The notes under the pieces: model-generated | What the model saw: only the letters and a program-made list of their open reading frames with translations | The model's database searches: none | What the model was told of the DNA's origin: nothing | Position numbers and translations under genes: made by a program | In this document: one piece after another, positions 1 to 37,930 of the stretch | How the letters are laid out: each line of letters opens with the position of its first letter | Position numbering within the stretch: the first letter of the stretch is position 1 | Source of the DNA: Patescibacteria group bacterium | Lineage (GTDB): Bacteria; Patescibacteriota; Patescibacteriia; JAHIZJ01 | Length of the DNA: 37,930 bases | NCBI GenBank assembly: GCA_041661625.1 | Contig: JBAZUB010000004.1 | Coordinates: forward strand, 1 to 37,930 | Direction of reading: 5' to 3'

Positions 1-127
1 GAGGATTGGGCGGACGCACCGGAGAACTACAAGATATTAATAGAGCAAATTCGCAATTATCCGCAATCGAAAAAAGATGGACCTGACGCACTTCAGGGCG
101 CTCGAAAGCGGCTTAACAAAAGCGGAG
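1..127. repeat. Terminal direct repeat, an exact copy of 37804..37930. Interpreted as the assembly overlap of a circular or circularly permuted genome
   Basis: Bases 1-127 read identical to 37804-37930. The terL reading frame runs through the repeat and continues into 128..141. Confidence 0.95.
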
Positions 128-141
128 CGCAAATACGATGA
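1..141 (+). CDS. terL: Terminase large subunit, 3' end. This is the wrap-around continuation of 36529..37930, and 1..127 duplicates the window end
   Basis: Frame 1 reads ...EDWADAPENYKILIEQIRNYPQSKKDGPDALQGARKRLNKSGAQIR. The stop TGA at 139-141 overlaps the portal ATG at 138 (ATGA). Confidence 0.85.
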   Translation, partial: EDWADAPENYKILIEQIRNYPQSKKDGPDALQGARKRLNKSGAQIR

Positions 142-2279
142 GACGCAAAACATCCCCCCTAACTAAGCAAGTGGCAGAACTGCGCCGGGAACTGCAGTCT
201 GTCTACAAGGCCAATGAGGCCCGCCACTTTGTAGGCAACCCGTTTAACTACAGCCGTGAAAGCCAGTTCGCGCCCACATCTAAGACTGAAGATTACTTAC
301 AGCTCTATGAGACTTACGCCCATGTCTTTGCTTGTGTTGACGCCATATCCCGCAACTGCGCCAAGCTGCCCCTGCGCCTGTATAAACTGACAACCAGGTC
401 AAGCACTAAGGACCGGCGCGGGGAAGAGATAACCATGGGTGATGTGTGGAACCTGTTCAATCAGCCTAACCCATATTGCAGCGGTTACGGGCTTATCTAT
501 TCGACCGTGGCCTATCTCAAGCTCACGGGAAACGCATATCTTGAGAAGGTGGGGGCTAAGACCATCCGCGAACTCTGGACCCTGCGCCCTGATTGGATGA
601 AGATACGGGCGGACGCTAAGAACCTAATAGCGGGTTATGAGTACACGGTTGACGGGTCAATGATTAAGTACGCGCCCGAGGAAGTCCTGCGCTTCAAGAC
701 CTTCCACCCCCGTTCCGAGATATACGGCATGGCGGTCATGTCTCCGGCACAGCAGAGCATCATTACGGACCTTTACGCGGCCAAGTATTCCAAGCTGTTC
801 TTTAAGCAGGGCGGACACCTTAACTGGTATGTCAGTGTCAAGGAAGAGATGGACAATGAGTCATACAAGCGCATGGAGCAGCAGGCGCGGACCAAGTGGG
901 GCGGCATAGAGAACGCCCATGTCCCGGCCATTCTTGACCAAGGCGCGGAGATTAAGGAACTGGGCGGTAACCCTGATAACAAGGTGCTGCTACCACAGAA
1001 GACCCTTAGCCGCGATGAAGTCTGTGAGGTCTTCGGGGTGCCTGCCCTTATGCTTGGCCTGCCCAATGAGACGCACTACAATAACGCCGAAGCTCAAAAG
1101 GTTTTCTTTTGGGAAGAGACCATTCAGCCATTCATGGGCGAGTTGGTTGCTACCATTAACCGTGACCTGTTATGGCCTATCGGTATTGAGATGGAGGCGG
1201 ATTACTCTAAGGTGAGCGTCCTGCAGCCGGATTATAATACCAAGGCGATGACGGCTAAGACGCTTGTTGATGGCCGCATTATGACGCCCAATGAAGTGCG
1301 GGAAAAGTTTCTTGAGATGGACCCGCTGCCCGGTGGTGATGAGTTCTATGTCCCGCCCACGCCCGCACCTTTCGGCGGCCTTGGTCTTGATGATGAGGAG
1401 ACAGCACAGGACAAGGATGATAAAACAACCGTACCCGCTGCCGTGCCTACAGAGAAGCCCGTTGAAAAGGCCAAGCGCAAGCCCCGCAAGCCACGCGAGG
1501 AAATGGCTAAGGCCATCGTTAATCACCGGGCCACTGTTGCCGCCTATGCCTATGACGCTATCTATCAGGTTATTGATAAGGCTTATGTGGCCTATGCGGA
1601 CGCGGTTCACGGCGTGATTGGAACCAATGTTAAGAAGGTTGCCTTTATCAAGTTAGACCTTGTAACAGAGGCCATCGCATCCCTTGACCCCGTTACCATG
1701 AAGCTGGCCGAAGACCTGCTAAAGGTTGAAAATGGCTTGCTTGATAAGATTATCAGGGCCGAATACCAACGAGTCAAAGACTTCGCACCTGAAAAGGCTA
1801 TTGCCGCTGATATTGAAAGCCAGGTATCCAAGCACCTAGACCGCATCGTTAAGGCCAGCGTTAAGGCCGTGAGCGAGACGGTTATCGACCGGGTTACAAA
1901 GCACCTTGAGGATGGCATAGCATCCGGTCAGACCGCCGCTGAACTAGGCCGGGATATTCAGGACTTGCTTGGCAAGGACACGGCGCAGGCGCAGACCATA
2001 GCGCGGACTGAGACCCTGAAGTATACAGAGACTAGCCGGTATGAAACCCTTACCGCGATGGGGTTTGAGGAGAAGGAATGGATACATTCAGAGCATAGCA
2101 ACGCCCGCCCCGGTCATGAAGCCCTTAACGGAACGGTGGTTAAGCTAGGCGAATACTTTGTAGACCCCGTGACCGGTGATAAGCTCATGTTCCCCGGTGA
2201 CCCTAACGCGCCCGTAGGGGCCGTTGCAAATTGTGGGTGCACCTTCGTTGAATACGTCAAGGAAGCGGTGGAGGAATAA
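138..2279 (+). CDS. Portal protein fused to a C-terminal Mu F / SPP1 gp7-type head-morphogenesis domain
   Basis: A 713-aa ORF lies directly after terL. Its N-terminal part is portal-like (LYAAKYSKLFFKQGGHLNWYVSV...). The last ~120 aa carry the MuF-type pattern ARTETLKYTE..WIHSEHSNARPGHEALNG..FPGDPNAP..NCGCTF. Both families were recalled, not searched. Confidence 0.85.
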   Translation: MRRKTSPLTKQVAELRRELQSVYKANEARHFVGNPFNYSRESQFAPTSKTEDYLQLYETYAHVFACVDAISRNCAKLPLRLYKLTTRSSTKDRRGEEITMGDVWNLFNQPNPYCSGYGLIYSTVAYLKLTGNAYLEKVGAKTIRELWTLRPDWMKIRADAKNLIAGYEYTVDGSMIKYAPEEVLRFKTFHPRSEIYGMAVMSPAQQSIITDLYAAKYSKLFFKQGGHLNWYVSVKEEMDNESYKRMEQQARTKWGGIENAHVPAILDQGAEIKELGGNPDNKVLLPQKTLSRDEVCEVFGVPALMLGLPNETHYNNAEAQKVFFWEETIQPFMGELVATINRDLLWPIGIEMEADYSKVSVLQPDYNTKAMTAKTLVDGRIMTPNEVREKFLEMDPLPGGDEFYVPPTPAPFGGLGLDDEETAQDKDDKTTVPAAVPTEKPVEKAKRKPRKPREEMAKAIVNHRATVAAYAYDAIYQVIDKAYVAYADAVHGVIGTNVKKVAFIKLDLVTEAIASLDPVTMKLAEDLLKVENGLLDKIIRAEYQRVKDFAPEKAIAADIESQVSKHLDRIVKASVKAVSETVIDRVTKHLEDGIASGQTAAELGRDIQDLLGKDTAQAQTIARTETLKYTETSRYETLTAMGFEEKEWIHSEHSNARPGHEALNGTVVKLGEYFVDPVTGDKLMFPGDPNAPVGAVANCGCTFVEYVKEAVEE

Positions 2280-3280
2280 TGAAAACCCTAATCGCCAAAT
2301 ATGCCGCGCTCCTTGACGCGCCTATCACGCCCGAGGCTATGCTTGAACTCAAGGCAACCCGTGACACCCTGGCTTCAGACAAGGGCGTGGTCCTGACCAA
2401 GTTTGAAAACCCCCGGCTCCATTTCCTTGATGGGCGTGTGTCATGGGCTGATATCGCGCCTGCCGTTGATAGCAAGGTTGAGGTCAATCTGGTTGTCATG
2501 GATAAGGAAACTATCCCGGCCATCAAGGGCTTCAAGAAGTATGTCCTTGGCTATGCCGTTGATAGCACTAAACCATTTGAAGGCGATAACATCGAGGCGC
2601 TTGTTACAACCATCATACCCGATACGGACTACAAGGTCGGTTCTATACTGGCCGTAAAGACAGGGGGCGTTAGACCTATAAGGGCTGACGGCCACTTTAA
2701 GGTTGAGATTGACCCGCCCCTAACCTTCACGGCCAAGAAAGATAAACTCAACTGCGCTAAGGAAATCATCCGCAAGGCGTTCAAGGCCGAGGCGCTTGAG
2801 ATGGATAAGGCGATGGCCGTTGACTTGTGCGTGTCCAAGGTGCTTAAGTTCGACCTCGATGCGTATTATGGGGTAGGCGTGGACAAGGCCGTGAAGTTCT
2901 GCAAGGCTATGGACTTCATGAAAGAGGGGATTGTTTACGGCATAGTCTACCCTGTGAATGAAGTTGATACGGACGGTGACTATGCTACACCCGAAGAGGT
3001 ACAAAAGGCTGCATGGCGTTTCATGGAGGATTTCCAAGCCTTCAACTTCATGCACTCTGAACCTCTCACAGCCCAGGATGTCACACTAGTTGAAAGCGCC
3101 ACGGCGATGGCTGATATCAAAGACCTTGGCATTAAGAAGGGAGATTGGTATATCGCCGTCCGCGTGCGTAATGATGAACTCAAGGACAAGATTTTAAAGG
3201 GTGAGATTACCGGCTTCAGCATGGAGGGCAGCGCGCAGCCCGGTAAACCAATCCCTGAACTTGAAAGGATGAAACAATGA
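2279..3280 (+). CDS. Prohead protease candidate with an XkdF-like serine protease domain in the C-terminal half
   Basis: 333 aa. The motif GIVYPVNEVDTDGDYATPEEVQKAAWRFMEDF...ITGFSMEGSA resembles the XkdF family. The gene sits between the portal and scaffold/capsid genes, with a TAATG overlap with the portal stop. Confidence 0.6.
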   Translation: MKTLIAKYAALLDAPITPEAMLELKATRDTLASDKGVVLTKFENPRLHFLDGRVSWADIAPAVDSKVEVNLVVMDKETIPAIKGFKKYVLGYAVDSTKPFEGDNIEALVTTIIPDTDYKVGSILAVKTGGVRPIRADGHFKVEIDPPLTFTAKKDKLNCAKEIIRKAFKAEALEMDKAMAVDLCVSKVLKFDLDAYYGVGVDKAVKFCKAMDFMKEGIVYGIVYPVNEVDTDGDYATPEEVQKAAWRFMEDFQAFNFMHSEPLTAQDVTLVESATAMADIKDLGIKKGDWYIAVRVRNDELKDKILKGEITGFSMEGSAQPGKPIPELERMKQ

Positions 3281-3597
3281 AACCTTATCCCAATTATAAG
3301 GGCAATAACTTAACGGACATAGTGCCGCGAAAGATTGCGCTTGTGACAGAGGGAGCTAATAAAAAGAAGTTCTGTTTGTTTAAACTCAAAGAAAAAGGAA
3401 ATCCCACAATGGAAAAGACCGAACTGGATACCATCGTATCCGAAGTGGTCAAGGCCATTCAGCCCATGCTGACCGACCTTACCGCAAAGACCGACGCCAT
3501 CGCTAAGATGGTCAAACCCGAAGACAAAGACCCCGAACTCACCGATGAGCAGGTTAAGGCACAGGTTGCCGCCGCTCTTGCCAAGGAAGGAAACTAA
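3277..3597 (+). CDS. Scaffolding-like protein
   Basis: 106 aa, charged and helical (..ELDTIVSEVVKAIQPMLTDLTAKTDAIAKMVKPEDKDPELTDEQVKAQVAAALAKEGN). It lies immediately upstream of the capsid gene and has an ATGA overlap with the protease gene. Confidence 0.5.
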   Translation: MKPYPNYKGNNLTDIVPRKIALVTEGANKKKFCLFKLKEKGNPTMEKTELDTIVSEVVKAIQPMLTDLTAKTDAIAKMVKPEDKDPELTDEQVKAQVAAALAKEGN

Positions 3598-3598
3598 C

Positions 3599-4822
3599 AT
3601 GAAACAGTCCGAACTCAACAAAATGCTTGAGGGTATCTCTACCCGTAAGGCTCGCTTTTCAGTGGGCGAAAATCGCGGTCCTGAGACCATGACCGAACTG
3701 CATAAGGGCAGCGTCACGGGTGAAGACCGCTATGCTCGCGCCATCAAAAAAATTCAGGTTGACAGCGATAAGCTGCTCCTGACTTCCAAGTCTACCGGCA
3801 TCCCGGTTGAGAAGCTGAACGCGTATGCAGGTTTCAAGCGCTTCATCGAGGATGATAGTGAACTTAAGAAGGTCATGACTGACACCACCCAGTCCAACTG
3901 GATTCCCTCCAATTTCAGCGCGGATTTCGTTGATGCTGTCGGCCTTGAACTCAAGGTAGCGGCCCTGTTCCCTGAGGTTCAAATGACCTCTCCGACTCAG
4001 TACTTCAGCATCAAGACTGATTTCAGCACGGCCTATACCAAGACTGAAGGTTCTGACGCGACTGCTTCACCGAACATTACGGACCAGAAAGGCACCCTCA
4101 CGGCTAAGGTTATCGCGGTCTATCAGACCATCAGCGATGAGCTTGACCAGGACGCGGCCTTTGCTCAGGCTCCCATGCTGCGCAATGACTGCATCACGGC
4201 CATCGGGCGCGGTATCGAGAACGCCATTATCAACGGTGACTCTTCGACTACCCACCTTGACACGGATGTTACGCTGGCCTACGATGTGCGCCATGCCTGG
4301 CAGGGCTTGCGGCGTTATGCTTACGCTAACTCCCTGACCACCGACCTGTCCACCTTCAACGCTGACACCGTGACAGCCCTCCTGGGCAGCATGGGCGTTT
4401 ATGGCGCGGACCCTTCACAGATTGCCGTTATCGTTGGTACGGGTGGCCGTATCAAGCTGCTGAACCTCAAGGACAACCAGAATAACCGCGTTTACCTTGA
4501 GTACGGTACGCCCGGCGCTATGAATGTGGCAATGGTTCCCGGTGGTGTCGGCAAACTGGCCGGTTGCGATGTGTTGGTTTCCGAGTTCTGCCGCGAGAAC
4601 CTGAACGCGTCAGGCTTCTATGACAGCACCGTGGCTACCAAGAAGTCGCTCCTGTTCGTTCGTAAGGATGGATGGGTTCGTGGCATGAGCCGGAACATGA
4701 CGGTTGAAACCGACCGTGATATCGTTGCGCAGTATACCAAGCTGGTGGTTTCCACCCGCATGGCTTTCGCGCCCCGTTATTACACCGGCGAAACCACCAC
4801 TTGGCTCGGATACAACATCTAA
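3599..4822 (+). CDS. Major capsid protein (HK97-fold type)
   Basis: 407 aa from ATG 3599, which follows AAGGAAGG one nucleotide after the scaffold stop. The track start at 3545 overlaps the scaffold gene. The call rests on capsid-like length, position and the C-terminal pattern GGVGKLAGCDVLVSEF. Confidence 0.8.
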   Translation: MKQSELNKMLEGISTRKARFSVGENRGPETMTELHKGSVTGEDRYARAIKKIQVDSDKLLLTSKSTGIPVEKLNAYAGFKRFIEDDSELKKVMTDTTQSNWIPSNFSADFVDAVGLELKVAALFPEVQMTSPTQYFSIKTDFSTAYTKTEGSDATASPNITDQKGTLTAKVIAVYQTISDELDQDAAFAQAPMLRNDCITAIGRGIENAIINGDSSTTHLDTDVTLAYDVRHAWQGLRRYAYANSLTTDLSTFNADTVTALLGSMGVYGADPSQIAVIVGTGGRIKLLNLKDNQNNRVYLEYGTPGAMNVAMVPGGVGKLAGCDVLVSEFCRENLNASGFYDSTVATKKSLLFVRKDGWVRGMSRNMTVETDRDIVAQYTKLVVSTRMAFAPRYYTGETTTWLGYNI

Positions 4823-4842
4823 GGAGACATCCCTAACCTCGG

Positions 4843-4869
4843 ATAGGGGGGAAGTAACTAACCCCCTAT
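4843..4869 (+). terminator. Stem-loop downstream of the capsid gene, a possible partial terminator
   Basis: ATAGGGGG (4843-4850) pairs with CCCCCTAT (4862-4869) around an 11-nt loop. The following tract TACTTTACC is only weakly T-rich. Confidence 0.3.
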
Positions 4870-4878
4870 TACTTTACC

Positions 4879-5700
4879 ATGATACAAGGCGTGATGATAT
4901 TCTACGATGACGGCCCGGAACTCTTAGAGAGGGCGCTTACCTCTTTAAAGAAGGTGACTGACCGGGTGTTAGCCGTGGACGGGGCATATAGGGAATTTCC
5001 GCATAAGGATTTTCTTAGCAAGAAAGAGAACCGCAAGATAGCCAAGGCGCTTGCCGATGAAGTTATCACACCTGATAAGGAGTGGTATGATGAGCCGACA
5101 AAAAGAAACGCATACCTCACGCTCAAAAGCGAAAAAGACTACTACCTCATGCTCGACGCGGATGAAGAAATTATTGGGCGAAAGCCTGAACGATGCGTGC
5201 ATCCGTGCTACAGGGTTTCGCTATCTACATTCCGTAGCGAACAATGGCTACCCGCTTACTACAACCGGCTCTTCAGGCATCACGAAGGGATGCGTTACCA
5301 CCTCACCCATAACAACCTCGTCACGCCCGCAGGCATAGCGCTTGCCCTGCCGGATAGCCATATCCCTATCTGTGAGGATGTGACTATTAAGCATTACCCC
5401 GGCGAAAGGTCAAATGAGCGGCAGGCGGAAGACGCGGTATTTGAGGGGCGCAAAGAAGAGCGCCTGATAGTCCTGCCGGTCATGCAGGCAACGCCTGACA
5501 GCACAGTCAAGGGTACGCCCATGCAGGTTAGATACATAGCCGCTGCGCCCTATCGCGGATTTGATGACGTTAACGGGCAGTCGGTTAACCTGAACTGCCG
5601 ACAGGGTGACTTAGTTTATATCAGCCGCGAGAAGTGGGCGCAATTACAGGCAGATTTCAAGGGGTCATGGGTGCTTATCAAGGAGATAGACAATGGCTGA
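4879..5700 (+). CDS. GT-A/GT2-like glycosyltransferase with a ~55-aa C-terminal domain shared with the 18090..19670 protein
   Basis: The N-terminus VMIFYDDGPELLERALTSLKKVTDRVLAVDG and the DxD-type motif YYLMLDADEEIIG support the GT call. The C-terminal VRYIAAAPYRGFDDVNG..ISREKWAQLQAD aligns with LRYIGEKVYRGFDDNG..VTREKARQLLQD. An alternative start is ATG 4894. Confidence 0.65.
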   Translation: MIQGVMIFYDDGPELLERALTSLKKVTDRVLAVDGAYREFPHKDFLSKKENRKIAKALADEVITPDKEWYDEPTKRNAYLTLKSEKDYYLMLDADEEIIGRKPERCVHPCYRVSLSTFRSEQWLPAYYNRLFRHHEGMRYHLTHNNLVTPAGIALALPDSHIPICEDVTIKHYPGERSNERQAEDAVFEGRKEERLIVLPVMQATPDSTVKGTPMQVRYIAAAPYRGFDDVNGQSVNLNCRQGDLVYISREKWAQLQADFKGSWVLIKEIDNG

Positions 5701-6274
5701 ATTTGTTAGCCTGGCCTCAATCAATGCAACCAGTATTCAGACCTATCTGAATGATACCACTATCAGCGCAGACCTGATTAATGCTCACCTGTTAGGGGCG
5801 CGGTCATTTGTTGAGGAATATTGCAGGCATGATTTTCTGTCCACCACACGGACGGCAGAGAAGCCCCTGATTGATAAGAATACATCGGTATTCTACCTTA
5901 AGAACTGGCCGGTTGCAAGCATTACCTCGCTTGTTGAAAACGGCAATACCCTTGTGGAGGATACGGACTTTTACATTGACAAAGACACTGGCAGGGTTGA
6001 GAAGATAGCGTCTACCGATATCCTTAACCCTGACCGTGATGTCTCCTATTGGTCCACGGAGCGGGCGGCGGTGGTGGTTACCTATGTAGGCGGGGAAGCC
6101 ATTACCGATGACGTTATCATGGCCGTTAAAGAGATAGCGGCTATCAGGGCAGGCGTCAAGCGGCGGACCTATACGGACGGCGAAGGCGTTGAGCGGGCCA
6201 CCACCATGAACAGCATCCCGAAGGACATCATGGATGTGCTTAACCGGCACAGGCACAGGCAGTATATTTTATGA
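5693..6274 (+). CDS. Head-tail connector (gp6-like adaptor)
   Basis: 193 aa. The N-terminal pattern ..TYLNDTTISADLINAHLLGARSFVEEYCRHDF is typical of gp6-type connectors, and the gene is in the expected synteny after the capsid. Confidence 0.55.
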   Translation: MAEFVSLASINATSIQTYLNDTTISADLINAHLLGARSFVEEYCRHDFLSTTRTAEKPLIDKNTSVFYLKNWPVASITSLVENGNTLVEDTDFYIDKDTGRVEKIASTDILNPDRDVSYWSTERAAVVVTYVGGEAITDDVIMAVKEIAAIRAGVKRRTYTDGEGVERATTMNSIPKDIMDVLNRHRHRQYIL

Positions 6275-6750
6275 TTGAAGTAAAAGTCATTCCTGACCCT
6301 GCCTTTCTTGACCTTGCCGAAAGGCTTAAGGTGGGCTTACTGCCCGTTATCGACAAGGAGACGCGCCTTACTACTGGCTATGCCAAGCGATTGATAATCA
6401 GGTCAACGGCTAGAGGCAGGACCGGACTAACGCAGGGCATGTGGAAAACAGAGAAGATAACCGAAGGCGTTTACAGGATATACAACCTGTTCAAGCACGT
6501 TGCTTTCCTTGAATACGGAACCGGCATCTATGGCCCCTTCAAGCGGTGGATTAGACCTAAGACGGCCATGTTCTTGCACTTCCCGATATGGTCGGCTAAT
6601 ACAATCACCGGATGGGTGCGGACGCTCAAGGTTGCCGGTATGCCTAAGCAACCCATGATTGCACCTAATAAGGATAAGATTATCAATGACCTTCGCATCC
6701 GCATATCCAACGCCATCAAGCGGCTGACCGCTGCGACAGGTGGTAAATAA
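6271..6750 (+). CDS. HK97 gp10-like head-tail joining / tail component
   Basis: 159 aa with the ..HVAFLEYGTGIYGP.. pattern recalled from the gp10 family. It has an ATGA-type overlap with the upstream gene. Confidence 0.5.
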   Translation: MIEVKVIPDPAFLDLAERLKVGLLPVIDKETRLTTGYAKRLIIRSTARGRTGLTQGMWKTEKITEGVYRIYNLFKHVAFLEYGTGIYGPFKRWIRPKTAMFLHFPIWSANTITGWVRTLKVAGMPKQPMIAPNKDKIINDLRIRISNAIKRLTAATGGK

Positions 6751-6786
6751 TGGCCCTTGACCGCGTTGCAGCAATAAGGAGGTTTC

Positions 6787-7116
6787 ATGGCTGATTTCGA
6801 TTATACCGGCGCTCGCAAACAGGCCGCATATCTGACCGCCCTTTGTGACGCTCACGATGCCGTTGTCGCCGGAAAAGCCTTGAAAGAGGACGAACCGAAG
6901 GAAACGCTTGAGGCGCAGAAAATCTCCGCTTCAAATATCGCCCTTGCCGGTTCATCCGCAAAGGCTGAAATCCTCGGCACACTGTCCGCCGCCCCCTCAA
7001 TGAAAACAGATGACCTCGTGAAAATCGGCATGGAGACGAAATACGCGGAGGCCGTCATGATTGAGGCCGCAACAATTCGCGCCGATGCTCTCGCACTACG
7101 GGAGGTTAAACCGTAA
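6787..7116 (+). CDS. Hypothetical neck/structural protein
   Basis: 109-aa ORF with a strong RBS (AAGGAGG at 6776-6782) and a position inside the structural block. Confidence 0.5.
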   Translation: MADFDYTGARKQAAYLTALCDAHDAVVAGKALKEDEPKETLEAQKISASNIALAGSSAKAEILGTLSAAPSMKTDDLVKIGMETKYAEAVMIEAATIRADALALREVKP

Positions 7117-9038
7117 TGCAACTGCCCTTTGTCGCCGGGACGCTCTCGGACGCGAGCAAGCTTAAATGGTCAAATGTTGACCAAGCTCTCGCGGAACTGG
7201 CGTATCAATTAATTCTGTCAGATGATTTCCCTAATCTCAATAACTGGACAGAGGTTGATGCCGGAACAAATGTGAACCTGTCCGGTGGTGTCGTTACCAT
7301 GAACGGGTCGAACTCATATAACACAAACGGCATTTCGCTGACAACTGGGCTTGCAATGACTCGTGGATATATCGAATGCAAGATGGCGATTGCTGGCTCC
7401 GTAGCAATCGGAAGCATCTTCCAATTGAACGGCAACAGCGGACTCGCGGCTGCATCGGGCTACGGTGCGAGGCTTGCAACCACCCTTGTAAATGGCTTGT
7501 CCGGGACATCTGCGGTTGGCGCAAGGTCAACGGCCTATGCAACATTTTACACGGTTCGCGTCTATATAGAACCGGACGAAAACGGAACTGCTCGATCAAA
7601 AATAACTACTACAATTCAAGGTGGTGACTTCACAGCAGAAACAGAACTTGCCTGTTTTTCCCTTTCTTCCCCCGGTTCGGCAACACCTTATGCCTCAATG
7701 CAGAGATACTCAACGGATGCCGACCTTTCATCGTTTAAGGAATTTCGCGCTTACGCTGGCTATGCCACGGACGGGCCGACAGTCGAATATGTCCACGATG
7801 CGGGGGCCGGAAAGACTTATGACAATCTCGACTTCACAGATTTCGCCATGCCGGGAAGCGTCACCTCAACCAATCTGAAATTCGCTTATTCGTTCGACGC
7901 CGGAACCGCGTCATATTCGGCATACTACGGGATAGATCAGCTCAAAGCGCTCGGAAAAATCACGGGCCGTTATCGGTATATTCGCATCAAGGTACAGGTC
8001 AACTCAGACGGCGCAACGCAGCAATACGCAGCGGAACCAAACGCGGCAACGGCTACGGACGGCATTGGAGATTTCCCGGCGCTTGATAGTGTTTGGAGTG
8101 GTGACACGGTTCAAGGGGCGACAGGGACAGAAGACCAGCCCGCTTTATCAAATGTCCTGCCCGTGGATACCTTGCGCGGGGCGGCGGGTACATCCGACAA
8201 GCTCTATAGCGCGGCGGAAGAGGCAGCGAGGAATACCGGCGCGGCGGTCGGTATCATCAAGGCCGGTGAGACTATCAAGCAAATTAACATTGATTACCTT
8301 GGTACATACGCGGGCGGGGGCGCAGTCCTTCCCGGTGTCCCGGCCCTTGGTACTCCCACGGCTTTATCTTCAACGTCCCTGCGCGTTTACTTTACGTGGT
8401 CATCGGATGCACAGAAGATATACCTTGAGCGCTCAACGGATGGCGTGACCTACGGCTCGGCAGTAGAGATGGCGGCGGGCGCGTATTACTACGATGATAC
8501 CGGCCTGACAGCCGGAACCGCTTACACCTACCGGGCGCGGGCGTGGAATACTACCGGATACTCGGCCTATTCTACCACGGTTCAGGGTACAACCAGGGCA
8601 ACCAACGGCACAGAGCAGGCCCTATGGTCCACCTTCAAGACCAAGATGCAGGCCGACAGTTACCTTGCGGCTTACATCGGCGCGTGGAAGTTTGACCGCG
8701 AAGAGAAGCAGCTAACCGGCCTGACATACCCAATCTTCAAGGCTTGGATTGCAAGCACCCGCGAGGAATGGATAGCCGTACCGAAGCGCAAGTCAGTGGT
8801 GGTCCGAATTGTAGTTCATGGCCTAGTTAGGGCCGCAACCCAGGCGCTTCTTGAGGCTGAGAAGCTCAAGATGGATGAGTATATCAAGAACGCGGTAGAG
8901 GCCGACATGACCTTTAATGACGGAACTACTATGAACATTGTAGGCGATACCATGTTCAGCAACCTGTCTGATAACGAAGCGGAGATTTTCGTTGAGGTCG
9001 ATTTAATGTCCCTGATATTCACAGCAGGCGCTAGATAA
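7116..9038 (+). CDS. Multidomain structural protein: ConA/LamG-like N-terminal region, FN3 domain, and a C-terminal ~130 aa resembling a tail-terminator/neck module
   Basis: 640 aa. The FN3-like stretch LSSTSLRVYFTWSSDAQKIYLERSTDGVTYG..TAYTYRARAWNTTGYSAYS lies at ~8330-8600. The N-terminal part is jelly-roll-like (NLNNWTEVDAGTNVNLSGGVVTMNG..GYIECKM). The gene occupies the slot immediately upstream of the major tail gene. Confidence 0.5.
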   Translation: MQLPFVAGTLSDASKLKWSNVDQALAELAYQLILSDDFPNLNNWTEVDAGTNVNLSGGVVTMNGSNSYNTNGISLTTGLAMTRGYIECKMAIAGSVAIGSIFQLNGNSGLAAASGYGARLATTLVNGLSGTSAVGARSTAYATFYTVRVYIEPDENGTARSKITTTIQGGDFTAETELACFSLSSPGSATPYASMQRYSTDADLSSFKEFRAYAGYATDGPTVEYVHDAGAGKTYDNLDFTDFAMPGSVTSTNLKFAYSFDAGTASYSAYYGIDQLKALGKITGRYRYIRIKVQVNSDGATQQYAAEPNAATATDGIGDFPALDSVWSGDTVQGATGTEDQPALSNVLPVDTLRGAAGTSDKLYSAAEEAARNTGAAVGIIKAGETIKQINIDYLGTYAGGGAVLPGVPALGTPTALSSTSLRVYFTWSSDAQKIYLERSTDGVTYGSAVEMAAGAYYYDDTGLTAGTAYTYRARAWNTTGYSAYSTTVQGTTRATNGTEQALWSTFKTKMQADSYLAAYIGAWKFDREEKQLTGLTYPIFKAWIASTREEWIAVPKRKSVVVRIVVHGLVRAATQALLEAEKLKMDEYIKNAVEADMTFNDGTTMNIVGDTMFSNLSDNEAEIFVEVDLMSLIFTAGAR

Positions 9039-9061
9039 TAACCTATTAAAAGGAGTTTCAG

Positions 9062-10018
9062 ATGAGCGTTTCAAAACTTCAGCAGGTCGGTTTGAAAGTA
9101 GGCGGGACTACCGCCTATGCCACGGCATCCACCACATTCACACGCGGGCTTCTTGTCCGCACCTTTGACGTCAACCCCACTGACGGCGCGGCCCCGGTTT
9201 CCGAGGTCCGGTCTAAGTTTGGCCCCAACCGCGTGGGCCTGCCGATGATTGACTTTGACGCTGCCATCACCTTCCCGTTGGATGTGGGCGATAATGCCAG
9301 CGGAAACATCGGTGATTTCCTTAACGGCGTATTCGGAACGGACGCTGTTAGCGGGACCGGCCCGTATCTTCACACCTTCAGTCGCAACGATACCGCCCTA
9401 CCTAAATACCTGAACCTGTATTCAGACAAGGATATTGATAACAAGCAGTATACCGGCTTCCGCACGGAACAGGTCAAGTTCACGATTGACGCCGGCTCTC
9501 CCGAAATCGGCGTGGAAATCAGCGGCGTATTCAAGGATGAAAGCGAGTATGCCGGGGCGCAAACACTGACCTATTCCGGCTCTCCGCTTCTCCTGCCGTC
9601 ACAGGCTACCACTCTCACCCTTGCCGGAAACGCCGTTACAACCTTCAGCAAGATTGAAATCACGGTCAAGCGTACCCTTGAGCGCTTTCACGCTGTCGGC
9701 AGCAGCAGGCGTATTAGCAACGCATACAGCAAGGATTTCAGCATTGACATCGCCTGTGAAGGTCTGGACTTTACGGCGGAGACAGAGCGCGATAAGTTTA
9801 TCGCCGGGACTAGCACGGCCTTCAACCTTATCCTGACCGACTCCAATGCGAACTATCTCCGGTTCAACCTGCCGACCGTGTACTATCAGTCATGGAAGGG
9901 ACCGGACATCAACGATAGCGAACTCCTGAAAGTGAACCTTGTAGGCTTCGCAACGGGTGACTCCTACAACGCCTATCTTCAGAACATGCGGGCGACCGGC
10001 TACGATGCGGAGGTCTAA
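9062..10018 (+). CDS. Major tail (tube) protein, siphovirus-type
   Basis: 318-aa ORF with RBS AAAGGAG. It lies directly upstream of the frameshifting chaperone pair and the tape measure gene. The call is by position. Confidence 0.55.
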   Translation: MSVSKLQQVGLKVGGTTAYATASTTFTRGLLVRTFDVNPTDGAAPVSEVRSKFGPNRVGLPMIDFDAAITFPLDVGDNASGNIGDFLNGVFGTDAVSGTGPYLHTFSRNDTALPKYLNLYSDKDIDNKQYTGFRTEQVKFTIDAGSPEIGVEISGVFKDESEYAGAQTLTYSGSPLLLPSQATTLTLAGNAVTTFSKIEITVKRTLERFHAVGSSRRISNAYSKDFSIDIACEGLDFTAETERDKFIAGTSTAFNLILTDSNANYLRFNLPTVYYQSWKGPDINDSELLKVNLVGFATGDSYNAYLQNMRATGYDAEV

Positions 10019-10021
10019 ACG

Positions 10022-10450
10022 ATGGACGCAACCGAAAAAGCCGCACAGATTGAGGCGCAGGCAGAGGTCGAAACCAGGACGGACGGGGTTAATGACCTTG
10101 CTGTCCTAGCGCCTGAGCCTGAGTTGTTTGTCCTTGAGCGCTGGACCCCTGCCGGGGAAGACCGCCGGGAATATCAGGTTTACCCTATCCCGATGAAGAA
10201 GATGGCTATCCTTGCAGGGTTGCAGAAGATAGACCCCGGCAGCTTCAAGCCCGAAGACCTCAATGTTATCTACCCGGTTATCGGGCAGGCCATCCGCGAG
10301 CCTGACATTGCCTTCATTGAGGATGCCTTGACCGTCCCGGCCCTCTATGAACTGTTCCGCATCATGGCCAAACTGAACTATGAGGGCATCCCATCAGGCA
10401 AGGGCGAAAAAAAAAATCATCCGGCGTTAAAAGGTGGGGGCAGGGCTTAA
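10022..10450 (+). CDS. Tail assembly chaperone (gpG-like, zero-frame product)
   Basis: 142-aa acidic ORF between the major tail gene and the tape measure gene. It contains an A10 slippery run near its 3' end. Confidence 0.7.
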   Translation: MDATEKAAQIEAQAEVETRTDGVNDLAVLAPEPELFVLERWTPAGEDRREYQVYPIPMKKMAILAGLQKIDPGSFKPEDLNVIYPVIGQAIREPDIAFIEDALTVPALYELFRIMAKLNYEGIPSGKGEKKNHPALKGGGRA

Positions 10451-10635
10451 GGTGGACTTACTTCATACTCATGCGGGACTTGCACCTGTCCCACGCGGAC
10501 ATTGGGGATTTAACTATCCCGCAGGTTTACCTGTATATGCAATGTCTGCGCGAGGTCAATCAGGCCAAGAAGCAGGAGTATGAAATGGAGAAGCGGAAGA
10601 TGGAATTTGCGGCCTTTAGGATGAGGGGGCGCTAA
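10022..10635 (+). CDS. Tail assembly chaperone, -1 frameshift fusion product (gpGT-like)
   Basis: The -1 frame is open from the slippery run (re-pairing at 10414) to TAA 10633-10635, which overlaps the tape measure ATG. The extension reads KSSGVKRWGQGLRWTYFILMRDLHLSHADIGDLTIPQVYLYMQCLREVNQAKKQEYEMEKRKMEFAAFRMRGR. Confidence 0.6.
10407..10416 (+). promoter_or_regulatory. Programmed -1 ribosomal frameshift slippery site (A10; zero-frame GAA AAA AAA AAT)
   Basis: Ten consecutive A residues include an A AAA AAA heptamer in the zero frame of the chaperone ORF, with an open -1 frame downstream. Confidence 0.65.
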
Positions 10636-12020
10636 TGGCAATGAGCAACCAGGAAAAACTTGAACTTGTCATAACCGCCCGCAACCTCACGCAGGCGGAA
10701 TTTGATAAGCTGGCTAATAGCCTGAAGGCTACCACCACGCAGGCTAACGCGGCACAGGCCAGTATGGGTAAGTTTGCCAAGGTGCGAGAGCCTTTGATGC
10801 GACTTGCCTCTGGCCCGTTGCAGCAGTTAATGGGTAGTTTCGGCGCTTTTATCAGGCTTGCGGCCACCCTGCCAAAGGCTGTGTTGGGTCCGATAGGCTT
10901 ACTCATAGGTCTGATCATGGCCCTTGAGAGCAAGTTTAATATCATAGCTAAAACGATTGCGACAGTTAAGGTCGCATTTGAGGCATTGGCGTCATTCAAT
11001 TTCAGCGGGTTAGGTAAAAGCATATCAGACATATGGACGGGCGCAAAGGAAAAAGCGGAGGCGGCTAAAGAGGCTGCCAAGGGCTATAACGATGCATTGG
11101 TTGATTTGCTTGAGGCACAGGGCCATATATACGAAGCGGCCTATGAGAAAGAAAAGGCCCGCCATCAAAAGAAACTTGACGAGATTGCGGCTAATGAGAA
11201 AATAGGATTGCGCGGGCGCTCTGAATTGCTTGAGCTTGAGCGACAATTGCACAATCAAAATAATGCCAATATAACAGCCGAATTAAACAAAGCCCTTACT
11301 GATAGGCAAAACATTAGAAGGCAGGCACTAGCCAAGCAGATAAGAGAAGAAAATGAAATGCTTGTATCGGCTGCAAACGATGTGGATAAGTTTGTGGCCG
11401 ACAGGGATGAAAAAGATAGACAGCGGAATGTAGCCAAACTAGACGAACTATCAAAGATACTTACAGAGTCAGAGGCAATAAGCCAGCGCTTCTGGGATGG
11501 AATTGATAACCAAATAGGCGGAGTGGTTGATAGCGTTTCTTCCACTTTCGGCGCGGCTTTCGAGCAAATGGTCAACACCTCAAAGACTGCCGGTGAAGCC
11601 ATGATTGAAGCCTTCAACCAATTCGGGCGGCAGGTGCTATTTATGATAGGTAAGATGATAGCCAAGTTCCTATTCTTGAACCTGCTCAAAGCCATATTCT
11701 CGGGGGCAACGGGCGGATTAGGCGGGGCTATTGCGGGCTTTGCAGAGAAAAGCCTTGGTAATATGTCGGCTAGTATGGATAATTTGTTCCCTTCCAAGCA
11801 GGCCGACACGGGTGCTACTAGCCGTGTTCCCGGTGCCTTTGGTATGCCCGTTCCCATTATCGCCCACGGCGGCGAAATCATAGGCCGTCCCGAAGGCGGC
11901 GGAGGTCCTAGCATAGTTATTCAGGGCGATGTCTACGGGTGGGATGAGACTATCGAGCGTATCAGGTCCGGCCTCTACACACATTCGAGAAGGACCGGGA
12001 TGTCAGCGGTCCCGGCGTGA
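10635..12020 (+). CDS. Tape measure protein
   Basis: 461 aa. It has coiled-coil-rich and hydrophobic stretches (LGPIGLLIGLIMAL, FLFLNLLKAIFSGATGGLGGAIAGF) and a position right after the chaperone pair. Confidence 0.7.
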   Translation: MAMSNQEKLELVITARNLTQAEFDKLANSLKATTTQANAAQASMGKFAKVREPLMRLASGPLQQLMGSFGAFIRLAATLPKAVLGPIGLLIGLIMALESKFNIIAKTIATVKVAFEALASFNFSGLGKSISDIWTGAKEKAEAAKEAAKGYNDALVDLLEAQGHIYEAAYEKEKARHQKKLDEIAANEKIGLRGRSELLELERQLHNQNNANITAELNKALTDRQNIRRQALAKQIREENEMLVSAANDVDKFVADRDEKDRQRNVAKLDELSKILTESEAISQRFWDGIDNQIGGVVDSVSSTFGAAFEQMVNTSKTAGEAMIEAFNQFGRQVLFMIGKMIAKFLFLNLLKAIFSGATGGLGGAIAGFAEKSLGNMSASMDNLFPSKQADTGATSRVPGAFGMPVPIIAHGGEIIGRPEGGGGPSIVIQGDVYGWDETIERIRSGLYTHSRRTGMSAVPA

Positions 12021-12028
12021 GGTAAAAT

Positions 12029-12943
12029 ATGGGCTTCATGCTAGGCAAAAGCAACAGCACGCTTTCAACTTTCACCACTACCAATCAGCGTATTAGTTAC
12101 GATACCGGCAAGATTATGGAGCGCTCCGTTAATCGCGCTATGCAGTCTTACCGCTTCACGGAAAAGGGTAACTTTCAATATGAATATCAGTTCTTAACAG
12201 AGGCCGATTACCGCACCTTGATATACATGCTGAACGATAGGAACAGTTTGAGGGATGGTCTGTTCCTTCTACCGATACCCTATTCCGATAATTCCGCAAC
12301 GGCCATCTATACCCCTTTGTATAATACCCACAATGTCTATACGATAAGCGATGACGCTACTGCCCCGTGGGGGATGGCCCTGTCGGCGATTACCAAGGTT
12401 CAGGCGGACAATACCAACACGGCCAAGCTCGCAACCTATGATACGGACTATCTGAATGTTGCCGCAAGTTCACTATATTACAGCGGGTTTATATTCCAGT
12501 TCAATATCAATGCCTTTGTAGCTGCTTTCTCACAGAATGAAATTAGACGCTTGACCTTGCAGATTAACGGTATGAACTCAAGCCCAGTGCGCCTGTTTTG
12601 CTGGAATGTGAGCCGGTCAACCTGGTATCTAATGGATGATTTCAGATACTTTGACGATAGCCAGTTTACCGATGGTTCCTTTTACCTTTACAAGCAAATT
12701 GTCGGGCAACTTGGCCCTACCTATGGAGAGGTATCGGTAGGGGATAGCTACCTAGACGGCAATGATATTGTAACCTTCATGCTGGTAGGCAATGAATTAA
12801 ATCAGCAGGTTATGGCGCAGTATGTACGCCTGTTTGTTAATGGCTTCTGGGTAGACCCTGAGGAGCCTATGGACATTGAGAACTATATGGTATCTTTCAC
12901 GGGCGCTGGCAGACAGGGCACGCTAAATCTGTCAGAGGTGTGA
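12029..12943 (+). CDS. Distal tail protein candidate (by position)
   Basis: 304-aa ORF, the first gene after the tape measure. No motif was recognised. Confidence 0.4.
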   Translation: MGFMLGKSNSTLSTFTTTNQRISYDTGKIMERSVNRAMQSYRFTEKGNFQYEYQFLTEADYRTLIYMLNDRNSLRDGLFLLPIPYSDNSATAIYTPLYNTHNVYTISDDATAPWGMALSAITKVQADNTNTAKLATYDTDYLNVAASSLYYSGFIFQFNINAFVAAFSQNEIRRLTLQINGMNSSPVRLFCWNVSRSTWYLMDDFRYFDDSQFTDGSFYLYKQIVGQLGPTYGEVSVGDSYLDGNDIVTFMLVGNELNQQVMAQYVRLFVNGFWVDPEEPMDIENYMVSFTGAGRQGTLNLSEV

Positions 12944-12946
12944 TGT

Positions 12947-14989
12947 ATGGCTGATATGGTCACCCTTGGTCTTGTCGGCGGTCATAGCCCTACCCTGGGC
13001 TTTTATTCGACCGCTGCCGAAATCATTGAGAGCATATTAAGCCAGCTTGAGGCACAGGTAGGCGCTCACCCCATCTTACGGGTGCGGATGGACCTTAACG
13101 GGGACGGCACCTATGAAGTCACAGAAGAGAAAAAGATACTCTCCATATCAAACCTATCCCGTTCAATCGAGATTGAAACCGGGCGGCCTACCTTCGGCTC
13201 CTGTGATATCACCTTACAGAATGATGATGGTAGATATACGGATGCTTGGTCTAAAGCTCTCACCTACTTCAATCCAGCTAGTCCAACCCGTTATCATTAC
13301 CGGCCTGTTATCGTTGAACTAGGCTTTGATGATATCCATAAGTGGGATAGCGCCTACTGGTTGCCCCTGTTCAAGGGCTACATACAGCGCAAAAGCGAGG
13401 ATAGCGCAAGCCGAAGCGTGACCATTTCCTTGATGGATGAATGGGCGCTAGTGCTGGACAAGCCAATGGCAAAGGCTATCAGGGGCGGGGCGCTGTATAA
13501 CTATGTGGATGATGCTAATGAATTGCTAGATAAGCGTGAGTTAATGCGTGGAACATATTACGGCCATACTACCTTATTGACAAACGAAAAGTATAAGAAG
13601 GATAATCAGATACTTATCCCCTATACATGGAACGATTATGCGGCTTATAACGCTGCGGGCGGCTCAGTAGCTACCTACTGCTACCTTAAAGCGCTTACCC
13701 TTAACGCTCAATTGTCGGCTTATGATTTCACGCTGACACATTCAATATGGTTCTGGGGTTGGAATAAGGACTGGTTCACGGATGGCAAAGAACAATGGAT
13801 GCAATTACCCCTAACCAATGTTGACACCTCCGTTGTTTGGGCGCTGGACTATGGGCCTACCACGGCAAACATTTGGATTAAGAAGGCCAGTAATGCTGTA
13901 ATTAATTTCAAGACGGCTTCGGGCGCGGCCATTGTGGGCAGCGGTTCAAGCGGGCTGAAATTAGATGAGTATTTCTTGTCCACGGCGGACGGCTACGAAC
14001 CGGCCATCGGCATGGCTGCGCTTGCCAAGGCTAACTATGATAACCCCGCCGTTATCCTCTTCGACCAACTGTATAACCGCACCGACCTTTACGCCTCTAG
14101 TGGTGGAATACCCATAGCCGACCTGGATGTCTCATCGGCCACGCCCGCATCATGGGCCGATACCGATTTCGACTATGAAGACACGAACTATTATAGCTTT
14201 GATGTCTCATATTCATACCTGAAATTGCAGGGTTGTCACATGGCTGTCAATACGGACAACCCGTCTGACACCCTGATAGACCTAATCAATGATATATGCA
14301 GTCTCACACGGGGCGGCTTCTTTATCGACAAGGGCAAGGACATAAGCGGCGGCAACCCTATTAGGCGCGTTCACTTCGTTATCCATCAACCGCGATTGAT
14401 ACCGCCTGATATTAGGACGCTGACAGAGAAGCGTATTCAGCGCCCTTCTATCACCCGTGAGGTAACGGAGATTAGGAACTATGTAGAGGTATCAAGCTTT
14501 GACCTTGCCAATAATCCGCTATTGGCCGACAGCCTTATCACCACGGAAACAGATACAAGCAGCGTGGCCGTGTACGGAGAGAAGCGCTTGAGCCTGATTA
14601 ATAAGCCTAAGTCTAACGCCTGCTATCTCTATGACTCAATCATATACGCCAATGCCCTGGCCGAACATTATCTCATGGTCTTAAAGGAACCGCCCTTGAC
14701 CTTGGAAATGTCAACCAATCTCATAGGCTACACATGGGATTTAAAGTCTTTGATTGGCATTAAGGACACATACGGCTTGCAGATTGACTATGCCAATGCT
14801 ACCGACCTGTCGGGCTGCTATGAGATATATGGCTTGTCATTTGATACGCGGTCATTCAAGGTTAGTTTTAATATGCGGTGGGCCGGATACTTGATTAATC
14901 CATCGGGCGTATTGGCGCGGCGGTATGCCTTTGCAGATAACGCCTATGCTGACGCTGACGCGGCCAGCTTAGAATACTACACATGGTAA
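12947..14989 (+). CDS. Tail hub / tail-associated (Tal-like) protein candidate (by position)
   Basis: 680-aa ORF, the second gene after the tape measure. No motif was recognised. Confidence 0.4.
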   Translation: MADMVTLGLVGGHSPTLGFYSTAAEIIESILSQLEAQVGAHPILRVRMDLNGDGTYEVTEEKKILSISNLSRSIEIETGRPTFGSCDITLQNDDGRYTDAWSKALTYFNPASPTRYHYRPVIVELGFDDIHKWDSAYWLPLFKGYIQRKSEDSASRSVTISLMDEWALVLDKPMAKAIRGGALYNYVDDANELLDKRELMRGTYYGHTTLLTNEKYKKDNQILIPYTWNDYAAYNAAGGSVATYCYLKALTLNAQLSAYDFTLTHSIWFWGWNKDWFTDGKEQWMQLPLTNVDTSVVWALDYGPTTANIWIKKASNAVINFKTASGAAIVGSGSSGLKLDEYFLSTADGYEPAIGMAALAKANYDNPAVILFDQLYNRTDLYASSGGIPIADLDVSSATPASWADTDFDYEDTNYYSFDVSYSYLKLQGCHMAVNTDNPSDTLIDLINDICSLTRGGFFIDKGKDISGGNPIRRVHFVIHQPRLIPPDIRTLTEKRIQRPSITREVTEIRNYVEVSSFDLANNPLLADSLITTETDTSSVAVYGEKRLSLINKPKSNACYLYDSIIYANALAEHYLMVLKEPPLTLEMSTNLIGYTWDLKSLIGIKDTYGLQIDYANATDLSGCYEIYGLSFDTRSFKVSFNMRWAGYLINPSGVLARRYAFADNAYADADAASLEYYTW

Positions 14990-14998
14990 GGGGGATAA

Positions 14999-15628
14999 AT
15001 GGCTATTTACGATAATACATGGTCAAGTAATGAGAAGGTTACTAGCGCCAAATTAAACCAGATGTATGCTAATGAGGTTAATAGTACGGACGATATTCAT
15101 CCGCAATACAATAAAACAAAGATGTATTTGTTAAATACGATATACGATTCATCTTTTAATCAAAGCTCTTCCGGTTCTGTCGGAATATACGGAACAGATA
15201 TAAATACGCCTGCTGGAATATATATACCATACTTACCAAACATAACCTATGGCTCGTTATGGTCTACAACCGGAACTCTAATAATTGAAATCAACACAAT
15301 AAATCCAAAAACTGTTGCTAACGCCTATACAAAATTAAAGGTAGATTTCAGCGGTTATAAATACCTACCTAGTGGTGACCATACAGCAATAAAAGTTTAT
15401 ATGTATTATTTATTATCTGGCTATGACGGATCGGTAGTCTCGGAGGGCGCAACTGAAATAACATCTACCGGCGATTATGCTGCGTATAGTCAAGACATAG
15501 CCATAACATCCTTATCCGCCGTAGAACCAGCAAACCTAAAATTATTTCACAGGTTTGTTAAGCAAAATACGAATGATGCAAACATACACCTGCTCACAAA
15601 GTCTATTAAAATATACCCTGCATTATAA
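14999..15628 (+). CDS. AT-rich tail-fibre / receptor-binding accessory candidate
   Basis: 209 aa. Two 60-nt lines counted by hand give 33-37% GC, against roughly 50% in neighbouring genes. The N-terminus AIYDNTWSSNEKVTSAKLNQM resembles the conserved fibre N-terminal W..G..lTA..LN pattern. Confidence 0.45.
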   Translation: MAIYDNTWSSNEKVTSAKLNQMYANEVNSTDDIHPQYNKTKMYLLNTIYDSSFNQSSSGSVGIYGTDINTPAGIYIPYLPNITYGSLWSTTGTLIIEINTINPKTVANAYTKLKVDFSGYKYLPSGDHTAIKVYMYYLLSGYDGSVVSEGATEITSTGDYAAYSQDIAITSLSAVEPANLKLFHRFVKQNTNDANIHLLTKSIKIYPAL

Positions 15629-15643
15629 CCGGAGGCCCAAACA

Positions 15644-17062
15644 ATGGCATCACTTCTTGAAGTAATCAATCATCACTTTCACGGCCTAGAGCGCTGGCTA
15701 TGCGCGGCTGCAAGCCCGTCAGGCGAAACCCATAACGCTGACCTTGTTAGCACTAAGACCGCTACATTAGGCGCGTTTACAATTGACGCTGGAAATAATG
15801 CGTTTGGGGCGTGGACTCAGATAATTGGGTCTAGCGATACGCCGGTAACGGTAGGTGAGGTTATGTTTGATTTGCACCGGGTTATATTTACTGCAAGCGA
15901 GAGGGCTTTTCCTTACCTTATCCAATTTGGATTTGGTACGGTATCGACAGGGGTATTAACGGGGACATATACCGAATTAGTATATGACTCCCTAACGGCT
16001 GCCGGTGAGTTGAGCATACAAGATATCATGTGCCGCCGCTATGCAAGCGGGACTAAGGTGTGGGCTAGGGCGCTATGCCCTGGACAGGACACGGGAACGA
16101 TAACCTTTATGGTAGGAATACATGAATACGATGAGACACAGGAGAACGACTTCACTATTGACTCTTCGGGATGGGTCAAAAGCGATACAATAAGAATTAA
16201 TGATAATCCTCTTGTCGACGCTACCGTCCCGTCAGGGGCCAATCCTGTTGTGGCTTTAGTCAACGGACTCTCCGGCTATATCGAAGGGGATGGAAAGATA
16301 TTTGCAACGATCTTTCGTGACGGCGGGAGCGCACTAGGCTTTGATGCTGCTGGAGGAAGCGCAAAAATCATTAGCTGTTCAGGCGTATTACTATTAAATT
16401 GTCAGTACCAAGACGACAATATAGAAATACGAGACTTCCACGGTAGGGTTATTCTATCAGACCTGCTGGATACCTTTAATGTGTATTTTTATGATTGCGA
16501 AGTGGTAGTTGAAATCGGCGCATCGTGTACTGGCGGCAGCGTTATTCTTGATGGTGGTTCTGGGGCTGTCGTTGATGGCTCTAGCGGGGCCGTATCGGTC
16601 ACTAAAACAAGGTTTACCGATGCAGACGAAATTGATACTATTATCGCAAAACTCCCCACCAATTACATTATGGGCTCGTCTGTTCAGACCGCCAAGGATG
16701 ACGAGATAGACACCCTTGTCACAGACATGGCCCTAACTAAAGGCTATGCCGAAGATGCTAAGACAGCATCCGAGGGGCTTGAGGCCAAAGCCCCGGCTAA
16801 CTACATCATGGGTTCAAGCGATAACGCGGACCATGACACCCAGATTGACCTGATAGACGCGGCCTTGCGTATGGCTATCGAGTATGACTTTACCACCTAC
16901 TCAAAGGCCGTCATCTTATTCTATGAAGATGACCGGCCCCTTGCAGGCGACCCGTCCTACTGGGCGTATGTCTACACGGCGGCGGGCGGAAAGCCTTCGA
17001 CGGCATCGGAGATAACAAAGCGCGACCGGCTTAAGACATGGGTAAGCGGAGCGCCTAGCTAA
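15644..17062 (+). CDS. Tail fibre / receptor-binding protein candidate with internal repeats
   Basis: 472 aa, the last large structural ORF. It contains the repeated motifs KLPTNYIMGSS / KAPANYIMGSS and DEIDTII / DEIDTLV / TQIDLID. Confidence 0.45.
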   Translation: MASLLEVINHHFHGLERWLCAAASPSGETHNADLVSTKTATLGAFTIDAGNNAFGAWTQIIGSSDTPVTVGEVMFDLHRVIFTASERAFPYLIQFGFGTVSTGVLTGTYTELVYDSLTAAGELSIQDIMCRRYASGTKVWARALCPGQDTGTITFMVGIHEYDETQENDFTIDSSGWVKSDTIRINDNPLVDATVPSGANPVVALVNGLSGYIEGDGKIFATIFRDGGSALGFDAAGGSAKIISCSGVLLLNCQYQDDNIEIRDFHGRVILSDLLDTFNVYFYDCEVVVEIGASCTGGSVILDGGSGAVVDGSSGAVSVTKTRFTDADEIDTIIAKLPTNYIMGSSVQTAKDDEIDTLVTDMALTKGYAEDAKTASEGLEAKAPANYIMGSSDNADHDTQIDLIDAALRMAIEYDFTTYSKAVILFYEDDRPLAGDPSYWAYVYTAAGGKPSTASEITKRDRLKTWVSGAPS

Positions 17063-17328
17063 TGGAAACATTTAACAGACGCAGGGAGGACAACGGAATG
17101 TATAAAATCAAGGTTGCGGCAGGCATTGCCGGGGCGCTTATCACGCTCGGAACCGTGTTCTATTGGCTAGGCTCTACATCTTTTGTTACAAGGTCAGAGT
17201 TTACCGTTAAGTGTGCCGAGACTGACCGCACCCTTGCCGTCCAGGACAAGACTATGGCCGTGATGCAGACGGATATTATCTATATCAAGCAGGGTGTTGA
17301 TAACATCAACCGCAAACTGGATAGGTAA
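17062..17328 (+). CDS. Small single-pass membrane protein (holin candidate)
   Basis: 88 aa with one hydrophobic helix (IKVAAGIAGALITLGTVFYWLG) followed by a charged C-terminal region. It lies immediately upstream of the endolysin-like gene. Confidence 0.35.
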   Translation: METFNRRREDNGMYKIKVAAGIAGALITLGTVFYWLGSTSFVTRSEFTVKCAETDRTLAVQDKTMAVMQTDIIYIKQGVDNINRKLDR

Positions 17329-17330
17329 AA

Positions 17331-17681
17331 ATGGTAATCAAATGGAAAGAAGATTGTCTCAAGACCGAATGGATTGAATTACTGCTTAAGAACCCGCGCC
17401 TTGTTTTCCTTGCCCTTGAGTTTGCAAACGCCATCGGGCAGGCCATAACCGTGACATCAATATTCAGGCGCTCCGATAACGGGGTCCACGGCTATTGGCG
17501 TGGAATAGATTTGAGTGTGAGGGGGTTTGGCCTTTCAAGGGTTGAGGAAATAGTTGAGCGGCTTAACGCAAGATATCCCTATGACCCGAAGCGCAAGAAG
17601 ATGGTAACCTACCTACTGCATGATGTTGGTTTCGGGCTACACCTGCATATTCAGACCATGACAGAAGCAAAGGAGGCGTGA
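17331..17681 (+). CDS. LAS/M15-type zinc peptidase (endolysin candidate)
   Basis: 116 aa. HGYWRGID matches the H-x6-D motif and HLH (in GLHLHIQ) matches the HxH motif of LAS metallopeptidases. The gene is in the lysis position at the end of the late block. Confidence 0.6.
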   Translation: MVIKWKEDCLKTEWIELLLKNPRLVFLALEFANAIGQAITVTSIFRRSDNGVHGYWRGIDLSVRGFGLSRVEEIVERLNARYPYDPKRKKMVTYLLHDVGFGLHLHIQTMTEAKEA

Positions 17682-18093
17682 TGAAAGGTGACCATATCGC
17701 GTATAAGTCGGGCTATAAGTATCAATTGGTAGAGGATTACACCCTTAAGACTAGCATTATTGGGCTTGCCGTTGTTACCCAATTCATAAACCTGACCACG
17801 GACGGGCTGTTGACTATCTTTAAGGGCTACTGTTATGATGGCGCGTCTGGACCCACTGTCGATACAAAGACCTCTATGCGCGGGCATTGGTCCACGATTG
17901 CCTATACCAATTGATGCGGATAGGGTTACTGCCAAGACTTCACAGGGAATACTCCGACAAGCTATTCCGAGAAATCTGTATAGAAGATGGCATGTGGCCT
18001 GCCAGGGCTATGATTTGGGAGCGGGCTGTCAGGTGGTTTGCCGCTGATGCTAGCAAGCCAAGCGGTGAGCCGAAGGTGCAAACGGCCCCTTAA
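17678..18093 (+). pseudogene. DUF1353-like gene interrupted by a 1-nt frame shift near 17882-17886
   Basis: ORF 17678..17914 ends ..GYCYDGASGPTVDTKTSMRG and ORF 17887..18093 begins (L)VHDCLYQLM... Together they reproduce the DGaSiP...HDxlY pattern of DUF1353. One extra G in the GGG run at 17882-84 would join them. Confidence 0.6.
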
Positions 18094-19670
18094 TAGAGGC
18101 TATCTTCGGTCAGGCATCCTAACAACATCCATCTAGCCGGGCCGTCCTGCAGGAGCTGCCTGGCCTTCTCGCGGGTAACCTGAACGGTATCCATGAAGTT
18201 TGCCTCGAACTCATAAGATCCGTTATCATCAAAGCCACGGTAAACCTTTTCCCCTATATACCGCAACTTGAACGGGTGCGATAGTTCAAAGGCTGTGAAG
18301 CTAACCTCACCCTGGAAGTCAGCGGCTACTATGGCCGGGTTAGGGTGTTCCCCTTCACATGCCCCGGTATGCTCAAGCATTGACGGGGAACAGGCGTAAA
18401 CCCTGCCGCCGTCCTTGCGTACTAAGGCACATAAAGCCCCGTCCCAATTTGTTCTTTCATCTTCGGCTATGGTCATTTCGGCTAGGTACTTCTCAAAGAT
18501 AGGCCGGGTAATGATTAGGCCAAGCCCGCCAATGTCAACCTTTTCAACTAGCCCGCCTTCTGATGCGGCTAATGGGGCGTGTATCTTGGCGTTGAACAGG
18601 CAATGAAGCGCACCCTCACGCGGGCGGGCGCGTATGATTTCAAGGGCCATCTTATACCAATCCATTGAGAATACACAATCGCTATCTAAAACAAGGAGGT
18701 TATCAGCCCCGGCCTCAAACATTGCCTTGATACTGGCAAGGTTCTTTCTAACGCATCCAAGGCGCGCCTCTGATTGAACCAGGACAACCTCGGGAATACG
18801 GAGGGTTAGCGCTTTAATCTTCGGCAAGTCATTGGAGCAATCATCGAATACATACAGCCTGCGCGGGCGCGGCTCTGTCTTTAGGTAGCTTCTTACTGTG
18901 CGCTCAAGCAAATCGTACCGGTTGTATGTGGTCATCATCACAGATAGTTCTTCATTATAGATATTCGGAACCTTCTTAGCGGCTACCACCCGCATCCGGT
19001 CTATCAGGTCACCTATCATTTTAACATCTGCAGCGCACTGGCTGTTATACCACTTTGTGAAAATAAGCTCACCCTTTTTGTAATCCTCTTCAACGGCGCG
19101 GTAGGTATCATCCTTGACCGCCTTACCGAAAGCCGGGTGCATATGTTCAATGTTTACCTCGGGCAGATGTGTCATTATGTTGGTCTTAAACCCGATTGAT
19201 GTCAGCCAGCAATCAACCCATGAGTGCTTATAATCTGGCGGGAAGAAATAGCCAAGGGCGTGGACAAGGATGGCCCCGTGCATGGTAGAGGTAGGCATGT
19301 TTTGAGTATTGCCATAACACACGGCAACGCCCATATTCTTGCGGTCTATCGCTTCCATCATCTTAATGTCCCATCCCTCGGTCCTGCAAACATGGTCATC
19401 GTTAATCTCATGGTAATATTCAAAGTCCCGGTACTTTTCGCAGGAGAAATAGTTGACCACCTGAACCATAGTTTTATATGGGCCGAACTCAATAGAGGCA
19501 CCCTTAGGTGGGATGATAGCCTTGTATTGTGCAATCATCGGGTTAGCTTCATCTACATAGGCCACTAGCCTGGAAGCCGGGCCGCGCTTGGTTTCACGCC
19601 ATGACTTCATCATACGCTCAAGCATATCGGGGCGGCGGTGCGAGGAACACATGGTAAGTAGTTTATACAT
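18090..19670 (-). CDS. Double glycosyltransferase (two GT-A-like modules) plus the shared C-terminal domain
   Basis: 526 aa from ATG 19670 (RBS AGAGG, 8-nt overlap with the upstream stop). Module 1 (LLTMCSSHRRPDMLERMM..EINDDHV) is a paralogue of the 25467..26216 protein. Module 2 is GT2-like (LSVMMTTYNRYDLLERTVRSYL..LYVFDDCSND..LVLDSDCVF). The C-terminus carries LRYIGEKVYRGFDDNG..TREKARQLLQD. Confidence 0.7.
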   Translation of the reverse strand: MYKLLTMCSSHRRPDMLERMMKSWRETKRGPASRLVAYVDEANPMIAQYKAIIPPKGASIEFGPYKTMVQVVNYFSCEKYRDFEYYHEINDDHVCRTEGWDIKMMEAIDRKNMGVAVCYGNTQNMPTSTMHGAILVHALGYFFPPDYKHSWVDCWLTSIGFKTNIMTHLPEVNIEHMHPAFGKAVKDDTYRAVEEDYKKGELIFTKWYNSQCAADVKMIGDLIDRMRVVAAKKVPNIYNEELSVMMTTYNRYDLLERTVRSYLKTEPRPRRLYVFDDCSNDLPKIKALTLRIPEVVLVQSEARLGCVRKNLASIKAMFEAGADNLLVLDSDCVFSMDWYKMALEIIRARPREGALHCLFNAKIHAPLAASEGGLVEKVDIGGLGLIITRPIFEKYLAEMTIAEDERTNWDGALCALVRKDGGRVYACSPSMLEHTGACEGEHPNPAIVAADFQGEVSFTAFELSHPFKLRYIGEKVYRGFDDNGSYEFEANFMDTVQVTREKARQLLQDGPARWMLLGCLTEDSLY

Positions 19671-20523
19671 TGGCAACCTCTTTAATTTCAACGGCGCACT
19701 TTGTTGTAACTAAGTCCGGCTTTGCCTTGCACTTGACATCGCAGGGATTACAAAGCCCGTAATTATCGCACTGGCTAAAATCATCCTTATGCTCATAGGC
19801 TATGTTGAGAATGTTACCAACCTCGCTTTCCGCCCCATACAAGTCACGGTGACAGCGGTATATGTTGCCCTCTGGCCCTATTAGGAAATCTTCGGGACGG
19901 CATAAACAGGACTTCCGGTTACCATTCAGGGCCGCATAATATTTGTAATGGCCGAACAGCCTATCGTCATGGAAGCCTAAGAAGTCCCTGATAAAGAAGT
20001 ATACCCCCGCATCGGCGCAGCGCTGTGTCATTTCCGTATTATGGAAAAGGTTATTCGGATGATTGATACCAAATATTCCAACATTATACCCTTCATCCTG
20101 AAGTGTCTTGGCGGTGTTGATTGTATCGTCTTTCTTCATTGAATGAACATGGTAGCTTATGCGGATGGCCTTGTAATAGAAAGCCTCTCTAGCCCCCCTA
20201 TAAAGCCTGTCCGGTGGTATGTTATCCATGAACTCGTCAATATCAAACTGACCATTGGTTAGCAGGTCAATCTTAATATCATCCCTTAGCTGGCTAACGA
20301 TATTATAAAAGCCCGAATGAATAGTAGGCTCACCGCCACCTAGCGTGATAGGCTTACCGCCCGTGTCTATATTGTTCAATCCTAATACCCATTCACGGTC
20401 GGTTAGTTCCTGTCGCTTGCGCTTGCACCCGGTGAATGAATTGATACAATAGGGACAGGCTAGATTACAGCGGAGGGTTAGATAAGCCTCAATGTAGGAA
20501 TAGCGGGCCGGTACTTGTATCAT
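19663..20523 (-). CDS. Radical SAM enzyme with a Cys-rich C-terminal (SPASM/twitch-like) region
   Basis: 286 aa. CNLACPYC matches CxxxCxxC, GGGEPTIH is present, and the C-terminal cysteines lie in CLCRP..RCHRD..CDNYGLCNPCDVKC. Confidence 0.8.
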   Translation of the reverse strand: MIQVPARYSYIEAYLTLRCNLACPYCINSFTGCKRKRQELTDREWVLGLNNIDTGGKPITLGGGEPTIHSGFYNIVSQLRDDIKIDLLTNGQFDIDEFMDNIPPDRLYRGAREAFYYKAIRISYHVHSMKKDDTINTAKTLQDEGYNVGIFGINHPNNLFHNTEMTQRCADAGVYFFIRDFLGFHDDRLFGHYKYYAALNGNRKSCLCRPEDFLIGPEGNIYRCHRDLYGAESEVGNILNIAYEHKDDFSQCDNYGLCNPCDVKCKAKPDLVTTKCAVEIKEVANV

Positions 20524-20747
20524 AATGCTAGCGGCTCCTTCTTTAAAAACTCTCCGGTTACAACGCTTCTAAGGCGCGGCCCGGTTGTAGCCTTACTAGT
20601 GCTAGACCAACACACCATTTCATATATAAAATACTTCCTATCAATGGCAGACCGCCTATGATATGGCTTACACTCTCCACACTTTCCAGCATGAAAACAG
20701 TTAGCCCTACAGGTTCTACAACATAGTTTAATATTACAACGACTCAC
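20520..20747 (-). CDS. Small Cys-rich protein or peptide (metal-binding partner or radical-SAM substrate candidate)
   Basis: 75 aa, MSRCNIKLCCRTCRANCFHAGKCGECKPY..., with 8 Cys in residues 4-25. The GTG start overlaps the upstream stop (GTGA) and its own stop overlaps the downstream ATG (ATGA). A GAAGGG RBS is present. Confidence 0.55.
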   Translation of the reverse strand: MSRCNIKLCCRTCRANCFHAGKCGECKPYHRRSAIDRKYFIYEMVCWSSTSKATTGPRLRSVVTGEFLKKEPLAL

Positions 20748-21979
20748 ATCACGCCCTTCATTAAATGCTCGGCGTATTCAATAATCATATCCCTGAATTC
20801 CTCACCTCGCGGGTGCGGTATATCATAGTATGGTATGGGGTGCTTGAAGTAGTCGGCCCAGTAATCAGGGTATCCTTCTTTTAAGAGTTCGTAATAATAC
20901 GGGGTATCTGGTTCTGGAAATAAGATATTATAATAGGGTGTTTTAATTCCTAACTCATTAACAAGATAGGCCAAGTCCTTCAGGTATTCCATGTTATCGC
21001 AAGGTGTACCAATAATAAAGTAAGCTAAGATATCAATCCCGGCTTGATAGTAGGCACGGCAGAAATCAAGGATATCATCATGGCGGTGGTTCTTTCGCAT
21101 CCATGAGAGCGTCTTATTATTCAGGCTTTCGATACCAACATGGATACGCTTTAGCCCTGTTGCCTTGAGGCGAGGAACGATAGACAGGTCAGCCTTAACC
21201 TGACCTCTCATGCTCCATTCAGTACGCCAATTATCACGCTCCATAGCGTCTAACACCCCGGCGATATGTTGCCGGTTCACATTAAAGTTATCATCGAAGA
21301 TATGAACGGACCCGGCCCCTAACTGCTTGAGGTACTGCATCTCAACCAGGACGGCGGCGGGCGCTTTGGTCATCACCCGCTTGGTCTGGACTGAACAGAA
21401 CTTGCAGGCATTAGGACAGCCCACAGATGTGAACATGGACATCCGCGTGGCAGACTTAAATAATACCTTACCCTCAAAGATATATGACTTGTAATCAATC
21501 AACTCCCTATCTGGGAACTTGATATTTGAAATGTCCGTCTTGCAATCTATCACCCCGGAACGCGGGCTATCTAGCCATTGCGCAAAGTCCATATCCGCAA
21601 GCTGGCCGCGGAATACCGCATCGGCACCCCATGCTATAACCTCTTCAGCGTGGCAGGTAATATGCGGCCCGCCCACTACAACCCATTGAGCCTCTATCTT
21701 TGGCAGTAACTTGAACAGGGAATAGGACCAACGGGTGGCCGCTGAGAATCCCACCACATCCGCGTTGATGGCGTTAATACGGGCGGCGGTATCTTCAATA
21801 GTCCAGCGCTCCGCGAAAGGGTCTAGGATAGTTACGCTGTGCTTTGGTGCGTCAATATTTGACGCTAAAGAGAGTAGGCCGAGCGGTAGATACTTGACCT
21901 CTTTAGGCTCAATGATAAGAGGCGTAACCCATGACCGATACGCGCCATCACGCGGGAGGGTTGATAGGACTATCTTCAT
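20744..21979 (-). CDS. B12-binding-domain radical SAM enzyme (class B)
   Basis: 411 aa. The N-terminal part looks like a cobalamin-binding domain (VVGFSAATRWSYSLFKLL..VVVGGPHITCH), and CPNACKFC matches CxxxCxxC. Confidence 0.8.
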   Translation of the reverse strand: MKIVLSTLPRDGAYRSWVTPLIIEPKEVKYLPLGLLSLASNIDAPKHSVTILDPFAERWTIEDTAARINAINADVVGFSAATRWSYSLFKLLPKIEAQWVVVGGPHITCHAEEVIAWGADAVFRGQLADMDFAQWLDSPRSGVIDCKTDISNIKFPDRELIDYKSYIFEGKVLFKSATRMSMFTSVGCPNACKFCSVQTKRVMTKAPAAVLVEMQYLKQLGAGSVHIFDDNFNVNRQHIAGVLDAMERDNWRTEWSMRGQVKADLSIVPRLKATGLKRIHVGIESLNNKTLSWMRKNHRHDDILDFCRAYYQAGIDILAYFIIGTPCDNMEYLKDLAYLVNELGIKTPYYNILFPEPDTPYYYELLKEGYPDYWADYFKHPIPYYDIPHPRGEEFRDMIIEYAEHLMKGVM

Positions 21980-22449
21980 TTTGCTTTCTTCAACCCAATA
22001 AGCGCCGGGCCTTCCCTGTCATATTCCTTCAGGACCGCCGCCGTGGTTTCCTCTGCCGTCTTTGGGTAATAGATGGCCGCGTTTGTGAACGGGTTAAACT
22101 TATCAAAGCGCAAGATATCGGCATGACTGACACCCTGTCCTGGATAGTCAGCGTATCCCACAAGTTTAACATTGGCATTGTTAGCGTCAACATCAATCTT
22201 GATTTGCTCAAAGGCGCGTTCAAATAGGAATGGCGTAATGGTAAATACCCACGGCTTAAGCCCCTCAAGGGCCATGCCTGCCGCGATACCTACCATGCTT
22301 TGTTCAATCACGCCAATATTCAAGAACTGCTTTGGCCGTTCCTTGCGGAGGCGGTCGAAAATACCGAAGCCAATGTCCCCGACTAAGAGTATAACCTTAT
22401 CGTCTTTAATGGCAAGGTCGGCCAAGGCGTTTCCAAAGGCGGTTCTCAT
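21976..22449 (-). CDS. Transketolase-family ThDP enzyme, pyrimidine-binding (C-terminal-section) subunit, truncated
   Basis: 157 aa. MRTAFGNALADLAIKDDKVILLVGDIG..FLNIGVIEQSMVGIAAGMALEG matches the TK Pyr domain. There are ATGA overlaps on both sides. Confidence 0.75.
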   Translation of the reverse strand: MRTAFGNALADLAIKDDKVILLVGDIGFGIFDRLRKERPKQFLNIGVIEQSMVGIAAGMALEGLKPWVFTITPFLFERAFEQIKIDVDANNANVKLVGYADYPGQGVSHADILRFDKFNPFTNAAIYYPKTAEETTAAVLKEYDREGPALIGLKKAK

Positions 22450-23066
22450 TTCAATTCCTCCATAGCCTGATTATATTCCTCTTCCTTGATAGGCTTAACA
22501 TGGACATCGGGCCTGTCCTTAAACAGCCCTATCCCGTCACCCTTCACGCCGTGATGAATGATAACCCTAACGCCTGAATAAGACAGCATCTTCTTGACGC
22601 TGTAAATGGTCTTGCTTATCGCCTGATATTGGTTTGCGTCAATGTGAACCGTGAGCCGCCATTGCTGAAGGAACCGGCCCGCGAAAAGGATTGACTCCCA
22701 TGTTGTCCCCTCCGCACACTCCCCGTCACCTAACAGGACATGAACCTTGCCGGGATTGCCGGTTATCTGTTTGGCAAAGGCTATGCCGCAAGCTATCGGT
22801 AGGCCGTGACCTAGGCTTCCACCGGTGGTGACAACCCCATTCTTAGCGTCCCGGCTAGGCTCATGGTGCTGCCAATTAGGGGCCAGCCCGTAATCCTCAA
22901 GGACCGCATACAGGCCGTAAGCCCCGTGACCCTTGGACAGGATAAAGACATCATGGGCGCGGTTCATGATGGCGTAAATCTCGCGGATGATAGGCAGCGC
23001 GGAAAGCGCCGATGGCATGTGTGAATAGCCTATCTTGTAGGCTTGAGACAGCATCCGGCGCTTCAT
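22446..23066 (-). CDS. Transketolase-family ThDP enzyme, diphosphate-binding (N-terminal-section) subunit
   Basis: The motifs GHGAYGLYAVLEDYGL, GSLGHGLPIACGIA and LLGDGECAEGTTWES are present. The start is uncertain: ATG 23066 is given here, but TTG 23083 (just after GAGGGAGGG, overlapping the upstream stop) is also possible. Confidence 0.75.
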   Translation of the reverse strand: MKRRMLSQAYKIGYSHMPSALSALPIIREIYAIMNRAHDVFILSKGHGAYGLYAVLEDYGLAPNWQHHEPSRDAKNGVVTTGGSLGHGLPIACGIAFAKQITGNPGKVHVLLGDGECAEGTTWESILFAGRFLQQWRLTVHIDANQYQAISKTIYSVKKMLSYSGVRVIIHHGVKGDGIGLFKDRPDVHVKPIKEEEYNQAMEELK

Positions 23067-23080
23067 GTCCTTGAGTGATT

Positions 23081-23587
23081 TCAATTTCCCTCCCTCTTTG
23101 CAAATAGTTCTTTGAAATACCAATGGTCTTTGAATAAGTGCATCCTACCCTTAACCACATTATCGGGCCAATCCCACCACTTAATACCTAGCATCATTTC
23201 CCGTGTCTCTTTATTAAAGCGATAGCCCTGAATGGTGTTTCCATCCATGACCGCATAGGGCGGAACATCAACCGATACCCGTGAACCGGCCTTGATAATA
23301 GCGCCATCCCCTATGGTTATCCCTGCCGTAAGGATGCAATACGCCCCTATTAAAACATCATTCCCTATGGTAATCTTTCCAAGGGCTTTATTATTTGGGT
23401 AATCGGGACAGCCTAAATCTTCATTGAAAGCATAGTTTGAAACTAGTTTTCTATCCGATAATGACGGGTGGGCCACATCAACTATCCGCAACCATGCCGC
23501 AATAGATGTATATTTACCGACCACTACCTCGACCTTGTAAGGGTCTTTGAACGGCCTGCGGATAAATGAGTGAGCGCCAATGGTCAT
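23081..23587 (-). CDS. Hexapeptide-repeat acetyltransferase of the Vat/CatB (XAT) type
   Basis: 168 aa. ITIGNDVLIGAYCILTAGITIGDGAIIKAGSRVSVDVPPYAV..GYRFNKETREMMLGIKWWDWP closely follows the Vat(D)/CatB pattern recalled from memory. Confidence 0.75.
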   Translation of the reverse strand: MTIGAHSFIRRPFKDPYKVEVVVGKYTSIAAWLRIVDVAHPSLSDRKLVSNYAFNEDLGCPDYPNNKALGKITIGNDVLIGAYCILTAGITIGDGAIIKAGSRVSVDVPPYAVMDGNTIQGYRFNKETREMMLGIKWWDWPDNVVKGRMHLFKDHWYFKELFAKREGN

Positions 23588-24720
23588 ATAAAATTCACGC
23601 CCTTCAAGTCGCTAGGCACAGAGTCCGGCCAGTTGTATTTATGCCCCGCCTGCAAATAGTCATAACAAAACTTATTAGCCGCATCCTGCCTACACGCGCC
23701 CTTGCATTGGGTATGACTATCGAAATCTTCCCGCATGGCCTTGAGGATGTCCCAATAGCGGCGGCTTTCAAACATATCCTTAAGCCGCGCTTCGTGGACA
23801 TTACCGAACTTGTATTGCGCAAACCGTTTTTTATTACCGAAAAAATGCCCGCAAGGGAACCAATCCCCGTTGCCTGAAATCTCACTGATAAACGGGATGG
23901 ATGGACAGCCCTTATATGGCCGCTGCCCTTTCTGTTTAATCGTGTTCCACTTAACGATAATTTTAGTTGCCCGCGTTGACATGGCCTCGCATTGCTTGAG
24001 GCAGTCAATAGTTGATGGCGCGTCATAGGCGTTGACATCGAAATACTCCATGCCGCTTTCACCCTTATCCGGCAAGCTGCATTGTTTGATGACAAAGTAA
24101 TTCACGCCAAGGTCAACGGCTAGTTTAGCTTCGGCTATCATGTCCGCGTCCATCGTGCCGGGGATATAAACCGACTGCATACCTACATCGCAGGACAGGC
24201 CGTAATAGGCTTTGACATCTACAAGCTGCCTGATATTGGCTACAACCCTATCGAAGAAATCGCGGCCATGTATCTTCTGATAGCCTTCCCGTGTCCCGGC
24301 GCTAATGCAAAACCGCATCCAGGTACACGCCGAAAGAATAGCCTCCGCCTTATCGCGGGTATTTACCATAAGGCCGTTGGTAGATATGGCAAGGTCAAGG
24401 TGCGTCTTTTCGCGGGCGATTGCCAAGGCTTCCCACAGGTGCGGGTTGCATGTAGGCTCTCCATCCCCGATAAAGGCGATGGACTTCACACCTATCTCGT
24501 TGGCATCAAGGATGGTTTGTATCAACGGCTCACGCTTGATATATACAGGGGCTAACTCCTGATATTTACCATAGCAAAACACACACGCGATATTACAAAA
24601 CTTTGCTATACCCATGTCAATATGGATTGGCGGGACATGAAGGTTATGGTCAAAGTATGACTCAAGCCATCCCCGGTGATACATCAATTTTGTGCTGTCA
24701 CTCATGCGAGGGTCATCCAT
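23584..24720 (-). CDS. Radical SAM enzyme with a C-terminal auxiliary Cys region (SPASM/twitch-like)
   Basis: 378 aa from ATG 24720, with GGAGG 7 nt upstream. CNIACVFC matches CxxxCxxC, FIGDGEPT is present, and the C-terminus carries CPSIPF..PCGHFF..CKGACRQD. Confidence 0.8.
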   Translation of the reverse strand: MDDPRMSDSTKLMYHRGWLESYFDHNLHVPPIHIDMGIAKFCNIACVFCYGKYQELAPVYIKREPLIQTILDANEIGVKSIAFIGDGEPTCNPHLWEALAIAREKTHLDLAISTNGLMVNTRDKAEAILSACTWMRFCISAGTREGYQKIHGRDFFDRVVANIRQLVDVKAYYGLSCDVGMQSVYIPGTMDADMIAEAKLAVDLGVNYFVIKQCSLPDKGESGMEYFDVNAYDAPSTIDCLKQCEAMSTRATKIIVKWNTIKQKGQRPYKGCPSIPFISEISGNGDWFPCGHFFGNKKRFAQYKFGNVHEARLKDMFESRRYWDILKAMREDFDSHTQCKGACRQDAANKFCYDYLQAGHKYNWPDSVPSDLKGVNFI

Positions 24721-25489
24721 TGGCGGGCCTCCAATTGCGGACTGAATAGGGTAGTAAATCGCGGTCAACCTCTATTGTCTTCTGCCACACCCCGGCGCAG
24801 CCCACATAGTAATGATAAGCCGGGCCGGGTATCTTATCCCATACCTCTGCCTGCCATGTCTCAAGGTGAACCAGGGGCGGGGCGTATCTATCGCCCACCC
24901 GTGAGGTAGTCATCTTGCGGAATACTTCATCTATATCATCACGGACTAGCGCGAAGTGGTGGACTGTCACCCCGGCCATAAAGCGGCGCGGGTCGGCCCC
25001 GTTGCCGCGTATGCCCTGACAGATACACATGGGCCGGGTGAATATCGTAGGCTTAACCTGCGTTCCATAGGTATCATCCACCATGTAAAGCACATCTTTT
25101 ATATATGTGTGCATGTTACAGGTAAAGGCTTGAACATCTGCGGGCGCGTTAAACAGGTATTCCATTGCCCGTTCCCACGCCATTTCAGTCCATACCTCAT
25201 CACTATCAATCAGGAGTACCCAATCGGGTTTATAATGGGCCATGACAAACTGCTGGCCTATTCTATACTGTGCCTCTTGGTCCGTGGTGTCATGCTTAAG
25301 GACTACAATCTTTTTCAGCGGGTCAGGATAGGCGCGGGCCACGGCCTCTGTATTGTTGCCGTCCTTGCCGTCCCACCCTATATTGGATGAAACGAAAACA
25401 ATCTTATCCACATGATTATAGACGGAGGCTATCGAAGCCTCTAGGAACTCGCGGCCACGGAAAATCTTATAGAGCGCTACTATGTTCAC
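24713..25489 (-). CDS. GT2-like glycosyltransferase
   Basis: 258 aa. The N-terminus is ..FLEASIASVYNHVDKIVFVSS and LLIDSDEVW is a DxD-type motif. The GTG start has an AGGA RBS and overlaps the upstream gene by 23 nt. Confidence 0.6.
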   Translation of the reverse strand: MNIVALYKIFRGREFLEASIASVYNHVDKIVFVSSNIGWDGKDGNNTEAVARAYPDPLKKIVVLKHDTTDQEAQYRIGQQFVMAHYKPDWVLLIDSDEVWTEMAWERAMEYLFNAPADVQAFTCNMHTYIKDVLYMVDDTYGTQVKPTIFTRPMCICQGIRGNGADPRRFMAGVTVHHFALVRDDIDEVFRKMTTSRVGDRYAPPLVHLETWQAEVWDKIPGPAYHYYVGCAGVWQKTIEVDRDLLPYSVRNWRPANG

Positions 25490-26216
25490 CCTGCAATTCC
25501 TTTTCCCATGCCGTCTTTATCAGCGCAATCTGTCGGGCCTGCTCTTCGTTGCGCCATAAGGTAAGCCCGGCAAGGCTTTCAACCTCTGCCTCGCGGCTAT
25601 TGATAAACGCTAGGTTCTCATCGGGGTTAGCGCAAAGCATCCCTTGAAGGTGCCTGATAATAACCTCTGGCACTAGCGGGCATATTCCTAGGCCGTCACA
25701 AAGTTCCTTAGTATAACTGTCCTGGCCCCTATGCTTAACTGTTCGCGGATACGCAAAGCCTACTAACTGCGCCTGCTTGCGGCTCCATATTTCCATAGAC
25801 GGGTGCCGCCATGCAAACCAGTTATCATTGAGCCTGTCATCGCCACAGATAAAGCCCCATCCGTTTGACCGCTTCTCAAATTCGTTCAGTAATATCAAGT
25901 CCCAATTGGGAGTAATATAGCGAGCGTCATCGGTAATGATTTGGTAATATTCGTAATCGGGATAGCGCTCAAGGCAGGTGTGATTTAAAACTTCTTGCAT
26001 ACACCTATGTTTATCAACCACATAAAGCATGTTGTAGGTTGATGTATAGTGTCCAATCTTAGATAGGTAATCGCCTAGCTTCGGGTCATCGTTATGGAGA
26101 TAAACAAACATATCTCCATCATCGTCTAGGCCACGGGTTGCATAATATGTATCTAGCATTTGCGGTAATTCGTGTGGGCGGCGAAAGGTAGTGCAAATTG
26201 CGAGCAGGCGCTTCAT
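25467..26216 (-). CDS. GT-A-like glycosyltransferase (paralogue of module 1 of the 18090..19670 protein)
   Basis: 249 aa. LLAICTTFRRPHELPQMLDTYY parallels LLTMCSSHRRPDMLERMMKSW, and QIITDDARY parallels EINDDHVCR. This is the first gene of the operon. Confidence 0.55.
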   Translation of the reverse strand: MKRLLAICTTFRRPHELPQMLDTYYATRGLDDDGDMFVYLHNDDPKLGDYLSKIGHYTSTYNMLYVVDKHRCMQEVLNHTCLERYPDYEYYQIITDDARYITPNWDLILLNEFEKRSNGWGFICGDDRLNDNWFAWRHPSMEIWSRKQAQLVGFAYPRTVKHRGQDSYTKELCDGLGICPLVPEVIIRHLQGMLCANPDENLAFINSREAEVESLAGLTLWRNEEQARQIALIKTAWEKELQGEHSSAL

Positions 26217-26235
26217 GTAACCCCCTGTTGTATTT

Positions 26236-26263
26236 AATATAATCTATAATTTATAGATGTAAA
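26236..26263 (-). promoter_or_regulatory. Sigma70-like promoter of the GT/radical-SAM operon
   Basis: On the minus strand: TTTACA (26263-26258), a 16-nt spacer, then TATATT (26241-26236), followed by GGGGG and ATG 26216. Confidence 0.5.
26242..26258. promoter_or_regulatory. Perfect 17-bp palindrome (operator candidate) filling the promoter spacer
   Basis: ATCTATAA-T-TTATAGAT reads as its own reverse complement. Confidence 0.6.
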
Positions 26264-26453
26264 GAAATTACTTGACTTATTTTTCGCCATCCCTACACCC
26301 CCGCCCTGGTTAAATACGCCTCTGCCCGCGCCCGCAACAATAGCGCCTCCACCTTGCACCGCATCCACCACCGCGCAACCGTGGGCCGGGCGTGATAATG
26401 GCGTGATACGCAGCCCCATAGCCAGTTAAGGAAGCGGAGATAGGGGTGGTATA

Positions 26454-26675
26454 TCATGGCCTATTCGCCTTCACACATGCCGCCCGCGTTGCGGCCCTGT
26501 CCCATTCCCGGTCACGCTCGCGCCAGCATCCACGGCAGAAATTATCCAACACCTTCTGCCCCCATTGCTCGCAATACCTGAAATCGGCAGGCTCACCCTT
26601 GAGACTTGGCGCTATGCCATGCCTGACGCTCGATTGCGCCAATGATGCACGCCGCGCTTGAAATGATTTAATCAC
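26454..26675 (-). CDS. Small Cys-containing hypothetical protein
   Basis: 73 aa (..YCEQWGQKVLDNFCRGCW..). The GTG start overlaps the upstream stop (GTGA). Codon usage looks coding. Confidence 0.4.
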   Translation of the reverse strand: MIKSFQARRASLAQSSVRHGIAPSLKGEPADFRYCEQWGQKVLDNFCRGCWRERDREWDRAATRAACVKANRP

Positions 26676-26851
26676 CGCCGCCTCCGTATTGATTTCTTTT
26701 CTGTTTCAACTAGCTCCATTGCAAATGTTTCGCAAGTAGCACAAGGCTCCATCATCCAACACGAGCAAGCCTTTTCATAAGGGCATTGATACAAATTTGG
26801 ATTAATATCATTTTTGATATAATTTAATTTAGGTTTCACCTCCGCCTCCAT
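26672..26851 (-). CDS. Small Cys-rich hypothetical protein
   Basis: 59 aa from the internal ATG 26851: MEAEVKPKLNYIKNDINPNLYQCPYEKACSCWMMEPCATCETF.. Confidence 0.45.
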   Translation of the reverse strand: MEAEVKPKLNYIKNDINPNLYQCPYEKACSCWMMEPCATCETFAMELVETEKKSIRRRR

Positions 26852-27000
26852 GCTACTTGATGTATGAATATCCCGGCCAGTAATATACACATTACCCGCG
26901 CCGTATCGCCCACGCTCCAATAGTCCGCCGCGATGGATATGACGGCGCCCATAAGGGCAAGCTCTAGGGCGGTTACGATGATGCGGATGGCGGTTGTCAT
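26836..27000 (-). CDS. Small hydrophobic (membrane) protein, below the ORF-track size cut-off
   Basis: 54 aa, MTTAIRIIVTALELALMGAVISIAADYWSVGDTARVMCILLAGIFIHQVAWRRR. Its ATG overlaps the upstream stop (ATGA at 26997-27000). Confidence 0.4.
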   Translation of the reverse strand: MTTAIRIIVTALELALMGAVISIAADYWSVGDTARVMCILLAGIFIHQVAWRRR

Positions 27001-27323
27001 GCCCATACCGCCTCCACGCCGCCGCGCCGTGATTGCAGCGGGCTTATTTGATACCCGGACTTTTTAAGCCCTGCGTTTTTCATCGCCACGCCAAACCAGT
27101 TTTTACTTACCGGCGCTCCAACAGCCTTAGCCTCCGCGCTTGACCGCACCGCCGACATTGCTATCGGCCTTGGCAGGGACCGGATAAGGTCAATCATCGC
27201 CGCCATCCAGCGCCCCTTGTAATCCGCGAAACAATCGAGTTGCGCAGGGTCACGGTTAGGCTTGCGGTTACGGGCTATGATAATCTTTCCATCAGGTGGG
27301 ACATGGATGGATAGGGCGGTCAT
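26997..27323 (-). CDS. Hypothetical protein
   Basis: 108 aa from ATG 27323, with GGAGG 5 nt upstream and an ATGA overlap with the upstream stop. Confidence 0.5.
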   Translation of the reverse strand: MTALSIHVPPDGKIIIARNRKPNRDPAQLDCFADYKGRWMAAMIDLIRSLPRPIAMSAVRSSAEAKAVGAPVSKNWFGVAMKNAGLKKSGYQISPLQSRRGGVEAVWA

Positions 27324-27505
27324 TTCACCCTCCATCTCTTCATGTTCTTGTATTTACCAAGCCGATTACAGCATGGACAATTCATGTTTTCATCTAGAGC
27401 GCAAAATGATTTTTCGTCAACCGGCCTAGCTCCGCACTCGGCATTACCTAGACAGCCGCAACTTTCACATGGAGGGTCATCAAGAATGGAGTATTGCGGT
27501 ATCAT
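27320..27505 (-). CDS. Small Cys-rich hypothetical protein
   Basis: 61 aa from ATG 27505 (GGAGG 5 nt upstream, ATGA overlap): ..PPCESCGCLGNAECG..FCALDENMNCPCCN.. Confidence 0.5.
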   Translation of the reverse strand: MIPQYSILDDPPCESCGCLGNAECGARPVDEKSFCALDENMNCPCCNRLGKYKNMKRWRVK

Positions 27506-27795
27506 TTCACCCTCCACGGCCACGCCATCGGGGTCCATAACCCGCAACGAGCAGCCGTATATTGCATGCTACACTCTTTGCCACAGGTAAAGCAGTCCCG
27601 CGACTGAACCCCACCACGCTCCGCAATCAATCGCGCAATGGCAAGGAGTGAGCCATGATGAAACTTTGAATAGGCTGACGGGTTAATCCGTGCCTTGGCC
27701 GGTATCGACTTATAGCCAAACGCCATCACAATCACCGCCTCAATCGGCATGGCGGCGAGGGCTTCGTGGCTGGTCATGGTGCGGGCGTGGTTCAT
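27502..27795 (-). CDS. Hypothetical protein
   Basis: 97 aa from ATG 27795 (AAGGA 5 nt upstream). A C-terminal CFTCGKEC is present. Confidence 0.45.
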   Translation of the reverse strand: MNHARTMTSHEALAAMPIEAVIVMAFGYKSIPAKARINPSAYSKFHHGSLLAIARLIAERGGVQSRDCFTCGKECSMQYTAARCGLWTPMAWPWRVK

Positions 27796-27821
27796 TGGGT
27801 TCCTTTGGTTACAATGGCCCG

Positions 27822-28115
27822 TTACATGGCCGCCCGTTGCAAAAACTTCCATAGCACAACCTCGTAAATTGTAGCCGGGCGACACCCTCCGCTTTTTTCT
27901 TGGAGAACCCATATTCTCGCCCGGCGTTCTAGCGTAAATGTGAATTTTGTAATGGCATCACTTGCGCTTGTTGTACGGGCGGTCTTCCGCCGAACAGTCC
28001 GGGCGCTCTTTGCCTTTCTCCAGCTCAATCCCTGGCCACACTGAGGACAATCTTTATTGTTAACTCCACGGTGGGGCGGTTCACTCATGTCTTGTTTGCA
28101 TGTTGGACATTTCAT
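27822..28115 (-). CDS. Zinc-ribbon protein
   Basis: 97 aa from ATG 28115 (AAGGAG upstream): MKCPTCKQDMSEPPHRGVNNKDCPQCGQ.. The two CPxC knuckles suggest a zinc ribbon. Confidence 0.5.
   Translation of the reverse strand: MKCPTCKQDMSEPPHRGVNNKDCPQCGQGLSWRKAKSARTVRRKTARTTSASDAITKFTFTLERRARIWVLQEKSGGCRPATIYEVVLWKFLQRAAM
27970..27977. repeat. IR1 left arm (pairs with 28151..28158); weakest pair
   Basis: GTTGTACG against CGTACAAC. Only 8 bp pair, but both arms sit in the same AACAAGC / CCGTT contexts as the other pairs. Confidence 0.3.
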
Positions 28116-28150
28116 TTTAACTCCTTGTCTTTTGTCTTGGGGCAGGCTTG

Positions 28151-28158
28151 CGTACAAC
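28151..28158. repeat. IR1 right arm (pairs with 27970..27977)
   Basis: CGTACAAC lies directly after the stop codon of the 28161..28454 gene. Confidence 0.3.
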
Positions 28159-28160
28159 GG

Positions 28161-28454
28161 TCAGCCCAAGGCCGAAGCCGTGCGAAACTTGCCACACATA
28201 GTATTGTCGTCAACCTTACATGCCCGGTCACACCTCAAACAAGTTTCGCACGGTTTGGGGCCGTCCTCGGCCCGGCCTTGGGCATGTTGTGTGATCGTTG
28301 CCGGGCTTGCGGCGGTCTTAAATACAGGGCAATTTGAAATACAACACGGATAATCAAAGTCTCTTGCCCCACCTTCACCACATTGATCACTTTCGGATGA
28401 ATCGCTAAAATTGTTAATGCAGTATGCTTTAAATACTTCAAATGATACTTCCAT
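28161..28454 (-). CDS. Cys-rich hypothetical protein
   Basis: 97 aa: ..YPCCISNCPVF..PCETCLRCDRACKVDDNTMCGKF. It is preceded by the conserved leader module. Confidence 0.45.
   Translation of the reverse strand: MEVSFEVFKAYCINNFSDSSESDQCGEGGARDFDYPCCISNCPVFKTAASPATITQHAQGRAEDGPKPCETCLRCDRACKVDDNTMCGKFRTASALG
28286..28306. repeat. IR2 left arm (pairs with 28479..28498)
   Basis: GTTGTGTGA-TCG-TTGCCGGGC against the reverse complement of the right arm, GTTGTGTGA-CA-TTGCCGGGC. Confidence 0.6.
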
Positions 28455-28478
28455 CTTTGCCTTTCCGCCGCGCTATTT

Positions 28479-28498
28479 GCCCGGCAATGTCACACAAC
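28479..28498. repeat. IR2 right arm (pairs with 28286..28306)
   Basis: GCCCGGCAATGTCACACAAC, in the leader of the 28161..28454 gene. Confidence 0.6.
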
Positions 28499-28575
28499 GG
28501 TTGCACAAGGCCGAAGCGCGGTACTCCGCGTTTGGGAGAGGGGCCGAACCCCGGCCCCGAACCGGCCTTGTGCTT

Positions 28576-28600
28576 GTTGGCTGAAGTAAATTTGTGGCGC
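28576..28600. repeat. IR3 left arm (pairs with 29203..29227)
   Basis: GTTGGCTGAAGTAAATTTGTGGCGC matches the reverse complement of the right arm, GTTGGCTGAAATAAATTTGTGGCGC, at 24 of 25 positions. Confidence 0.75.
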
Positions 28601-28725
28601 TCTTTTCTTCAATGAATTTCCGTATCCTAGCTCGCATTGAAAGCGTCCACCCTTTTTCCATCAATTCTTTTAAAAGGCACCGACAAGAGGCCCCGATTAT
28701 GGGACATGTGTCCTCGCCTCGGGAA

Positions 28726-28890
28726 TTAGGCATTGTCGGCACCCCTGAATTTCTTTGCCAAAGCAATCAAAATCTGATTATAGAGTAGAGCATCTTTTTT
28801 CTTGTCAGTCATTCCAAGGGCCATGCCAAGCTGAACGGAATTAAGACCGTCAAGTTCTCTCTGAGCTTTTCTTAGTGTTTCTGTTTTCAT
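28726..28890 (-). CDS. Small regulator candidate (Cro/Xre-like?), below the ORF-track size cut-off
   Basis: 54 aa, MKTETLRKAQRELDGLNSVQLGMALGMTDKKKDALLYNQILIALAKKFRGADNA. There is a strong GGAGGA RBS 5 nt upstream and a consensus promoter just upstream. Confidence 0.5.
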   Translation of the reverse strand: MKTETLRKAQRELDGLNSVQLGMALGMTDKKKDALLYNQILIALAKKFRGADNA

Positions 28891-28908
28891 TGTTTCCTCC
28901 TTACCCTT

Positions 28909-28937
28909 AATATAATCAATTGTCAGACGATTGTCAA
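28909..28937 (-). promoter_or_regulatory. Sigma70-like promoter (leftward arm of the divergent switch)
   Basis: On the minus strand: TTGACA (28937-28932), 17 nt, then TATATT (28914-28909), followed by AAGGGTAAGGAGGAAACA ATG. Confidence 0.6.
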
Positions 28938-28964
28938 TACTTTTCTTTGATTTTCTTTATTTTG

Positions 28965-28993
28965 TTGACTTTCGTCCGACTATTCCTTATATT
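28965..28993 (+). promoter_or_regulatory. Sigma70-like promoter (rightward arm of the divergent switch) giving a leaderless mRNA
   Basis: TTGACT (28965-28970), 17 nt, then TATATT (28988-28993). ATG 29000 lies 6 nt after the -10 element. Confidence 0.6.
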
Positions 28994-28999
28994 TAGGGT

Positions 29000-29176
29000 A
29001 TGACAAACAAGAAACCCCACCTGATAACTGACAAAGAGCGGGGCCACCGGCCAGCCCTGAACCCTGGAGAGCCAACCGAGCGCCGTACAATCCGACTTCC
29101 GCAATCCCTTGCCCGAATTTGGGACGCGCTTGGCCCGGATAAAATACGCGATTTTCTGAAAAGCCTTGCATCTTAG
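29000..29176 (+). CDS. Ribbon-helix-helix (CopG/Arc-like) regulator candidate, below the ORF-track size cut-off
   Basis: 58 aa, MTNKKPHLITDKERGHRPALNPGEPTERRTIRLPQSLARIWDALGPDKIRDFLKSLAS. The RRTIRLP strand followed by two helices is RHH-like. The ORF has its own promoter, and the antisense track ORFs here look like translation artefacts. Confidence 0.5.
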   Translation: MTNKKPHLITDKERGHRPALNPGEPTERRTIRLPQSLARIWDALGPDKIRDFLKSLAS

Positions 29177-29202
29177 AGCCCTTGGGCGCGTTTCTTTGTC
29201 TT

Positions 29203-29227
29203 GCGCCACAAATTTATTTCAGCCAAC
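29203..29227. repeat. IR3 right arm (pairs with 28576..28600)
   Basis: GCGCCACAAATTTATTTCAGCCAAC. The pair flanks the Cro-like/RHH switch. Confidence 0.75.
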
Positions 29228-29244
29228 TTGTTGTAACACGAACC

Positions 29245-29448
29245 TTATTGCGTGATATGCTCCACATGCGCCCCTATTGCGAACCTTTGACACGGCCACG
29301 CAATGCAATCGCACTCCCGGTACACATCGGCCCAATCGCAGAATGTCCCGCGTATAACGCGCTGCTTGCACATGCCGTAACCACGGGTCGCGTCAAAGCG
29401 TGGATTGATGCGATGCGGGCAGGTCATGGCTTGCATTGGTTCGCTCAC
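29245..29448 (-). CDS. Small Cys-rich hypothetical protein
   Basis: 67 aa (..TCPHRINPRF..MCKQRVIRGTFCDWADVYRECDCIAWPCQ..). The GTG start has GGGGG 5 nt upstream. Confidence 0.4.
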   Translation of the reverse strand: MSEPMQAMTCPHRINPRFDATRGYGMCKQRVIRGTFCDWADVYRECDCIAWPCQRFAIGAHVEHITQ

Positions 29449-29465
29449 GGCAACCCCCTACAATC

Positions 29466-29744
29466 TCATTTCGTGCCAGTCGATGGCTTTGCCAAAGGCT
29501 TCAGCCTTTCGGACTCTGCGGCCATAGTCTGTAACTCGCGCTCCATTCGCGCCCGGCTTCGTTCCACAGCATCGCCCGCCTTGGCCGGAACCCTGGCCGG
29601 GTCGTCCTCCGATATCCAACAGGTCATCCGCTGTTGTATCTCTTTTGAGTCCAAGCGTTCTAATTTCTTCGTATTCGGCACACAAACCCCCAATGTAAAT
29701 TGATACCAGTAGACAGATAATAAGACAGACACATACTGCGGCAT
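29466..29744 (-). CDS. Hypothetical protein with a hydrophobic N-terminus and a charged helical C-terminus
   Basis: 92 aa from ATG 29744: ..KKLERLDSKEIQQRM..AVERSRARMERELQTMAAESERLKPLAK. The overlapping alternative frame 29458..29760 cannot be excluded. Confidence 0.35.
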   Translation of the reverse strand: MPQYVSVLLSVYWYQFTLGVCVPNTKKLERLDSKEIQQRMTCWISEDDPARVPAKAGDAVERSRARMERELQTMAAESERLKPLAKPSTGTK

Positions 29745-29874
29745 ATTCAATCCCCGTCATGGCGCAAGTCTCCGGTGAATGAAATCCCCCGGCCTACACC
29801 GTGCGGCGCGATGGTCAGGCCGGGTAGATTGAGCCTTGAAGGACCAACCAACAAAAGGTGCCGCAATGAAATCA

Positions 29875-30294
29875 TTACTTGCTACCCTTGATAAACTTCT
29901 TATCCAGTTCCTTAACCACCACCTTTTCGCCCGGCTCAATGAAATGCGCGATAGCTGTCTTAGGGTTAGCCAGCACCGCCGTTTTCTTCCATGCCGGGTT
30001 AAGCGGCAGTACCGCAAGCTGTTCAGGCGTGAACTCAAGCGCGGCCTTAATCGCCTCGCTGTCAAACCTGTCCTTGTCATCCTTGGCGATATACATCTTA
30101 GCCGTATCACTCAGGGATATTTCGCGGATGTTATTCTCACGAAAATACTTGATGATGGCCGCATCGTGCGCGTCCCTGGCCTCGCGTATCTTCTTTGCCG
30201 CAACCTCAAGCTGTGCGCGGAACACAAGGATATCAGCCTCAGACTCAACCGATATCTCAGGGACAGGCGTAAGGTCAATCTTGACGATATTCAT
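29875..30294 (-). CDS. Hypothetical early protein
   Basis: 139-aa ORF directly downstream of the 30297..30791 gene. No family was recognised. Confidence 0.5.
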   Translation of the reverse strand: MNIVKIDLTPVPEISVESEADILVFRAQLEVAAKKIREARDAHDAAIIKYFRENNIREISLSDTAKMYIAKDDKDRFDSEAIKAALEFTPEQLAVLPLNPAWKKTAVLANPKTAIAHFIEPGEKVVVKELDKKFIKGSK

Positions 30295-30296
30295 GT

Positions 30297-30791
30297 TTAG
30301 AATGGGGTAGTAGTGAAGGGGTCTTTGCCTTCATATAGCGCGTCGAGATTGATTGTCAACGGAACATACGCTGCCATGATTTCCTCAGCAACCGGACGCG
30401 GAGGCATTGGGTTGATTGCGTATTCTGTATTCATGCCGCTGCCGGTGCGGGTGACCTTGATATCATAATTGAAAGGCGCGCCCCATTCCTTATCTTCAGC
30501 GAGGCGCTGGATAGCCTGCTGGATTGTCTGCTGTGTGATTTCAATAATCTGAACCTTGGACGCTCCGTAATTCCAGACAACAAATGCCCAGAAATGTTTG
30601 ATGGCCTTGGCCGGGTCAATCGAATGTTCGGGCTTAGCGTTCATGTGAAAGCGGACGGGCTTTTTGTTATCCCAATCCAGCCATCCGATGATAGGCTTGG
30701 AGAGGATACGAAACTTGTTTTCCCCATCCTGCAAGCGCATGTACTTGCTATCGGTAGGGACTTTGTACTCATCAGGCAGGAAATCATTCAT
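30297..30791 (-). CDS. Conserved phage early protein, possibly ssDNA-binding
   Basis: 164 aa with RBS GGAGA. The pattern FRILSKPIIGWLDW..KPVRF..KHFWAFVVWNY..VQIIEITQQTIQQAI..WGAPFNYDIKVTRTG and the C-terminal ..DPFTTTPF recall phage SSB-like proteins. This rests on weak recollection only. Confidence 0.3.
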   Translation of the reverse strand: MNDFLPDEYKVPTDSKYMRLQDGENKFRILSKPIIGWLDWDNKKPVRFHMNAKPEHSIDPAKAIKHFWAFVVWNYGASKVQIIEITQQTIQQAIQRLAEDKEWGAPFNYDIKVTRTGSGMNTEYAINPMPPRPVAEEIMAAYVPLTINLDALYEGKDPFTTTPF

Positions 30792-30809
30792 TGTTCAGTC
30801 TCCTTTGAT

Positions 30810-31100
30810 TTAGTTAGGTATCCCATCGCCGCTATTATTGGCGATATGTTCGATTTGCTCAGGCTCTGCAGGTGTAGGGGCCGGGGCGGGCGCTGATAAC
30901 TCCTGCGCCTTTTCCTTGGCCAGCCCATCCATCAACCGGCACACCTCCATAATGGCGTCAATGGCAACCTGGCATGTCTCCGCAGCTTTCGGCCTACCGG
31001 TGCGGATGAAATGCGAGGCCAGTTCATCATAACGCATTACTGGGGCCGTGGCCTCATTGCGCACGATGTGGGCCAGGATGCCGTAATCTATGTCAGCCAT
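30810..31100 (-). CDS. Hypothetical protein
   Basis: 96-aa ORF with RBS GAGGGGG and an 8-nt overlap with the upstream gene. Confidence 0.5.
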   Translation of the reverse strand: MADIDYGILAHIVRNEATAPVMRYDELASHFIRTGRPKAAETCQVAIDAIMEVCRLMDGLAKEKAQELSAPAPAPTPAEPEQIEHIANNSGDGIPN

Positions 31101-31326
31101 TGGCTACCCCCTCGCTAGGTATGGTTTTGGCGTTATCCTCAATCCTTGACCCCTTGTAGCGCGTCCCACGGGCAGGGCCGGGGCGCTTCCGGTCAGGATA
31201 TGGCGTGTTAGGGTCAATCATTGTGACCGTCCCGAAAACATACGGGATGCGGCCCGCCTTGATAAGCTGCCGGACGCGGACCTCGGACACCCCGTTAGCC
31301 GCCGCATATTCCTTGATGGTTACCAT
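31093..31326 (-). CDS. Helix-turn-helix DNA-binding protein (Xis/AlpA/MerR-like HTH)
   Basis: 77 aa. MVTIKEYAAANGVSEVRVRQLIKAGRIPY is a typical short HTH. The gene has its own promoter. Confidence 0.5.
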   Translation of the reverse strand: MVTIKEYAAANGVSEVRVRQLIKAGRIPYVFGTVTMIDPNTPYPDRKRPGPARGTRYKGSRIEDNAKTIPSEGVANG

Positions 31327-31349
31327 AGTTTCCTTTCATTTCCTTTTAT

Positions 31350-31377
31350 AAGATAACTTATTATTTGGGAAAGTCAA
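31350..31377 (-). promoter_or_regulatory. Sigma70-like promoter upstream of the HTH gene
   Basis: On the minus strand: TTGACT (31377-31372), 16 nt, then TATCTT (31355-31350). Confidence 0.45.
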
Positions 31378-31386
31378 TACCTTTTC

Positions 31387-31752
31387 TCAATTTATTTTCG
31401 GTTCATCCGCTGCCGTGAAAACCTGTTTGCGGGTATTGGCCTTGATGTTCAGGTCATCAAACCACGGTTGCCCACGCCGTATTACCATCCAGTCCAAAAA
31501 CATGTGTGGATATTTGTGAGCATAAAACATGTGGTCCCCGTTACACAAACACACTCCGTTTGGCGGATATGTTCTAACCGATTTCAGGGACCGGCTGAAA
31601 ATGTGGTGTGCCGCCAATCCCCCTGGCCCCTTGCCGCAACGCTCACACCGCAACCCCGCCCGCAACTTGACCTCAGATGACCAAGCCTTATCCGCGACCG
31701 CCTGCCGGTATTTGCGCAGCGCCCGCCTATCCGCCGCATCCGTGCGCCTCAT
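31387..31752 (-). CDS. NinG/HNH-like nuclease candidate
   Basis: 121 aa from ATG 31752 (ATGA overlap): ..AWSSEVKLRAGLRCERCGK..LAAHHIFSRS..NGVCLCNGDH.. Confidence 0.45.
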   Translation of the reverse strand: MRRTDAADRRALRKYRQAVADKAWSSEVKLRAGLRCERCGKGPGGLAAHHIFSRSLKSVRTYPPNGVCLCNGDHMFYAHKYPHMFLDWMVIRRGQPWFDDLNIKANTRKQVFTAADEPKIN

Positions 31753-31976
31753 CGCGCAACCCCCGCGTACGCGCCCACCGGGAACGCGCCCCCGTACAAG
31801 CTCGATGTCAGGCCATGCACAAACGAGGGGCACCGGAAGGACACCGGGGCTAAAGGGCAGTACGCCGACTCGTGGCAGTTCTCACATTGGCGATAGCTTG
31901 CGTCAAGGTGTATCTTGGTTGCGCCCGCGCCGGTTTGATATGTCTCAACAGATGATTGACCATGCCAGCCGCCCAT
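31749..31976 (-). CDS. Small Cys-rich hypothetical protein
   Basis: 75 aa from ATG 31976, which lies 1 nt after the upstream TAA. The sequence contains ..YRQCENCHESAYCP..FRCP.. and its stop overlaps the next ATG. Confidence 0.4.
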   Translation of the reverse strand: MGGWHGQSSVETYQTGAGATKIHLDASYRQCENCHESAYCPLAPVSFRCPSFVHGLTSSLYGGAFPVGAYAGVAR

Positions 31977-31977
31977 G

Positions 31978-32208
31978 TTACCGCCCCTCCCGTAGCGCCG
32001 TGAAATATTCATCCTTGGCTATGCGATACTCCGCGTCAAGCCGTGAGCAATTAACCCGCGCCTTTTCCAGCCCGTCCTTGAGCGTAAGCAACTCGCGCTT
32101 GCGTTCGTTGATGGCAATCTCGACAACAGCCTTGGCCTCTAGCGCGGCTTGCTTCTCATGTTCAAGGCGGTGCATCTGTTCTTGTAGGTCGATGGATGAC
32201 GATGACAT
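31978..32208 (-). CDS. Coiled-coil hypothetical protein
   Basis: 76 aa with RBS AAGGAG: ..LQEQMHRLEHEKQAALEAKAVVEIAINERKRELLTLKDGLEKA.. Confidence 0.5.
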   Translation of the reverse strand: MSSSSIDLQEQMHRLEHEKQAALEAKAVVEIAINERKRELLTLKDGLEKARVNCSRLDAEYRIAKDEYFTALREGR

Positions 32209-32227
32209 GGGGACTCCTTAATTATGG

Positions 32228-32986
32228 TTACGGGGTGTCCAGTAGGTTAAGTTGTTCTGGTGGCTGCGGCTTGTTATATGCTGTTTCGCGGCTGCCTTTT
32301 GATTTCGGCGCGCTTTCTTCTCCGAATAGATTTCCCTGGGTTTGTTCCGTTATTCTTCGGGTTGCTTTTATCTGCCATTCTTCCGAAAGTTCAAAGGCTA
32401 TAAAATCCTTACCGAGAGTCCTGCAGCATATTGGCACAGTTCCGGAACCGCAGAACGGATCAACTACTAATTCGCAGGGCTGGAGACCGAGAAGCCAGTT
32501 GATGAGGGCAGGCGGTTTTTCGGCGGGATGGCCCGTTGGTTTTATTGAAGACCACGGAAATCTTTGTATATCATAAACTCCACGGTCAACAACGGCGTAT
32601 TCCGGATTGCAAATCAAAGCCACCAATTCATAGGACGGTCGCAAACCACGCGGACCGCCAGGCCCTATCCACTGCTTATCCCAAACAAGAAGAGATTCAA
32701 TTTGTTGACCAATTTCTAAAGTGGCCTTCATCACGGTTGGAATGGTTCGCCAATTCAAGAACGTCCACATTGCACCCGTGGGCTTTAATATTCTAAAAAC
32801 CTCCCGATACCAAGCCGCAAACCAATAAGAGGCGTTGGAAATATCAGCCCACGGATTTAATTTGCCAGCACCGCTACTGGCGGTTGTAAAAAGATACGGC
32901 GGGTCTGCTATTACGAGGTCAACAGACATAGTTTTAATCCGTTGTAATCCGGTCAGGCAATCTTCAAGGTGTATTTTATTTAGCAT
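32228..32986 (-). CDS. DNA methyltransferase, beta-class N6A/N4C family (DPPY type, probably N6-adenine)
   Basis: 252 aa. DLVIADPPY is motif IV, HPAEKP is present, and DPFCGSGT (motif I) lies near the C-terminus. This is the beta-class motif order. Confidence 0.85.
   Translation of the reverse strand: MLNKIHLEDCLTGLQRIKTMSVDLVIADPPYLFTTASSGAGKLNPWADISNASYWFAAWYREVFRILKPTGAMWTFLNWRTIPTVMKATLEIGQQIESLLVWDKQWIGPGGPRGLRPSYELVALICNPEYAVVDRGVYDIQRFPWSSIKPTGHPAEKPPALINWLLGLQPCELVVDPFCGSGTVPICCRTLGKDFIAFELSEEWQIKATRRITEQTQGNLFGEESAPKSKGSRETAYNKPQPPEQLNLLDTP
32273..32292. repeat. IR4 left arm (pairs with 33308..33327)
   Basis: GTTATATGC-TG-TTTCGCGGC against the reverse complement of the right arm, GTTATATGC-AA-TTTCGCGGC (18 of 20 positions). 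Confidence 0.7.
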
Positions 32987-33269
32987 TTTTTACTTGCTGC
33001 CCTTTGATTTCGTTTTCAATCAGAATGTTTACTAAGTGAATAAATTCTTCCGCCTCTGCTTGGTTTCGACCAATTGGTAGCCCATCAAATCCGTTTCCTA
33101 TTAATTCTGGCTGGTCTTTGTGTGACCAATGTACCACCTCGAAATATTTTAAAAAACTTTTTACTCTTGATAACTGCGACCTGTGGAACCTATCGTGGCA
33201 GTTGCTGCATTCGTATAGTTCTAGATACTCATACAGCCCAGACTCTTGTTCGGTTTCTTCTGCGTCCAT
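32976..33269 (-). CDS. Hypothetical protein (CxxC..H)
   Basis: 97 aa (..YECSNCHDRFH..), preceded by the conserved leader module. Confidence 0.45.
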   Translation of the reverse strand: MDAEETEQESGLYEYLELYECSNCHDRFHRSQLSRVKSFLKYFEVVHWSHKDQPELIGNGFDGLPIGRNQAEAEEFIHLVNILIENEIKGQQVKNAK

Positions 33270-33307
33270 TCTTTTCCTCTTTGCCTTTAGCGCGCCGTCT
33301 TTGTCTT

Positions 33308-33327
33308 GCCGCGAAATTGCATATAAC
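33308..33327. repeat. IR4 right arm (pairs with 32273..32292)
   Basis: GCCGCGAAATTGCATATAAC, in the leader of the 32976..33269 gene. Confidence 0.7.
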
Positions 33328-33329
33328 GG

Positions 33330-33539
33330 TTAGGCAACCCGAAGGCCGTCAGGCTTTGGGTCGGAGCCTGCGGAAGCAGGCGTAGCCGGGTTGCCGATTG
33401 TTGTAAGAAGTAAAACCGCCCGCTCCTTTTTCTTTAAATATTGTCTGATTCTTTTCCATGTATTTTTACAACGGCTCTTTAAATAGGTCGTTCCTGCAAT
33501 GCAACACACTCTTATAATTGGACACTCTCCACAATTCAT
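33330..33539 (-). CDS. Small Cys-rich hypothetical protein
   Basis: 69 aa from ATG 33539 (ATGA overlap): MNCGECPIIRVCCIAGTTYLKSRCKN.. Confidence 0.4.
   Translation of the reverse strand: MNCGECPIIRVCCIAGTTYLKSRCKNTWKRIRQYLKKKERAVLLLTTIGNPATPASAGSDPKPDGLRVA
33400..33423. repeat. IR5 left arm (pairs with 33825..33848)
   Basis: GTTGTAAGAAGTAAAACCGCCCGC matches the reverse complement of the right arm, GTTGTGTGAAATAAAACCGCCCGC, at 21 of 24 positions. Confidence 0.65.
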
Positions 33540-33790
33540 ACCCTCAGCTCCCATTTATCTACATTGCTAAAATGGATACAGCCGTGACAAGTCAAGCAAT
33601 CTTTTGTTTCGTATTCTCTTTGGTCGAACCAACGACAATCCGGGCACGATTTTGGAATATACAGGTTTTCTTTTATTATATCCAAAGCGGCCCTATCCAT
33701 TACATACAGTTCATCTTTATCTCCATAGGCTACAAGTTTAGCGTGAATCGAACCTTCAAAGACTTCTACTGCCTCTTGTAATGTTTTCAT
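33536..33790 (-). CDS. Small Cys-rich hypothetical protein
   Basis: 84 aa with RBS GGAGG (..SCPDCRWF..CLTCHGCIHF..), preceded by the conserved leader module. Confidence 0.5.
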   Translation of the reverse strand: MKTLQEAVEVFEGSIHAKLVAYGDKDELYVMDRAALDIIKENLYIPKSCPDCRWFDQREYETKDCLTCHGCIHFSNVDKWELRV

Positions 33791-33824
33791 TTATTTCCTC
33801 CGAGGGCTTGCCCGCGTTTGTCTT

Positions 33825-33848
33825 GCGGGCGGTTTTATTTCACACAAC
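33825..33848. repeat. IR5 right arm (pairs with 33400..33423)
   Basis: GCGGGCGGTTTTATTTCACACAAC, in the leader of the 33536..33790 gene. Confidence 0.65.
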
Positions 33849-33921
33849 GGCTGCCGCACCTGACGGACAATCCATAATCAATTTGCTCCGGCAGGTTCGC
33901 CCGAAGGCCCGTCCTCGGGCT

Positions 33922-34311
33922 TTACGGCTGCGGCTTGTTGTGTGATGTTTTGGCCGCTTCTTTGTCTTGCGCCGCTGGCTTTAATTCTTCAATCCAAGCG
34001 TTCGCGAGACCCATCAACGCCTCTGGTATTTTGGCATCACTCACAGCGTTGACCATTTTTGGCGTGACATAGATGATGGCCGCTTTCTTTGTGTTTGGAA
34101 CAAGCGTAATCGGAATAATAAGAATTAAAGAGAAGTAGATAAGTCGCTTCATCCAGTGTGCATATTGGTCCCGGCGATCTTGTTCCCAATCACCAAACAC
34201 CAAGGCAAGTCCGAGAACACCAGCGGCAATAATAGAAAGCCAGAAAACAACATTCAGGGCCATCGACAGATCGTCGAGCATCACGATAATGTAGACGAAT
34301 AATCCAGACAT
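33922..34311 (-). CDS. Membrane protein (2-3 predicted helices)
   Basis: 129 aa with RBS AAGGAG. Hydrophobic runs include LFVYIIVML, VVFWLSIIAAGVLGLALVF and LIYFSLILIIPITLV. The C-terminal tail ..TSHNKPQP is encoded by a repeat element. Confidence 0.5.
   Translation of the reverse strand: MSGLFVYIIVMLDDLSMALNVVFWLSIIAAGVLGLALVFGDWEQDRRDQYAHWMKRLIYFSLILIIPITLVPNTKKAAIIYVTPKMVNAVSDAKIPEALMGLANAWIEELKPAAQDKEAAKTSHNKPQP
33937..33957. repeat. IR6 left arm (pairs with 34354..34374)
   Basis: GTTGTGTGA-TG-TTTTGGCCGC against the reverse complement of the right arm, GTTGTGTGA-AA-TTTTGGCCGC (19 of 21 positions). Confidence 0.7.
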
Positions 34312-34353
34312 TTTTTCTCCTTTGTTTTCGCCTTTAGCGGCGCTCTTTGTTTT

Positions 34354-34374
34354 GCGGCCAAAATTTCACACAAC
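34354..34374. repeat. IR6 right arm (pairs with 33937..33957)
   Basis: GCGGCCAAAATTTCACACAAC, in the leader of the 33922..34311 gene. Confidence 0.7.
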
Positions 34375-34376
34375 GG

Positions 34377-34730
34377 TCAACGCACTTTTGCGACTCTCCA
34401 TAATTTTTTTAAGGAGCAAAAGAACGCCCGAAGTTTTGCACCAATCCAATAAATAAATTTAAGTACAAAATTTACGGGCTGCGTGTTGTTGGGCGCTGAT
34501 GCTTGCTCTGCCTTTGCGGGCGGCTCTTTCTTAATTGGAGCGGTAGTGGTAATTGTGGTAAACGCCGATTCAGGGCAGCGATGATGATATTTATTTATGT
34601 GGCGCGTACCATAACCGCCAATTCTATCGGGACACCAACAGCCACCGCAAGGCTCTGTTTTCTTTGTTCCACAAACCGGACAGGCAACGCGCCCATCAGA
34701 ATCAAGCATATCATATTCTTCTTTTAGCAT
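34377..34730 (-). CDS. Zinc-binding N-terminal / hydrophobic C-terminal hypothetical protein
   Basis: 117 aa from ATG 34730 (leader GGAAAGGCAAA): ..ACPVCGTKKTEPCGGCWCP..HHRCP.. followed by ..FVLKFIYWIGAKLRAFF. Confidence 0.45.
   Translation of the reverse strand: MLKEEYDMLDSDGRVACPVCGTKKTEPCGGCWCPDRIGGYGTRHINKYHHRCPESAFTTITTTAPIKKEPPAKAEQASAPNNTQPVNFVLKFIYWIGAKLRAFFCSLKKLWRVAKVR
34488..34508. repeat. IR7 left arm (pairs with 34759..34779)
   Basis: GTTGGGCGC-TG-ATGCTTGCTC against the reverse complement of the right arm, GTTGGGCGC-AA-ATGCTTGCTC (19 of 21 positions). Confidence 0.7.
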
Positions 34731-34758
34731 TTTGCCTTTCCGCCCGCTCTTCTGTCTT

Positions 34759-34779
34759 GAGCAAGCATTTGCGCCCAAC
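34759..34779. repeat. IR7 right arm (pairs with 34488..34508)
   Basis: GAGCAAGCATTTGCGCCCAAC, in the leader of the 34377..34730 gene. Confidence 0.7.
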
Positions 34780-34859
34780 TTGTCCCATCACGCAATATAT
34801 CGCACTCGCAACATATCGCGCACGCCTTTTAGGTTACTCATTTGAACAGCTCCATTTGT

Positions 34860-35714
34860 TTAAGTGTCCAGACCCTCGCCAGCAGGACGGTCTTCTCTTG
34901 GCACGTAATATCCACCAAGGGCCTGCCGTATCTCTTCCGGTGTTGCAACCGGTCCATTGTCTATATCGTTAGGGTTTTGGTATCGCGGGCCATAGGATGC
35001 CTGAGGTGGTGGTGGCGGCGGCTCGTCTTCCCATCGGCGCTGATTGATGTAGGTTGCAGGCATTGGGATAAATTGGCCGTGTTCTTTGGTCCACTGTTCG
35101 GACTTGACCTGCCACTGAAGGGCCGATATGATATTCAATACGGTTTCAACCGGGCATTTAATTTTCAGCCATGCCTTTTCTGCGGCTCCCTTCCCGGTCT
35201 TTTTTGGATATGCTTTCCAAAACTGTTCAAACGGCAACCCCCCCTTGGGGGGTGTGGGGGGTATTATCTTTTCTTTTCTTTCCTCTACTCTACTCTCCTT
35301 TACTCTACTTTCCCCCATTGTTTGGGGATTGTTTGGGGATTGTTCGCCTAACAACTCTTTTTTGCGATAATTAATGGCATATTCTCGCTCTTTGGAAACT
35401 TCAGCTATTCTTTTTCGTACTCCGTTTGAAGTATAGACACCCCTTGAAATTTCGACTAAAAGGCCAAGCTGGATACAATCGGCAATTATCTTGGTTTGTT
35501 GTTCGGGAGATAGTCGGGCATTGTTAGCCGATAAATCCCCAAACAATCCGTTTAGGTTGACTTCTCCATGTTCTGTTTTATAGGCAGACTGCCAAAATTT
35601 CAAAATCCATACAAGGCCATTATTACCATGCAGTGTTTCTAATGCTTGAATTTGCTCGTTAAACGTGACATCCAGCGGAAAATAATCAAGACCTATTTTT
35701 TTAGAGCGTGCCAT
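34860..35714 (-). CDS. Replication initiation / replisome-organiser protein (DUF4373-like N-terminal domain)
   Basis: 284 aa. The N-terminus KKIGLDYFPLDVTFNEQIQALETLHGNNGLVWILKFW and the central FEQFWKAYPKKTGKGAAEKAWLK are patterns recalled from phage replication initiators. This is the first gene of the leftward block. Confidence 0.65.
   Translation of the reverse strand: MARSKKIGLDYFPLDVTFNEQIQALETLHGNNGLVWILKFWQSAYKTEHGEVNLNGLFGDLSANNARLSPEQQTKIIADCIQLGLLVEISRGVYTSNGVRKRIAEVSKEREYAINYRKKELLGEQSPNNPQTMGESRVKESRVEERKEKIIPPTPPKGGLPFEQFWKAYPKKTGKGAAEKAWLKIKCPVETVLNIISALQWQVKSEQWTKEHGQFIPMPATYINQRRWEDEPPPPPPQASYGPRYQNPNDIDNGPVATPEEIRQALGGYYVPREDRPAGEGLDT
35238..35344. repeat. Iteron-like repeats plus a G/C-tract palindrome inside the replication gene (ori candidate)
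   Basis: Three elements are present: the tract C7-TT-G6-TGT-G6 (35238-35261), TACTC/TACTCTAC repeats (35283-35310), and the tandem 11-mer ATTGTTTGGGG x2 with a partial third copy (35317-35344). Confidence 0.5.
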
Positions 35715-35833
35715 AAATGCCTTAAAAAAGGGTTATCCTGGGGGGATCGGCAAGAAACACCCAGGACAAGGACCGAGGCTTGCGCTTACGGTTAACCCAA
35801 CGTTACAAAGGAGGATTGCCGATCCATGCCCTT

Positions 35834-35862
35834 AATATACTATTCTCGATTTCGGAGAGCAA
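35834..35862 (-). promoter_or_regulatory. Sigma70-like promoter for the leftward early block
   Basis: On the minus strand: TTGCTC (35862-35857), 17 nt, then TATATT (35839-35834), followed by AAGGGC and an ATG at 35827. Confidence 0.45.
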
Positions 35863-35905
35863 ATCTTATTTTCGTAAACCGTGAGAATTATTAAATGGCA
35901 TGGAT

Positions 35906-35934
35906 TTGCAAAACTAGCCCAATTAGATTATATT
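35906..35934 (+). promoter_or_regulatory. Sigma70-like rightward promoter
   Basis: TTGCAA (35906-35911), 17 nt, then TATATT (35929-35934). An ATG lies at 35941, 6 nt downstream, and opens a 37-codon ORF that ends at 36054. Confidence 0.4.
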
Positions 35935-36011
35935 ACCCCCATGTGGTATACATACCGCCAACAGGTCGGCCATCACGGGCGCATCGCCTTAGTGGTGGCC
36001 TTCCGCTTTTG

Positions 36012-36045
36012 GGACAGAACTGTCCAACCTAGGACAAAGCTGTCC
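36012..36045. promoter_or_regulatory. Two 14-bp inverted-repeat operator/activator sites (GGACA-N4-TGTCC) upstream of the terS promoter
   Basis: GGACAGAACTGTCC (36012-36025) and GGACAAAGCTGTCC (36032-36045) have centres 20 bp apart. A degenerate third site, TGACTTTTTTGTCC (36052-36065), overlaps the -35 element. Confidence 0.6.
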
Positions 36046-36050
36046 AAGCC

Positions 36051-36079
36051 TTGACTTTTTTGTCCGGATAGTTTATAAT
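36051..36079 (+). promoter_or_regulatory. Near-consensus sigma70-like promoter of the packaging/structural block, giving a leaderless terS mRNA
   Basis: TTGACT (36051-36056), 17 nt, then TATAAT (36074-36079). The terS ATG at 36087 lies 7 nt after the -10 element and has no SD sequence. Confidence 0.6.
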
Positions 36080-36086
36080 AGTATTA

Positions 36087-36506
36087 ATGGCGGACTCCTA
36101 CAACATCGAACAGGTAAAGAAGTCGCTTGTCGAAGCGATGAAATCTCATCGTTGTAATATCTCAAAATCTTGTGAAGCCGTAGGCGTTCAGCGCTCCACG
36201 TTTTATTCCTACCTCAAAGAAGACCCCGCGTTTAAGCAGGCCATCGAGGATTGCACAGAGGCCAGCATCGACCACGTTGAAGACCGGCTCATGGATAACA
36301 TTGACGGAGGCGATACCGGGTCGATTTGCTTTTACCTCAAGTGCAAGGCCAAGCATCGCGGCTATATCGAGCGCTCCGAATATCGCATAGGGCAAGACGC
36401 GGACGCGCCCGCGCTTATCCCAGAGTCTCTTGTGGCCCAAACCCTGACCGCCTTGATTGAGGCAGAAAAGAAACGGCTTGCCGCTGACAGCACCCCTAAC
36501 GCTTGA
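36087..36506 (+). CDS. terS: Terminase small subunit (HTH type)
   Basis: 139 aa. CNISKSCEAVGVQRSTFYSYLKEDPAFKQAIEDC is a typical terS HTH pattern, and the gene lies immediately upstream of terL. Confidence 0.75.
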   Translation: MADSYNIEQVKKSLVEAMKSHRCNISKSCEAVGVQRSTFYSYLKEDPAFKQAIEDCTEASIDHVEDRLMDNIDGGDTGSICFYLKCKAKHRGYIERSEYRIGQDADAPALIPESLVAQTLTALIEAEKKRLAADSTPNA

Positions 36507-36528
36507 TAAGGTCAAGGTTGCGGACGCT

Positions 36529-37930
36529 ATGCGGGCCGTCTACCTGGCCTCTCCGTATTTCTTAGGGCGTGAGGTGTTAGGCTATACCAAGTTCTGTGAG
36601 ACACAGCTTGAATGGTCTGAGTACGCGACCACCCTATTCAATCCCCGCGCTCCTAAGCGTACATGGTCACTTGTCCTGTCACCACGCGAAACCCTGAAGT
36701 CTACCTACTGGACCGTGACCTATGCCATTTGGCTACTGCTTAACAACCCTGACCTGACCATCCTGATTGTATCGGAGACGATAACCAACGCCGAAGCCTT
36801 CCTGCGTGAGATACGCGCCAAGCTGCAGAGCGAGCAATTCGTCAAAGTGTTTGGCAATATCGTAAACAAGAACCTGAACCGGGCGGACGCGCTAGACCTG
36901 ACAACCCGCAAGAACCACAGCAAGGAAGCTAACCTTGAGGCGGCAGGGCTAGGCAAGGCCATCACTGGCAGGCACTATGACGTGGTTATCGCGGATGATA
37001 TAGCTGGCGTCCAGGACAGGGACAGCGAGGCAAAGCGGGCCGTCACTATGGCCTTCCTGTCTGACATCGTGGACGTGCTTAAGAAGGAATGTGGCTTTCT
37101 CCAAATCATCGGAACGCGTTGGCATAGGGAAGACATCTATGCCCACATCAAGGATAAGCTGGCCCCTGACATGGAGCGGAAGGCTCTAGGCAAGTTCAAC
37201 ATTTGGGAGCGCCCGGCCCACGCGCCGGACGGCTCCCTTAACTTCCCCCGCCTGCTGCCCGAAGCCCGACTTCAGGAGCTTAAGACGGTCAAGCAGGGCA
37301 AGGACGGGATAGATATCACCACCTTCATGGCTCAATACGAACTCCTGCCCCTTGACCCGGCCACCCAAATATTCAAGACGCTTCACTTCGCCGACCATAA
37401 GGGGCTGAAATATTCAAAGCTCTCCCAATGGACTGACCCGGCCATGAAGGTTGAAAAGGACGCGGACTTCAGCGCCATCGTTGTCATCGGCAAGATAGCA
37501 GAGGGTGAGCATCATGGCAAGGAAATGGTCTTGTACGCCTCCCTTGATAAGCGCTCACCGACCAAGGTAGTGGCTGACCATAACCGCATCTATCGCATGG
37601 TACGGGAACAAAACCCGGACGTAGAATATCAGGTTGCTATGGAAGAGAACGGCTTTCAGGGGCTTAAGGATTTCGCCAAGGCCATGTCCCTACAGGACAG
37701 CGGTGAGGGCGTGCCGACCCGTGGGATAGCCAATACCGAAAATAAGGATTGCCGCATCAAGTCGCTTGAGCCTGCCGTTACGGGTGGCTTTGTTTTGTTC
37801 CGTGAGGATTGGGCGGACGCACCGGAGAACTACAAGATATTAATAGAGCAAATTCGCAATTATCCGCAATCGAAAAAAGATGGACCTGACGCACTTCAGG
37901 GCGCTCGAAAGCGGCTTAACAAAAGCGGAG
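36529..37930 (+). CDS. terL: Terminase large subunit (runs off the window end and continues at 1..141)
   Basis: Frame 1 is open from ATG 36529 to the window end, checked by hand over 36529-37020. Motifs include the P-loop-like LVLSPRETLKST, the Walker-B-like HYDVVIADDIAG, GTRWH, and the nuclease-like ..DPAMKVEKDADFSAIVVIG. The alternative TTG starts at 36457 and 36478 were not excluded. Confidence 0.85.
   Translation, partial: MRAVYLASPYFLGREVLGYTKFCETQLEWSEYATTLFNPRAPKRTWSLVLSPRETLKSTYWTVTYAIWLLLNNPDLTILIVSETITNAEAFLREIRAKLQSEQFVKVFGNIVNKNLNRADALDLTTRKNHSKEANLEAAGLGKAITGRHYDVVIADDIAGVQDRDSEAKRAVTMAFLSDIVDVLKKECGFLQIIGTRWHREDIYAHIKDKLAPDMERKALGKFNIWERPAHAPDGSLNFPRLLPEARLQELKTVKQGKDGIDITTFMAQYELLPLDPATQIFKTLHFADHKGLKYSKLSQWTDPAMKVEKDADFSAIVVIGKIAEGEHHGKEMVLYASLDKRSPTKVVADHNRIYRMVREQNPDVEYQVAMEENGFQGLKDFAKAMSLQDSGEGVPTRGIANTENKDCRIKSLEPAVTGGFVLFREDWADAPENYKILIEQIRNYPQSKKDGPDALQGARKRLNKSG
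37804..37930. repeat. Terminal direct repeat, an exact copy of 1..127
   Basis: Compared base by base with 1-127. Confidence 0.95.

Follow-up and report, generated by a model that had tools for sequence, protein, structure and literature searches.

The window analyzed here, a stretch of 37,930 nucleotides from a Patescibacteria group bacterium assembly (contig JBAZUB010000004.1), is probably a nearly complete phage genome, because the large terminase gene is split across its two ends. ORF273 (4879..5700, plus strand) begins with ATG and encodes a 273-residue protein of two domains, a GT-A glycosyltransferase (GT) and a small C-terminal domain that recurs elsewhere in the window. It starts 56 nt past the stop codon of the gene for the HK97-type major capsid protein (3545..4822, plus strand; Pfam Phage_capsid, 1.3e-9), and its last 8 nt are shared with the beginning of the gene for the head-tail adaptor (5693..6274, plus strand), which was recognized by PHROG 442 (6.4e-17) and by HCP Pfam matches on the homologues in loci L001 and L003. 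The original prediction had placed the gene in the slot right after the major capsid gene, and this is where it lies, as part of the late head operon and in translational coupling with the adaptor gene. No promoter-like/terminator-like pair flanks ORF273 and its GC content is like that of its neighbors; with no moron-like signals, matching GC content and a stop that overlaps the adaptor start, ORF273 is not a moron. A Shine-Dalgarno sequence is not visible upstream, and the hairpin in the capsid-ORF273 intergenic region is no more stable than shuffled sequences (z = -1.07). Neither the head region (megablast) nor ORF273 (tblastn) found a match among isolated phages (50,697 GenBank phages), and a search of E. 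coli genomes gave no match.

Structure prediction with AlphaFold2 from the single ORF273 sequence reached a pLDDT of only 31; the model used here was instead computed with a 75-sequence alignment as input (mean pLDDT 94, pTM 0.82). It comprises a GT-A catalytic domain (residues 1-196; 4879..5466, plus strand), supported by Foldseek matches and by the invariant columns of the family alignment, an inter-domain linker of lower model confidence (residues 197-214; 5467..5520, plus strand; pLDDT 77-84) and the C-terminal domain. Foldseek assigned residues 1 to about 200 to the GT-A fold, with probability 1.0 to SunS, ThuS, AvpGT, SpsA and glycogenin; the best PDB match was SunS (7msn, E=2.8e-6), followed by the others in that order. 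GalNAc-transferases, heparosan synthase and KfiA were also among the structural matches, and GT2 proteins of phages and giant viruses matched down to 1.5e-9. By sequence profile, ORF273 has no match in Pfam or NCBIfam at E<=1 or 0.01, and a weak one to PHROG 7009 (glycosyltransferase, 8.6e-4). The ORF273 family contains about 24 proteins at 30-62% identity. Within it, the DxD motif D93-x-D95-E96 (in YYLMLDADEE) is invariant in 23 members, down to 30% identity; the other invariant residues are D34-G35, K75-R76-N77, R130, H144, H172, R177 and E194. The fold and the conserved catalytic motifs identify ORF273 as a predicted active GT-A-type glycosyltransferase, and so bear out the earlier reading of a GT-A-like enzyme with a DADEE DxD motif.

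Several of these structural relatives have polypeptide acceptors: SunS and ThuS glycosylate peptides, while glycogenin and the GalNAc-transferases act on proteins. SunS and ThuS (PDB 7msn and 7msk; E about 3e-6, query-normalized TM-score about 0.48) act on a polypeptide and, like ORF273, combine a GT-A domain with an extra C-terminal domain. They differ from ORF273 in sequence (16% identity) and in the appended part, which is helical in these enzymes and a beta-rich module of about 55 residues in ORF273; unlike in glycocin systems, no precursor-peptide gene adjoins ORF273. Fold similarity to SunS at 16% identity leaves the acceptor undefined.

The C-terminal domain of ORF273 (residues 215-268; 5521..5682, plus strand), supported by BLASTP, profile HMM and the AlphaFold2 model, is predicted to fold into four beta-strands followed by a helix of 10 residues and one final strand, with conserved positions Y..Y.G.D ... 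K..QL..DFP..W. Its second copy lies at residues 473-524 of a 533-residue double glycosyltransferase (18120..18275, minus strand). BLASTP aligned ORF273 residues 214-267 with these residues at 23/54 identities and 2 gaps (E=5e-8), the sole significant segment between the two proteins. The Smith-Waterman score of the two C-termini was 92, compared with 21.2 +/- 4.2 (maximum 51) in 5000 shuffles (z=17). An HMM built from 14 ORF273-family C-termini from outside the window, and holding no double-GT sequence, independently picked out the double GT (E=1.2e-14) from 651 six-frame window ORFs; none of the remaining ORFs fell below E=0.5, and the window thus holds exactly two copies of the domain. On sequence grounds the C-terminal similarity is true homology. 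The original prediction had counted about 20 identical positions by eye; formal alignment does slightly better and is significant by each of these measures. Searching PDB sequences with the domain profile returned matches at chance level only (the antibody 'VTVSS' stretch, an SH3 domain at E=0.65 and GroES at E=1), and an SH3-like or GroES-like fold was set aside, the hints being non-significant.

The double GT is encoded on the minus strand (18090..19691) by an ORF of 533 residues from a TTG codon, or 526 residues, the length given by the original prediction, from the first ATG at 19670. Its two predicted catalytic halves were found by PHROG 14945 (residues 16-199, 9.9e-27) and Pfam Glycos_transf_2 (residues 250-362, 1.2e-11) and are followed by the shared domain; exopolysaccharide and colanic-acid GTs were weak NCBIfam matches. 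The homologues P0021 and P0022 share this architecture, and a viral-contig scan with the double GT as query returned nothing. The gene is distant from the head genes and is the last of a sugar-tailoring cluster that extends upstream of it (19663..26216, minus strand). In order of transcription, this cluster encodes a 249-residue paralogue of the N-terminal half of the double GT, a GT2 enzyme (257 residues), a radical SAM/SPASM enzyme, a hexapeptide acyltransferase, a split transketolase-like ThDP enzyme, a B12-radical SAM enzyme, a 74-residue Cys-rich ORF and a further radical SAM enzyme. The window contains four GT-like genes in all. The prediction had cast ORF273 and the double GT as the first and last enzymes of a pathway, an order that is not established.

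The shared domain constitutes an independent protein family, with 156 matches at E<=1e-3 among 1.84 billion representatives. Most are small: 130 of the 156 proteins have at most 150 residues, and in 116 of these the domain begins within the first 25 residues. Such stand-alone forms consist of the domain, a low-complexity linker and often a basic or Rho_N tail (65 are strongly basic at the end, and P0105 bears a Rho_N domain). Two short Pfam models without an assigned function, DUF7210 and DUF7302, overlap the hairpin-helix part of the domain. Among ten stand-alone members scanned, only P0023 scored above the DUF7210 cut-off (29.8 vs 27 bits) and P0040 just below that of DUF7302; ORF273 and the double GT matched neither model even at E<=1, and no mention of either was found in the literature searched. 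Searches of isolated GenBank phages by tblastn, one with a stand-alone domain and one with a consensus, were empty even at E<=1. Word-indexed protein searching with the domain alignment was also empty, the domain being too short for the index, and yielded a single new protein with the full-length alignment; a metagenome scan returned one short locus.

All 26 viral loci recovered with the domain alone carry a homologue of the window capsid protein upstream on the same strand, and the capsid homologues of loci L001-L030 were all detected by phmmer (E 1e-17 to 1e-161). At about half of the 26 loci the domain gene directly follows the capsid gene, starting 14-110 nt past its stop, and the next gene, where checked, encodes a gp6-like connector, an HCP or a Phage_tail_S protein. 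The existence of a free-standing family downstream of the capsid gene at 26/26 loci lends independent support to the earlier suggestion that the domain is a common targeting module. Adjacency to the capsid gene within one capsid lineage could also be inherited synteny, a counterpoint to docking at the head. The basic and Rho_N tails, likewise, resemble nucleic-acid binders, for which a packaging or DNA-associated role fits at least as well as decoration.

Larger members of the family are mostly glycosyltransferases (29/34 domain proteins longer than 150 residues), and no enzyme of a non-GT class was recognized among these 34. At least four GT types are fused to the domain: the ORF273 type, the double GT, a GT7C+GT2 protein (P0025) and P0114, which has two domain copies; tandem copies also occur in P0023, L021 and L028. 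At loci with a GT-A fusion, the capsid stop and the domain are 706-780 nt apart, which corresponds to the GT-A domain in length. One check proposed at the outset was whether related phages keep a GT in this slot; they do, and an ORF273-type gene occupies it in L001/L031, L003, L033, L043 and the P0133 contig. The slot in this lineage already holds a small domain protein, so ORF273 is best described as the usual slot protein with an added N-terminal GT-A domain; the view that a GT had been inserted between capsid and connector genes is to be corrected in this respect. Looser associations were also seen: in L013 a domain-less ORF273-type GT-A, directly after the capsid gene, is translationally coupled to a two-domain protein, and in L030 a stand-alone domain gene begins within a GT-B gene. 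In L014, L021, L022 and L028, the capsid gene is separated from the domain gene by genes of about 350 codons; none of these has a PHROG match, and those of L014, L021 and L028 have no Pfam match.

Comparison of the sugar genes separates constant from variable parts. L031 retains both domain-bearing GTs, its large GT also ending in the shared domain, and has a different sugar cassette, with NTP_transferase, epimerase/dehydratase, HAD and methyltransferase genes but lacking radical SAM genes; the second gene downstream of its large GT encodes a C5 DNA methylase. L041 has a radical-SAM/ThDP cluster of the type seen in the window, with a domain-bearing double GT as its last gene. What stays constant is thus, in L031, the slot GT together with the domain on the large GT and, in L041, the domain-bearing double GT, while the sugar varies. 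That relatives keep the domain-bearing enzymes and exchange the whole sugar cassette suggests that selection favors diverse glycans on a single, fixed acceptor.

Taken together, these data suggest that the shared domain brings both GTs to the phage head in order to coat it with an unusual sugar. We assign a probability of about 0.45 to this reading, in which the domain is a head-associated docking module that tethers glycosyltransferases for glycosylation of the virion. In its simplest version the domain would attach to the lattice of the capsid or to an intermediate of its assembly. It carries a flexible linker in most relatives, with a basic or Rho_N-type tail as well in about half of them; in this phage and several relatives it carries glycosyltransferases instead. 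ORF273 would be expressed with the late head genes and the double GT with the minus-strand sugar cluster; because both end in the domain, both would be held at the assembling head, where they could transfer a phage-made sugar, tailored by radical-SAM, ThDP and acyl-transfer enzymes, to a virion protein. We infer binding of the domain to the head, a virion protein as acceptor and the order of the enzymes. More tentatively, an uncultured phage lineage might use the domain as a general adaptor for head docking, with interchangeable payloads (basic or HeH-type tails in most phages, GTs of at least four types in several lineages), the head being the site of glycan-coat assembly and the sugar chemistry being swapped as cassettes.

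The capsid protein itself is one candidate acceptor. In mycobacteriophages a Ser/Thr-rich extension is the region reported as glycosylated. An alignment of capsid proteins from phages with GT-type and stand-alone-type slot proteins revealed no conserved Ser/Thr-rich extension; differences between the two groups follow phylogeny, with no Ser/Thr-rich tail common to the GT type. The window capsid has a 'TGETTT' stretch near its C-terminus that is absent from L001. These capsid observations, the lack of a visible Shine-Dalgarno sequence at ORF273 and the distance of the double GT gene from the head genes count against the docking reading.

Alternative explanations share parts of this evidence. 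The domain could be a general GT accessory, acting in oligomerization or in glycan or donor binding, and the enzymes could modify a host envelope polymer or build a soluble glycoconjugate, so that adjacency to the capsid gene would be accidental. GT-A enzymes of the ORF273 fold often make polysaccharides (heparosan synthase, KfiA and SpsA were matched), the weak NCBIfam matches of the double GT point the same way, and cassettes that vary among relatives resemble O-antigen loci. We nevertheless consider this unlikely: most family members have no GT part and still lie downstream of a capsid gene, ORF273 belongs to the late head operon, shows translational coupling to the adaptor gene and lacks moron-like signals, and a flippase, polymerase or acyltransferase of the serotype-conversion type was not found among the scanned ORFs. 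Quite unlikely, in our estimate, is an assignment of the domain to a packaging accessory like lambda gpFI, which would bridge the prohead and terminase-bound DNA, the fused GTs then glycosylating DNA at the packaging vertex as an anti-restriction measure. ORF273 occupies the slot of lambda FI, between capsid gene E and connector gene FII, and gpFI bridges the capsid and terminase-DNA (PMC13595911). The architectures are comparable, in that a flexible linker connects the folded domain to a basic or Rho_N tail in the stand-alone forms, while gpFI (Pfam Packaging_FI, PDB 2LSM) joins a weak SAP-like (SAP/HeH-like) N-terminus through a flexible linker to a C-terminal domain; the domain order is however reversed, and ORF273 has no SAP/HeH part. 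The C5 DNA methylase near the large GT of L031 and the variable sugar cassettes, which would also suit restriction evasion, are consistent with such a role. By contrast, among the scanned ORFs of the probably near-complete window Pfam recognized none of the enzymes that could supply a hydroxylated base (a thymidylate-synthase homologue, a TET/JBP dioxygenase or a C5 methylase), only an N6/N4 methylase, and the basic or Rho_N tail is wholly absent from ORF273 and the large GTs. The domain was placed by hhalign on gpFI residues 104-123 at non-significant levels (E=0.13, probability 0.5%), and no link to FI emerged from Pfam, scanned with ORF273 and ten stand-alone proteins, or from searching PDB sequences. 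Homology to gpFI was rejected, the hhalign alignment picking out a look-alike 'PGxxxxVS..A' stretch, and gpFI is retained here as a positional and architectural analogy only.

A third possibility retains the head but changes the acceptor: ORF273 could itself be a glycoprotein, a head protein of the decoration type that, like glycogenin, adds sugar to itself or to neighbors of the same kind, anchored permanently by the domain on the mature capsid as a virion component. The structural matches include glycogenin, a self-glucosylating GT-A; tight coupling to the capsid gene makes a structural role of the slot protein probable in relatives; and the tandem domain copies suggest multivalent binding to a lattice. 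The absence of a visible Shine-Dalgarno sequence at ORF273 implies low expression, however, the double GT would need to be a virion protein too, and nothing separates such anchoring from transient docking; we therefore judge it very unlikely. The least probable explanation, which we regard as remote, is that the cluster makes a glycosylated ribosomal peptide of the glycocin kind and that the shared domain recognizes the peptide substrate. ORF273 has its best PDB matches in SunS and ThuS, which are glycocin S-glycosyltransferases, and the cluster encodes a radical SAM/SPASM enzyme and places the 74-residue Cys-rich ORF between two radical SAM genes. Yet the domain family is tied to capsid genes and not to peptide-maturation clusters, L031 pairs both domain-bearing GTs with an ordinary NDP-sugar cassette devoid of radical SAM genes, and ORF273 lacks the helical C-terminal domain of SunS.

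If the reading as a general head-docking adaptor is correct, the domain would be the first, as far as we know, that is dedicated to directing enzymes to the capsid for post-translational modification of phage particles. Under any of these readings it defines a new protein family, with about 130 stand-alone clusters, for which we found no functional annotation or published description. Small, portable, genetically linked to the capsid gene and found fused to GTs time and again, the domain offers a testable targeting mechanism; its HMM provides a handle for finding further such systems in metagenomes, and the domain itself is a possible engineering tag for bringing enzymes or cargo to phage heads. 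Glycan diversity, in turn, bears on evasion of immune recognition and defense, and on phage therapy.

To our knowledge, virion glycosylation in phages has been documented mainly in mycobacteriophages, and it is not clear by what means the enzymes locate the particle; we know of no shared docking domain described for the GTs of the cluster F1 phages. In these phages (Che8, Rita), phage-encoded GTs are reported to glycosylate their own capsid proteins (PMC11256854, citing Freeman 2023), which parallels the phage-encoded GTs and virion glycan coat that we propose here, where glycosylation of a virion protein would be the counterpart. The GT genes of the F1 phages map close to the 3' genome end, whereas ORF273 lies inside the head operon. 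Radical-SAM/ThDP sugar tailoring, present in the window, is absent from the F1 phages. A formal analogy for the domain is offered by decoration proteins such as T5 pb10 and T4 Hoc, which join a small capsid-binding module to a variable payload or outer part. We found no sequence relation between these and the shared domain, and we know of no capsid decoration protein that carries an enzyme. The closest capsids to that of the window among isolated phages are T5-like, at 26% identity, and in T5-like phages, unlike in the window, the adaptor gene directly follows the capsid gene.

The 273-aa protein encoded directly downstream of the major capsid gene (ORF273; 4879-5700, +) and the 533-aa enzyme with two glycosyltransferase (GT) halves (double GT; 18090-19691, -) end in the same domain of about 55 residues. 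The original prediction had recognized this by eye from about 20 identical positions and named a formal alignment as the check; in pairwise BLASTP, a segment of the double GT (residues 473-524) now aligns significantly to ORF273 (residues 214-267), 23 of 54 positions being identical (E=5e-8). The local alignment score of the two C-termini lies 17 standard deviations above 5000 shuffles. An HMM trained solely on the C-terminal parts of 14 ORF273 homologues, all from samples other than that of the window, finds the double GT with E=1.2e-14 among 651 six-frame ORFs of the window and has no further match in this set. Taken together, the alignment, shuffle and HMM results show that the two C-termini are homologous, and the shared domain is present exactly twice in the window.

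A profile search with the shared domain gave 156 matches at E<=1e-3 among 1.84 billion representative proteins, in three architectures: ORF273-type proteins, large GTs (500-575 aa) that carry the domain at their very end, and small stand-alone proteins. The stand-alone forms (~130 proteins of 57-150 aa) consist of the domain, which starts within the first 25 residues in 116 of them, and, after it, a linker enriched in K, A, E and P. The final 15 residues are strongly basic in 65; at least one protein (P0105) has a Rho_N domain instead of the basic end (E=1.3e-6), and several others resemble it by eye. These basic or Rho_N tails look like nucleic-acid binders. Tandem pairs of domain copies occur in some proteins (P0023, P0114) and loci (L021, L028). 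Pfam covers mere fragments of the domain, with two function-unassigned models, DUF7210 and DUF7302, and neither is named in the papers searched. Of the domain proteins, 34 exceed 150 aa. GT-type proteins account for 29 of these and represent four or more catalytic kinds; no non-GT enzyme class was recognized among the 34.

A search of viral contigs with the domain alone yielded 26 loci. In all 26, a same-strand gene upstream of the domain encodes a homologue of the window capsid protein (phmmer E 1e-17 to 1e-64). About half have a gap of 14-110 nt between the capsid stop codon and the domain start; the gene that comes next, in the loci checked, encodes a gp6-like connector, an HCP protein or a Phage_tail_S-like protein. 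The shared domain is thus at home in the slot between the capsid gene and the connector gene. In fusions to a GT-A enzyme, the shared domain starts 706-780 nt beyond the capsid stop, a distance that equals the GT-A domain in length, and the window holds no separate stand-alone copy; ORF273 is best described as the slot protein with a GT-A added in front and its tail lost. The predicted insertion of a GT between capsid and connector is thus right as to position, but the slot is not otherwise empty, a domain protein being usual there. Related phages do keep a GT in it, as the original prediction had proposed to check: ORF273-type genes hold the slot in L001/L031 and L003 (56-58% identity), L033 (33%), L043 (36%) and the contig encoding P0133. 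In one sub-lineage a conserved gene of ~350 aa separates the domain gene or genes from the capsid gene (L014, 4819-5859; L021, 4768-5838; L022, 2612-3676; L028, 4632-5678), with no PHROG match in these four loci and no Pfam match in the three scanned; L021 and L028 have two successive domain genes.

Domain and GT also meet in neighboring genes. In locus L013 (2569-5581) a three-gene GT set directly follows the capsid gene: a 202-aa ORF273-type GT-A without the shared domain (E=7e-23), a 364-aa protein whose gene overlaps the stop of the first and which has two N-terminal domain copies and a weakly GT-like remainder, and a GT2-methyltransferase fusion homologous to the 257-aa GT of the window (E=1e-50). 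In locus L030 (4100-5484) the start of a stand-alone domain gene lies within a GT-B gene. What is new here, as far as sequence comparison goes, is a portable capsid-gene-linked domain through which GTs of several types appear to be coupled to the head module of the phage.

ORF273 has no Pfam or NCBIfam match, and its best sequence-library match, PHROG 7009, was barely detected (8.6e-4). Its family, from metagenomic sources only, comprises 16 close members, or about 24 with distant ones, all of ~260-290 aa and of identical two-part layout. In the AlphaFold2 model (75-row alignment; mean pLDDT 94, pTM 0.82), residues 1-~200 form a firm GT-A fold by Foldseek, residues 197-214 a linker of lower confidence, and residues 215-266 a compact domain of four short strands, a 10-residue helix and a final strand. 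The top PDB matches are SunS and ThuS, glycocin S-glycosyltransferases (E ~3e-6), followed in order by AvpGT, heparosan synthase, KfiA, SpsA, glycogenin and GalNAc-transferases; the Foldseek viral library returned GT2 proteins of phages and giant viruses. Because D93-x-D95-E96 and about 20 more residues are invariant in the family down to 30% identity, ORF273 is predicted to be an active enzyme; fold and invariant DxD bear out the claim of a GT-A enzyme after the capsid gene. ORF273 is a member of the late head operon, with a stop codon that overlaps the start of the adaptor gene and a GC content like that of neighboring genes, and no promoter-like/terminator-like pair flanks it. No obvious Shine-Dalgarno sequence lies upstream. 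An inverted repeat (AUAGGGGGG…CCCCCUAU, 4842-4870, +) inside the 56-nt gap between capsid stop and ORF273 start folds no more stably than shuffles (z=-1.07) and is probably meaningless.

The window is probably a nearly complete, circularly permuted phage genome of ~38 kb, since the large terminase is split over both its ends: the ORF (36457-37930, +), preceded by the small terminase (36087-36506), runs off the 3' end, and a terminase-typical C-terminus ('...DGPDALQGA...') is encoded at bases 1-137, immediately 5' of the portal gene. The plus strand then encodes a portal fused to a MuF-like domain (138-2279; Phage_portal 4e-69, Phage_Mu_F 5e-13), a fusion also present in L001/L031, an XkdF-type protease (2279-3280), the HK97-type major capsid protein (3545-4822), ORF273, a head-tail adaptor (5693-6274) and a Neck1/tail-completion-like protein (6271-6750). 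Between these neck genes and the tail tube gene (Phage_tube_2, 9062-10018) lies a 640-aa protein (7116-9038) with no Pfam or PHROG match; a tape-measure-like protein and distal tail genes follow.

Convergent on the tail genes is an operon-like minus-strand cluster (18090-26216). In transcribed order it encodes a 249-aa GT-like paralogue of the double GT N-terminal half (E=1.6e-15), the 257-aa GT2 protein, a radical SAM/SPASM enzyme, a hexapeptide acyltransferase, a split transketolase-like ThDP enzyme, a B12-binding radical SAM enzyme, a 74-aa Cys-rich ORF (20520-20747), another radical SAM enzyme and lastly the double GT; the sugar-tailoring genes (19663-26216, -) include three radical SAM enzymes, one B12-binding and one SPASM. 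The Cys-rich ORF (…CNIKLCCRTCRANCFHAGKCGECKPYH…), between two radical SAM genes, has no family match and could be an Fe-S/ferredoxin-like helper or a peptide substrate. Since the window has no Pfam-detectable sugar nucleotidyltransferase, its pathway presumably starts from a host NDP-sugar. Locus L041 (1601-11626), where the recovered sequence allows comparison of cluster and double GT and does not reach the head region, carries a cluster of this type: radical SAM/SPASM, two B12-radical SAM, E1_dh/Transket_pyr, methyltransferase and one further radical SAM genes, ending in a domain-bearing double GT convergent on tail genes. A 57-aa ORF occupies the position of the Cys-rich ORF there. L031 has a slot ORF273 homologue (58% identity) and a 575-aa GT7C+GT2 enzyme ending in the shared domain, and its upstream cassette (2599-8679) encodes a conventional NDP-sugar pathway (NTP_transferase, epimerase/dehydratase, HAD phosphatase, methyltransferase) with no radical SAM genes. 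L031 and the window share the slot GT and the domain at the end of the large GT but differ in sugar pathway, as expected for a fixed acceptor with a diversifying glycan. The sugar chemistry attached to domain-bearing GTs is cassette-swappable and partly exotic.

From this gene and domain anatomy, which is solid, we infer a docking mechanism. In the simplest account, to which we give a probability of roughly 0.45, the shared domain is a head-associated docking module for virion glycosylation: it would hold both of these enzymes, ORF273 and the double GT, at the head during assembly, and the tethered enzymes would direct a phage-made sugar onto a virion protein. The place of ORF273 in the late head operon supports this account, as does the action of its nearest solved structures on polypeptides. 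SunS offers the closest working logic, a GT that is directed at protein and bears an added recognition domain, as proposed for ORF273. In mycobacteriophages, phage GTs are known to glycosylate the capsid (PMC11256854), an outcome similar to that proposed for the window GTs. Neither ORF273 nor the domain belongs by sequence to a curated GT family, Packaging_FI or a described decoration family.

A role in packaging, with DNA as the sugar acceptor, is suggested by lambda FI, which occupies the same slot, has two parts joined by a linker like the stand-alone domain forms, and bridges capsid and terminase-DNA (PMC13595911); L031 also encodes a C5 cytosine DNA methylase (9567-10508) two genes downstream of its domain-bearing GT. 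We consider this role unlikely, as the profile comparison of domain and gpFI is not significant (E=0.13) and a Pfam scan of the near-complete window genome found no thymidylate-synthase homologue, TET/JBP enzyme or C5 methylase that could supply a base open to glycosylation. The window methylase (32228-32986, -) is of N6/N4 type, versus the C5 type of L031. A glycocin-like peptide pathway would fit the SunS match and the presence of a Cys-rich ORF next to radical SAM/SPASM genes, but we regard it as very improbable because it leaves both the capsid linkage of the domain and the radical-SAM-free L031 cassette unexplained. A host-envelope or moron function, the outcome set against the original prediction, is disfavored by the operon context of ORF273, with its stop overlap, matching GC and lack of flanking signals, and by the many domain-family members without a GT part. 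As a variant of the docking account, ORF273 might be a self-glycosylating decoration protein, though we judge this slightly less probable than the packaging role.

The nearest isolated capsids to that of the window, at 26% identity, belong to T5-like phages; the one such phage checked, Salmonella phage vB_STy-RN29, has no gene in the capsid-to-connector slot. An alignment of capsid proteins from phages with GT-type and stand-alone-type slots showed no conserved Ser/Thr-rich tail. The 640-aa protein is a candidate surface-exposed glycan acceptor or tube-associated decoration protein; its length is not constant among relatives, L001 having a version of 629 aa and L003 one of 365 aa.

Follow-up and report, generated by a model that had tools for sequence, protein, structure and literature searches.

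Glycosylation by phage-encoded enzymes has been described for both DNA and virion proteins. Phage GT-A enzymes add hexose, HexNAc or heptose to 5hmC from host sugar donors (10.1101/2023.12.21.572611), and mycobacteriophage capsid and tail-tube C-termini carry glycans (Freeman 2023, as summarised in PMC12619734). For the glycosyltransferase (GT) and radical SAM (rSAM) cassettes of marine myophages, a role at the host surface has been assumed (PMC7029224). The phage genome analysed here devotes more than a fifth of its DNA to eleven sugar-handling genes, which include an uncharacterised enzyme cassette of a kind common in uncultured phages.

A translationally coupled operon of ten genes

The window, i.e. 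the whole stretch of 37,930 nucleotides that was analysed, is a contig with a 127-nt terminal repeat and corresponds to a complete, circular phage genome of 37,803 bp. Ten minus-strand, overlap-coupled genes (18090-26216) form an operon occupying 21.5% of the circle, in agreement with the one fifth given in the first-pass annotation. All ten ORFs proposed there were recovered at the same coordinates, and an independent gene caller returned the same genes on a second assembly (249, 258, 378, 168, 212, 157, 411, 75 and 286 aa), in which g10 is cut by the contig end. The second assembly confirms the operon border at 26.3 kb and, together with the circular assembly, excludes chimerism as far as sequence allows. 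The features are as follows.

3545..4822, plus strand: major capsid protein (MCP), HK97-like (phrog_10 at 9e-13)
4879..5700, plus strand: eleventh glycosyltransferase (p273), GmaR/SunS-like GT2 with a C-terminal domain of ~55 aa, 273 aa (profile matches, synteny)
18090..19670, minus strand: g10, double glycosyltransferase, 526 aa (phrog_14945 at 1e-26, PF00535 at 1e-11)
19663..20523, minus strand: g9, compact rSAM enzyme with Cys-rich C-terminal region, 286 aa (PF04055 at 3.9e-12)
20520..20747, minus strand: g8, Cys-rich ORF of uncertain status, 75 aa (independent gene caller)
20744..21979, minus strand: g7, B12-binding rSAM enzyme of class B type, 411 aa (PF02310, PF04055)
21976..22449, minus strand: g6, Pyr-domain subunit of split ThDP enzyme, 157 aa (PF02779 at 3.7e-21)
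22446..23084, minus strand: g5, ThDP-binding PP-domain subunit of minimal split TK/E1/DXS-like enzyme, 212 aa (PF00456, PF13292, PF00676)
23081..23587, minus strand: g4, hexapeptide (left-handed beta-helix) acetyltransferase, Vat/CatB/XAT-like, 168 aa (PF00132 at 2.4e-10)
23584..24720, minus strand: g3, rSAM/SPASM enzyme, 378 aa (PF04055, PF13186)
24713..25489, minus strand: g2, GT2-like glycosyltransferase with GTG start, 258 aa (PF00535)
25467..26216, minus strand: g1, GT-A-fold glycosyltransferase, 249 aa (phrog_14945, AlphaFold fold)
26263-26236, minus strand: candidate promoter/operator TTTACA-16-TATATT (consensus matches only)

The junction overlaps along the operon are 23, 8, 4, 4, 4, 4, 4, 4 and 8 nt; the two 8-nt overlaps and the 23-nt overlap reported earlier were thus reproduced, whereas the 4-nt overlaps number six rather than five. 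A promoter and operator of its own had also been ascribed to the operon. TTTACA-16-TATATT and a perfect palindrome inside its spacer, ATCTATAA-T-TTATAGAT (26242-26258, unique in the genome), are candidates for these, although promoter-like matches are not enriched over shuffled sequences. The operon lies outside the structural module, after the replication genes, and points in the same direction as the early and replication genes.

The operon combines five GT domains with three rSAM enzymes (one B12-binding), the hexapeptide acetyltransferase, a split ThDP enzyme of minimal form and a Cys-rich orphan ORF of 75 aa, and these domain assignments held in profile searches, AlphaFold/Foldseek analysis (g1) and PDB matches (g5 and g6). 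g1 has no Pfam match and was assigned by phrog_14945 (9e-16) and by its AlphaFold model (pLDDT 91, GT-A fold), for which Foldseek gave PcManGT, WrtF and TarP (~1e-8) and viral GTs at TM ~0.8; its closest structural relatives include giant-virus and actinophage GTs, and its fold matches the wall-polymer GTs TarP, RmlT and TarS about as well as any other. It belongs to an SxxRP...DD...H...D family, in which the DD, H and D columns are invariant, and is a paralogue of the N-domain of g10. The start of g2 overlaps g1 by 23 nt; its PF00535 match is marginal (4.8e-5, 23.8 bits with the cut-off at 23.3), and counterparts at 39-43% are found in the related loci L003, L004 and L082. In g10, a g1-like GT-A domain, which in part matches a PHROG with a DNA methyltransferase annotation, is followed by a GT2 domain, whose PDB matches are to ppGalNAc-T2 alone and weak (0.002), and by a C-terminal domain of ~55 aa.

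The rSAM motifs are CNIACVFC in g3, CPNACKFC in g7 and CNLACPYC in g9. The family profile of g3, whose alignment of 23 sequences has a mean column identity of 66%, is nearest to anSME 4k36 (3.9e-7) and CteB, and g9 matches SkfB and PqqE in the PDB. g7 has homologues at 52% identity in L004 and L082 and no specific NCBIfam equivalog. The NCBIfam matches of g4 (Vat, CatB, TIGR03308) are partial and all under their cut-offs. g5, which has a TTG start with a strong SD and a GDG...DAN motif, is best matched by the split transketolase N-chain 6yak (1e-16), and g6, with the catalytic Glu motif GVIEQ, by the C-chain 6yaj (8.6e-16) in the Pyr part only, as it consists of the Pyr domain without the TK C-terminal domain. 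g8 contains two CxxC knuckles, overlaps its neighbours by 4 nt at each end and gave no family match in Pfam, PHROG or NCBIfam searches.

No 19-aa window of transmembrane-like hydrophobicity was found, consistent with the earlier statement that membrane-spanning segments are missing. Family and profile searches of the window gave no Wzx/Wzy, nucleotidyltransferase, dehydratase, ThyA homologue or polymerase, and the phage genome has no detected integrase, lysogeny module, flippase, TET, GtrA/B or ligase. Because export and sugar-activation genes are missing in the window, host-made precursors would be needed. The only methyltransferase in the window is of the N6/N4 type.

A glycosyltransferase gene beside the capsid gene

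In the first-pass annotation p273, encoded directly 3' of the major capsid protein gene, was overlooked. The profile of its family (366 representatives) matches GmaR (5e-15), 7msk (1e-7) and SunS (3e-6), and PF00535 is matched in 25 of 60 members; its nearest solved relatives are thus protein and peptide GTs, GmaR being a flagellin GT and SunS a peptide GT. The MCP-then-GT order is repeated in at least six other phages (L085, L086, L088, L089, L095 and L103), and the MCP of the window is homologous to those preceding p273-type GTs elsewhere, including one with a PF05065 match in L086.

The C-terminal domain of ~55 aa is common to the p273 family and the g10-type double GTs. Residues 473-524 of g10 and 214-267 of p273 share 43% identity over 54 aa (5e-8), a relation also found by HMM, and the domain recurs on other contigs, in P0132 and P0141. 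In addition, two further loci of the module (L035 and L010) contain p273-like GT domains. A low-sensitivity pattern search (+/-10 kb) of 25 IMG/VR contigs with g3 found no capsid-adjacent GT, and the link of p273 to the module therefore rests on the window genome and the shared domain.

A module family in phages and bacteria

The module family has g3 as its signature gene. More than 450 metagenomic homologues of g3 were found, most on phage-sized contigs. Within the phage clade of g3, identities are 50-71%, compared to 33-42% with bacterial homologues, and the operon has therefore not been copied verbatim from a bacterial locus. In 22 of 26 viral loci g3 lies together with a ThDP enzyme and a g9-like rSAM enzyme; the ThDP enzyme is either split E1/TK-like or ALS-like and is swapped non-orthologously from locus to locus. 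This co-occurrence with swapping argues for a single chemical role of the ThDP step. In L082, g3 is accompanied by neither a ThDP enzyme nor g9, and the cassette is therefore not obligatory; in this phage the operon closes the early gene block. L082 also has a ParB_N gene, and a MazZ-like gene lies nearby in L003.

Sugar-nucleotide genes missing from the window (RmlB/C/D-like, Glf, 2-epimerase, cytidylyltransferase) are frequent in relatives, so that the reported lack of export and sugar-activation genes, true for this genome, does not extend to the sugar-activation genes of its relatives. The window operon is a pared-down version of a module that forms a large, unnamed family among metagenomic phages. 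In bacteria, homologues of the cassette sit in surface-glycan (LPS-type) loci, with a GT9 heptosyltransferase and GT2s nearby in Geobacter OR-1 and GmhA/HldE-like genes in Methylobacter. The gene combination, for which no described phage system had been known to the first-pass annotation, is thus no one-off. In Streptomyces BE-cluster phages, g1-like GTs are found among replication genes, adjoining a heptose-adenylyltransferase-like gene.

Candidate acceptors of the proposed glycan

We give an even chance to the reading that the operon and p273 form a system glycosylating virion proteins with a radical/ThDP-tailored glycan, an oligosaccharide that would contain an unusual sugar, most likely on the major capsid protein. 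Virion proteins had been ranked first among the acceptors in the first-pass annotation, and the MCP-then-GT order, the GmaR/SunS kinship of p273 and the domain it shares with g10 favour this choice. The weak ppGalNAc-T2 match of g10, the giant-virus and actinophage relatives of g1, the p273-like domains in L035 and L010 and the sugar-nucleotide genes around the cassettes of relatives and bacterial counterparts point the same way, as do the joint occurrence of g3, a ThDP enzyme and g9 in most viral loci and the lack of an integrase, flippase, polymerase, ThyA homologue or TET. The mycobacteriophage glycans on capsid and tail-tube C-termini provide a precedent. Against it stand the position of the operon outside the structural module among co-directional early and replication genes, the g1-like GTs among the replication genes of Streptomyces phages, a cassette that is not obligatory and the g3-bearing IMG/VR contigs on which no capsid-adjacent GT was found.

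We infer the following scheme, including its acceptor, the sequence of its steps and each conversion. p273 would place the first sugar, from a host-made nucleotide sugar, on a capsid side chain, and g1, g2 and g10, with five GT domains between them, would extend the glycan, the common C-terminal domain bringing g10 and p273 to one acceptor. g3, as an anSME/BtrN-type enzyme, may then oxidise a sugar hydroxyl to a carbonyl, standing in for the NDP-sugar dehydratase missing from the window; this dehydrogenase role is suggested by remote similarity only (E ~4e-7). The split enzyme g5/g6 could add a C2 unit to the carbonyl to give a branched or chain-extended sugar, which may be further modified by g9 and g7, the latter probably a C-methylase, and acetylated by g4.

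Modification of a host surface glycan linked to a lipid or polymer (LPS core, O-antigen, capsule or teichoic-acid-like polymer) by the same soluble enzymes on the cytoplasmic side, using host export machinery, is unlikely in our view. It would serve to block superinfection or to keep progeny from adsorbing to debris, the kind of role assumed for the marine myophage cassettes. Since the bacterial homologues sit in LPS-type loci, a lipid-linked acceptor is conceivable, and the fold of g1 suits wall-polymer GTs; as TarP, RmlT and TarS-type GTs are themselves soluble, the missing transmembrane segments, from which a cytoplasmic acceptor had been suggested, do not prove a cytoplasmic, non-lipid one. 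However, a phage lacking an integrase and a lysogeny module would leave seroconversion little time to act, GtrA/B, Wzx, Wzy and ligase are missing from the window, and p273 and its shared domain would be left unexplained. Moreover, g3 of the phage clade shows strong conservation among unrelated phages, whose hosts should differ in surface glycans. We regard glycosylation of a modified DNA base of the phage by the GTs, with the rSAM, ThDP and acetyltransferase enzymes building or tailoring an appended group against restriction, as quite improbable. Known phage GT-A enzymes do act on 5hmC, and TarP is the best PDB match for those enzymes too; the Streptomyces phage GTs, the methyltransferase-annotated PHROG, the place of the operon after the replication genes and the MazZ-like and ParB_N genes would also fit. 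Yet the described routes all depend on a hydroxylated base that is supplied either by a ThyA homologue or by 5mYOX/TET with a C5-methyltransferase, and the window has none of these enzymes, its one methyltransferase being of another type. A ThyA-like ORF was found in none of the 109 loci examined, neither TET nor ThyA occurs in the Pfam-annotated flanks of L009, L010, L012 and L082, and the motif set of DNA GT-A enzymes, R...DDD...EDY/F, differs from that of g1.

A glycocin-like product, in which g8 or another small acceptor would be modified by the rSAM enzymes and S-/O-glycosylated by SunS-like GTs, yielding a toxin or a signal, is highly improbable. In its favour, peptide maturation is the typical task of SPASM rSAM enzymes, SunS, a peptide S-glycosyltransferase, is matched by the p273 family together with the related entry 7msk, and the Cys-rich g8 is translationally coupled to an rSAM gene on either side. 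However, no homologue of g8 was found in any relative's locus examined, and in L004 it is missing between the B12-rSAM gene and g9, which are kept; the co-encoded peptide, one of the acceptors proposed earlier, is a weak candidate for this reason. Its Cys-richness is not peculiar, being shared by several other small early ORFs of the phage, and no leader-peptidase/ABC exporter or thiol-disulfide enzyme was found. It is the capsid gene, not g8, with which the SunS-like GT is associated, and the cassettes of relatives and bacterial counterparts are embedded in sugar-nucleotide pathways.

A ten-gene operon in a complete phage genome

The window is the genome of a tailed phage, with annotated genes for portal, protease, HK97-type capsid, tape measure, SSB, HNH, N6/N4 DNA methyltransferase, replication initiator and TerS. 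An exact 127-nt terminal direct repeat (1-127 and 37804-37930), together with a large terminase (TerL) ORF that leaves the 3' end and resumes at the 5' end, shows that the assembly is circular and the genome complete at 37,803 bp. Searches of this genome for an integrase, a repressor (lysogeny) module, a DNA polymerase, tRNAs and Rfam elements came back empty, and the phage is apparently non-temperate. The ORF listing gave ten minus-strand ORFs between 18090 and 26216 (g1 to g10, numbered from the 26216 end), which make up 21.5% of the genome, in agreement with the first-pass estimate of roughly a fifth. Chimerism, a concern raised beforehand, is unlikely, because the genome is circular with TerL across its ends, an independent Logan assembly (SRR18595301) carries the same genes across the 26.3-kb border, and GC content displays no step at either operon border.

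The operon adjoins the lysis end of the late genes on the opposite strand. The stop codons of g10 and of the final ORF on the plus strand (17887-18093, 68 aa) share 4 nt (18090-18093), so that the late and glycan transcription units converge without an intergenic spacer; only a weak hairpin (18004-17988) was observed at this point. Profile searches with Pfam, PHROGs and NCBIfam upheld the domain set proposed in the first-pass annotation:

23584-24720, minus strand: g3, Radical_SAM (PF04055) plus SPASM (PF13186), CX3CX2C core
g4: hexapeptide acetyltransferase, partial Vat/CatB-type matches
g5: PP half of a transketolase/E1/DXS-type ThDP enzyme (PF00456/PF00676), GDG...DAN motif
g6: Pyr half of the ThDP enzyme (PF02779), GVIEQ with the catalytic Glu
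g7: B12-binding plus Radical_SAM
g9: Radical_SAM
g10: phrog_14945 glycosyltransferase (GT) domain plus PF00535 GT2 domain

The Cys columns are invariant in the alignment of the g3 family. Among solved structures in the PDB, g5 and g6 are closest to the two subunits of the split transketolase from Carboxydothermus (1e-16 and 9e-16), and the cofactor-binding motif of g5 and the catalytic Glu of g6 are both intact in sequence. The earlier designation as a split transketolase was borne out for the PP and Pyr halves but not for the enzyme as a whole. g6 stops after the Pyr domain (157 aa) with no PF02780 C-terminal domain, suggesting a minimal heterodimer of 212 + 157 aa instead of a true transketolase; all NCBIfam scores of g5 and g6 fall far under the equivalog cut-offs, and the pair does not qualify as transketolase proper.

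GT domains are present in g1, g2, g10 (two) and p273, a 273-aa protein encoded outside the operon. The match of g2 is barely above the PF00535 cut-off. g1 has no Pfam match and has a PHROG in common with the N-terminal domain of g10; its AlphaFold model, built from 24 homologues (pLDDT 91), has a clear GT-A fold with TarP among the best structural matches, and among its nearest structural relatives in BFVD are a chlorovirus protein and a GT2 of the Mimivirus lineage (TM ~0.8).

The genes are tightly coupled, as previously noted, with junction overlaps of 23, 8, 4, 4, 4, 4, 4, 4 and 8 nt, giving six and not five overlaps of 4 nt. No transmembrane-like stretch occurs in any of the ten operon proteins, again as described before. 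As for the proposed dedicated promoter and operator, a promoter-like TTTACA-16-TATATT (26263-26236) was seen, whose spacer holds a perfect 8+1+8 palindrome that is single-copy in the genome, but consensus promoter matches in the window are no commoner than in shuffles, and both are best taken as candidate elements. A riboswitch in the 237-nt leader was considered and rejected, as Rfam at gathering thresholds returned nothing anywhere in the window.

The suggestion that g8 is a co-encoded peptide acceptor is weak in the light of the relatives: this Cys-rich ORF has no homologue anywhere among the mapped loci and is missing where its neighbours are kept. Its Cys-richness is not special in this genome, since several other small early ORFs within 26672-28454 are unusually Cys-rich, with CxxC-type knuckles, for example:

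26672-26920, minus strand: Cys-rich early ORF
27320-27547, minus strand: Cys-rich early ORF
27822-28157, minus strand: Cys-rich early ORF
28161-28454, minus strand: Cys-rich early ORF

The cassette in other phages and in bacteria

Megablast against 50,697 GenBank phages gave no DNA-level match to the operon or to the structural half. Sequence matches in GenBank phages were limited to the g1-type domain in actinophages; for the B12-dependent radical SAM (rSAM) enzyme only a 24% partial match, in an unrelated context of Streptomyces phage SF3, was obtained. The g3 family comprises 456 protein-cluster homologues below 1e-10, with more than 120 at 50-71% identity, nearly all metagenomic, and an alignment of 23 sequences has a mean column identity of 66%. 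The contigs of the listed g3 matches range from ~1 kb upward, the longer ones being mostly 36-55 kb and one a T4-like contig of 328 kb.

The operon proteins were mapped onto 25 IMG/VR loci and several Logan, JGI and ENA contigs, with +/-10 kb around each. In 22 of the 26 viral loci, genes for a g9-like rSAM and a ThDP enzyme are found no more than a few kb from g3, and in the remaining four the contig end cuts the locus or there is no detectable ThDP enzyme. Two forms of the ThDP component occur: some loci have a split E1/TK-like pair resembling that of the window, others a three-domain ALS/YerE-like protein that is often accompanied by a class I/II aminotransferase. Genes for g1-type GT-A and GT2 enzymes usually adjoin this cassette, and in many relatives there are also RmlB/C/D-like enzymes, UDP-GlcNAc 2-epimerase, UDP-galactopyranose mutase, cytidylyltransferase, SAM methyltransferases, B12-rSAMs or MptE-like domains. 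The absence of export and sugar-activation genes claimed earlier holds for the window, but the lack of sugar-nucleotide genes does not extend to the module family, so that the window represents a stripped-down state. The flanks of the relative loci share almost nothing with the window, indicating that the module moves between unrelated phages. One locus (L082) belongs to a distant relative of the window phage, with portal and TerS ~32% identical, and carries a reduced set of B12-rSAM, g2, two g1-type GTs and g3, without ThDP enzyme or g9.

Several features of individual loci were also observed. In L003, a MazZ-type dATP/dGTP diphosphohydrolase (7712-8239; PF18909, 3e-33), a family associated with 2-aminoadenine (Z) genomes, lies 2 kb upstream of the g3 homologue. 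In L012, a 689-aa rSAM gene beside the g3 homologue (7914-9983) is disrupted by an intein that carries a LAGLIDADG homing endonuclease (PF14890, PF14528), and an intein domain is also present in P0146, a match to the g1 family.

A scan of species-representative genomes recovered bacterial g3 homologues, among others in Methylobacter tundripaludum SV96, Geobacter sp. OR-1, Polaromonas, Nitrospira, Magnetococcales and Pelagibacteraceae SAGs. In nearly every case a split E1/TK pair and SDR genes are found 1-2.5 kb away; additional rSAM/SPASM paralogues and B12-rSAMs are frequent neighbours, and g9 is an occasional one. The Methylobacter locus (L046) encodes a GmhA-like SIS protein, an HldE-like kinase/nucleotidyltransferase and several Glyco_trans_1_2 proteins, pointing to a heptose-nucleotide pathway, and the Geobacter locus (L064) contains a GT9 heptosyltransferase, GT2s and a methyltransferase. 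These neighbourhoods suggest that the cassette is a sugar-tailoring unit of cell-surface (LPS-type) glycan loci. A verbatim copy of a bacterial locus, which the first-pass annotation had named as fatal to its proposal, was not seen, the bacterial g3 proteins being just 33-42% identical; on sequence grounds, the phage g3 clade is a distinct and far more conserved branch, not a recent verbatim capture. Links between the cytidylyltransferase-like genes of the phages and the bacterial HldE-like gene are weak or absent.

A glycosyltransferase gene beside the capsid gene

An eleventh glycan gene, p273, is located in the head module:

3545-4822, plus strand: major capsid protein (MCP) gene
4879-5700, plus strand: p273, GT of 273 aa with a DAD motif, 57 nt downstream of the MCP gene

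Pfam detected nothing on p273 alone, even at E = 10. An exhaustive HMMER search collected 366 representatives of its family; a PF00535 match was present in 25 of 60 members, and a profile of these 60 matched GmaR (5e-15), the Listeria flagellin O-GlcNAc transferase, and SunS, the glycocin S-glycosyltransferase, with the related 7msk (1e-7 to 3e-6), whereas the wall-teichoic-acid GT TarS scored only 0.007. By these matches, the closest solved relatives of p273 are GTs whose direct substrates are proteins or peptides. The assignment is drawn from sequence profiles, since the AlphaFold model made from the p273 sequence alone could not be used (pLDDT 31). hhalign detected no relation between p273 and the g1 family, and tblastn of p273 against the 50,697 GenBank phages gave nothing.

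A p273 homologue directly follows the capsid gene in six further loci (L085, L086, L088, L089, L095 and L103), and another ENA contig has the same gene order downstream of its homologue, the upstream gene being cut by the contig end. Residues 214-267 of p273 are 43% identical to the C-terminal residues 473-524 of g10 (E 5e-8). This ~55-aa C-terminal domain, which an HMM recovers from over 30 proteins of the capsid-adjacent GT family, also ends P0132 and P0141, g10-type double GTs from unrelated contigs; its profile has no significant PDB match. For the middle domain of g10, the PDB gave matches to polypeptide GalNAc-transferases alone (E 0.002), and p273-like GT domains occur inside the module at L035 and L010. 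The lists of IMG/VR contigs with p273-type genes and with the module (22 and 25), taken from an insensitive pattern-based scan, do not overlap, and the putative link between p273 and the operon comes from one genome and the shared ~55-aa domain.

The MCPs that precede p273-type GTs (window 4770-4822; L085, L086, L088, L089 and L095) have a conserved ...GYN C-terminus, just before which lies a short variable patch containing Ser/Thr (YTGETTTW, VSSNKCV, ISTQRIV, ATTQPFV) that could be a glycosylation site. A 640-aa protein of the structural region without a family match (7116-9038, plus strand) has, by eye and without domain-search support, a fibronectin-III-like stretch at about residues 430-500; a surface-exposed tail or decoration protein is a possible identity, which would make it another potential glycan acceptor.

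Proposed acceptor, chemistry and alternatives

Synteny with the capsid gene, the affinity of p273 to protein GTs and the C-terminal domain that p273 shares with g10 together make virion proteins, above all the capsid, the favoured acceptor. Soluble phage GTs occur here without export or flippase genes, and one of them is linked to structural genes in the window and in six loci. The ~55-aa segment may be a docking-type domain on p273 and g10; extending the glycan and tailoring its sugars would be the task of the ten-gene operon. Over nearly its full length, the profile of the g3 family aligns with the rSAM enzyme anSME (anaerobic sulfatase-maturating enzyme; residues 41-342, 32.8 bits), a remote likeness in which CteB scores equally, and its CX3CX2C core and SPASM auxiliary-cluster region agree with an anSME/BtrN-like enzyme. 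g3 may thus act as an rSAM dehydrogenase that makes a carbonyl, either on a common sugar of the host or on a glycan already in place, to which the minimal ThDP carboligase (g5/g6) would transfer a C2 unit with formation of a C-C bond; additional modification of the sugar would fall to g9, the B12-rSAM and the acetyltransferase. That two unrelated ThDP scaffolds replace each other in an otherwise conserved cassette fits one shared role in carboligation or decarboxylation. No 4,6-dehydratase, the source of NDP-4-keto sugars, is present in the window; a keto-acceptor would then have to come from g3 or the host, and a carbonyl made by g3 would explain this absence. Both reactions and acceptor are what we infer from family membership and gene neighbourhood. 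That an undescribed rSAM/SPASM-ThDP-rSAM route to branched or chain-extended ('higher-carbon') sugars, independent of a 4,6-dehydratase, coats the capsids of hundreds of uncultured phages is a tentative proposal, to which we attach limited confidence; such phages would range from 38-kb siphoviruses to 328-kb T4-like jumbo phages, with a non-host glycan as the coat. A phosphonate pathway, considered in view of the ThDP enzyme, the B12-rSAM and 'phn' hexapeptide transferase matches, was rejected, as there is no PEP mutase, the ThDP enzyme is of TK/E1 and not Ppd type, and the scores are far under the cut-offs.

Modification of the host envelope would accord with the bacterial contexts of the cassette and the TarP-like fold of g1, yet it does not suit an apparently non-temperate phage and leaves the capsid-adjacent GT unexplained. 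The parts expected for seroconversion (flippase, polymerase, GtrA/B, lysogeny module) were not found and no operon protein is transmembrane. Overall, we consider envelope modification rather unlikely. A glycocin-like RiPP would make use of the SunS-like family to which p273 belongs, but is unlikely because g8 is an orphan and the window has no peptidase-ABC exporter, thiol-disulfide oxidoreductase or maturation genes.

Glycosylation of phage DNA is the best-documented use of phage GT clusters, and the operon is co-directional with the replication genes; Streptomyces phages carry g1-like GTs in the replication module beside a nucleotidyltransferase. Like the window, the known clusters (T4 alpha/beta-GT; Pyle 2023; arabinosyl-5hoC, Lee 2026) are multi-GT, draw on host donors and have GT-A folds with TarP-like matches, as g1 does. 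The invariant motifs of g1 differ from the R...DDD...EDY/F set of DNA GT-A enzymes. The described routes all need a ThyA-type hydroxylase/hydroxymethylase, or a 5mYOX/TET-type dioxygenase with a C5-methyltransferase, and no enzyme for hydroxylated pyrimidines was found among the window ORFs (Pfam, PHROGs) or the annotated flanks of relatives. The same searches agreed with the earlier statement that the window has neither a dNMP hydroxymethylase nor a DNA polymerase, its sole methyltransferase is of N6/N4 type, and a search with a ThyA query sequence found no similar ORF in the window or 109 loci. DNA as the acceptor is therefore quite improbable.

Virion-protein glycosylation, the favoured reading, has partial precedents. 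The GT2 enzymes GmaR and SunS/ThuS attach sugars directly to side chains of proteins or peptides; p273 differs in having neither the anti-repressor part of GmaR nor the TPR region with which SunS binds its peptide, and in its novel ~55-aa C-terminal domain. Giant viruses make virus-encoded, host-independent virion glycans with rare sugars (chlorovirus MCP glycans, Mimivirus fibril glycans), but these are eukaryotic viruses with complete nucleotide-sugar pathways of their own, and we know of no rSAM/ThDP cassette in them. Transfer of a C2 unit to a keto-sugar by an ALS-like or split E1-like ThDP enzyme is known for YerE (yersiniose) and the E1-like pair AviB1/AviB2 (avilamycin), the latter accompanied by the rSAM epimerase AviX12; in orthosomycin clusters the ThDP enzyme occurs together with GTs, an rSAM that tailors sugars, and methyl or acyl transferases. 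There, 4,6-dehydratases provide the NDP-4-keto sugars with which the pathway begins, whereas the window has no dehydratase and its ThDP enzyme is minimal, without the TK C-domain; the likeness is one of enzyme type. Among rSAM enzymes, dehydrogenases of anSME/BtrN type resemble g3 remotely through anSME, and CteB is a thioether-forming enzyme.

To our knowledge, virion glycosylation has been experimentally established in only a few phages, in which it affects antibody recognition. Mycobacteriophages of the Che8/Corndog/Myrna type, reported by Freeman et al. 2023 as summarised in PMC12619734, resemble the window in using soluble phage GTs and host nucleotide sugars without export genes; several GTs act with tailoring enzymes on capsid and tail-tube subunits. 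Their systems are described as GTs, sometimes with methyltransferases, and none is described with rSAM, B12-rSAM or ThDP enzymes; the window differs also in having one GT embedded in the head module. Full-text searches of the accessible literature found no description of, or function assigned to, the rSAM/SPASM-ThDP-rSAM cassette, in keeping with the first-pass remark that no described phage system with this combination was known to its author; marine myophage papers touch on rSAM and GT cassettes only in passing (PMC7029224). In none of the closest systems are phage GTs accompanied by both a ThDP enzyme and three rSAM enzymes.

Virus-encoded virion glycosylation is already known, and it is the tailoring cassette that appears to be new; its exact chemistry may be new as well. 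Three rSAM enzymes, one of them B12-dependent, with a ThDP carboligase represent chemistry otherwise seen in antibiotic sugar tailoring. If the favoured reading is correct, virion glycosylation extends to a large and diverse set of environmental phages, and small phages spend up to a quarter of their genome on it. p273 and its putative docking-type domain would provide a direct testable handle, with one enzyme and one substrate protein. As the cassette is shared with LPS-type loci of bacteria such as Geobacter, Methylobacter, Polaromonas and Pelagibacteraceae, solving the compact phage operon would annotate a widespread bacterial surface-glycan pathway. The Methylobacter and Geobacter loci belong to cultured, tractable bacteria that carry the cassette and are suited to work on its chemistry.

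Follow-up and report, generated by a model that had tools for sequence, protein, structure and literature searches.

The early region of the phage genome analysed here is best read as a pair of arrays in which the genes are mobile cassettes of integron-like behaviour, swapped by related phages at a fixed GTT triplet; we put the probability of this reading at about 0.68. The inverted repeats that bracket the cassettes are most likely the split halves of one gene-specific hairpin recombination site, since the 3′ arm of a cassette, the adjoining hairpin and the cassette's own 5′ arm, when joined, form one long hairpin. The window, i.e. the whole 37,930-nt stretch of DNA, is a complete, circularly permuted genome of 37.9 kb.

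The original prediction listed seven inverted-repeat pairs (IR1 to IR7), and all seven are present at the positions given below. The arms are complementary at 24/25 positions in IR3, 18/20 in IR4, 21/24 in IR5 and 19/21 in each of IR6 and IR7; the arms of IR2 pair as 9 bp + 9 bp flanking a 2 × 3 internal loop, and IR1, with 8 bp only, is not significant alone. The other six pairs are solid, the chance expectation being 0.035. In the shuffled-sequence control proposed with the prediction, counting pairs with at least 18/21 matches and arms 100–1200 nt apart, the observed number far exceeds chance: five pairs qualify between 27.9 and 35.0 kb (mean 0.035 and maximum 1 in 200 dinucleotide shuffles), and six in the whole window (mean 0.2 by chance).

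The pairs tile the region, with none nested, and form two arrays, A (34,779→32,273) and B (29,227→27,970), separated by a 3-kb core block. The cassette genes lie on the minus strand. As had been proposed, the right (plus-strand) arm serves as 5′ leader to a gene on the minus strand, in many cases right behind the preceding stop codon, and the left arm lies mostly within an ORF, in frames that differ between pairs. Across the window the 5′-arm motif has only seven occurrences, every one of them in this region and on its coding strand. Two further motifs, AAGACAAAGA and AAAGGCA, are repeated (13 occurrences of AAGACAAAGA with at most one mismatch, 1.8 expected). Four pairs enclose a second, GC-only, pair-specific helix of 6–8 bp (‘stem 2’), and the segments between pairs (72–127 nt) are hairpins whose stems abut AAC and GTT triplets.

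Read on the minus strand, a unit has the order GTT-Z6-AA-X(9–13), leader with SD, ORF(s), X′-C-N-Z6′-AAC. The 5′ arm is composed of GTT, a 6-nt Z box, AA and an X block of 9–13 nt; the leader often carries the second GC stem along with the SD, and the cargo is one or two ORFs. The ORFs cross the 3′ arm and terminate 15–110 nt beyond it, within a hairpin (J) of 45–155 nt that lies between AAC and the next GTT and ends 4–5 nt ahead of that GTT. Among 40 junctions the AAC..GTT span was 45–155 nt (median 80) and the mean folding z-score −3.9; a single outer helix, beginning 1–4 nt past AAC and stopping 4–5 nt before GTT, was present in 39. No signature of a promoter-plus-terminator composite was found in the junctions.

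All elements of array A are on the minus strand. Its first cassette, IR7, has the 5′ arm GTTGGGCGC-AA-ATGCTTGCTC on the coding strand (34759..34779), preceded by ..GGGACAA with no hairpin there, and the 3′ arm GAGCAAGCAT-CA-GCGCCCAAC (34488..34508) inside an ORF running 34730→34377; the halves of its stem 2 are GCGGGCGG (34740..34747) and CCGCCCGC (34516..34523). The junction hairpin J(IR7→IR6) (34375..34487) is attC-like (AAC-3 nt-stem...stem-5 nt-GTT) and supplies the IR7 ORF with its C-terminal tail and its stop codon. The IR6 unit, with 5′ arm GTTGTGTGA-AA-TTTTGGCCGC (34354..34374) and 3′ arm at 33937..33957, carries a 129-aa membrane protein (34311→33922) and a stem 2 formed by CGCCGC (34337..34342) and GCGGCG (33970..33975). 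It is followed by J(IR6→IR5) (33849..33936) and by the IR5 unit, which encloses two ORFs between the 5′ arm GTTGTGTGA-AA-TAAAACCGCCCGC (33825..33848) and a 3′ arm (33400..33423) with a perfect X block and two mismatches in the Z box. Beyond J(IR5→IR4) (33328..33399), the IR4 unit extends from GTTATATGC-AA-TTTCGCGGC (33308..33327) to its 3′ arm at 32273..32292; its cargo is a 97-aa ORF and an N6/N4 DNA methyltransferase (32986→32228), and its stem 2 pairs GGCGCGC (33290..33296) with GCGCGCC (32307..32313). The array ends in a truncated junction (32228..32272) that starts AAGCCGCAGCC like J(IR6→IR5) and has neither closing stem nor GTT.

Array B, likewise on the minus strand, opens with IR3 (5′ arm 29203..29227, 3′ arm 28576..28600), whose 5′ arm is directly preceded by a 3′-arm-like sequence, GTGTTACAAC-AA (29228–29240). 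This unit carries two small ORFs that diverge from each other, 28890→28726 (minus) and 29000–29176 (plus), with their own divergent promoter-like sites. J(IR3→IR2) (28499..28575) leads to IR2, with 5′ arm GTTGTGTGA-CA-TTGCCGGGC (28479..28498), 3′ arm GCCCGGCAA-CGA-TCACACAAC (28286..28306) and a stem 2 of GCGGCGG (28465..28471) and CCGCCGC (28309..28315). The longest junction, J(IR2→IR1) (28159..28285), has a DNA fold of −38.7 kcal/mol. At IR1 the 5′ end carries the full family motif, CC|GTTGTACGCAA...CAAGACAAAAGAC-SD-ATG (28138..28158, GTTGTACGC-AA-GCCTGCCCC, then AAGACAAAAGAC), and of the 3′ arm the R-box half alone remains (CGTACAAC, 27970..27977, in the context ..CGTACAAC|AAGCGCAAG); we read IR1 as the decayed last unit of the array.

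The same cassette design was found in seven further uncultivated phage contigs (L018/L213/L214, L134, L136, L143, L158, L186 and L191), giving 45 units in eight genomes; arm-pair scans of other related loci (about 1 Mb in the first batch) detected no such units. Arrays in these phage early operons reach 25 or more micro-cassettes. GTT and AAC are invariant over the 45 units, and the X blocks are Watson–Crick paired at 470/488 positions. The central mismatch that had been noticed in several pairs is real and generalises to A (5′ arm) opposite C (3′ arm) at position 11 in 44/45 units, with A or C at position 10. The mismatch is A.C on the coding strand and G.T (G.U) on the template or antisense strand; mispairs in the Z box are A.C/C.A in 14 cases and G.U in one. 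Arm cells are paired in 94.9% (56.9% in shuffles) and double-changed in 330 cases (101 in shuffles), figures subject to ascertainment bias as units were picked by a complementarity filter.

Comparison of relatives, suggested earlier as a check for compensatory change, shows that the arms covary strongly. The IR6 protein has an ortholog in L136 with 49% amino acid identity; arms and stem 2 of the two units are unrelated in sequence, yet pair in both. Between L018 U1 and L191 8781–8619, Z-box position 6 is changed on both arms, A-T to G-C, and A.C is retained at positions 8 and 11.

Mobility is indicated by strain-level comparisons, in which a block GTT-ORF-AAC-J-next GTT occurs in different array contexts with 99–100% identity. 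Unit U1 of L216 together with its J is 99.7% identical to L213 9962–10275, and lies behind a different hairpin (J8, L213 12245–12371) and ahead of new cassettes. L217 and L218 have in common a 319-nt block with 100% identity and unrelated sequence on both flanks, beginning at the G of GTTGGTTGC and ending at ..GCGTAAAC-GTTG. All four strain-level breakpoints (4/4) are on the GTT triplet, where the sequences have no more than about 7 nt in common, and an independent Logan contig of the L018 phage ends exactly at ..GCGTAAACGTT. The original prediction had offered scars of cassette-wise gene acquisition as one possible meaning; cassette acquisition stands, and since the blocks recur in new contexts with breakpoints on GTT, the repeats are to be seen as halves of recombination sites rather than passive scars. 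Breakpoints of older exchanges are also located at AAC|, at the AA/CA mismatch and in stem 2: one at AAC| is seen where unrelated units are followed by J hairpins of 97% identity, and an imperfect Z pair, GTTGTAGTC..GCCTACAAC, is common to L018 and L216 with different X blocks. A single crossover point therefore does not account for all exchanges. No close relative of the window phage is in the databases, and cassette movement is known from other phages only.

The arrays resemble integrons and clusters of attC sites in several respects. Co-oriented, mostly promoterless small genes are arranged in arrays, each followed by an imperfect palindrome (here 45–155 nt) with AAC...GTT as the sole invariant bases; the boundary is on GTT, the gene travels together with its downstream site, and a cassette begins with sequence complementary to the inverse core of its own site. 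Canonical attC sites are 57–141 bp long with AAC/GTT as their sole conserved sequence, and their bottom strand is enriched in G:T mispairs (Nivina et al. 2016, PMC5027507); here G.T mispairs are likewise on the non-coding strand. Integrase-less attC clusters (CALINs), including cassettes with DNA methylases, are known in virulent phages and serve as recombination substrates for IntI1 (Qi et al. 2023, PMC9892861); our arrays too include a DNA-methylase cassette, and an integrase in cis is not needed.

The differences are also clear. Complementarity of a cassette start to its own site extends over 20–25 nt plus the second 6–8-bp helix, in contrast to 6–7 nt in integrons; the stems are far longer, 12–15 bp of pairing past the R box has no canonical counterpart, and a near-invariant A.C/G.T mismatch is located 11 nt from the triplet. 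The unpaired spacer is asymmetric (1–2 nt versus 4–5 nt; canonically 5–6 on each arm), and bulges are on the GTT arm of the coding strand, opposite to the canonical arrangement (control attC-aadA1). Unlike in integron cassettes, ORFs routinely run through the site, which supplies their C-terminal tail, and the elements are housed in early operons of phages. Bracketing arms are absent from the phage CALIN published for TJE1.

An alternative that dispenses with a site-specific recombinase is unlikely. The long intergenic elements would be conserved, structured linkers or regulatory modules, and genes would be shuffled between co-infecting relatives by homologous or microhomology recombination inside them, with matching arms that merely travel with the gene. 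The precedent is the PeSLs of T4-type phages, promoter-plus-terminator composites exchanged by homologous recombination (PMC2839356, PMC4122927); there too, small accessory early genes of hyperplastic regions stand between repeated, structured intergenic elements, and these delimit the genes that close relatives have gained, lost or replaced. The older breakpoints at AAC| and the AA/CA mismatch agree with such shuffling, as do the single-strand-annealing or SSB-like proteins and RusA or HNH encoded by these phages, and the finding that one frame (arms, leader, stem 2 and J) carries unrelated payloads (L136 versus L158; also two L191 units). However, homologous exchange needs more shared sequence than the at most about 7 nt seen here and would not hit the same triplet so precisely in 4/4 strain-level cases. 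This alternative also offers no selection for arm complementarity, yet complementarity is kept in fully diverged orthologs and through compensatory change; and the junctions, unlike PeSLs, have no promoter or terminator signature and lie between mutually complementary gene flanks.

It also seems improbable that the repeats act in RNA, the 5′ leader of a cistron pairing with its own 3′ part in a polycistronic early transcript and closing a stalk for RNase III processing, mRNA stabilisation or translational control via stem 2 beside the SD. In RNase III processing stalks, such as those of T7 early mRNA and rRNA operons, the two flanks of a functional unit form an internally mismatched helix at least about 20 bp long. 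Here, too, unit-flanking sequences pair across hundreds of nucleotides, and the arm helix of 20–25 bp with its internal mismatch has the size of an RNase III substrate; the 5′ arm is in the leader with stem 2 abutting the SD, and the minimum-free-energy fold of the sense RNA of the IR7 unit includes the arms and stem 2 (−105.6 kcal/mol, z = −4.25). Covariation alone cannot separate RNA from single-stranded DNA. The long-range RNA stems proposed originally are, as folding indicates, thermodynamically possible, but a processing stalk is disfavoured: ORFs cross the 3′ strand of the helix into J, and cleavage there would therefore leave non-stop mRNAs. Moreover, the invariant mismatch, A.C in sense and G.U in antisense, favours the antisense strand, whose fold is more stable; the IR3 unit contains divergent promoter-like sites and a plus-strand gene; and an RNA role leaves unexplained the invariant GTT/AAC triplets and the breakpoints there, at the helix ends.

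A DNA segment between short inverted repeats is also found in DNA inversion switches (invertons, shufflons, Hin/Gin/Cin). The inversion-site reading proposed originally, under which single genes could be flipped and switched off by way of pairs with a pair-specific core, is rejected as highly improbable: inverted, pair-specific arms would indeed block recombination between pairs, but 45/45 units in eight genomes have the same polarity and a conserved arm asymmetry (the 5′ arm of an inverted allele would read ..TG..), the genes all point the same way, neither an invertase nor a tyrosine recombinase is encoded, and variants among relatives are re-orderings without orientation polymorphism.

For integron-like cassettes, the following cycle may be envisaged. 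A cassette would be excised as a circle, and this would join its 3′ arm, J and its own 5′ arm into one continuous stretch. A single strand of this junction would fold into one long imperfect hairpin made up of an X stem, the A.C (or G.T) mismatch, a 9-bp R box that includes the AAC/GTT triplets, a spacer without pairing, a bulged L stem and a tip that varies; reconstituted circle junctions are predicted to fold at −38 to −59 kcal/mol, compared with −20 to −45 kcal/mol for native hybrids. Site-specific exchange at the GTT of a resident site would insert the circle and split the palindrome, whose outer halves would then flank the gene as a pair-specific inverted repeat. The complete genome showed no integrase and no other recombinase family, in agreement with the original prediction; since the phage encodes none, the enzyme is presumed to come from the host, as a tyrosine recombinase similar in kind to integron integrases, or else to be one that has escaped recognition. 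Within an array, pairing of the arms may also draw the sites on either side of a cassette close to each other, which would favour clean excision of single cassettes.

The window is a tailed-phage genome, complete and circularly permuted. Its plus strand carries the genes for portal, protease, capsid, tube and tape measure, the large terminase ORF crosses the window end into the window start, and the entire early region, from 35.7 kb down to 18 kb, is on the minus strand. Two arrays of cassettes occupy this region, array A (34779 to 32273, minus strand; pairs IR7–IR4) and array B (29227 to 27970, minus strand; pairs IR3–IR1), with a conserved core between them that encodes SSB/annealing-like, HNH and HTH proteins. 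The seven inverted-repeat pairs of the original prediction (IR1–IR7, one per cassette) were all found where it had placed them, and such repeats are far more frequent than in shuffled controls. At ≥18/21 matches and a distance of 100–1200 nt, five inverted repeats were detected in the 27.9–35.0 kb segment, against a mean of 0.035 (maximum 1) in 200 dinucleotide shuffles of the segment; the whole window gave six, against a shuffle mean of 0.2. IR2 pairs as 9+9 bp around a 2×3 loop. IR1 pairs over 8 bp only and is treated as a decayed unit because it carries the family 5′ arm motif, which occurs just seven times in the whole window.

The longest inverted repeat of the region (35326–35354/35521–35549; 29 nt, 90%) lies within the replication-organiser gene (34860–35714, Lin1244_N). 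It was rejected as a member of the cassette series, being conserved at the same place inside the rep genes of relatives (L133, 3287–3500; L134, 1258–1471), and is probably the replication origin. A large biosynthetic cluster at 18090–26216 (minus strand) encodes three radical-SAM enzymes (one B12-binding, one SPASM), a split transketolase-like TPP enzyme, a hexapeptide acyltransferase and three glycosyltransferases. In L134 and L143, too, the cassette arrays are followed by radical-SAM genes. Modification of DNA or surface sugars is a guess at its role.

Read on the minus strand, a unit begins at ..(A/C)C|GTT, and its 5′ arm continues with a 6-nt Z box, AA and a pair-specific X block of 9–13 nt. 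The arm is followed by the purine-rich motif AAGACAAAGA, in four units by one strand of a GC-only inner helix (stem 2), then by AAAGGCA or a Shine–Dalgarno (SD) sequence, ATG with the ORF or ORFs, and the stem-2 complement; the 3′ arm (X′, C-N, Z′, AAC) closes the unit. The hairpin segment J fills the 72–127 nt between this AAC and the next GTT in the window, with a GC-rich stem from 2–4 nt past AAC to 4–5 nt before GTT. The ORFs usually cross the 3′ arm into J and have their stop codon just ahead of the next GTT. The cargo comprises a DNA methyltransferase, a membrane protein, several small Cys-rich proteins and a two-gene module that brings divergent promoters of its own. This module, the IR3 cassette (28576–29227), has divergent small ORFs at 28890 to 28726 (minus) and 29000–29176 (plus), and the region's two best sigma-70-like promoter matches (11/12 and 10/12) are located between them. 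No Pfam or PHROG match was obtained for either ORF; the cassette looks like a self-contained regulatory or toxin–antitoxin-like module.

Protein and DNA-pattern searches detected the same design in seven further uncultivated phage contigs: L018 (one phage with L042, L107, L137 and L213–L215), L134, L136, L143, L158, L186 and L191. The 253-kb contig L191 (IMGVR_UViG_3300017917_002466) holds at least 25 units in 6.7 kb, with micro-cassettes of 155–380 nt at 5600–12100. Its unit at 8482–8313 is without a convincing ORF, and the payload, which an inner repeat of 10 bp (GCAATTTGGC/GCCAAATTGC) closes off, looks like a structured RNA; this unit has no Rfam or tRNA match. The member L158 (JBAZUJ010000017.1) is a 38-kb MAG contig binned as Chitinophagaceae. 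Strong AGGAGG Shine–Dalgarno sites are found family-wide and fit a Bacteroidota host poorly, so the binning may be wrong.

Arm-pair scans of all other related loci scanned (∼1 Mb in the first batch) gave no such units. Searches with the 164-aa core protein (17 loci) and the replication protein (24 viral and 61 metagenome loci) led to the architecture in one phage only, L018 (=L042); the replication-protein relatives L133, L135, L137 and L139 have no units except L137, an L018-phage contig truncated where the first cassette boundary lies. The pattern CGTACAACAA(N)CGCAAG had 30 matches, of which the sole true one was the contig of L018, and a scan of genome contigs had 25, including one family member (L158) and nine matches in Terriglobia MAGs where units are absent. 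The pattern ACAAC-N-CGC-N-AAGGGATGAAA occurs above chance in five Terriglobia MAGs, with nine sites in total and frequently two on one contig; none of the loci carrying it (L145, L152, L155–L157, L159, L161, L165, L167 and L168) has bracketing units. Scans of viral contigs with the IR6 and IR5 cassette proteins found nothing, none of 50,697 GenBank phages matched the region at the DNA level, Rfam gave no family for the window and six related loci, and tRNA scans found none. Phage TJE1, with its published cluster of integron attC sites without an integrase (CALIN), has canonical attC and no bracketing arms. In the literature on ‘attC-like’ sites in phages and on palindromic intergenic cassettes of phage early regions we did not find the design described.

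Covariation of the arms was analyzed in 45 units from eight genomes. GTT and AAC are invariant (45/45), and at position 11 an A of the 5′ arm faces a C of the 3′ arm in 44/45 units. At position 10 the 37 units without an extra 3′-arm base have A:A (27), A:T (6), C:G (3) or C:A (1). The units were selected with a complementarity filter, an ascertainment effect that applies to all the pairing figures that follow: Watson–Crick pairs fill 375/405 positions of GTT plus Z box and 470/488 of the X block, and 94.9% of cells in the arm-pair alignment are paired, versus 56.9% in shuffles and 33–41% with the partner slid; double-changed cells number 330 versus 101 in shuffles. Mispairs in the Z box are A.C/C.A (14) rather than G.U (1), and the family consensus is GTTGTnTGnAA. 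The IR6 protein has an ortholog in L136 (49% identical) whose arms and stem 2 are unrelated in sequence and still pair. Between unit U1 of the L018 phage and its L191 ortholog, both partners at Z position 6 have changed, and positions 8 and 11 have kept their A.C.

Recent movement of cassettes was seen in relatives, not for the window's own cassettes. In contig L216, from another sample, U1 and the hairpin behind it are 99.7% identical to L213 9962–10275; in L216 the unit directly follows the hairpin that precedes U9 in L213 (12245–12371, 99.2%), and new cassettes come after it. Contigs L217 and L218 have in common a 319-nt block (100% identity) with unrelated flanks on both sides, whose first base is the G in GTTGGTTGC and whose end reads ..GCGTAAAC-GTTG. 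All four breakpoints of these two cases fall on the GTT triplet, with at most ∼7 bases in common, and the mobile block thus runs from GTT through the gene, AAC and the hairpin to the next GTT. A Logan contig of the L018 phage (L137/L215, SRR9617948_326879), which is an independent assembly with 99.97% identity over 12.3 kb, ends exactly at ..AAACGTT (..GCGTAAACGTT), where the first internal boundary between cassettes lies; such an end would be predicted from an assembly graph that branches at this point owing to variable cassette order in the population.

Made contiguous, as they would be in an excised circle, the 3′ arm, J and 5′ arm of one cassette form a single long hairpin (−38 to −59 kcal/mol with DNA parameters; native hybrid junctions, −20 to −45 kcal/mol) with an X stem, a small mismatch, a 9-bp R box, an unpaired spacer, an L stem and a variable tip. 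Therefore, the repeats that bracket a cassette are most likely the two outer parts of its own site, split by insertion. In L158 and L136, where neighbouring cassettes have arms of like type, 3′ arm, J and 5′ arm make one local palindrome.

The original prediction had also proposed long-range RNA stems that close off individual cistrons. Such stems do form in silico: the sense RNA of the IR7 unit has both the arms and stem 2 in its MFE fold (z = −4.25), with a flank helix of the ≥∼20 bp typical of RNase III stalks; the antisense strand of the unit folds better (z = −5.04). A role as processing stalk is disfavoured by the ORFs, which extend past the 3′ arm and terminate within J, since a cut in the helix would lose the stop codon and the excised product would not be a complete functional RNA. 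The conserved A.C mismatch on the sense strand, the divergent promoters inside the IR3 cassette and the use of GTT and AAC as recombination points argue against a stalk as well. The arms may still act as RNA stems in the sense transcript as a side effect.

Older breakpoints fall elsewhere. At AAC|, a hairpin 97% identical to the J of U1 stands behind an unrelated unit in L217, the U1 orthologs of L018 and L191 have in common only GTT..AAC plus AACGC, and L143 has two near-identical J segments behind different units. A breakpoint at the AA/CA mismatch is marked by GTTGTAGTC..GCCTACAAC, an imperfect Z pair that is combined with different X blocks in L018 and L216. At stem 2, one frame holds different payloads in L136 versus L158 and twice within L191. 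Z-box pairs recur with their own imperfections and other X blocks or payloads (L018 13252–13513 versus L216 434–620; also L018 12324/14735, L191 11020/10233 and L217 566), such as the T.C mispair in GTTGTAGTC..GCCTACAAC and the extra base in GTTGGTTGC..CAG-NCAACCAAC. Because these imperfections recur with other X blocks, the AA/CA mismatch is suggested to be a further point of exchange, nested within the first; over time, every inter-helix junction seems able to serve as an exchange point. The J segments encode C-terminal tails of the upstream proteins, so that unrelated proteins have common tails: ..NKPQP in the methylase and the membrane protein of the window (32228–32292 and 33922–33957), TQQGTQAA(K/E)EKDAASGHC in two L143 proteins (5508–5450 and 5130–5072) and Cys-rich, zinc-ribbon-like tails in L018 (12178–12321 and 13103–13249). 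This is protein-module exchange at the AAC boundary.

The older breakpoints leave room for a contribution of homologous or template-switch recombination. Homologous shuffling of genes between PeSL elements, composites of an early promoter and a terminator stem-loop (PMC2839356, PMC4122927), would account for the sharing of frames between payloads, but leaves unexplained both the triplet-precise breakpoints and the kept complementarity of the arms. Nor do the junctions resemble PeSL: their coding strand is without promoter-like (≥10/12) or terminator-like sites, and strong promoter-like sites occur only within the IR3 cassette.

Cassette exchange at GTT invites comparison with integrons, which we made feature by feature. 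A canonical attC follows the gene as an imperfect palindrome of ∼57–141 bp in which only AAC (R″) and GTT (R′) are conserved, and gene plus downstream attC form the cassette, with its boundary at G|TT (PMC5027507). The 40 phage junctions are of similar length (45–155 nt, median 80); 39 of them close with a single outer helix near both triplets, and AAC/GTT are the only invariant bases. In the relatives' cassettes, too, the boundary lies on GTT and the gene moves with its downstream site. An integron cassette starts with bases complementary to its own R″, not to that of the upstream site; this holds here, with complementarity extended to 20–25 nt. The R-box form RYYYAAC/GTTRRRY fits some units (GTTAGAT, GTTGGGC, GTTAGGT), while most have Y at position 5. 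The enrichment of G:T mispairs on the folded attC bottom strand is matched by the position 11 G.T on the template strand (44/45 units), and the template (non-coding) strand of J is the more stable one in 30/40 junctions.

Other features differ. Whereas attC has 5–6 unpaired nt on each arm, the phage spacer has 1–2 nt (rarely 3–4) after AAC and 4–5 nt before GTT. The extrahelical bases of attC lie near L″, on the AAC arm of the top strand, and the control attC-aadA1 (sequence verified against 1,962 plasmids at ≥99% identity) has its bulges there; phage bulges, in contrast, favour the coding-strand GTT arm. In 15/40 junctions the helix is first interrupted after 6 bp, by a 1-nt bulge of the GTT arm that is a G in 11 of them, and unpaired nucleotides within the first 12 bp number 58 on the GTT arm versus 35 on the AAC arm. 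Pairing of 12–15 bp past the R box, together with stem 2, is also unlike attC. No integrase or recombinase family was detected in the complete window genome and the phage has no integron platform (intI, attI and Pc beside the array), so the arrays are at most a CALIN. Integrase-less attC clusters, methylase cassettes included, occur in virulent phages and are recombinable by IntI1 (PMC9892861). Judged from sequence features, the arrays appear to work like integron cassette arrays, yet the sites are not to be filed as canonical attC.

The remaining candidates were rejected. Pairs of DNA inversion sites, which the original prediction had considered, are contradicted by the uniform polarity of 45/45 units, and no invertase was found. 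Transposon or MITE terminal repeats do not fit arms that differ among units, with no transposase; the two ends are not hairpins of one kind as in IS200/IS605; archaeal bulge–helix–bulge sites are excluded by their geometry and by the sigma-70 type of the promoters, which is bacterial; dif/Xer sites show no similarity.

What held best of the original prediction was cassette-wise gene acquisition, now made precise by the GTT breakpoints in relatives. The most likely mechanism, as far as sequence comparison can indicate, would be site-specific, structure-guided exchange of cassettes at GTT via a putative circular intermediate, with a recombinase that is probably host-encoded. A phage-borne cassette-exchange system parallel to integrons and mechanistically distinct from them is a bolder, tentative reading; its four parts, taken jointly, have a probability of about 0.35. 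First, the sites would be ‘self-addressed’ hairpins of great length whose bulges have mirror-image polarity, whose spacer is asymmetric and in which the A.C/G.T mark is obligatory. Second, the cassette-specific arms would pair across the gene in single-stranded DNA and pre-align both recombining sites. Third, the catalyst would be a host or phage recombinase other than the classical IntI. Fourth, the phage clade would trade early genes (probably for host takeover or anti-defence), and even C-terminal modules, at nucleotide precision.

Gain and loss of small accessory early genes in phages are mostly attributed to illegitimate or homologous recombination. Here, cassettes would move site-specifically and with nucleotide precision throughout a whole phage clade, whose arrays reach at least 25 micro-cassettes. 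The integron principle of structure-specific sites on folded single strands would then extend to phages as a native organising system, as opposed to occasional captured attC sites in phage genomes. The long cassette-specific stems offer a testable idea of how the two sites flanking one cassette meet. Since leader, SD and C-terminal tails are encoded within the sites, these would be portable expression frames, of relevance to the origin of cassettes and to engineering.

Follow-up and report, generated by a model that had tools for sequence, protein, structure and literature searches.

The analysed stretch of DNA (37,930 nt, hereafter the window) repeats its bases 1-127 at 37804-37930 and is thus a circularly closed contig. 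Portal, major head, tape-measure, large terminase and replication-initiator proteins are encoded on it, and this combination of structural, terminase and replication-initiator genes identifies the window as a 37.8-kb tailed phage. The contig was binned in a 1.36-Mb, 25-contig groundwater Patescibacteria MAG, and the pairing of phage and host is based on this binning together with the similarity of their recombination sites. When the phage was compared by blastn to 50,697 phage records, zero matches were obtained, and exact-protein matches to the flanking ORFs came from the source sample only. No tRNA or tmRNA gene was found in the window, and searches for recombinases and transposases of all kinds on the 37.8-kb phage contig were negative.

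The locus under study is delimited by a 25-nt near-perfect inverted repeat (IR3), whose arms, the left one read on the plus strand and the right one as its reverse complement, are complementary at 24 of 25 positions and enclose 602 nt (Table 1). The repeat and its single mismatch had been reported in the original prediction and were confirmed here; a third copy of the arm is absent from the window at up to three mismatches, and dinucleotide shuffles contained no match (0/100). Both divergent promoters and the 54-aa and 58-aa ORFs were located inside the repeat, as had been stated, and an 86-aa ORF was also found in the interval. The claim that IR3 is the longest and best-matched pair held only for the quality of the match: a 29-nt inverted repeat inside the replication-initiator gene (35326-35354/35521-35549) is longer but poorer (26/29).

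Table 1 Coordinates of the features discussed, given as positions in the window. Promoters, ORF assignments and hairpins are predictions.
Feature	Position	Strand	Remarks
5′ arm of cassette C5	29203-29227	-	Extended R′ box; starts GTTGGCTGAAAT on the minus strand
3′ arm of cassette C5	28576-28600	-	Extended R″ box; ends CAGCCAAC on the minus strand
Leftward sigma-70-like promoter	28909-28937	-	TTGACA, 17 nt, TATATT; 11/12 to consensus
Rightward sigma-70-like promoter	28965-28993	+	10/12 to consensus; ATG 6-7 nt past the -10 hexamer
54-aa ORF ("Cro-like")	28726-28890	-	Three helices predicted, helix-turn-helix unconfirmed; AF2 pLDDT 87.6
58-aa ORF (RHH-like)	29000-29176	+	Strand-helix-helix topology, conserved ERGHRP motif; AF2 pLDDT 80
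86-aa Cys-containing ORF	28473-28733	-	Overlaps the 54-aa ORF at its stop; continues through 3′ arm and junction hairpin
Leader hairpin	29177-29202	-	Just inside the C5 5′ arm; GGCGC stem, loop AAGACAAAG
Array 1 (cassettes C1-C4)	32273-34779	-	
Cassette C1	34759-79/34488-508 (arms)	-	Array 1
Cassette C2	34354-74/33937-57 (arms)	-	Array 1
Cassette C3	33825-48/33400-23 (arms)	-	Array 1
Cassette C4	33308-27/32273-92 (arms)	-	Array 1; cargo N6_N4 DNA methyltransferase
Cassette C5	29227 to 28576	-	First unit of the second phage array
Cassette C6	28286-28498	-	Arms 28479-28498 and 28286-28306, one indel
Cassette C7 pair	28158/27970	-	Weak, 8 nt
C5/C6 inner hairpin	28499-28575	-	3-nt/4-nt bubble, 11-bp stem, two terminal hairpins (three-way junction)
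C6/C7 inner hairpin	28159-28285	-	Folds; host-model match 7.9 bits
Host-model match	33948-33837	-	16.7 bits
Host-model match	28587-28487	-	16.4 bits; contains the IR3 left arm
Host-model match	33411-33316	-	15.3 bits

Within the interval, the rightward promoter and the ATG that closely follows it have a predicted leaderless layout, and candidate operators, unlike the arms in sequence, lie between the two promoters. For the 54-aa ORF, no matches were found in Pfam or PHROG and no homologues in a word search. The 58-aa protein has 12 homologues (best 60% identity, E 6.5e-13) and, as judged from these, represents a genuine protein family. An antisense 63-aa ORF behind the leader ATG (28980-29171, minus strand) was considered spurious, because the 58-aa ORF on the other strand has true homologues. 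Foldseek searches with the predicted structures of the 54-aa and 58-aa proteins gave a significant fold match for neither, and the names "RHH" and "Cro-like" therefore stay provisional. In a distant relative (L034), a homologue of the 58-aa protein follows a promoter of the same leaderless arrangement, and the operator-like repeats resemble those of the window; arms are missing there, which indicates that the module is older than the cassette frame in which it is found here. Directly past the stop of the 58-aa ORF, the leader hairpin and the T-rich arm resemble a plus-strand terminator, and plus-strand scoring gave a terminator-like result for a sister leader at 33808-33832; the 29177-29227 region may serve as a terminator for the 58-aa gene.

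A family of seven cassettes

IR3 had been singled out as the only pair surrounding a bidirectional regulatory unit. It is not alone in kind, as six further pairs of identical design were found in the window. Together the seven pairs delimit the cassettes C1-C7, with IR3 forming the ends of C5, and each brackets one or two co-oriented minus-strand early ORFs. The abundance of such repeats exceeds the background, with six inverted-repeat pairs of at least 16 nt within 1.5 kb in the window versus 0-1 in shuffles. A 9-nt core, recognizable as GTTG on the 5′ side and CAAC on the 3′ side, is common to all phage pairs and is followed by a mismatch at positions 10-11 and then by 9-14 pair-specific nucleotides. 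Inside every phage 5′ arm lies a small hairpin with the same A-rich loop as in C5, followed by an SD-like tract and the ATG, and the number of promoter-like sites within the cassette leaders is zero. The cargo of C5 is unusual for a cassette, since it is a self-sufficient module with two back-to-back promoters and the genes for the 58-, 54- and 86-aa proteins.

The cassettes are separated by GC-rich hairpins of 72-127 nt that are bounded by AAC and GTT. Each comprises a small asymmetric bubble, a stem of 6-11 bp and a variable tip, which often consists of two hairpins; the stem sequences vary between junction copies while the pairing is kept. Folded as single-stranded DNA, the C5/C6 inner hairpin reached -36.8 kcal/mol (z = -4.35), and the site as a whole reads AGCCAAC ... 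GTTGTGT, with a bubble of AAG versus AACC, the 11-bp stem and the two-hairpin tip. A hammerhead-type three-way junction was rejected by eye, because the junction strands are without the conserved core, and an Rfam search over the whole window (E up to 1) returned a chance lncRNA match only; nothing at the three-way junctions was recognized as a ribozyme or another known RNA.

The exact arm and leader pattern had 0 matches in IMG/VR, and the leader pattern had six in metagenome and genome collections, all in unrelated sequence and without the other site motifs. Neither inverted-repeat brackets above shuffle level nor AAC-hairpin-GTT sites are present in 17 IMG/VR relatives and two further loci retrieved via the SSB-like protein and the RHH homologue. 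A search of the six other genomes of the host family with the SSB-like protein revealed no relative of the phage. The cassette motifs are thus missing from 19 related phage loci and are enriched on the phage contig compared to the rest of the MAG, which fits their acquisition within the present host lineage.

Matching arrays and a recombinase in the host

Host sites were read from the DNA behind hisS and from two further regions, and nine host cassettes were compared with those of the phage. In these nine, the ~25 nt following GTT are reverse-complementary to the ~25 nt preceding the cassette's own AAC. The host sites have the form ACATCA..ATAAC / hairpin / AAAC-GTTRTRTGACAT and the phage sites the form ACATCACACAAC / hairpin / AACC-GTTGTGTGA(A/C)AT, and a two-base mismatch at positions 10-11 (5′ CA or AA versus TG) is common to both. 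The correspondence between the two ends of a cassette was scored as the number of matches over positions 12-24 (13 positions), that is, beyond the 9-nt core and the mismatch. A cassette's own partner gave 6-13 matches out of 13, with the maximum reached by IR3, whose 5′ arm agrees with the reverse complement of its own 3′ arm at all 13 positions. Non-own partners gave a mean of 4.6/13, and the neighbour across the same hairpin 2-5/13. The own partner was the best or tied best in 15 of the 16 cassettes (7 phage and 9 host). As far as sequence is concerned, the design of the phage cassettes and its identity with the design of the host arrays can be regarded as established. A tblastn search with the phage cassette ORFs against the host yielded nothing convincing and no clear homologue, and blastn-short of the phage junctions against the host yielded chance-level matches only.

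A covariance model was constructed from the nine host sites only (17 pairs, seven with compensatory changes) and applied to the whole window with filters off. The top three matches in the window were three of the cassette junctions, each matched at full length and on the minus strand, and the C5 3′ arm forms the left edge of one of them. The E values of these three matches were 0.08-0.17 each, and a fourth junction ranked seventh; as each E alone is ~0.1, the weight lies in the coincidence of the three top matches with sites that had been defined beforehand. In the host, the model identified 29 sites clustered in arrays, and sites were also found in all six of the other genomes of the family. 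The phage sites form a divergent subtype: they scored 8-17 bits versus 30-82 bits for host sites and 28-82 bits for the sites of the host family, and their inner (L-box) stems are unrelated in sequence to the host L-box. Because of these low scores and unrelated inner stems, recognition of the phage sites by the host enzyme is not assured.

A candidate for this enzyme is a host tyrosine recombinase of 285 aa (C2:3980-4837 in host coordinates), which is encoded divergently from an array starting ~70 bp away (near C2:3910). It matched both the XerA/integron-integrase and the IntI models with 210 bits, and the XerC/XerD models with ~180 bits, and is missing the IntI-specific region. The two recombinases of the host fall below the TIGR02249 cut-off (210 vs 265 bits), and the host match to this model is split in two stretches that skip model positions 181-237. 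An IntI with the characteristic integron-specific insertion is absent in both phage and host. Whichever enzyme acts on the cassettes is probably not encoded by the phage, and the small Xer/IntI-like tyrosine recombinase of the host would be the likeliest one.

Origin of the inverted repeat

We consider it probable, at about 0.7, that the IR3 arms are the two halves of a long hairpin recombination site, which were parted by the integration of a circular cassette at GTT. The circular intermediate is inferred, as are the enzyme, the strand and the point of crossover; in such a free C5 circle, each arm would pair with the other. Paired arms and the GC-rich hairpin after the left arm would then form one long folded recombination site, in which a long outer stem with the GTT/AAC core is followed by a small bubble and by an inner stem with a variable tip. 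Strand exchange at or beside the invariant GTT would divide the outer stem, so that its 5′ half leads the cassette and its 3′ half closes it, and the inverted repeat around the cargo would be due to this splitting of the outer stem between the two cassette ends. The host Xer/IntI-like recombinase would act on the folded bottom strand, which is the plus strand of the window. Neither circular nor empty-site junctions (TTACAACAA joined to GTTGTGTGACAT at 28498) were present in the assembled contigs, and every phage cassette was found in one context only. Among the possibilities raised in the original prediction, the ends of a mobile regulatory cassette is the one supported, in that the host-like own-end rule is obeyed and the left arm abuts a site recognized by the host-derived covariance model. 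The reservation made there, that the arms may function only as the generic leader element, applies in part: the right arm, as the 5′ end of the cassette, belongs to the leader.

The predicted circular form was reconstituted for folding by placing the hairpin that follows a cassette between the cassette's own 3′ and 5′ ends, using DNA parameters. The reconstituted sites fold into one continuous long hairpin; for C5, the circular form reached -55.1 (top, coding strand) and -57.9 kcal/mol (bottom strand), versus -31.7 and -34.0 kcal/mol in the array form. The bottom strand was the more stable one in four of five cassettes, because the conserved mismatch is G.T on that strand and A.C on the coding strand. 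A bottom-strand preference has been described for attC sites (PMC9892861), and the bias of the phage cassettes agrees with it. That the strand opposite to the coding one is more stable argues against selection on the mRNA.

This bears on an alternative at the RNA level, in which the arms of each cistron would pair as a 21-25-bp stem and the early leftward transcript, which is polycistronic, would be cut into stable monocistronic mRNAs, or its translation modulated. Stems of 21-25 bp are within the length range of RNase III substrates, cistrons are enclosed by the arms, which are located shortly before SD/ATG leaders, and the region is strongly structured, with a pair-specific complementarity that resembles covariation. 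We nevertheless regard this explanation as unlikely, since the mismatch is A.C in the mRNA sense and G.T in the antisense, which folds better in the four of five cassettes noted above, and since the same design is found in host chromosomal arrays adjoining a recombinase. For IR3 itself, the strong promoter is located between the arms, and the main transcript therefore has one arm only. RNA-level effects of the stems may coexist with a role of the arms in DNA.

Another mover than a tyrosine recombinase would be involved if the arms were conserved "frames" exchanged by homologous recombination, or if small non-autonomous units of a transposon-like kind had them as their terminal inverted repeats. 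Two of the host cassettes point in this direction, having ends of ~90 nt in common, which are inverted repeats, while both the cargo and the adjoining inner hairpin differ; such a pair does not fit a strict model in which the hairpin travels with its cassette. A further observation of this kind comes from a second study (run X2), in which the phage is present in fragments at ~3x. One of these fragments matches rightwards from 29157 and has other sequence to the left, diverging 70 nt inside the C5 5′ end. The variant thus retains the C5 frame (the arm, the leader and the first five codons after the leader ATG), which is followed by different cargo. Together with the host pair, it hints at cargo turnover inside conserved frames. 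Transposon-like ends or exchanged frames are nonetheless quite improbable: searches of the phage revealed no transposase, the arms are specific to each pair, and not family-wide, in their subterminal sequence, and the units are strictly co-oriented, separated by AAC/GTT-boxed hairpins and, in the host, located beside a recombinase gene.

The original prediction had also envisaged an invertible toggle, in which recombination between the 25-nt arms would flip 28601-29202 and redirect the leftward promoter. The near-perfect repeat encloses a bidirectional promoter unit, recombination between such repeats is physically possible, and inverted repeats of 14-30 bp about a promoter-bearing segment are likewise found in the Hin/Gin/Cin, FimB/E and shufflon systems. 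The phage differs from these in having no invertase gene, in the second orientation being unseen in contigs and in the membership of its repeats in a seven-member cassette family, where the six sister pairs enclose plain ORFs. A single orientation was found in the source-run contig over 26000-33900, with no differences and no strand-changing joint; this check used assembled contigs, which drop rare forms, so it speaks weakly against frequent inversion and is silent on rare events. As cassette ends fully account for the design of the repeat, inversion is very improbable, and where an inverted repeat around a promoter unit reflects a split hairpin site, it cannot be taken to indicate a flip switch. 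The remaining proposal, that the arms are paired operators bound by the 54-aa or the 58-aa protein for DNA looping, has the symmetrical placement of the arms about the regulatory unit in its favour and is extremely improbable, as arms of the same design flank regulator-free cassettes in the phage and in the host chromosome, and other candidate operators lie between the promoters, with similar repeats at the same place in L034, where the arms are missing.

Relation to known mobile cassettes

The probable split-hairpin ends place the phage cassettes close to integron cassettes and their attC sites. In both, an imperfect palindrome that folds and has AAC/GTT boundaries follows each of the co-oriented and mostly promoterless small ORFs, the cassette start is complementary to the cassette's own site (6-13/13) rather than to that of its neighbour (2-5/13), and the strand opposite the ORFs folds better. 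Hall and Stokes are said to have noted the same complementarity of the cassette start to its own site and not to the neighbour's, and a crossover in the GTT core was reportedly inferred from it. The boundaries RYYYAAC ... GTTRRRY are found at the C5/C6 site with one deviation each, together with an unpaired spacer, an L-box stem and a tip, and the inner parts of the phage sites (72-127 nt) can be compared with the 57-141 nt of the attC layout. The differences concern both enzyme and site. An IntI-type integrase with the extra domain is missing in phage and host, and the split outer stem has 20-25 bp in the phage (up to ~70-90 in the host) versus 7 in attC. Extrahelical bases, which set the strand choice in the L box of attC, were not seen in the phage, where the L stems are perfect and the asymmetry comes instead from a fixed A.C/G.T mismatch in the outer stem, 10-11 nt from the core. 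A conserved A-rich leader inside each phage cassette, and one cassette (C5) holding a whole two-promoter regulatory module, are further departures from the integron pattern.

A similar comparison can be made with the Xer-type arrays of the Patescibacteria host. Phage and host sites have the same boxes, bubble asymmetry (1-3 nt vs 4 nt), own-end rule and mismatch. They differ in the inner parts, which in the phage are GC-rich three-way junctions unrelated to the host L-box and with weak host-model scores, and in the small Xer/IntI-like recombinase, which lies beside the array in the host and has no counterpart on the phage. A literature search found no published account of integron-like arrays in Patescibacteria.

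In T4-type phages, PeSLs were reportedly described by Arbiol et al. in 2010 as mobile regulatory cassettes, in the form of repeated intergenic modules flanking small non-essential early ORFs in plastic genome regions, and may mediate shuffling via circles. They reportedly are direct repeats with a sigma-70 early promoter followed by a terminator stem-loop, and are said to move by homologous recombination. The phage studied here likewise has repeated intergenic modules around small early ORFs, whereas its leaders are without a promoter-like site and its cassette ends are pair-specific inverted repeats with AAC/GTT boxes.

Clusters of attC sites without an integrase (CALINs), including N6_N4 methylase cassettes, have been reported in phages (Qi et al. 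2023, PMC9892861), and integron components and integrase-less attC clusters in phages, methylase cassettes included, are accordingly already known. The present phage resembles them in carrying a DNA methylase as cargo (C4) and no integrase. What is new here is a phage of a CPR host that uses the site grammar of this host, a split stem of 20-25 bp that makes the inverted repeats so conspicuous, and a cassette whose cargo is an entire module of promoters and regulators.

Tentatively, and at somewhat less than even odds, we suggest that the early region of this CPR phage consists in part of integron-like cassettes that are inserted, excised and exchanged by the host's Xer-type recombinase acting on folded single strands, with the promoter/regulator module being swappable and one recombination system serving both phage and host. 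If true, mosaic early regions of CPR phages would be explained by site-specific cassette exchange and not by illegitimate recombination, and an uncultured phage would be tied to its host through a common recombination-site grammar. Integron-like gene capture would also be extended to an IntI-less system with long split stems and a full regulatory module as cargo. A possible entry point for such cassettes lies two bases upstream of the C5 5′ arm, where an R″-like TTACAAC box (29230-29244) without a hairpin is found; a search for a pairing partner of this box gave none, and the box looks like a primary or secondary insertion point.

An ORF-less unit and two cassettes with shared ends in the host arrays

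The chromosomal cassette arrays of the host Patescibacteria MAG (G000), which also includes the phage contig, contain an ORF-less unit of ~160 nt, present at least six times (see the table), with a different cassette starting behind each copy. The unit comprises a 34-nt palindromic mini-cassette (GTTGTGGCGA...TCGCCACAAC) and a long GC-rich hairpin. Two further host cassettes, host contig C3:111433-112204 and host contig C1:156745-157318, have ~90-nt 5' and 3' ends in common (93% and 90% identity, respectively), and these ends are mutual inverted repeats over ~70 nt, whereas both the cargo and the downstream hairpins differ between the two. The R' box of the aligned host sites (alignment A1), TTATGTGACAT, is similar to the XerD arm of bacterial dif, TTATGTTAAAT, and the short host sites, viewed as a folded duplex, resemble a putative dif-like core of 11 + 6 + 11.

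The C5 leader and the divergent promoter region in related sequences

When assembled contigs from another groundwater study (run X2) were compared with the window, one low-depth contig aligned rightwards from 29157 and carried unrelated sequence to the left. The leader of the phage cassette C5, together with the ATG at 29171, may thus precede another minus-strand ORF in a variant phage. The stretch of divergent promoters that serves the 58-aa gene in C5 (28905-29000) has a counterpart in a distant relative (L034:1290-1385). Both have an ATG in leaderless position and several copies of an operator-like CCGAC(G/T)AT motif, and the leftward gene in the relative encodes an HNH protein.

The source sample (run X1) also contains a related but distinct phage, as low-depth contigs covering window positions 33300-33390, 34508-34613, 35526-35633 and 35830-35968 showed 14-18 differences per ~100 nt. 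One of these contigs spans the hairpin at the junction of phage cassettes C3 and C4.

Cassette ORFs, cargo and repeats in the phage

Several cassette ORFs extend through the 3' arm and the entire junction hairpin. Three of these ORFs, with stop codons at 28161, 33330 and 34377, end in a TGA or TAA immediately ahead of the following cassette's conserved CCGTT. As the hairpin reading frame is not conserved, the hairpin-encoded tails are probably incidental. The cargo of phage cassette C4 is an N6_N4 DNA methyltransferase, a cargo class also found in phage-borne attC cassettes (PMC9892861). Within the replication-initiator gene, an inverted repeat and tandem repeats likely mark the origin of replication.

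Coordinates of features in the host arrays and the phage window
Feature	Location	Strand	Remarks
ORF-less ~160-nt unit	G000 contig C1:148235-148392, 154792-154950, 155799-155956, 156587-156745; contig C2:3753-3910, 1092-1250		
Read-through cassette ORFs	28161-28454, 33330-33539, 34377-34730, 28473-28733	-	
N6_N4 DNA methyltransferase	32228-32929	-	Pfam E 2.4e-21
77-aa ORF	31093-31326	-	Weak HTH_17 (excisionase/MerR-type) match, E 0.0011, under Pfam cut-off
29-nt inverted repeat	35326-35354 / 35521-35549		26/29
Tandem GGGGATTGTT repeats	35238-35344
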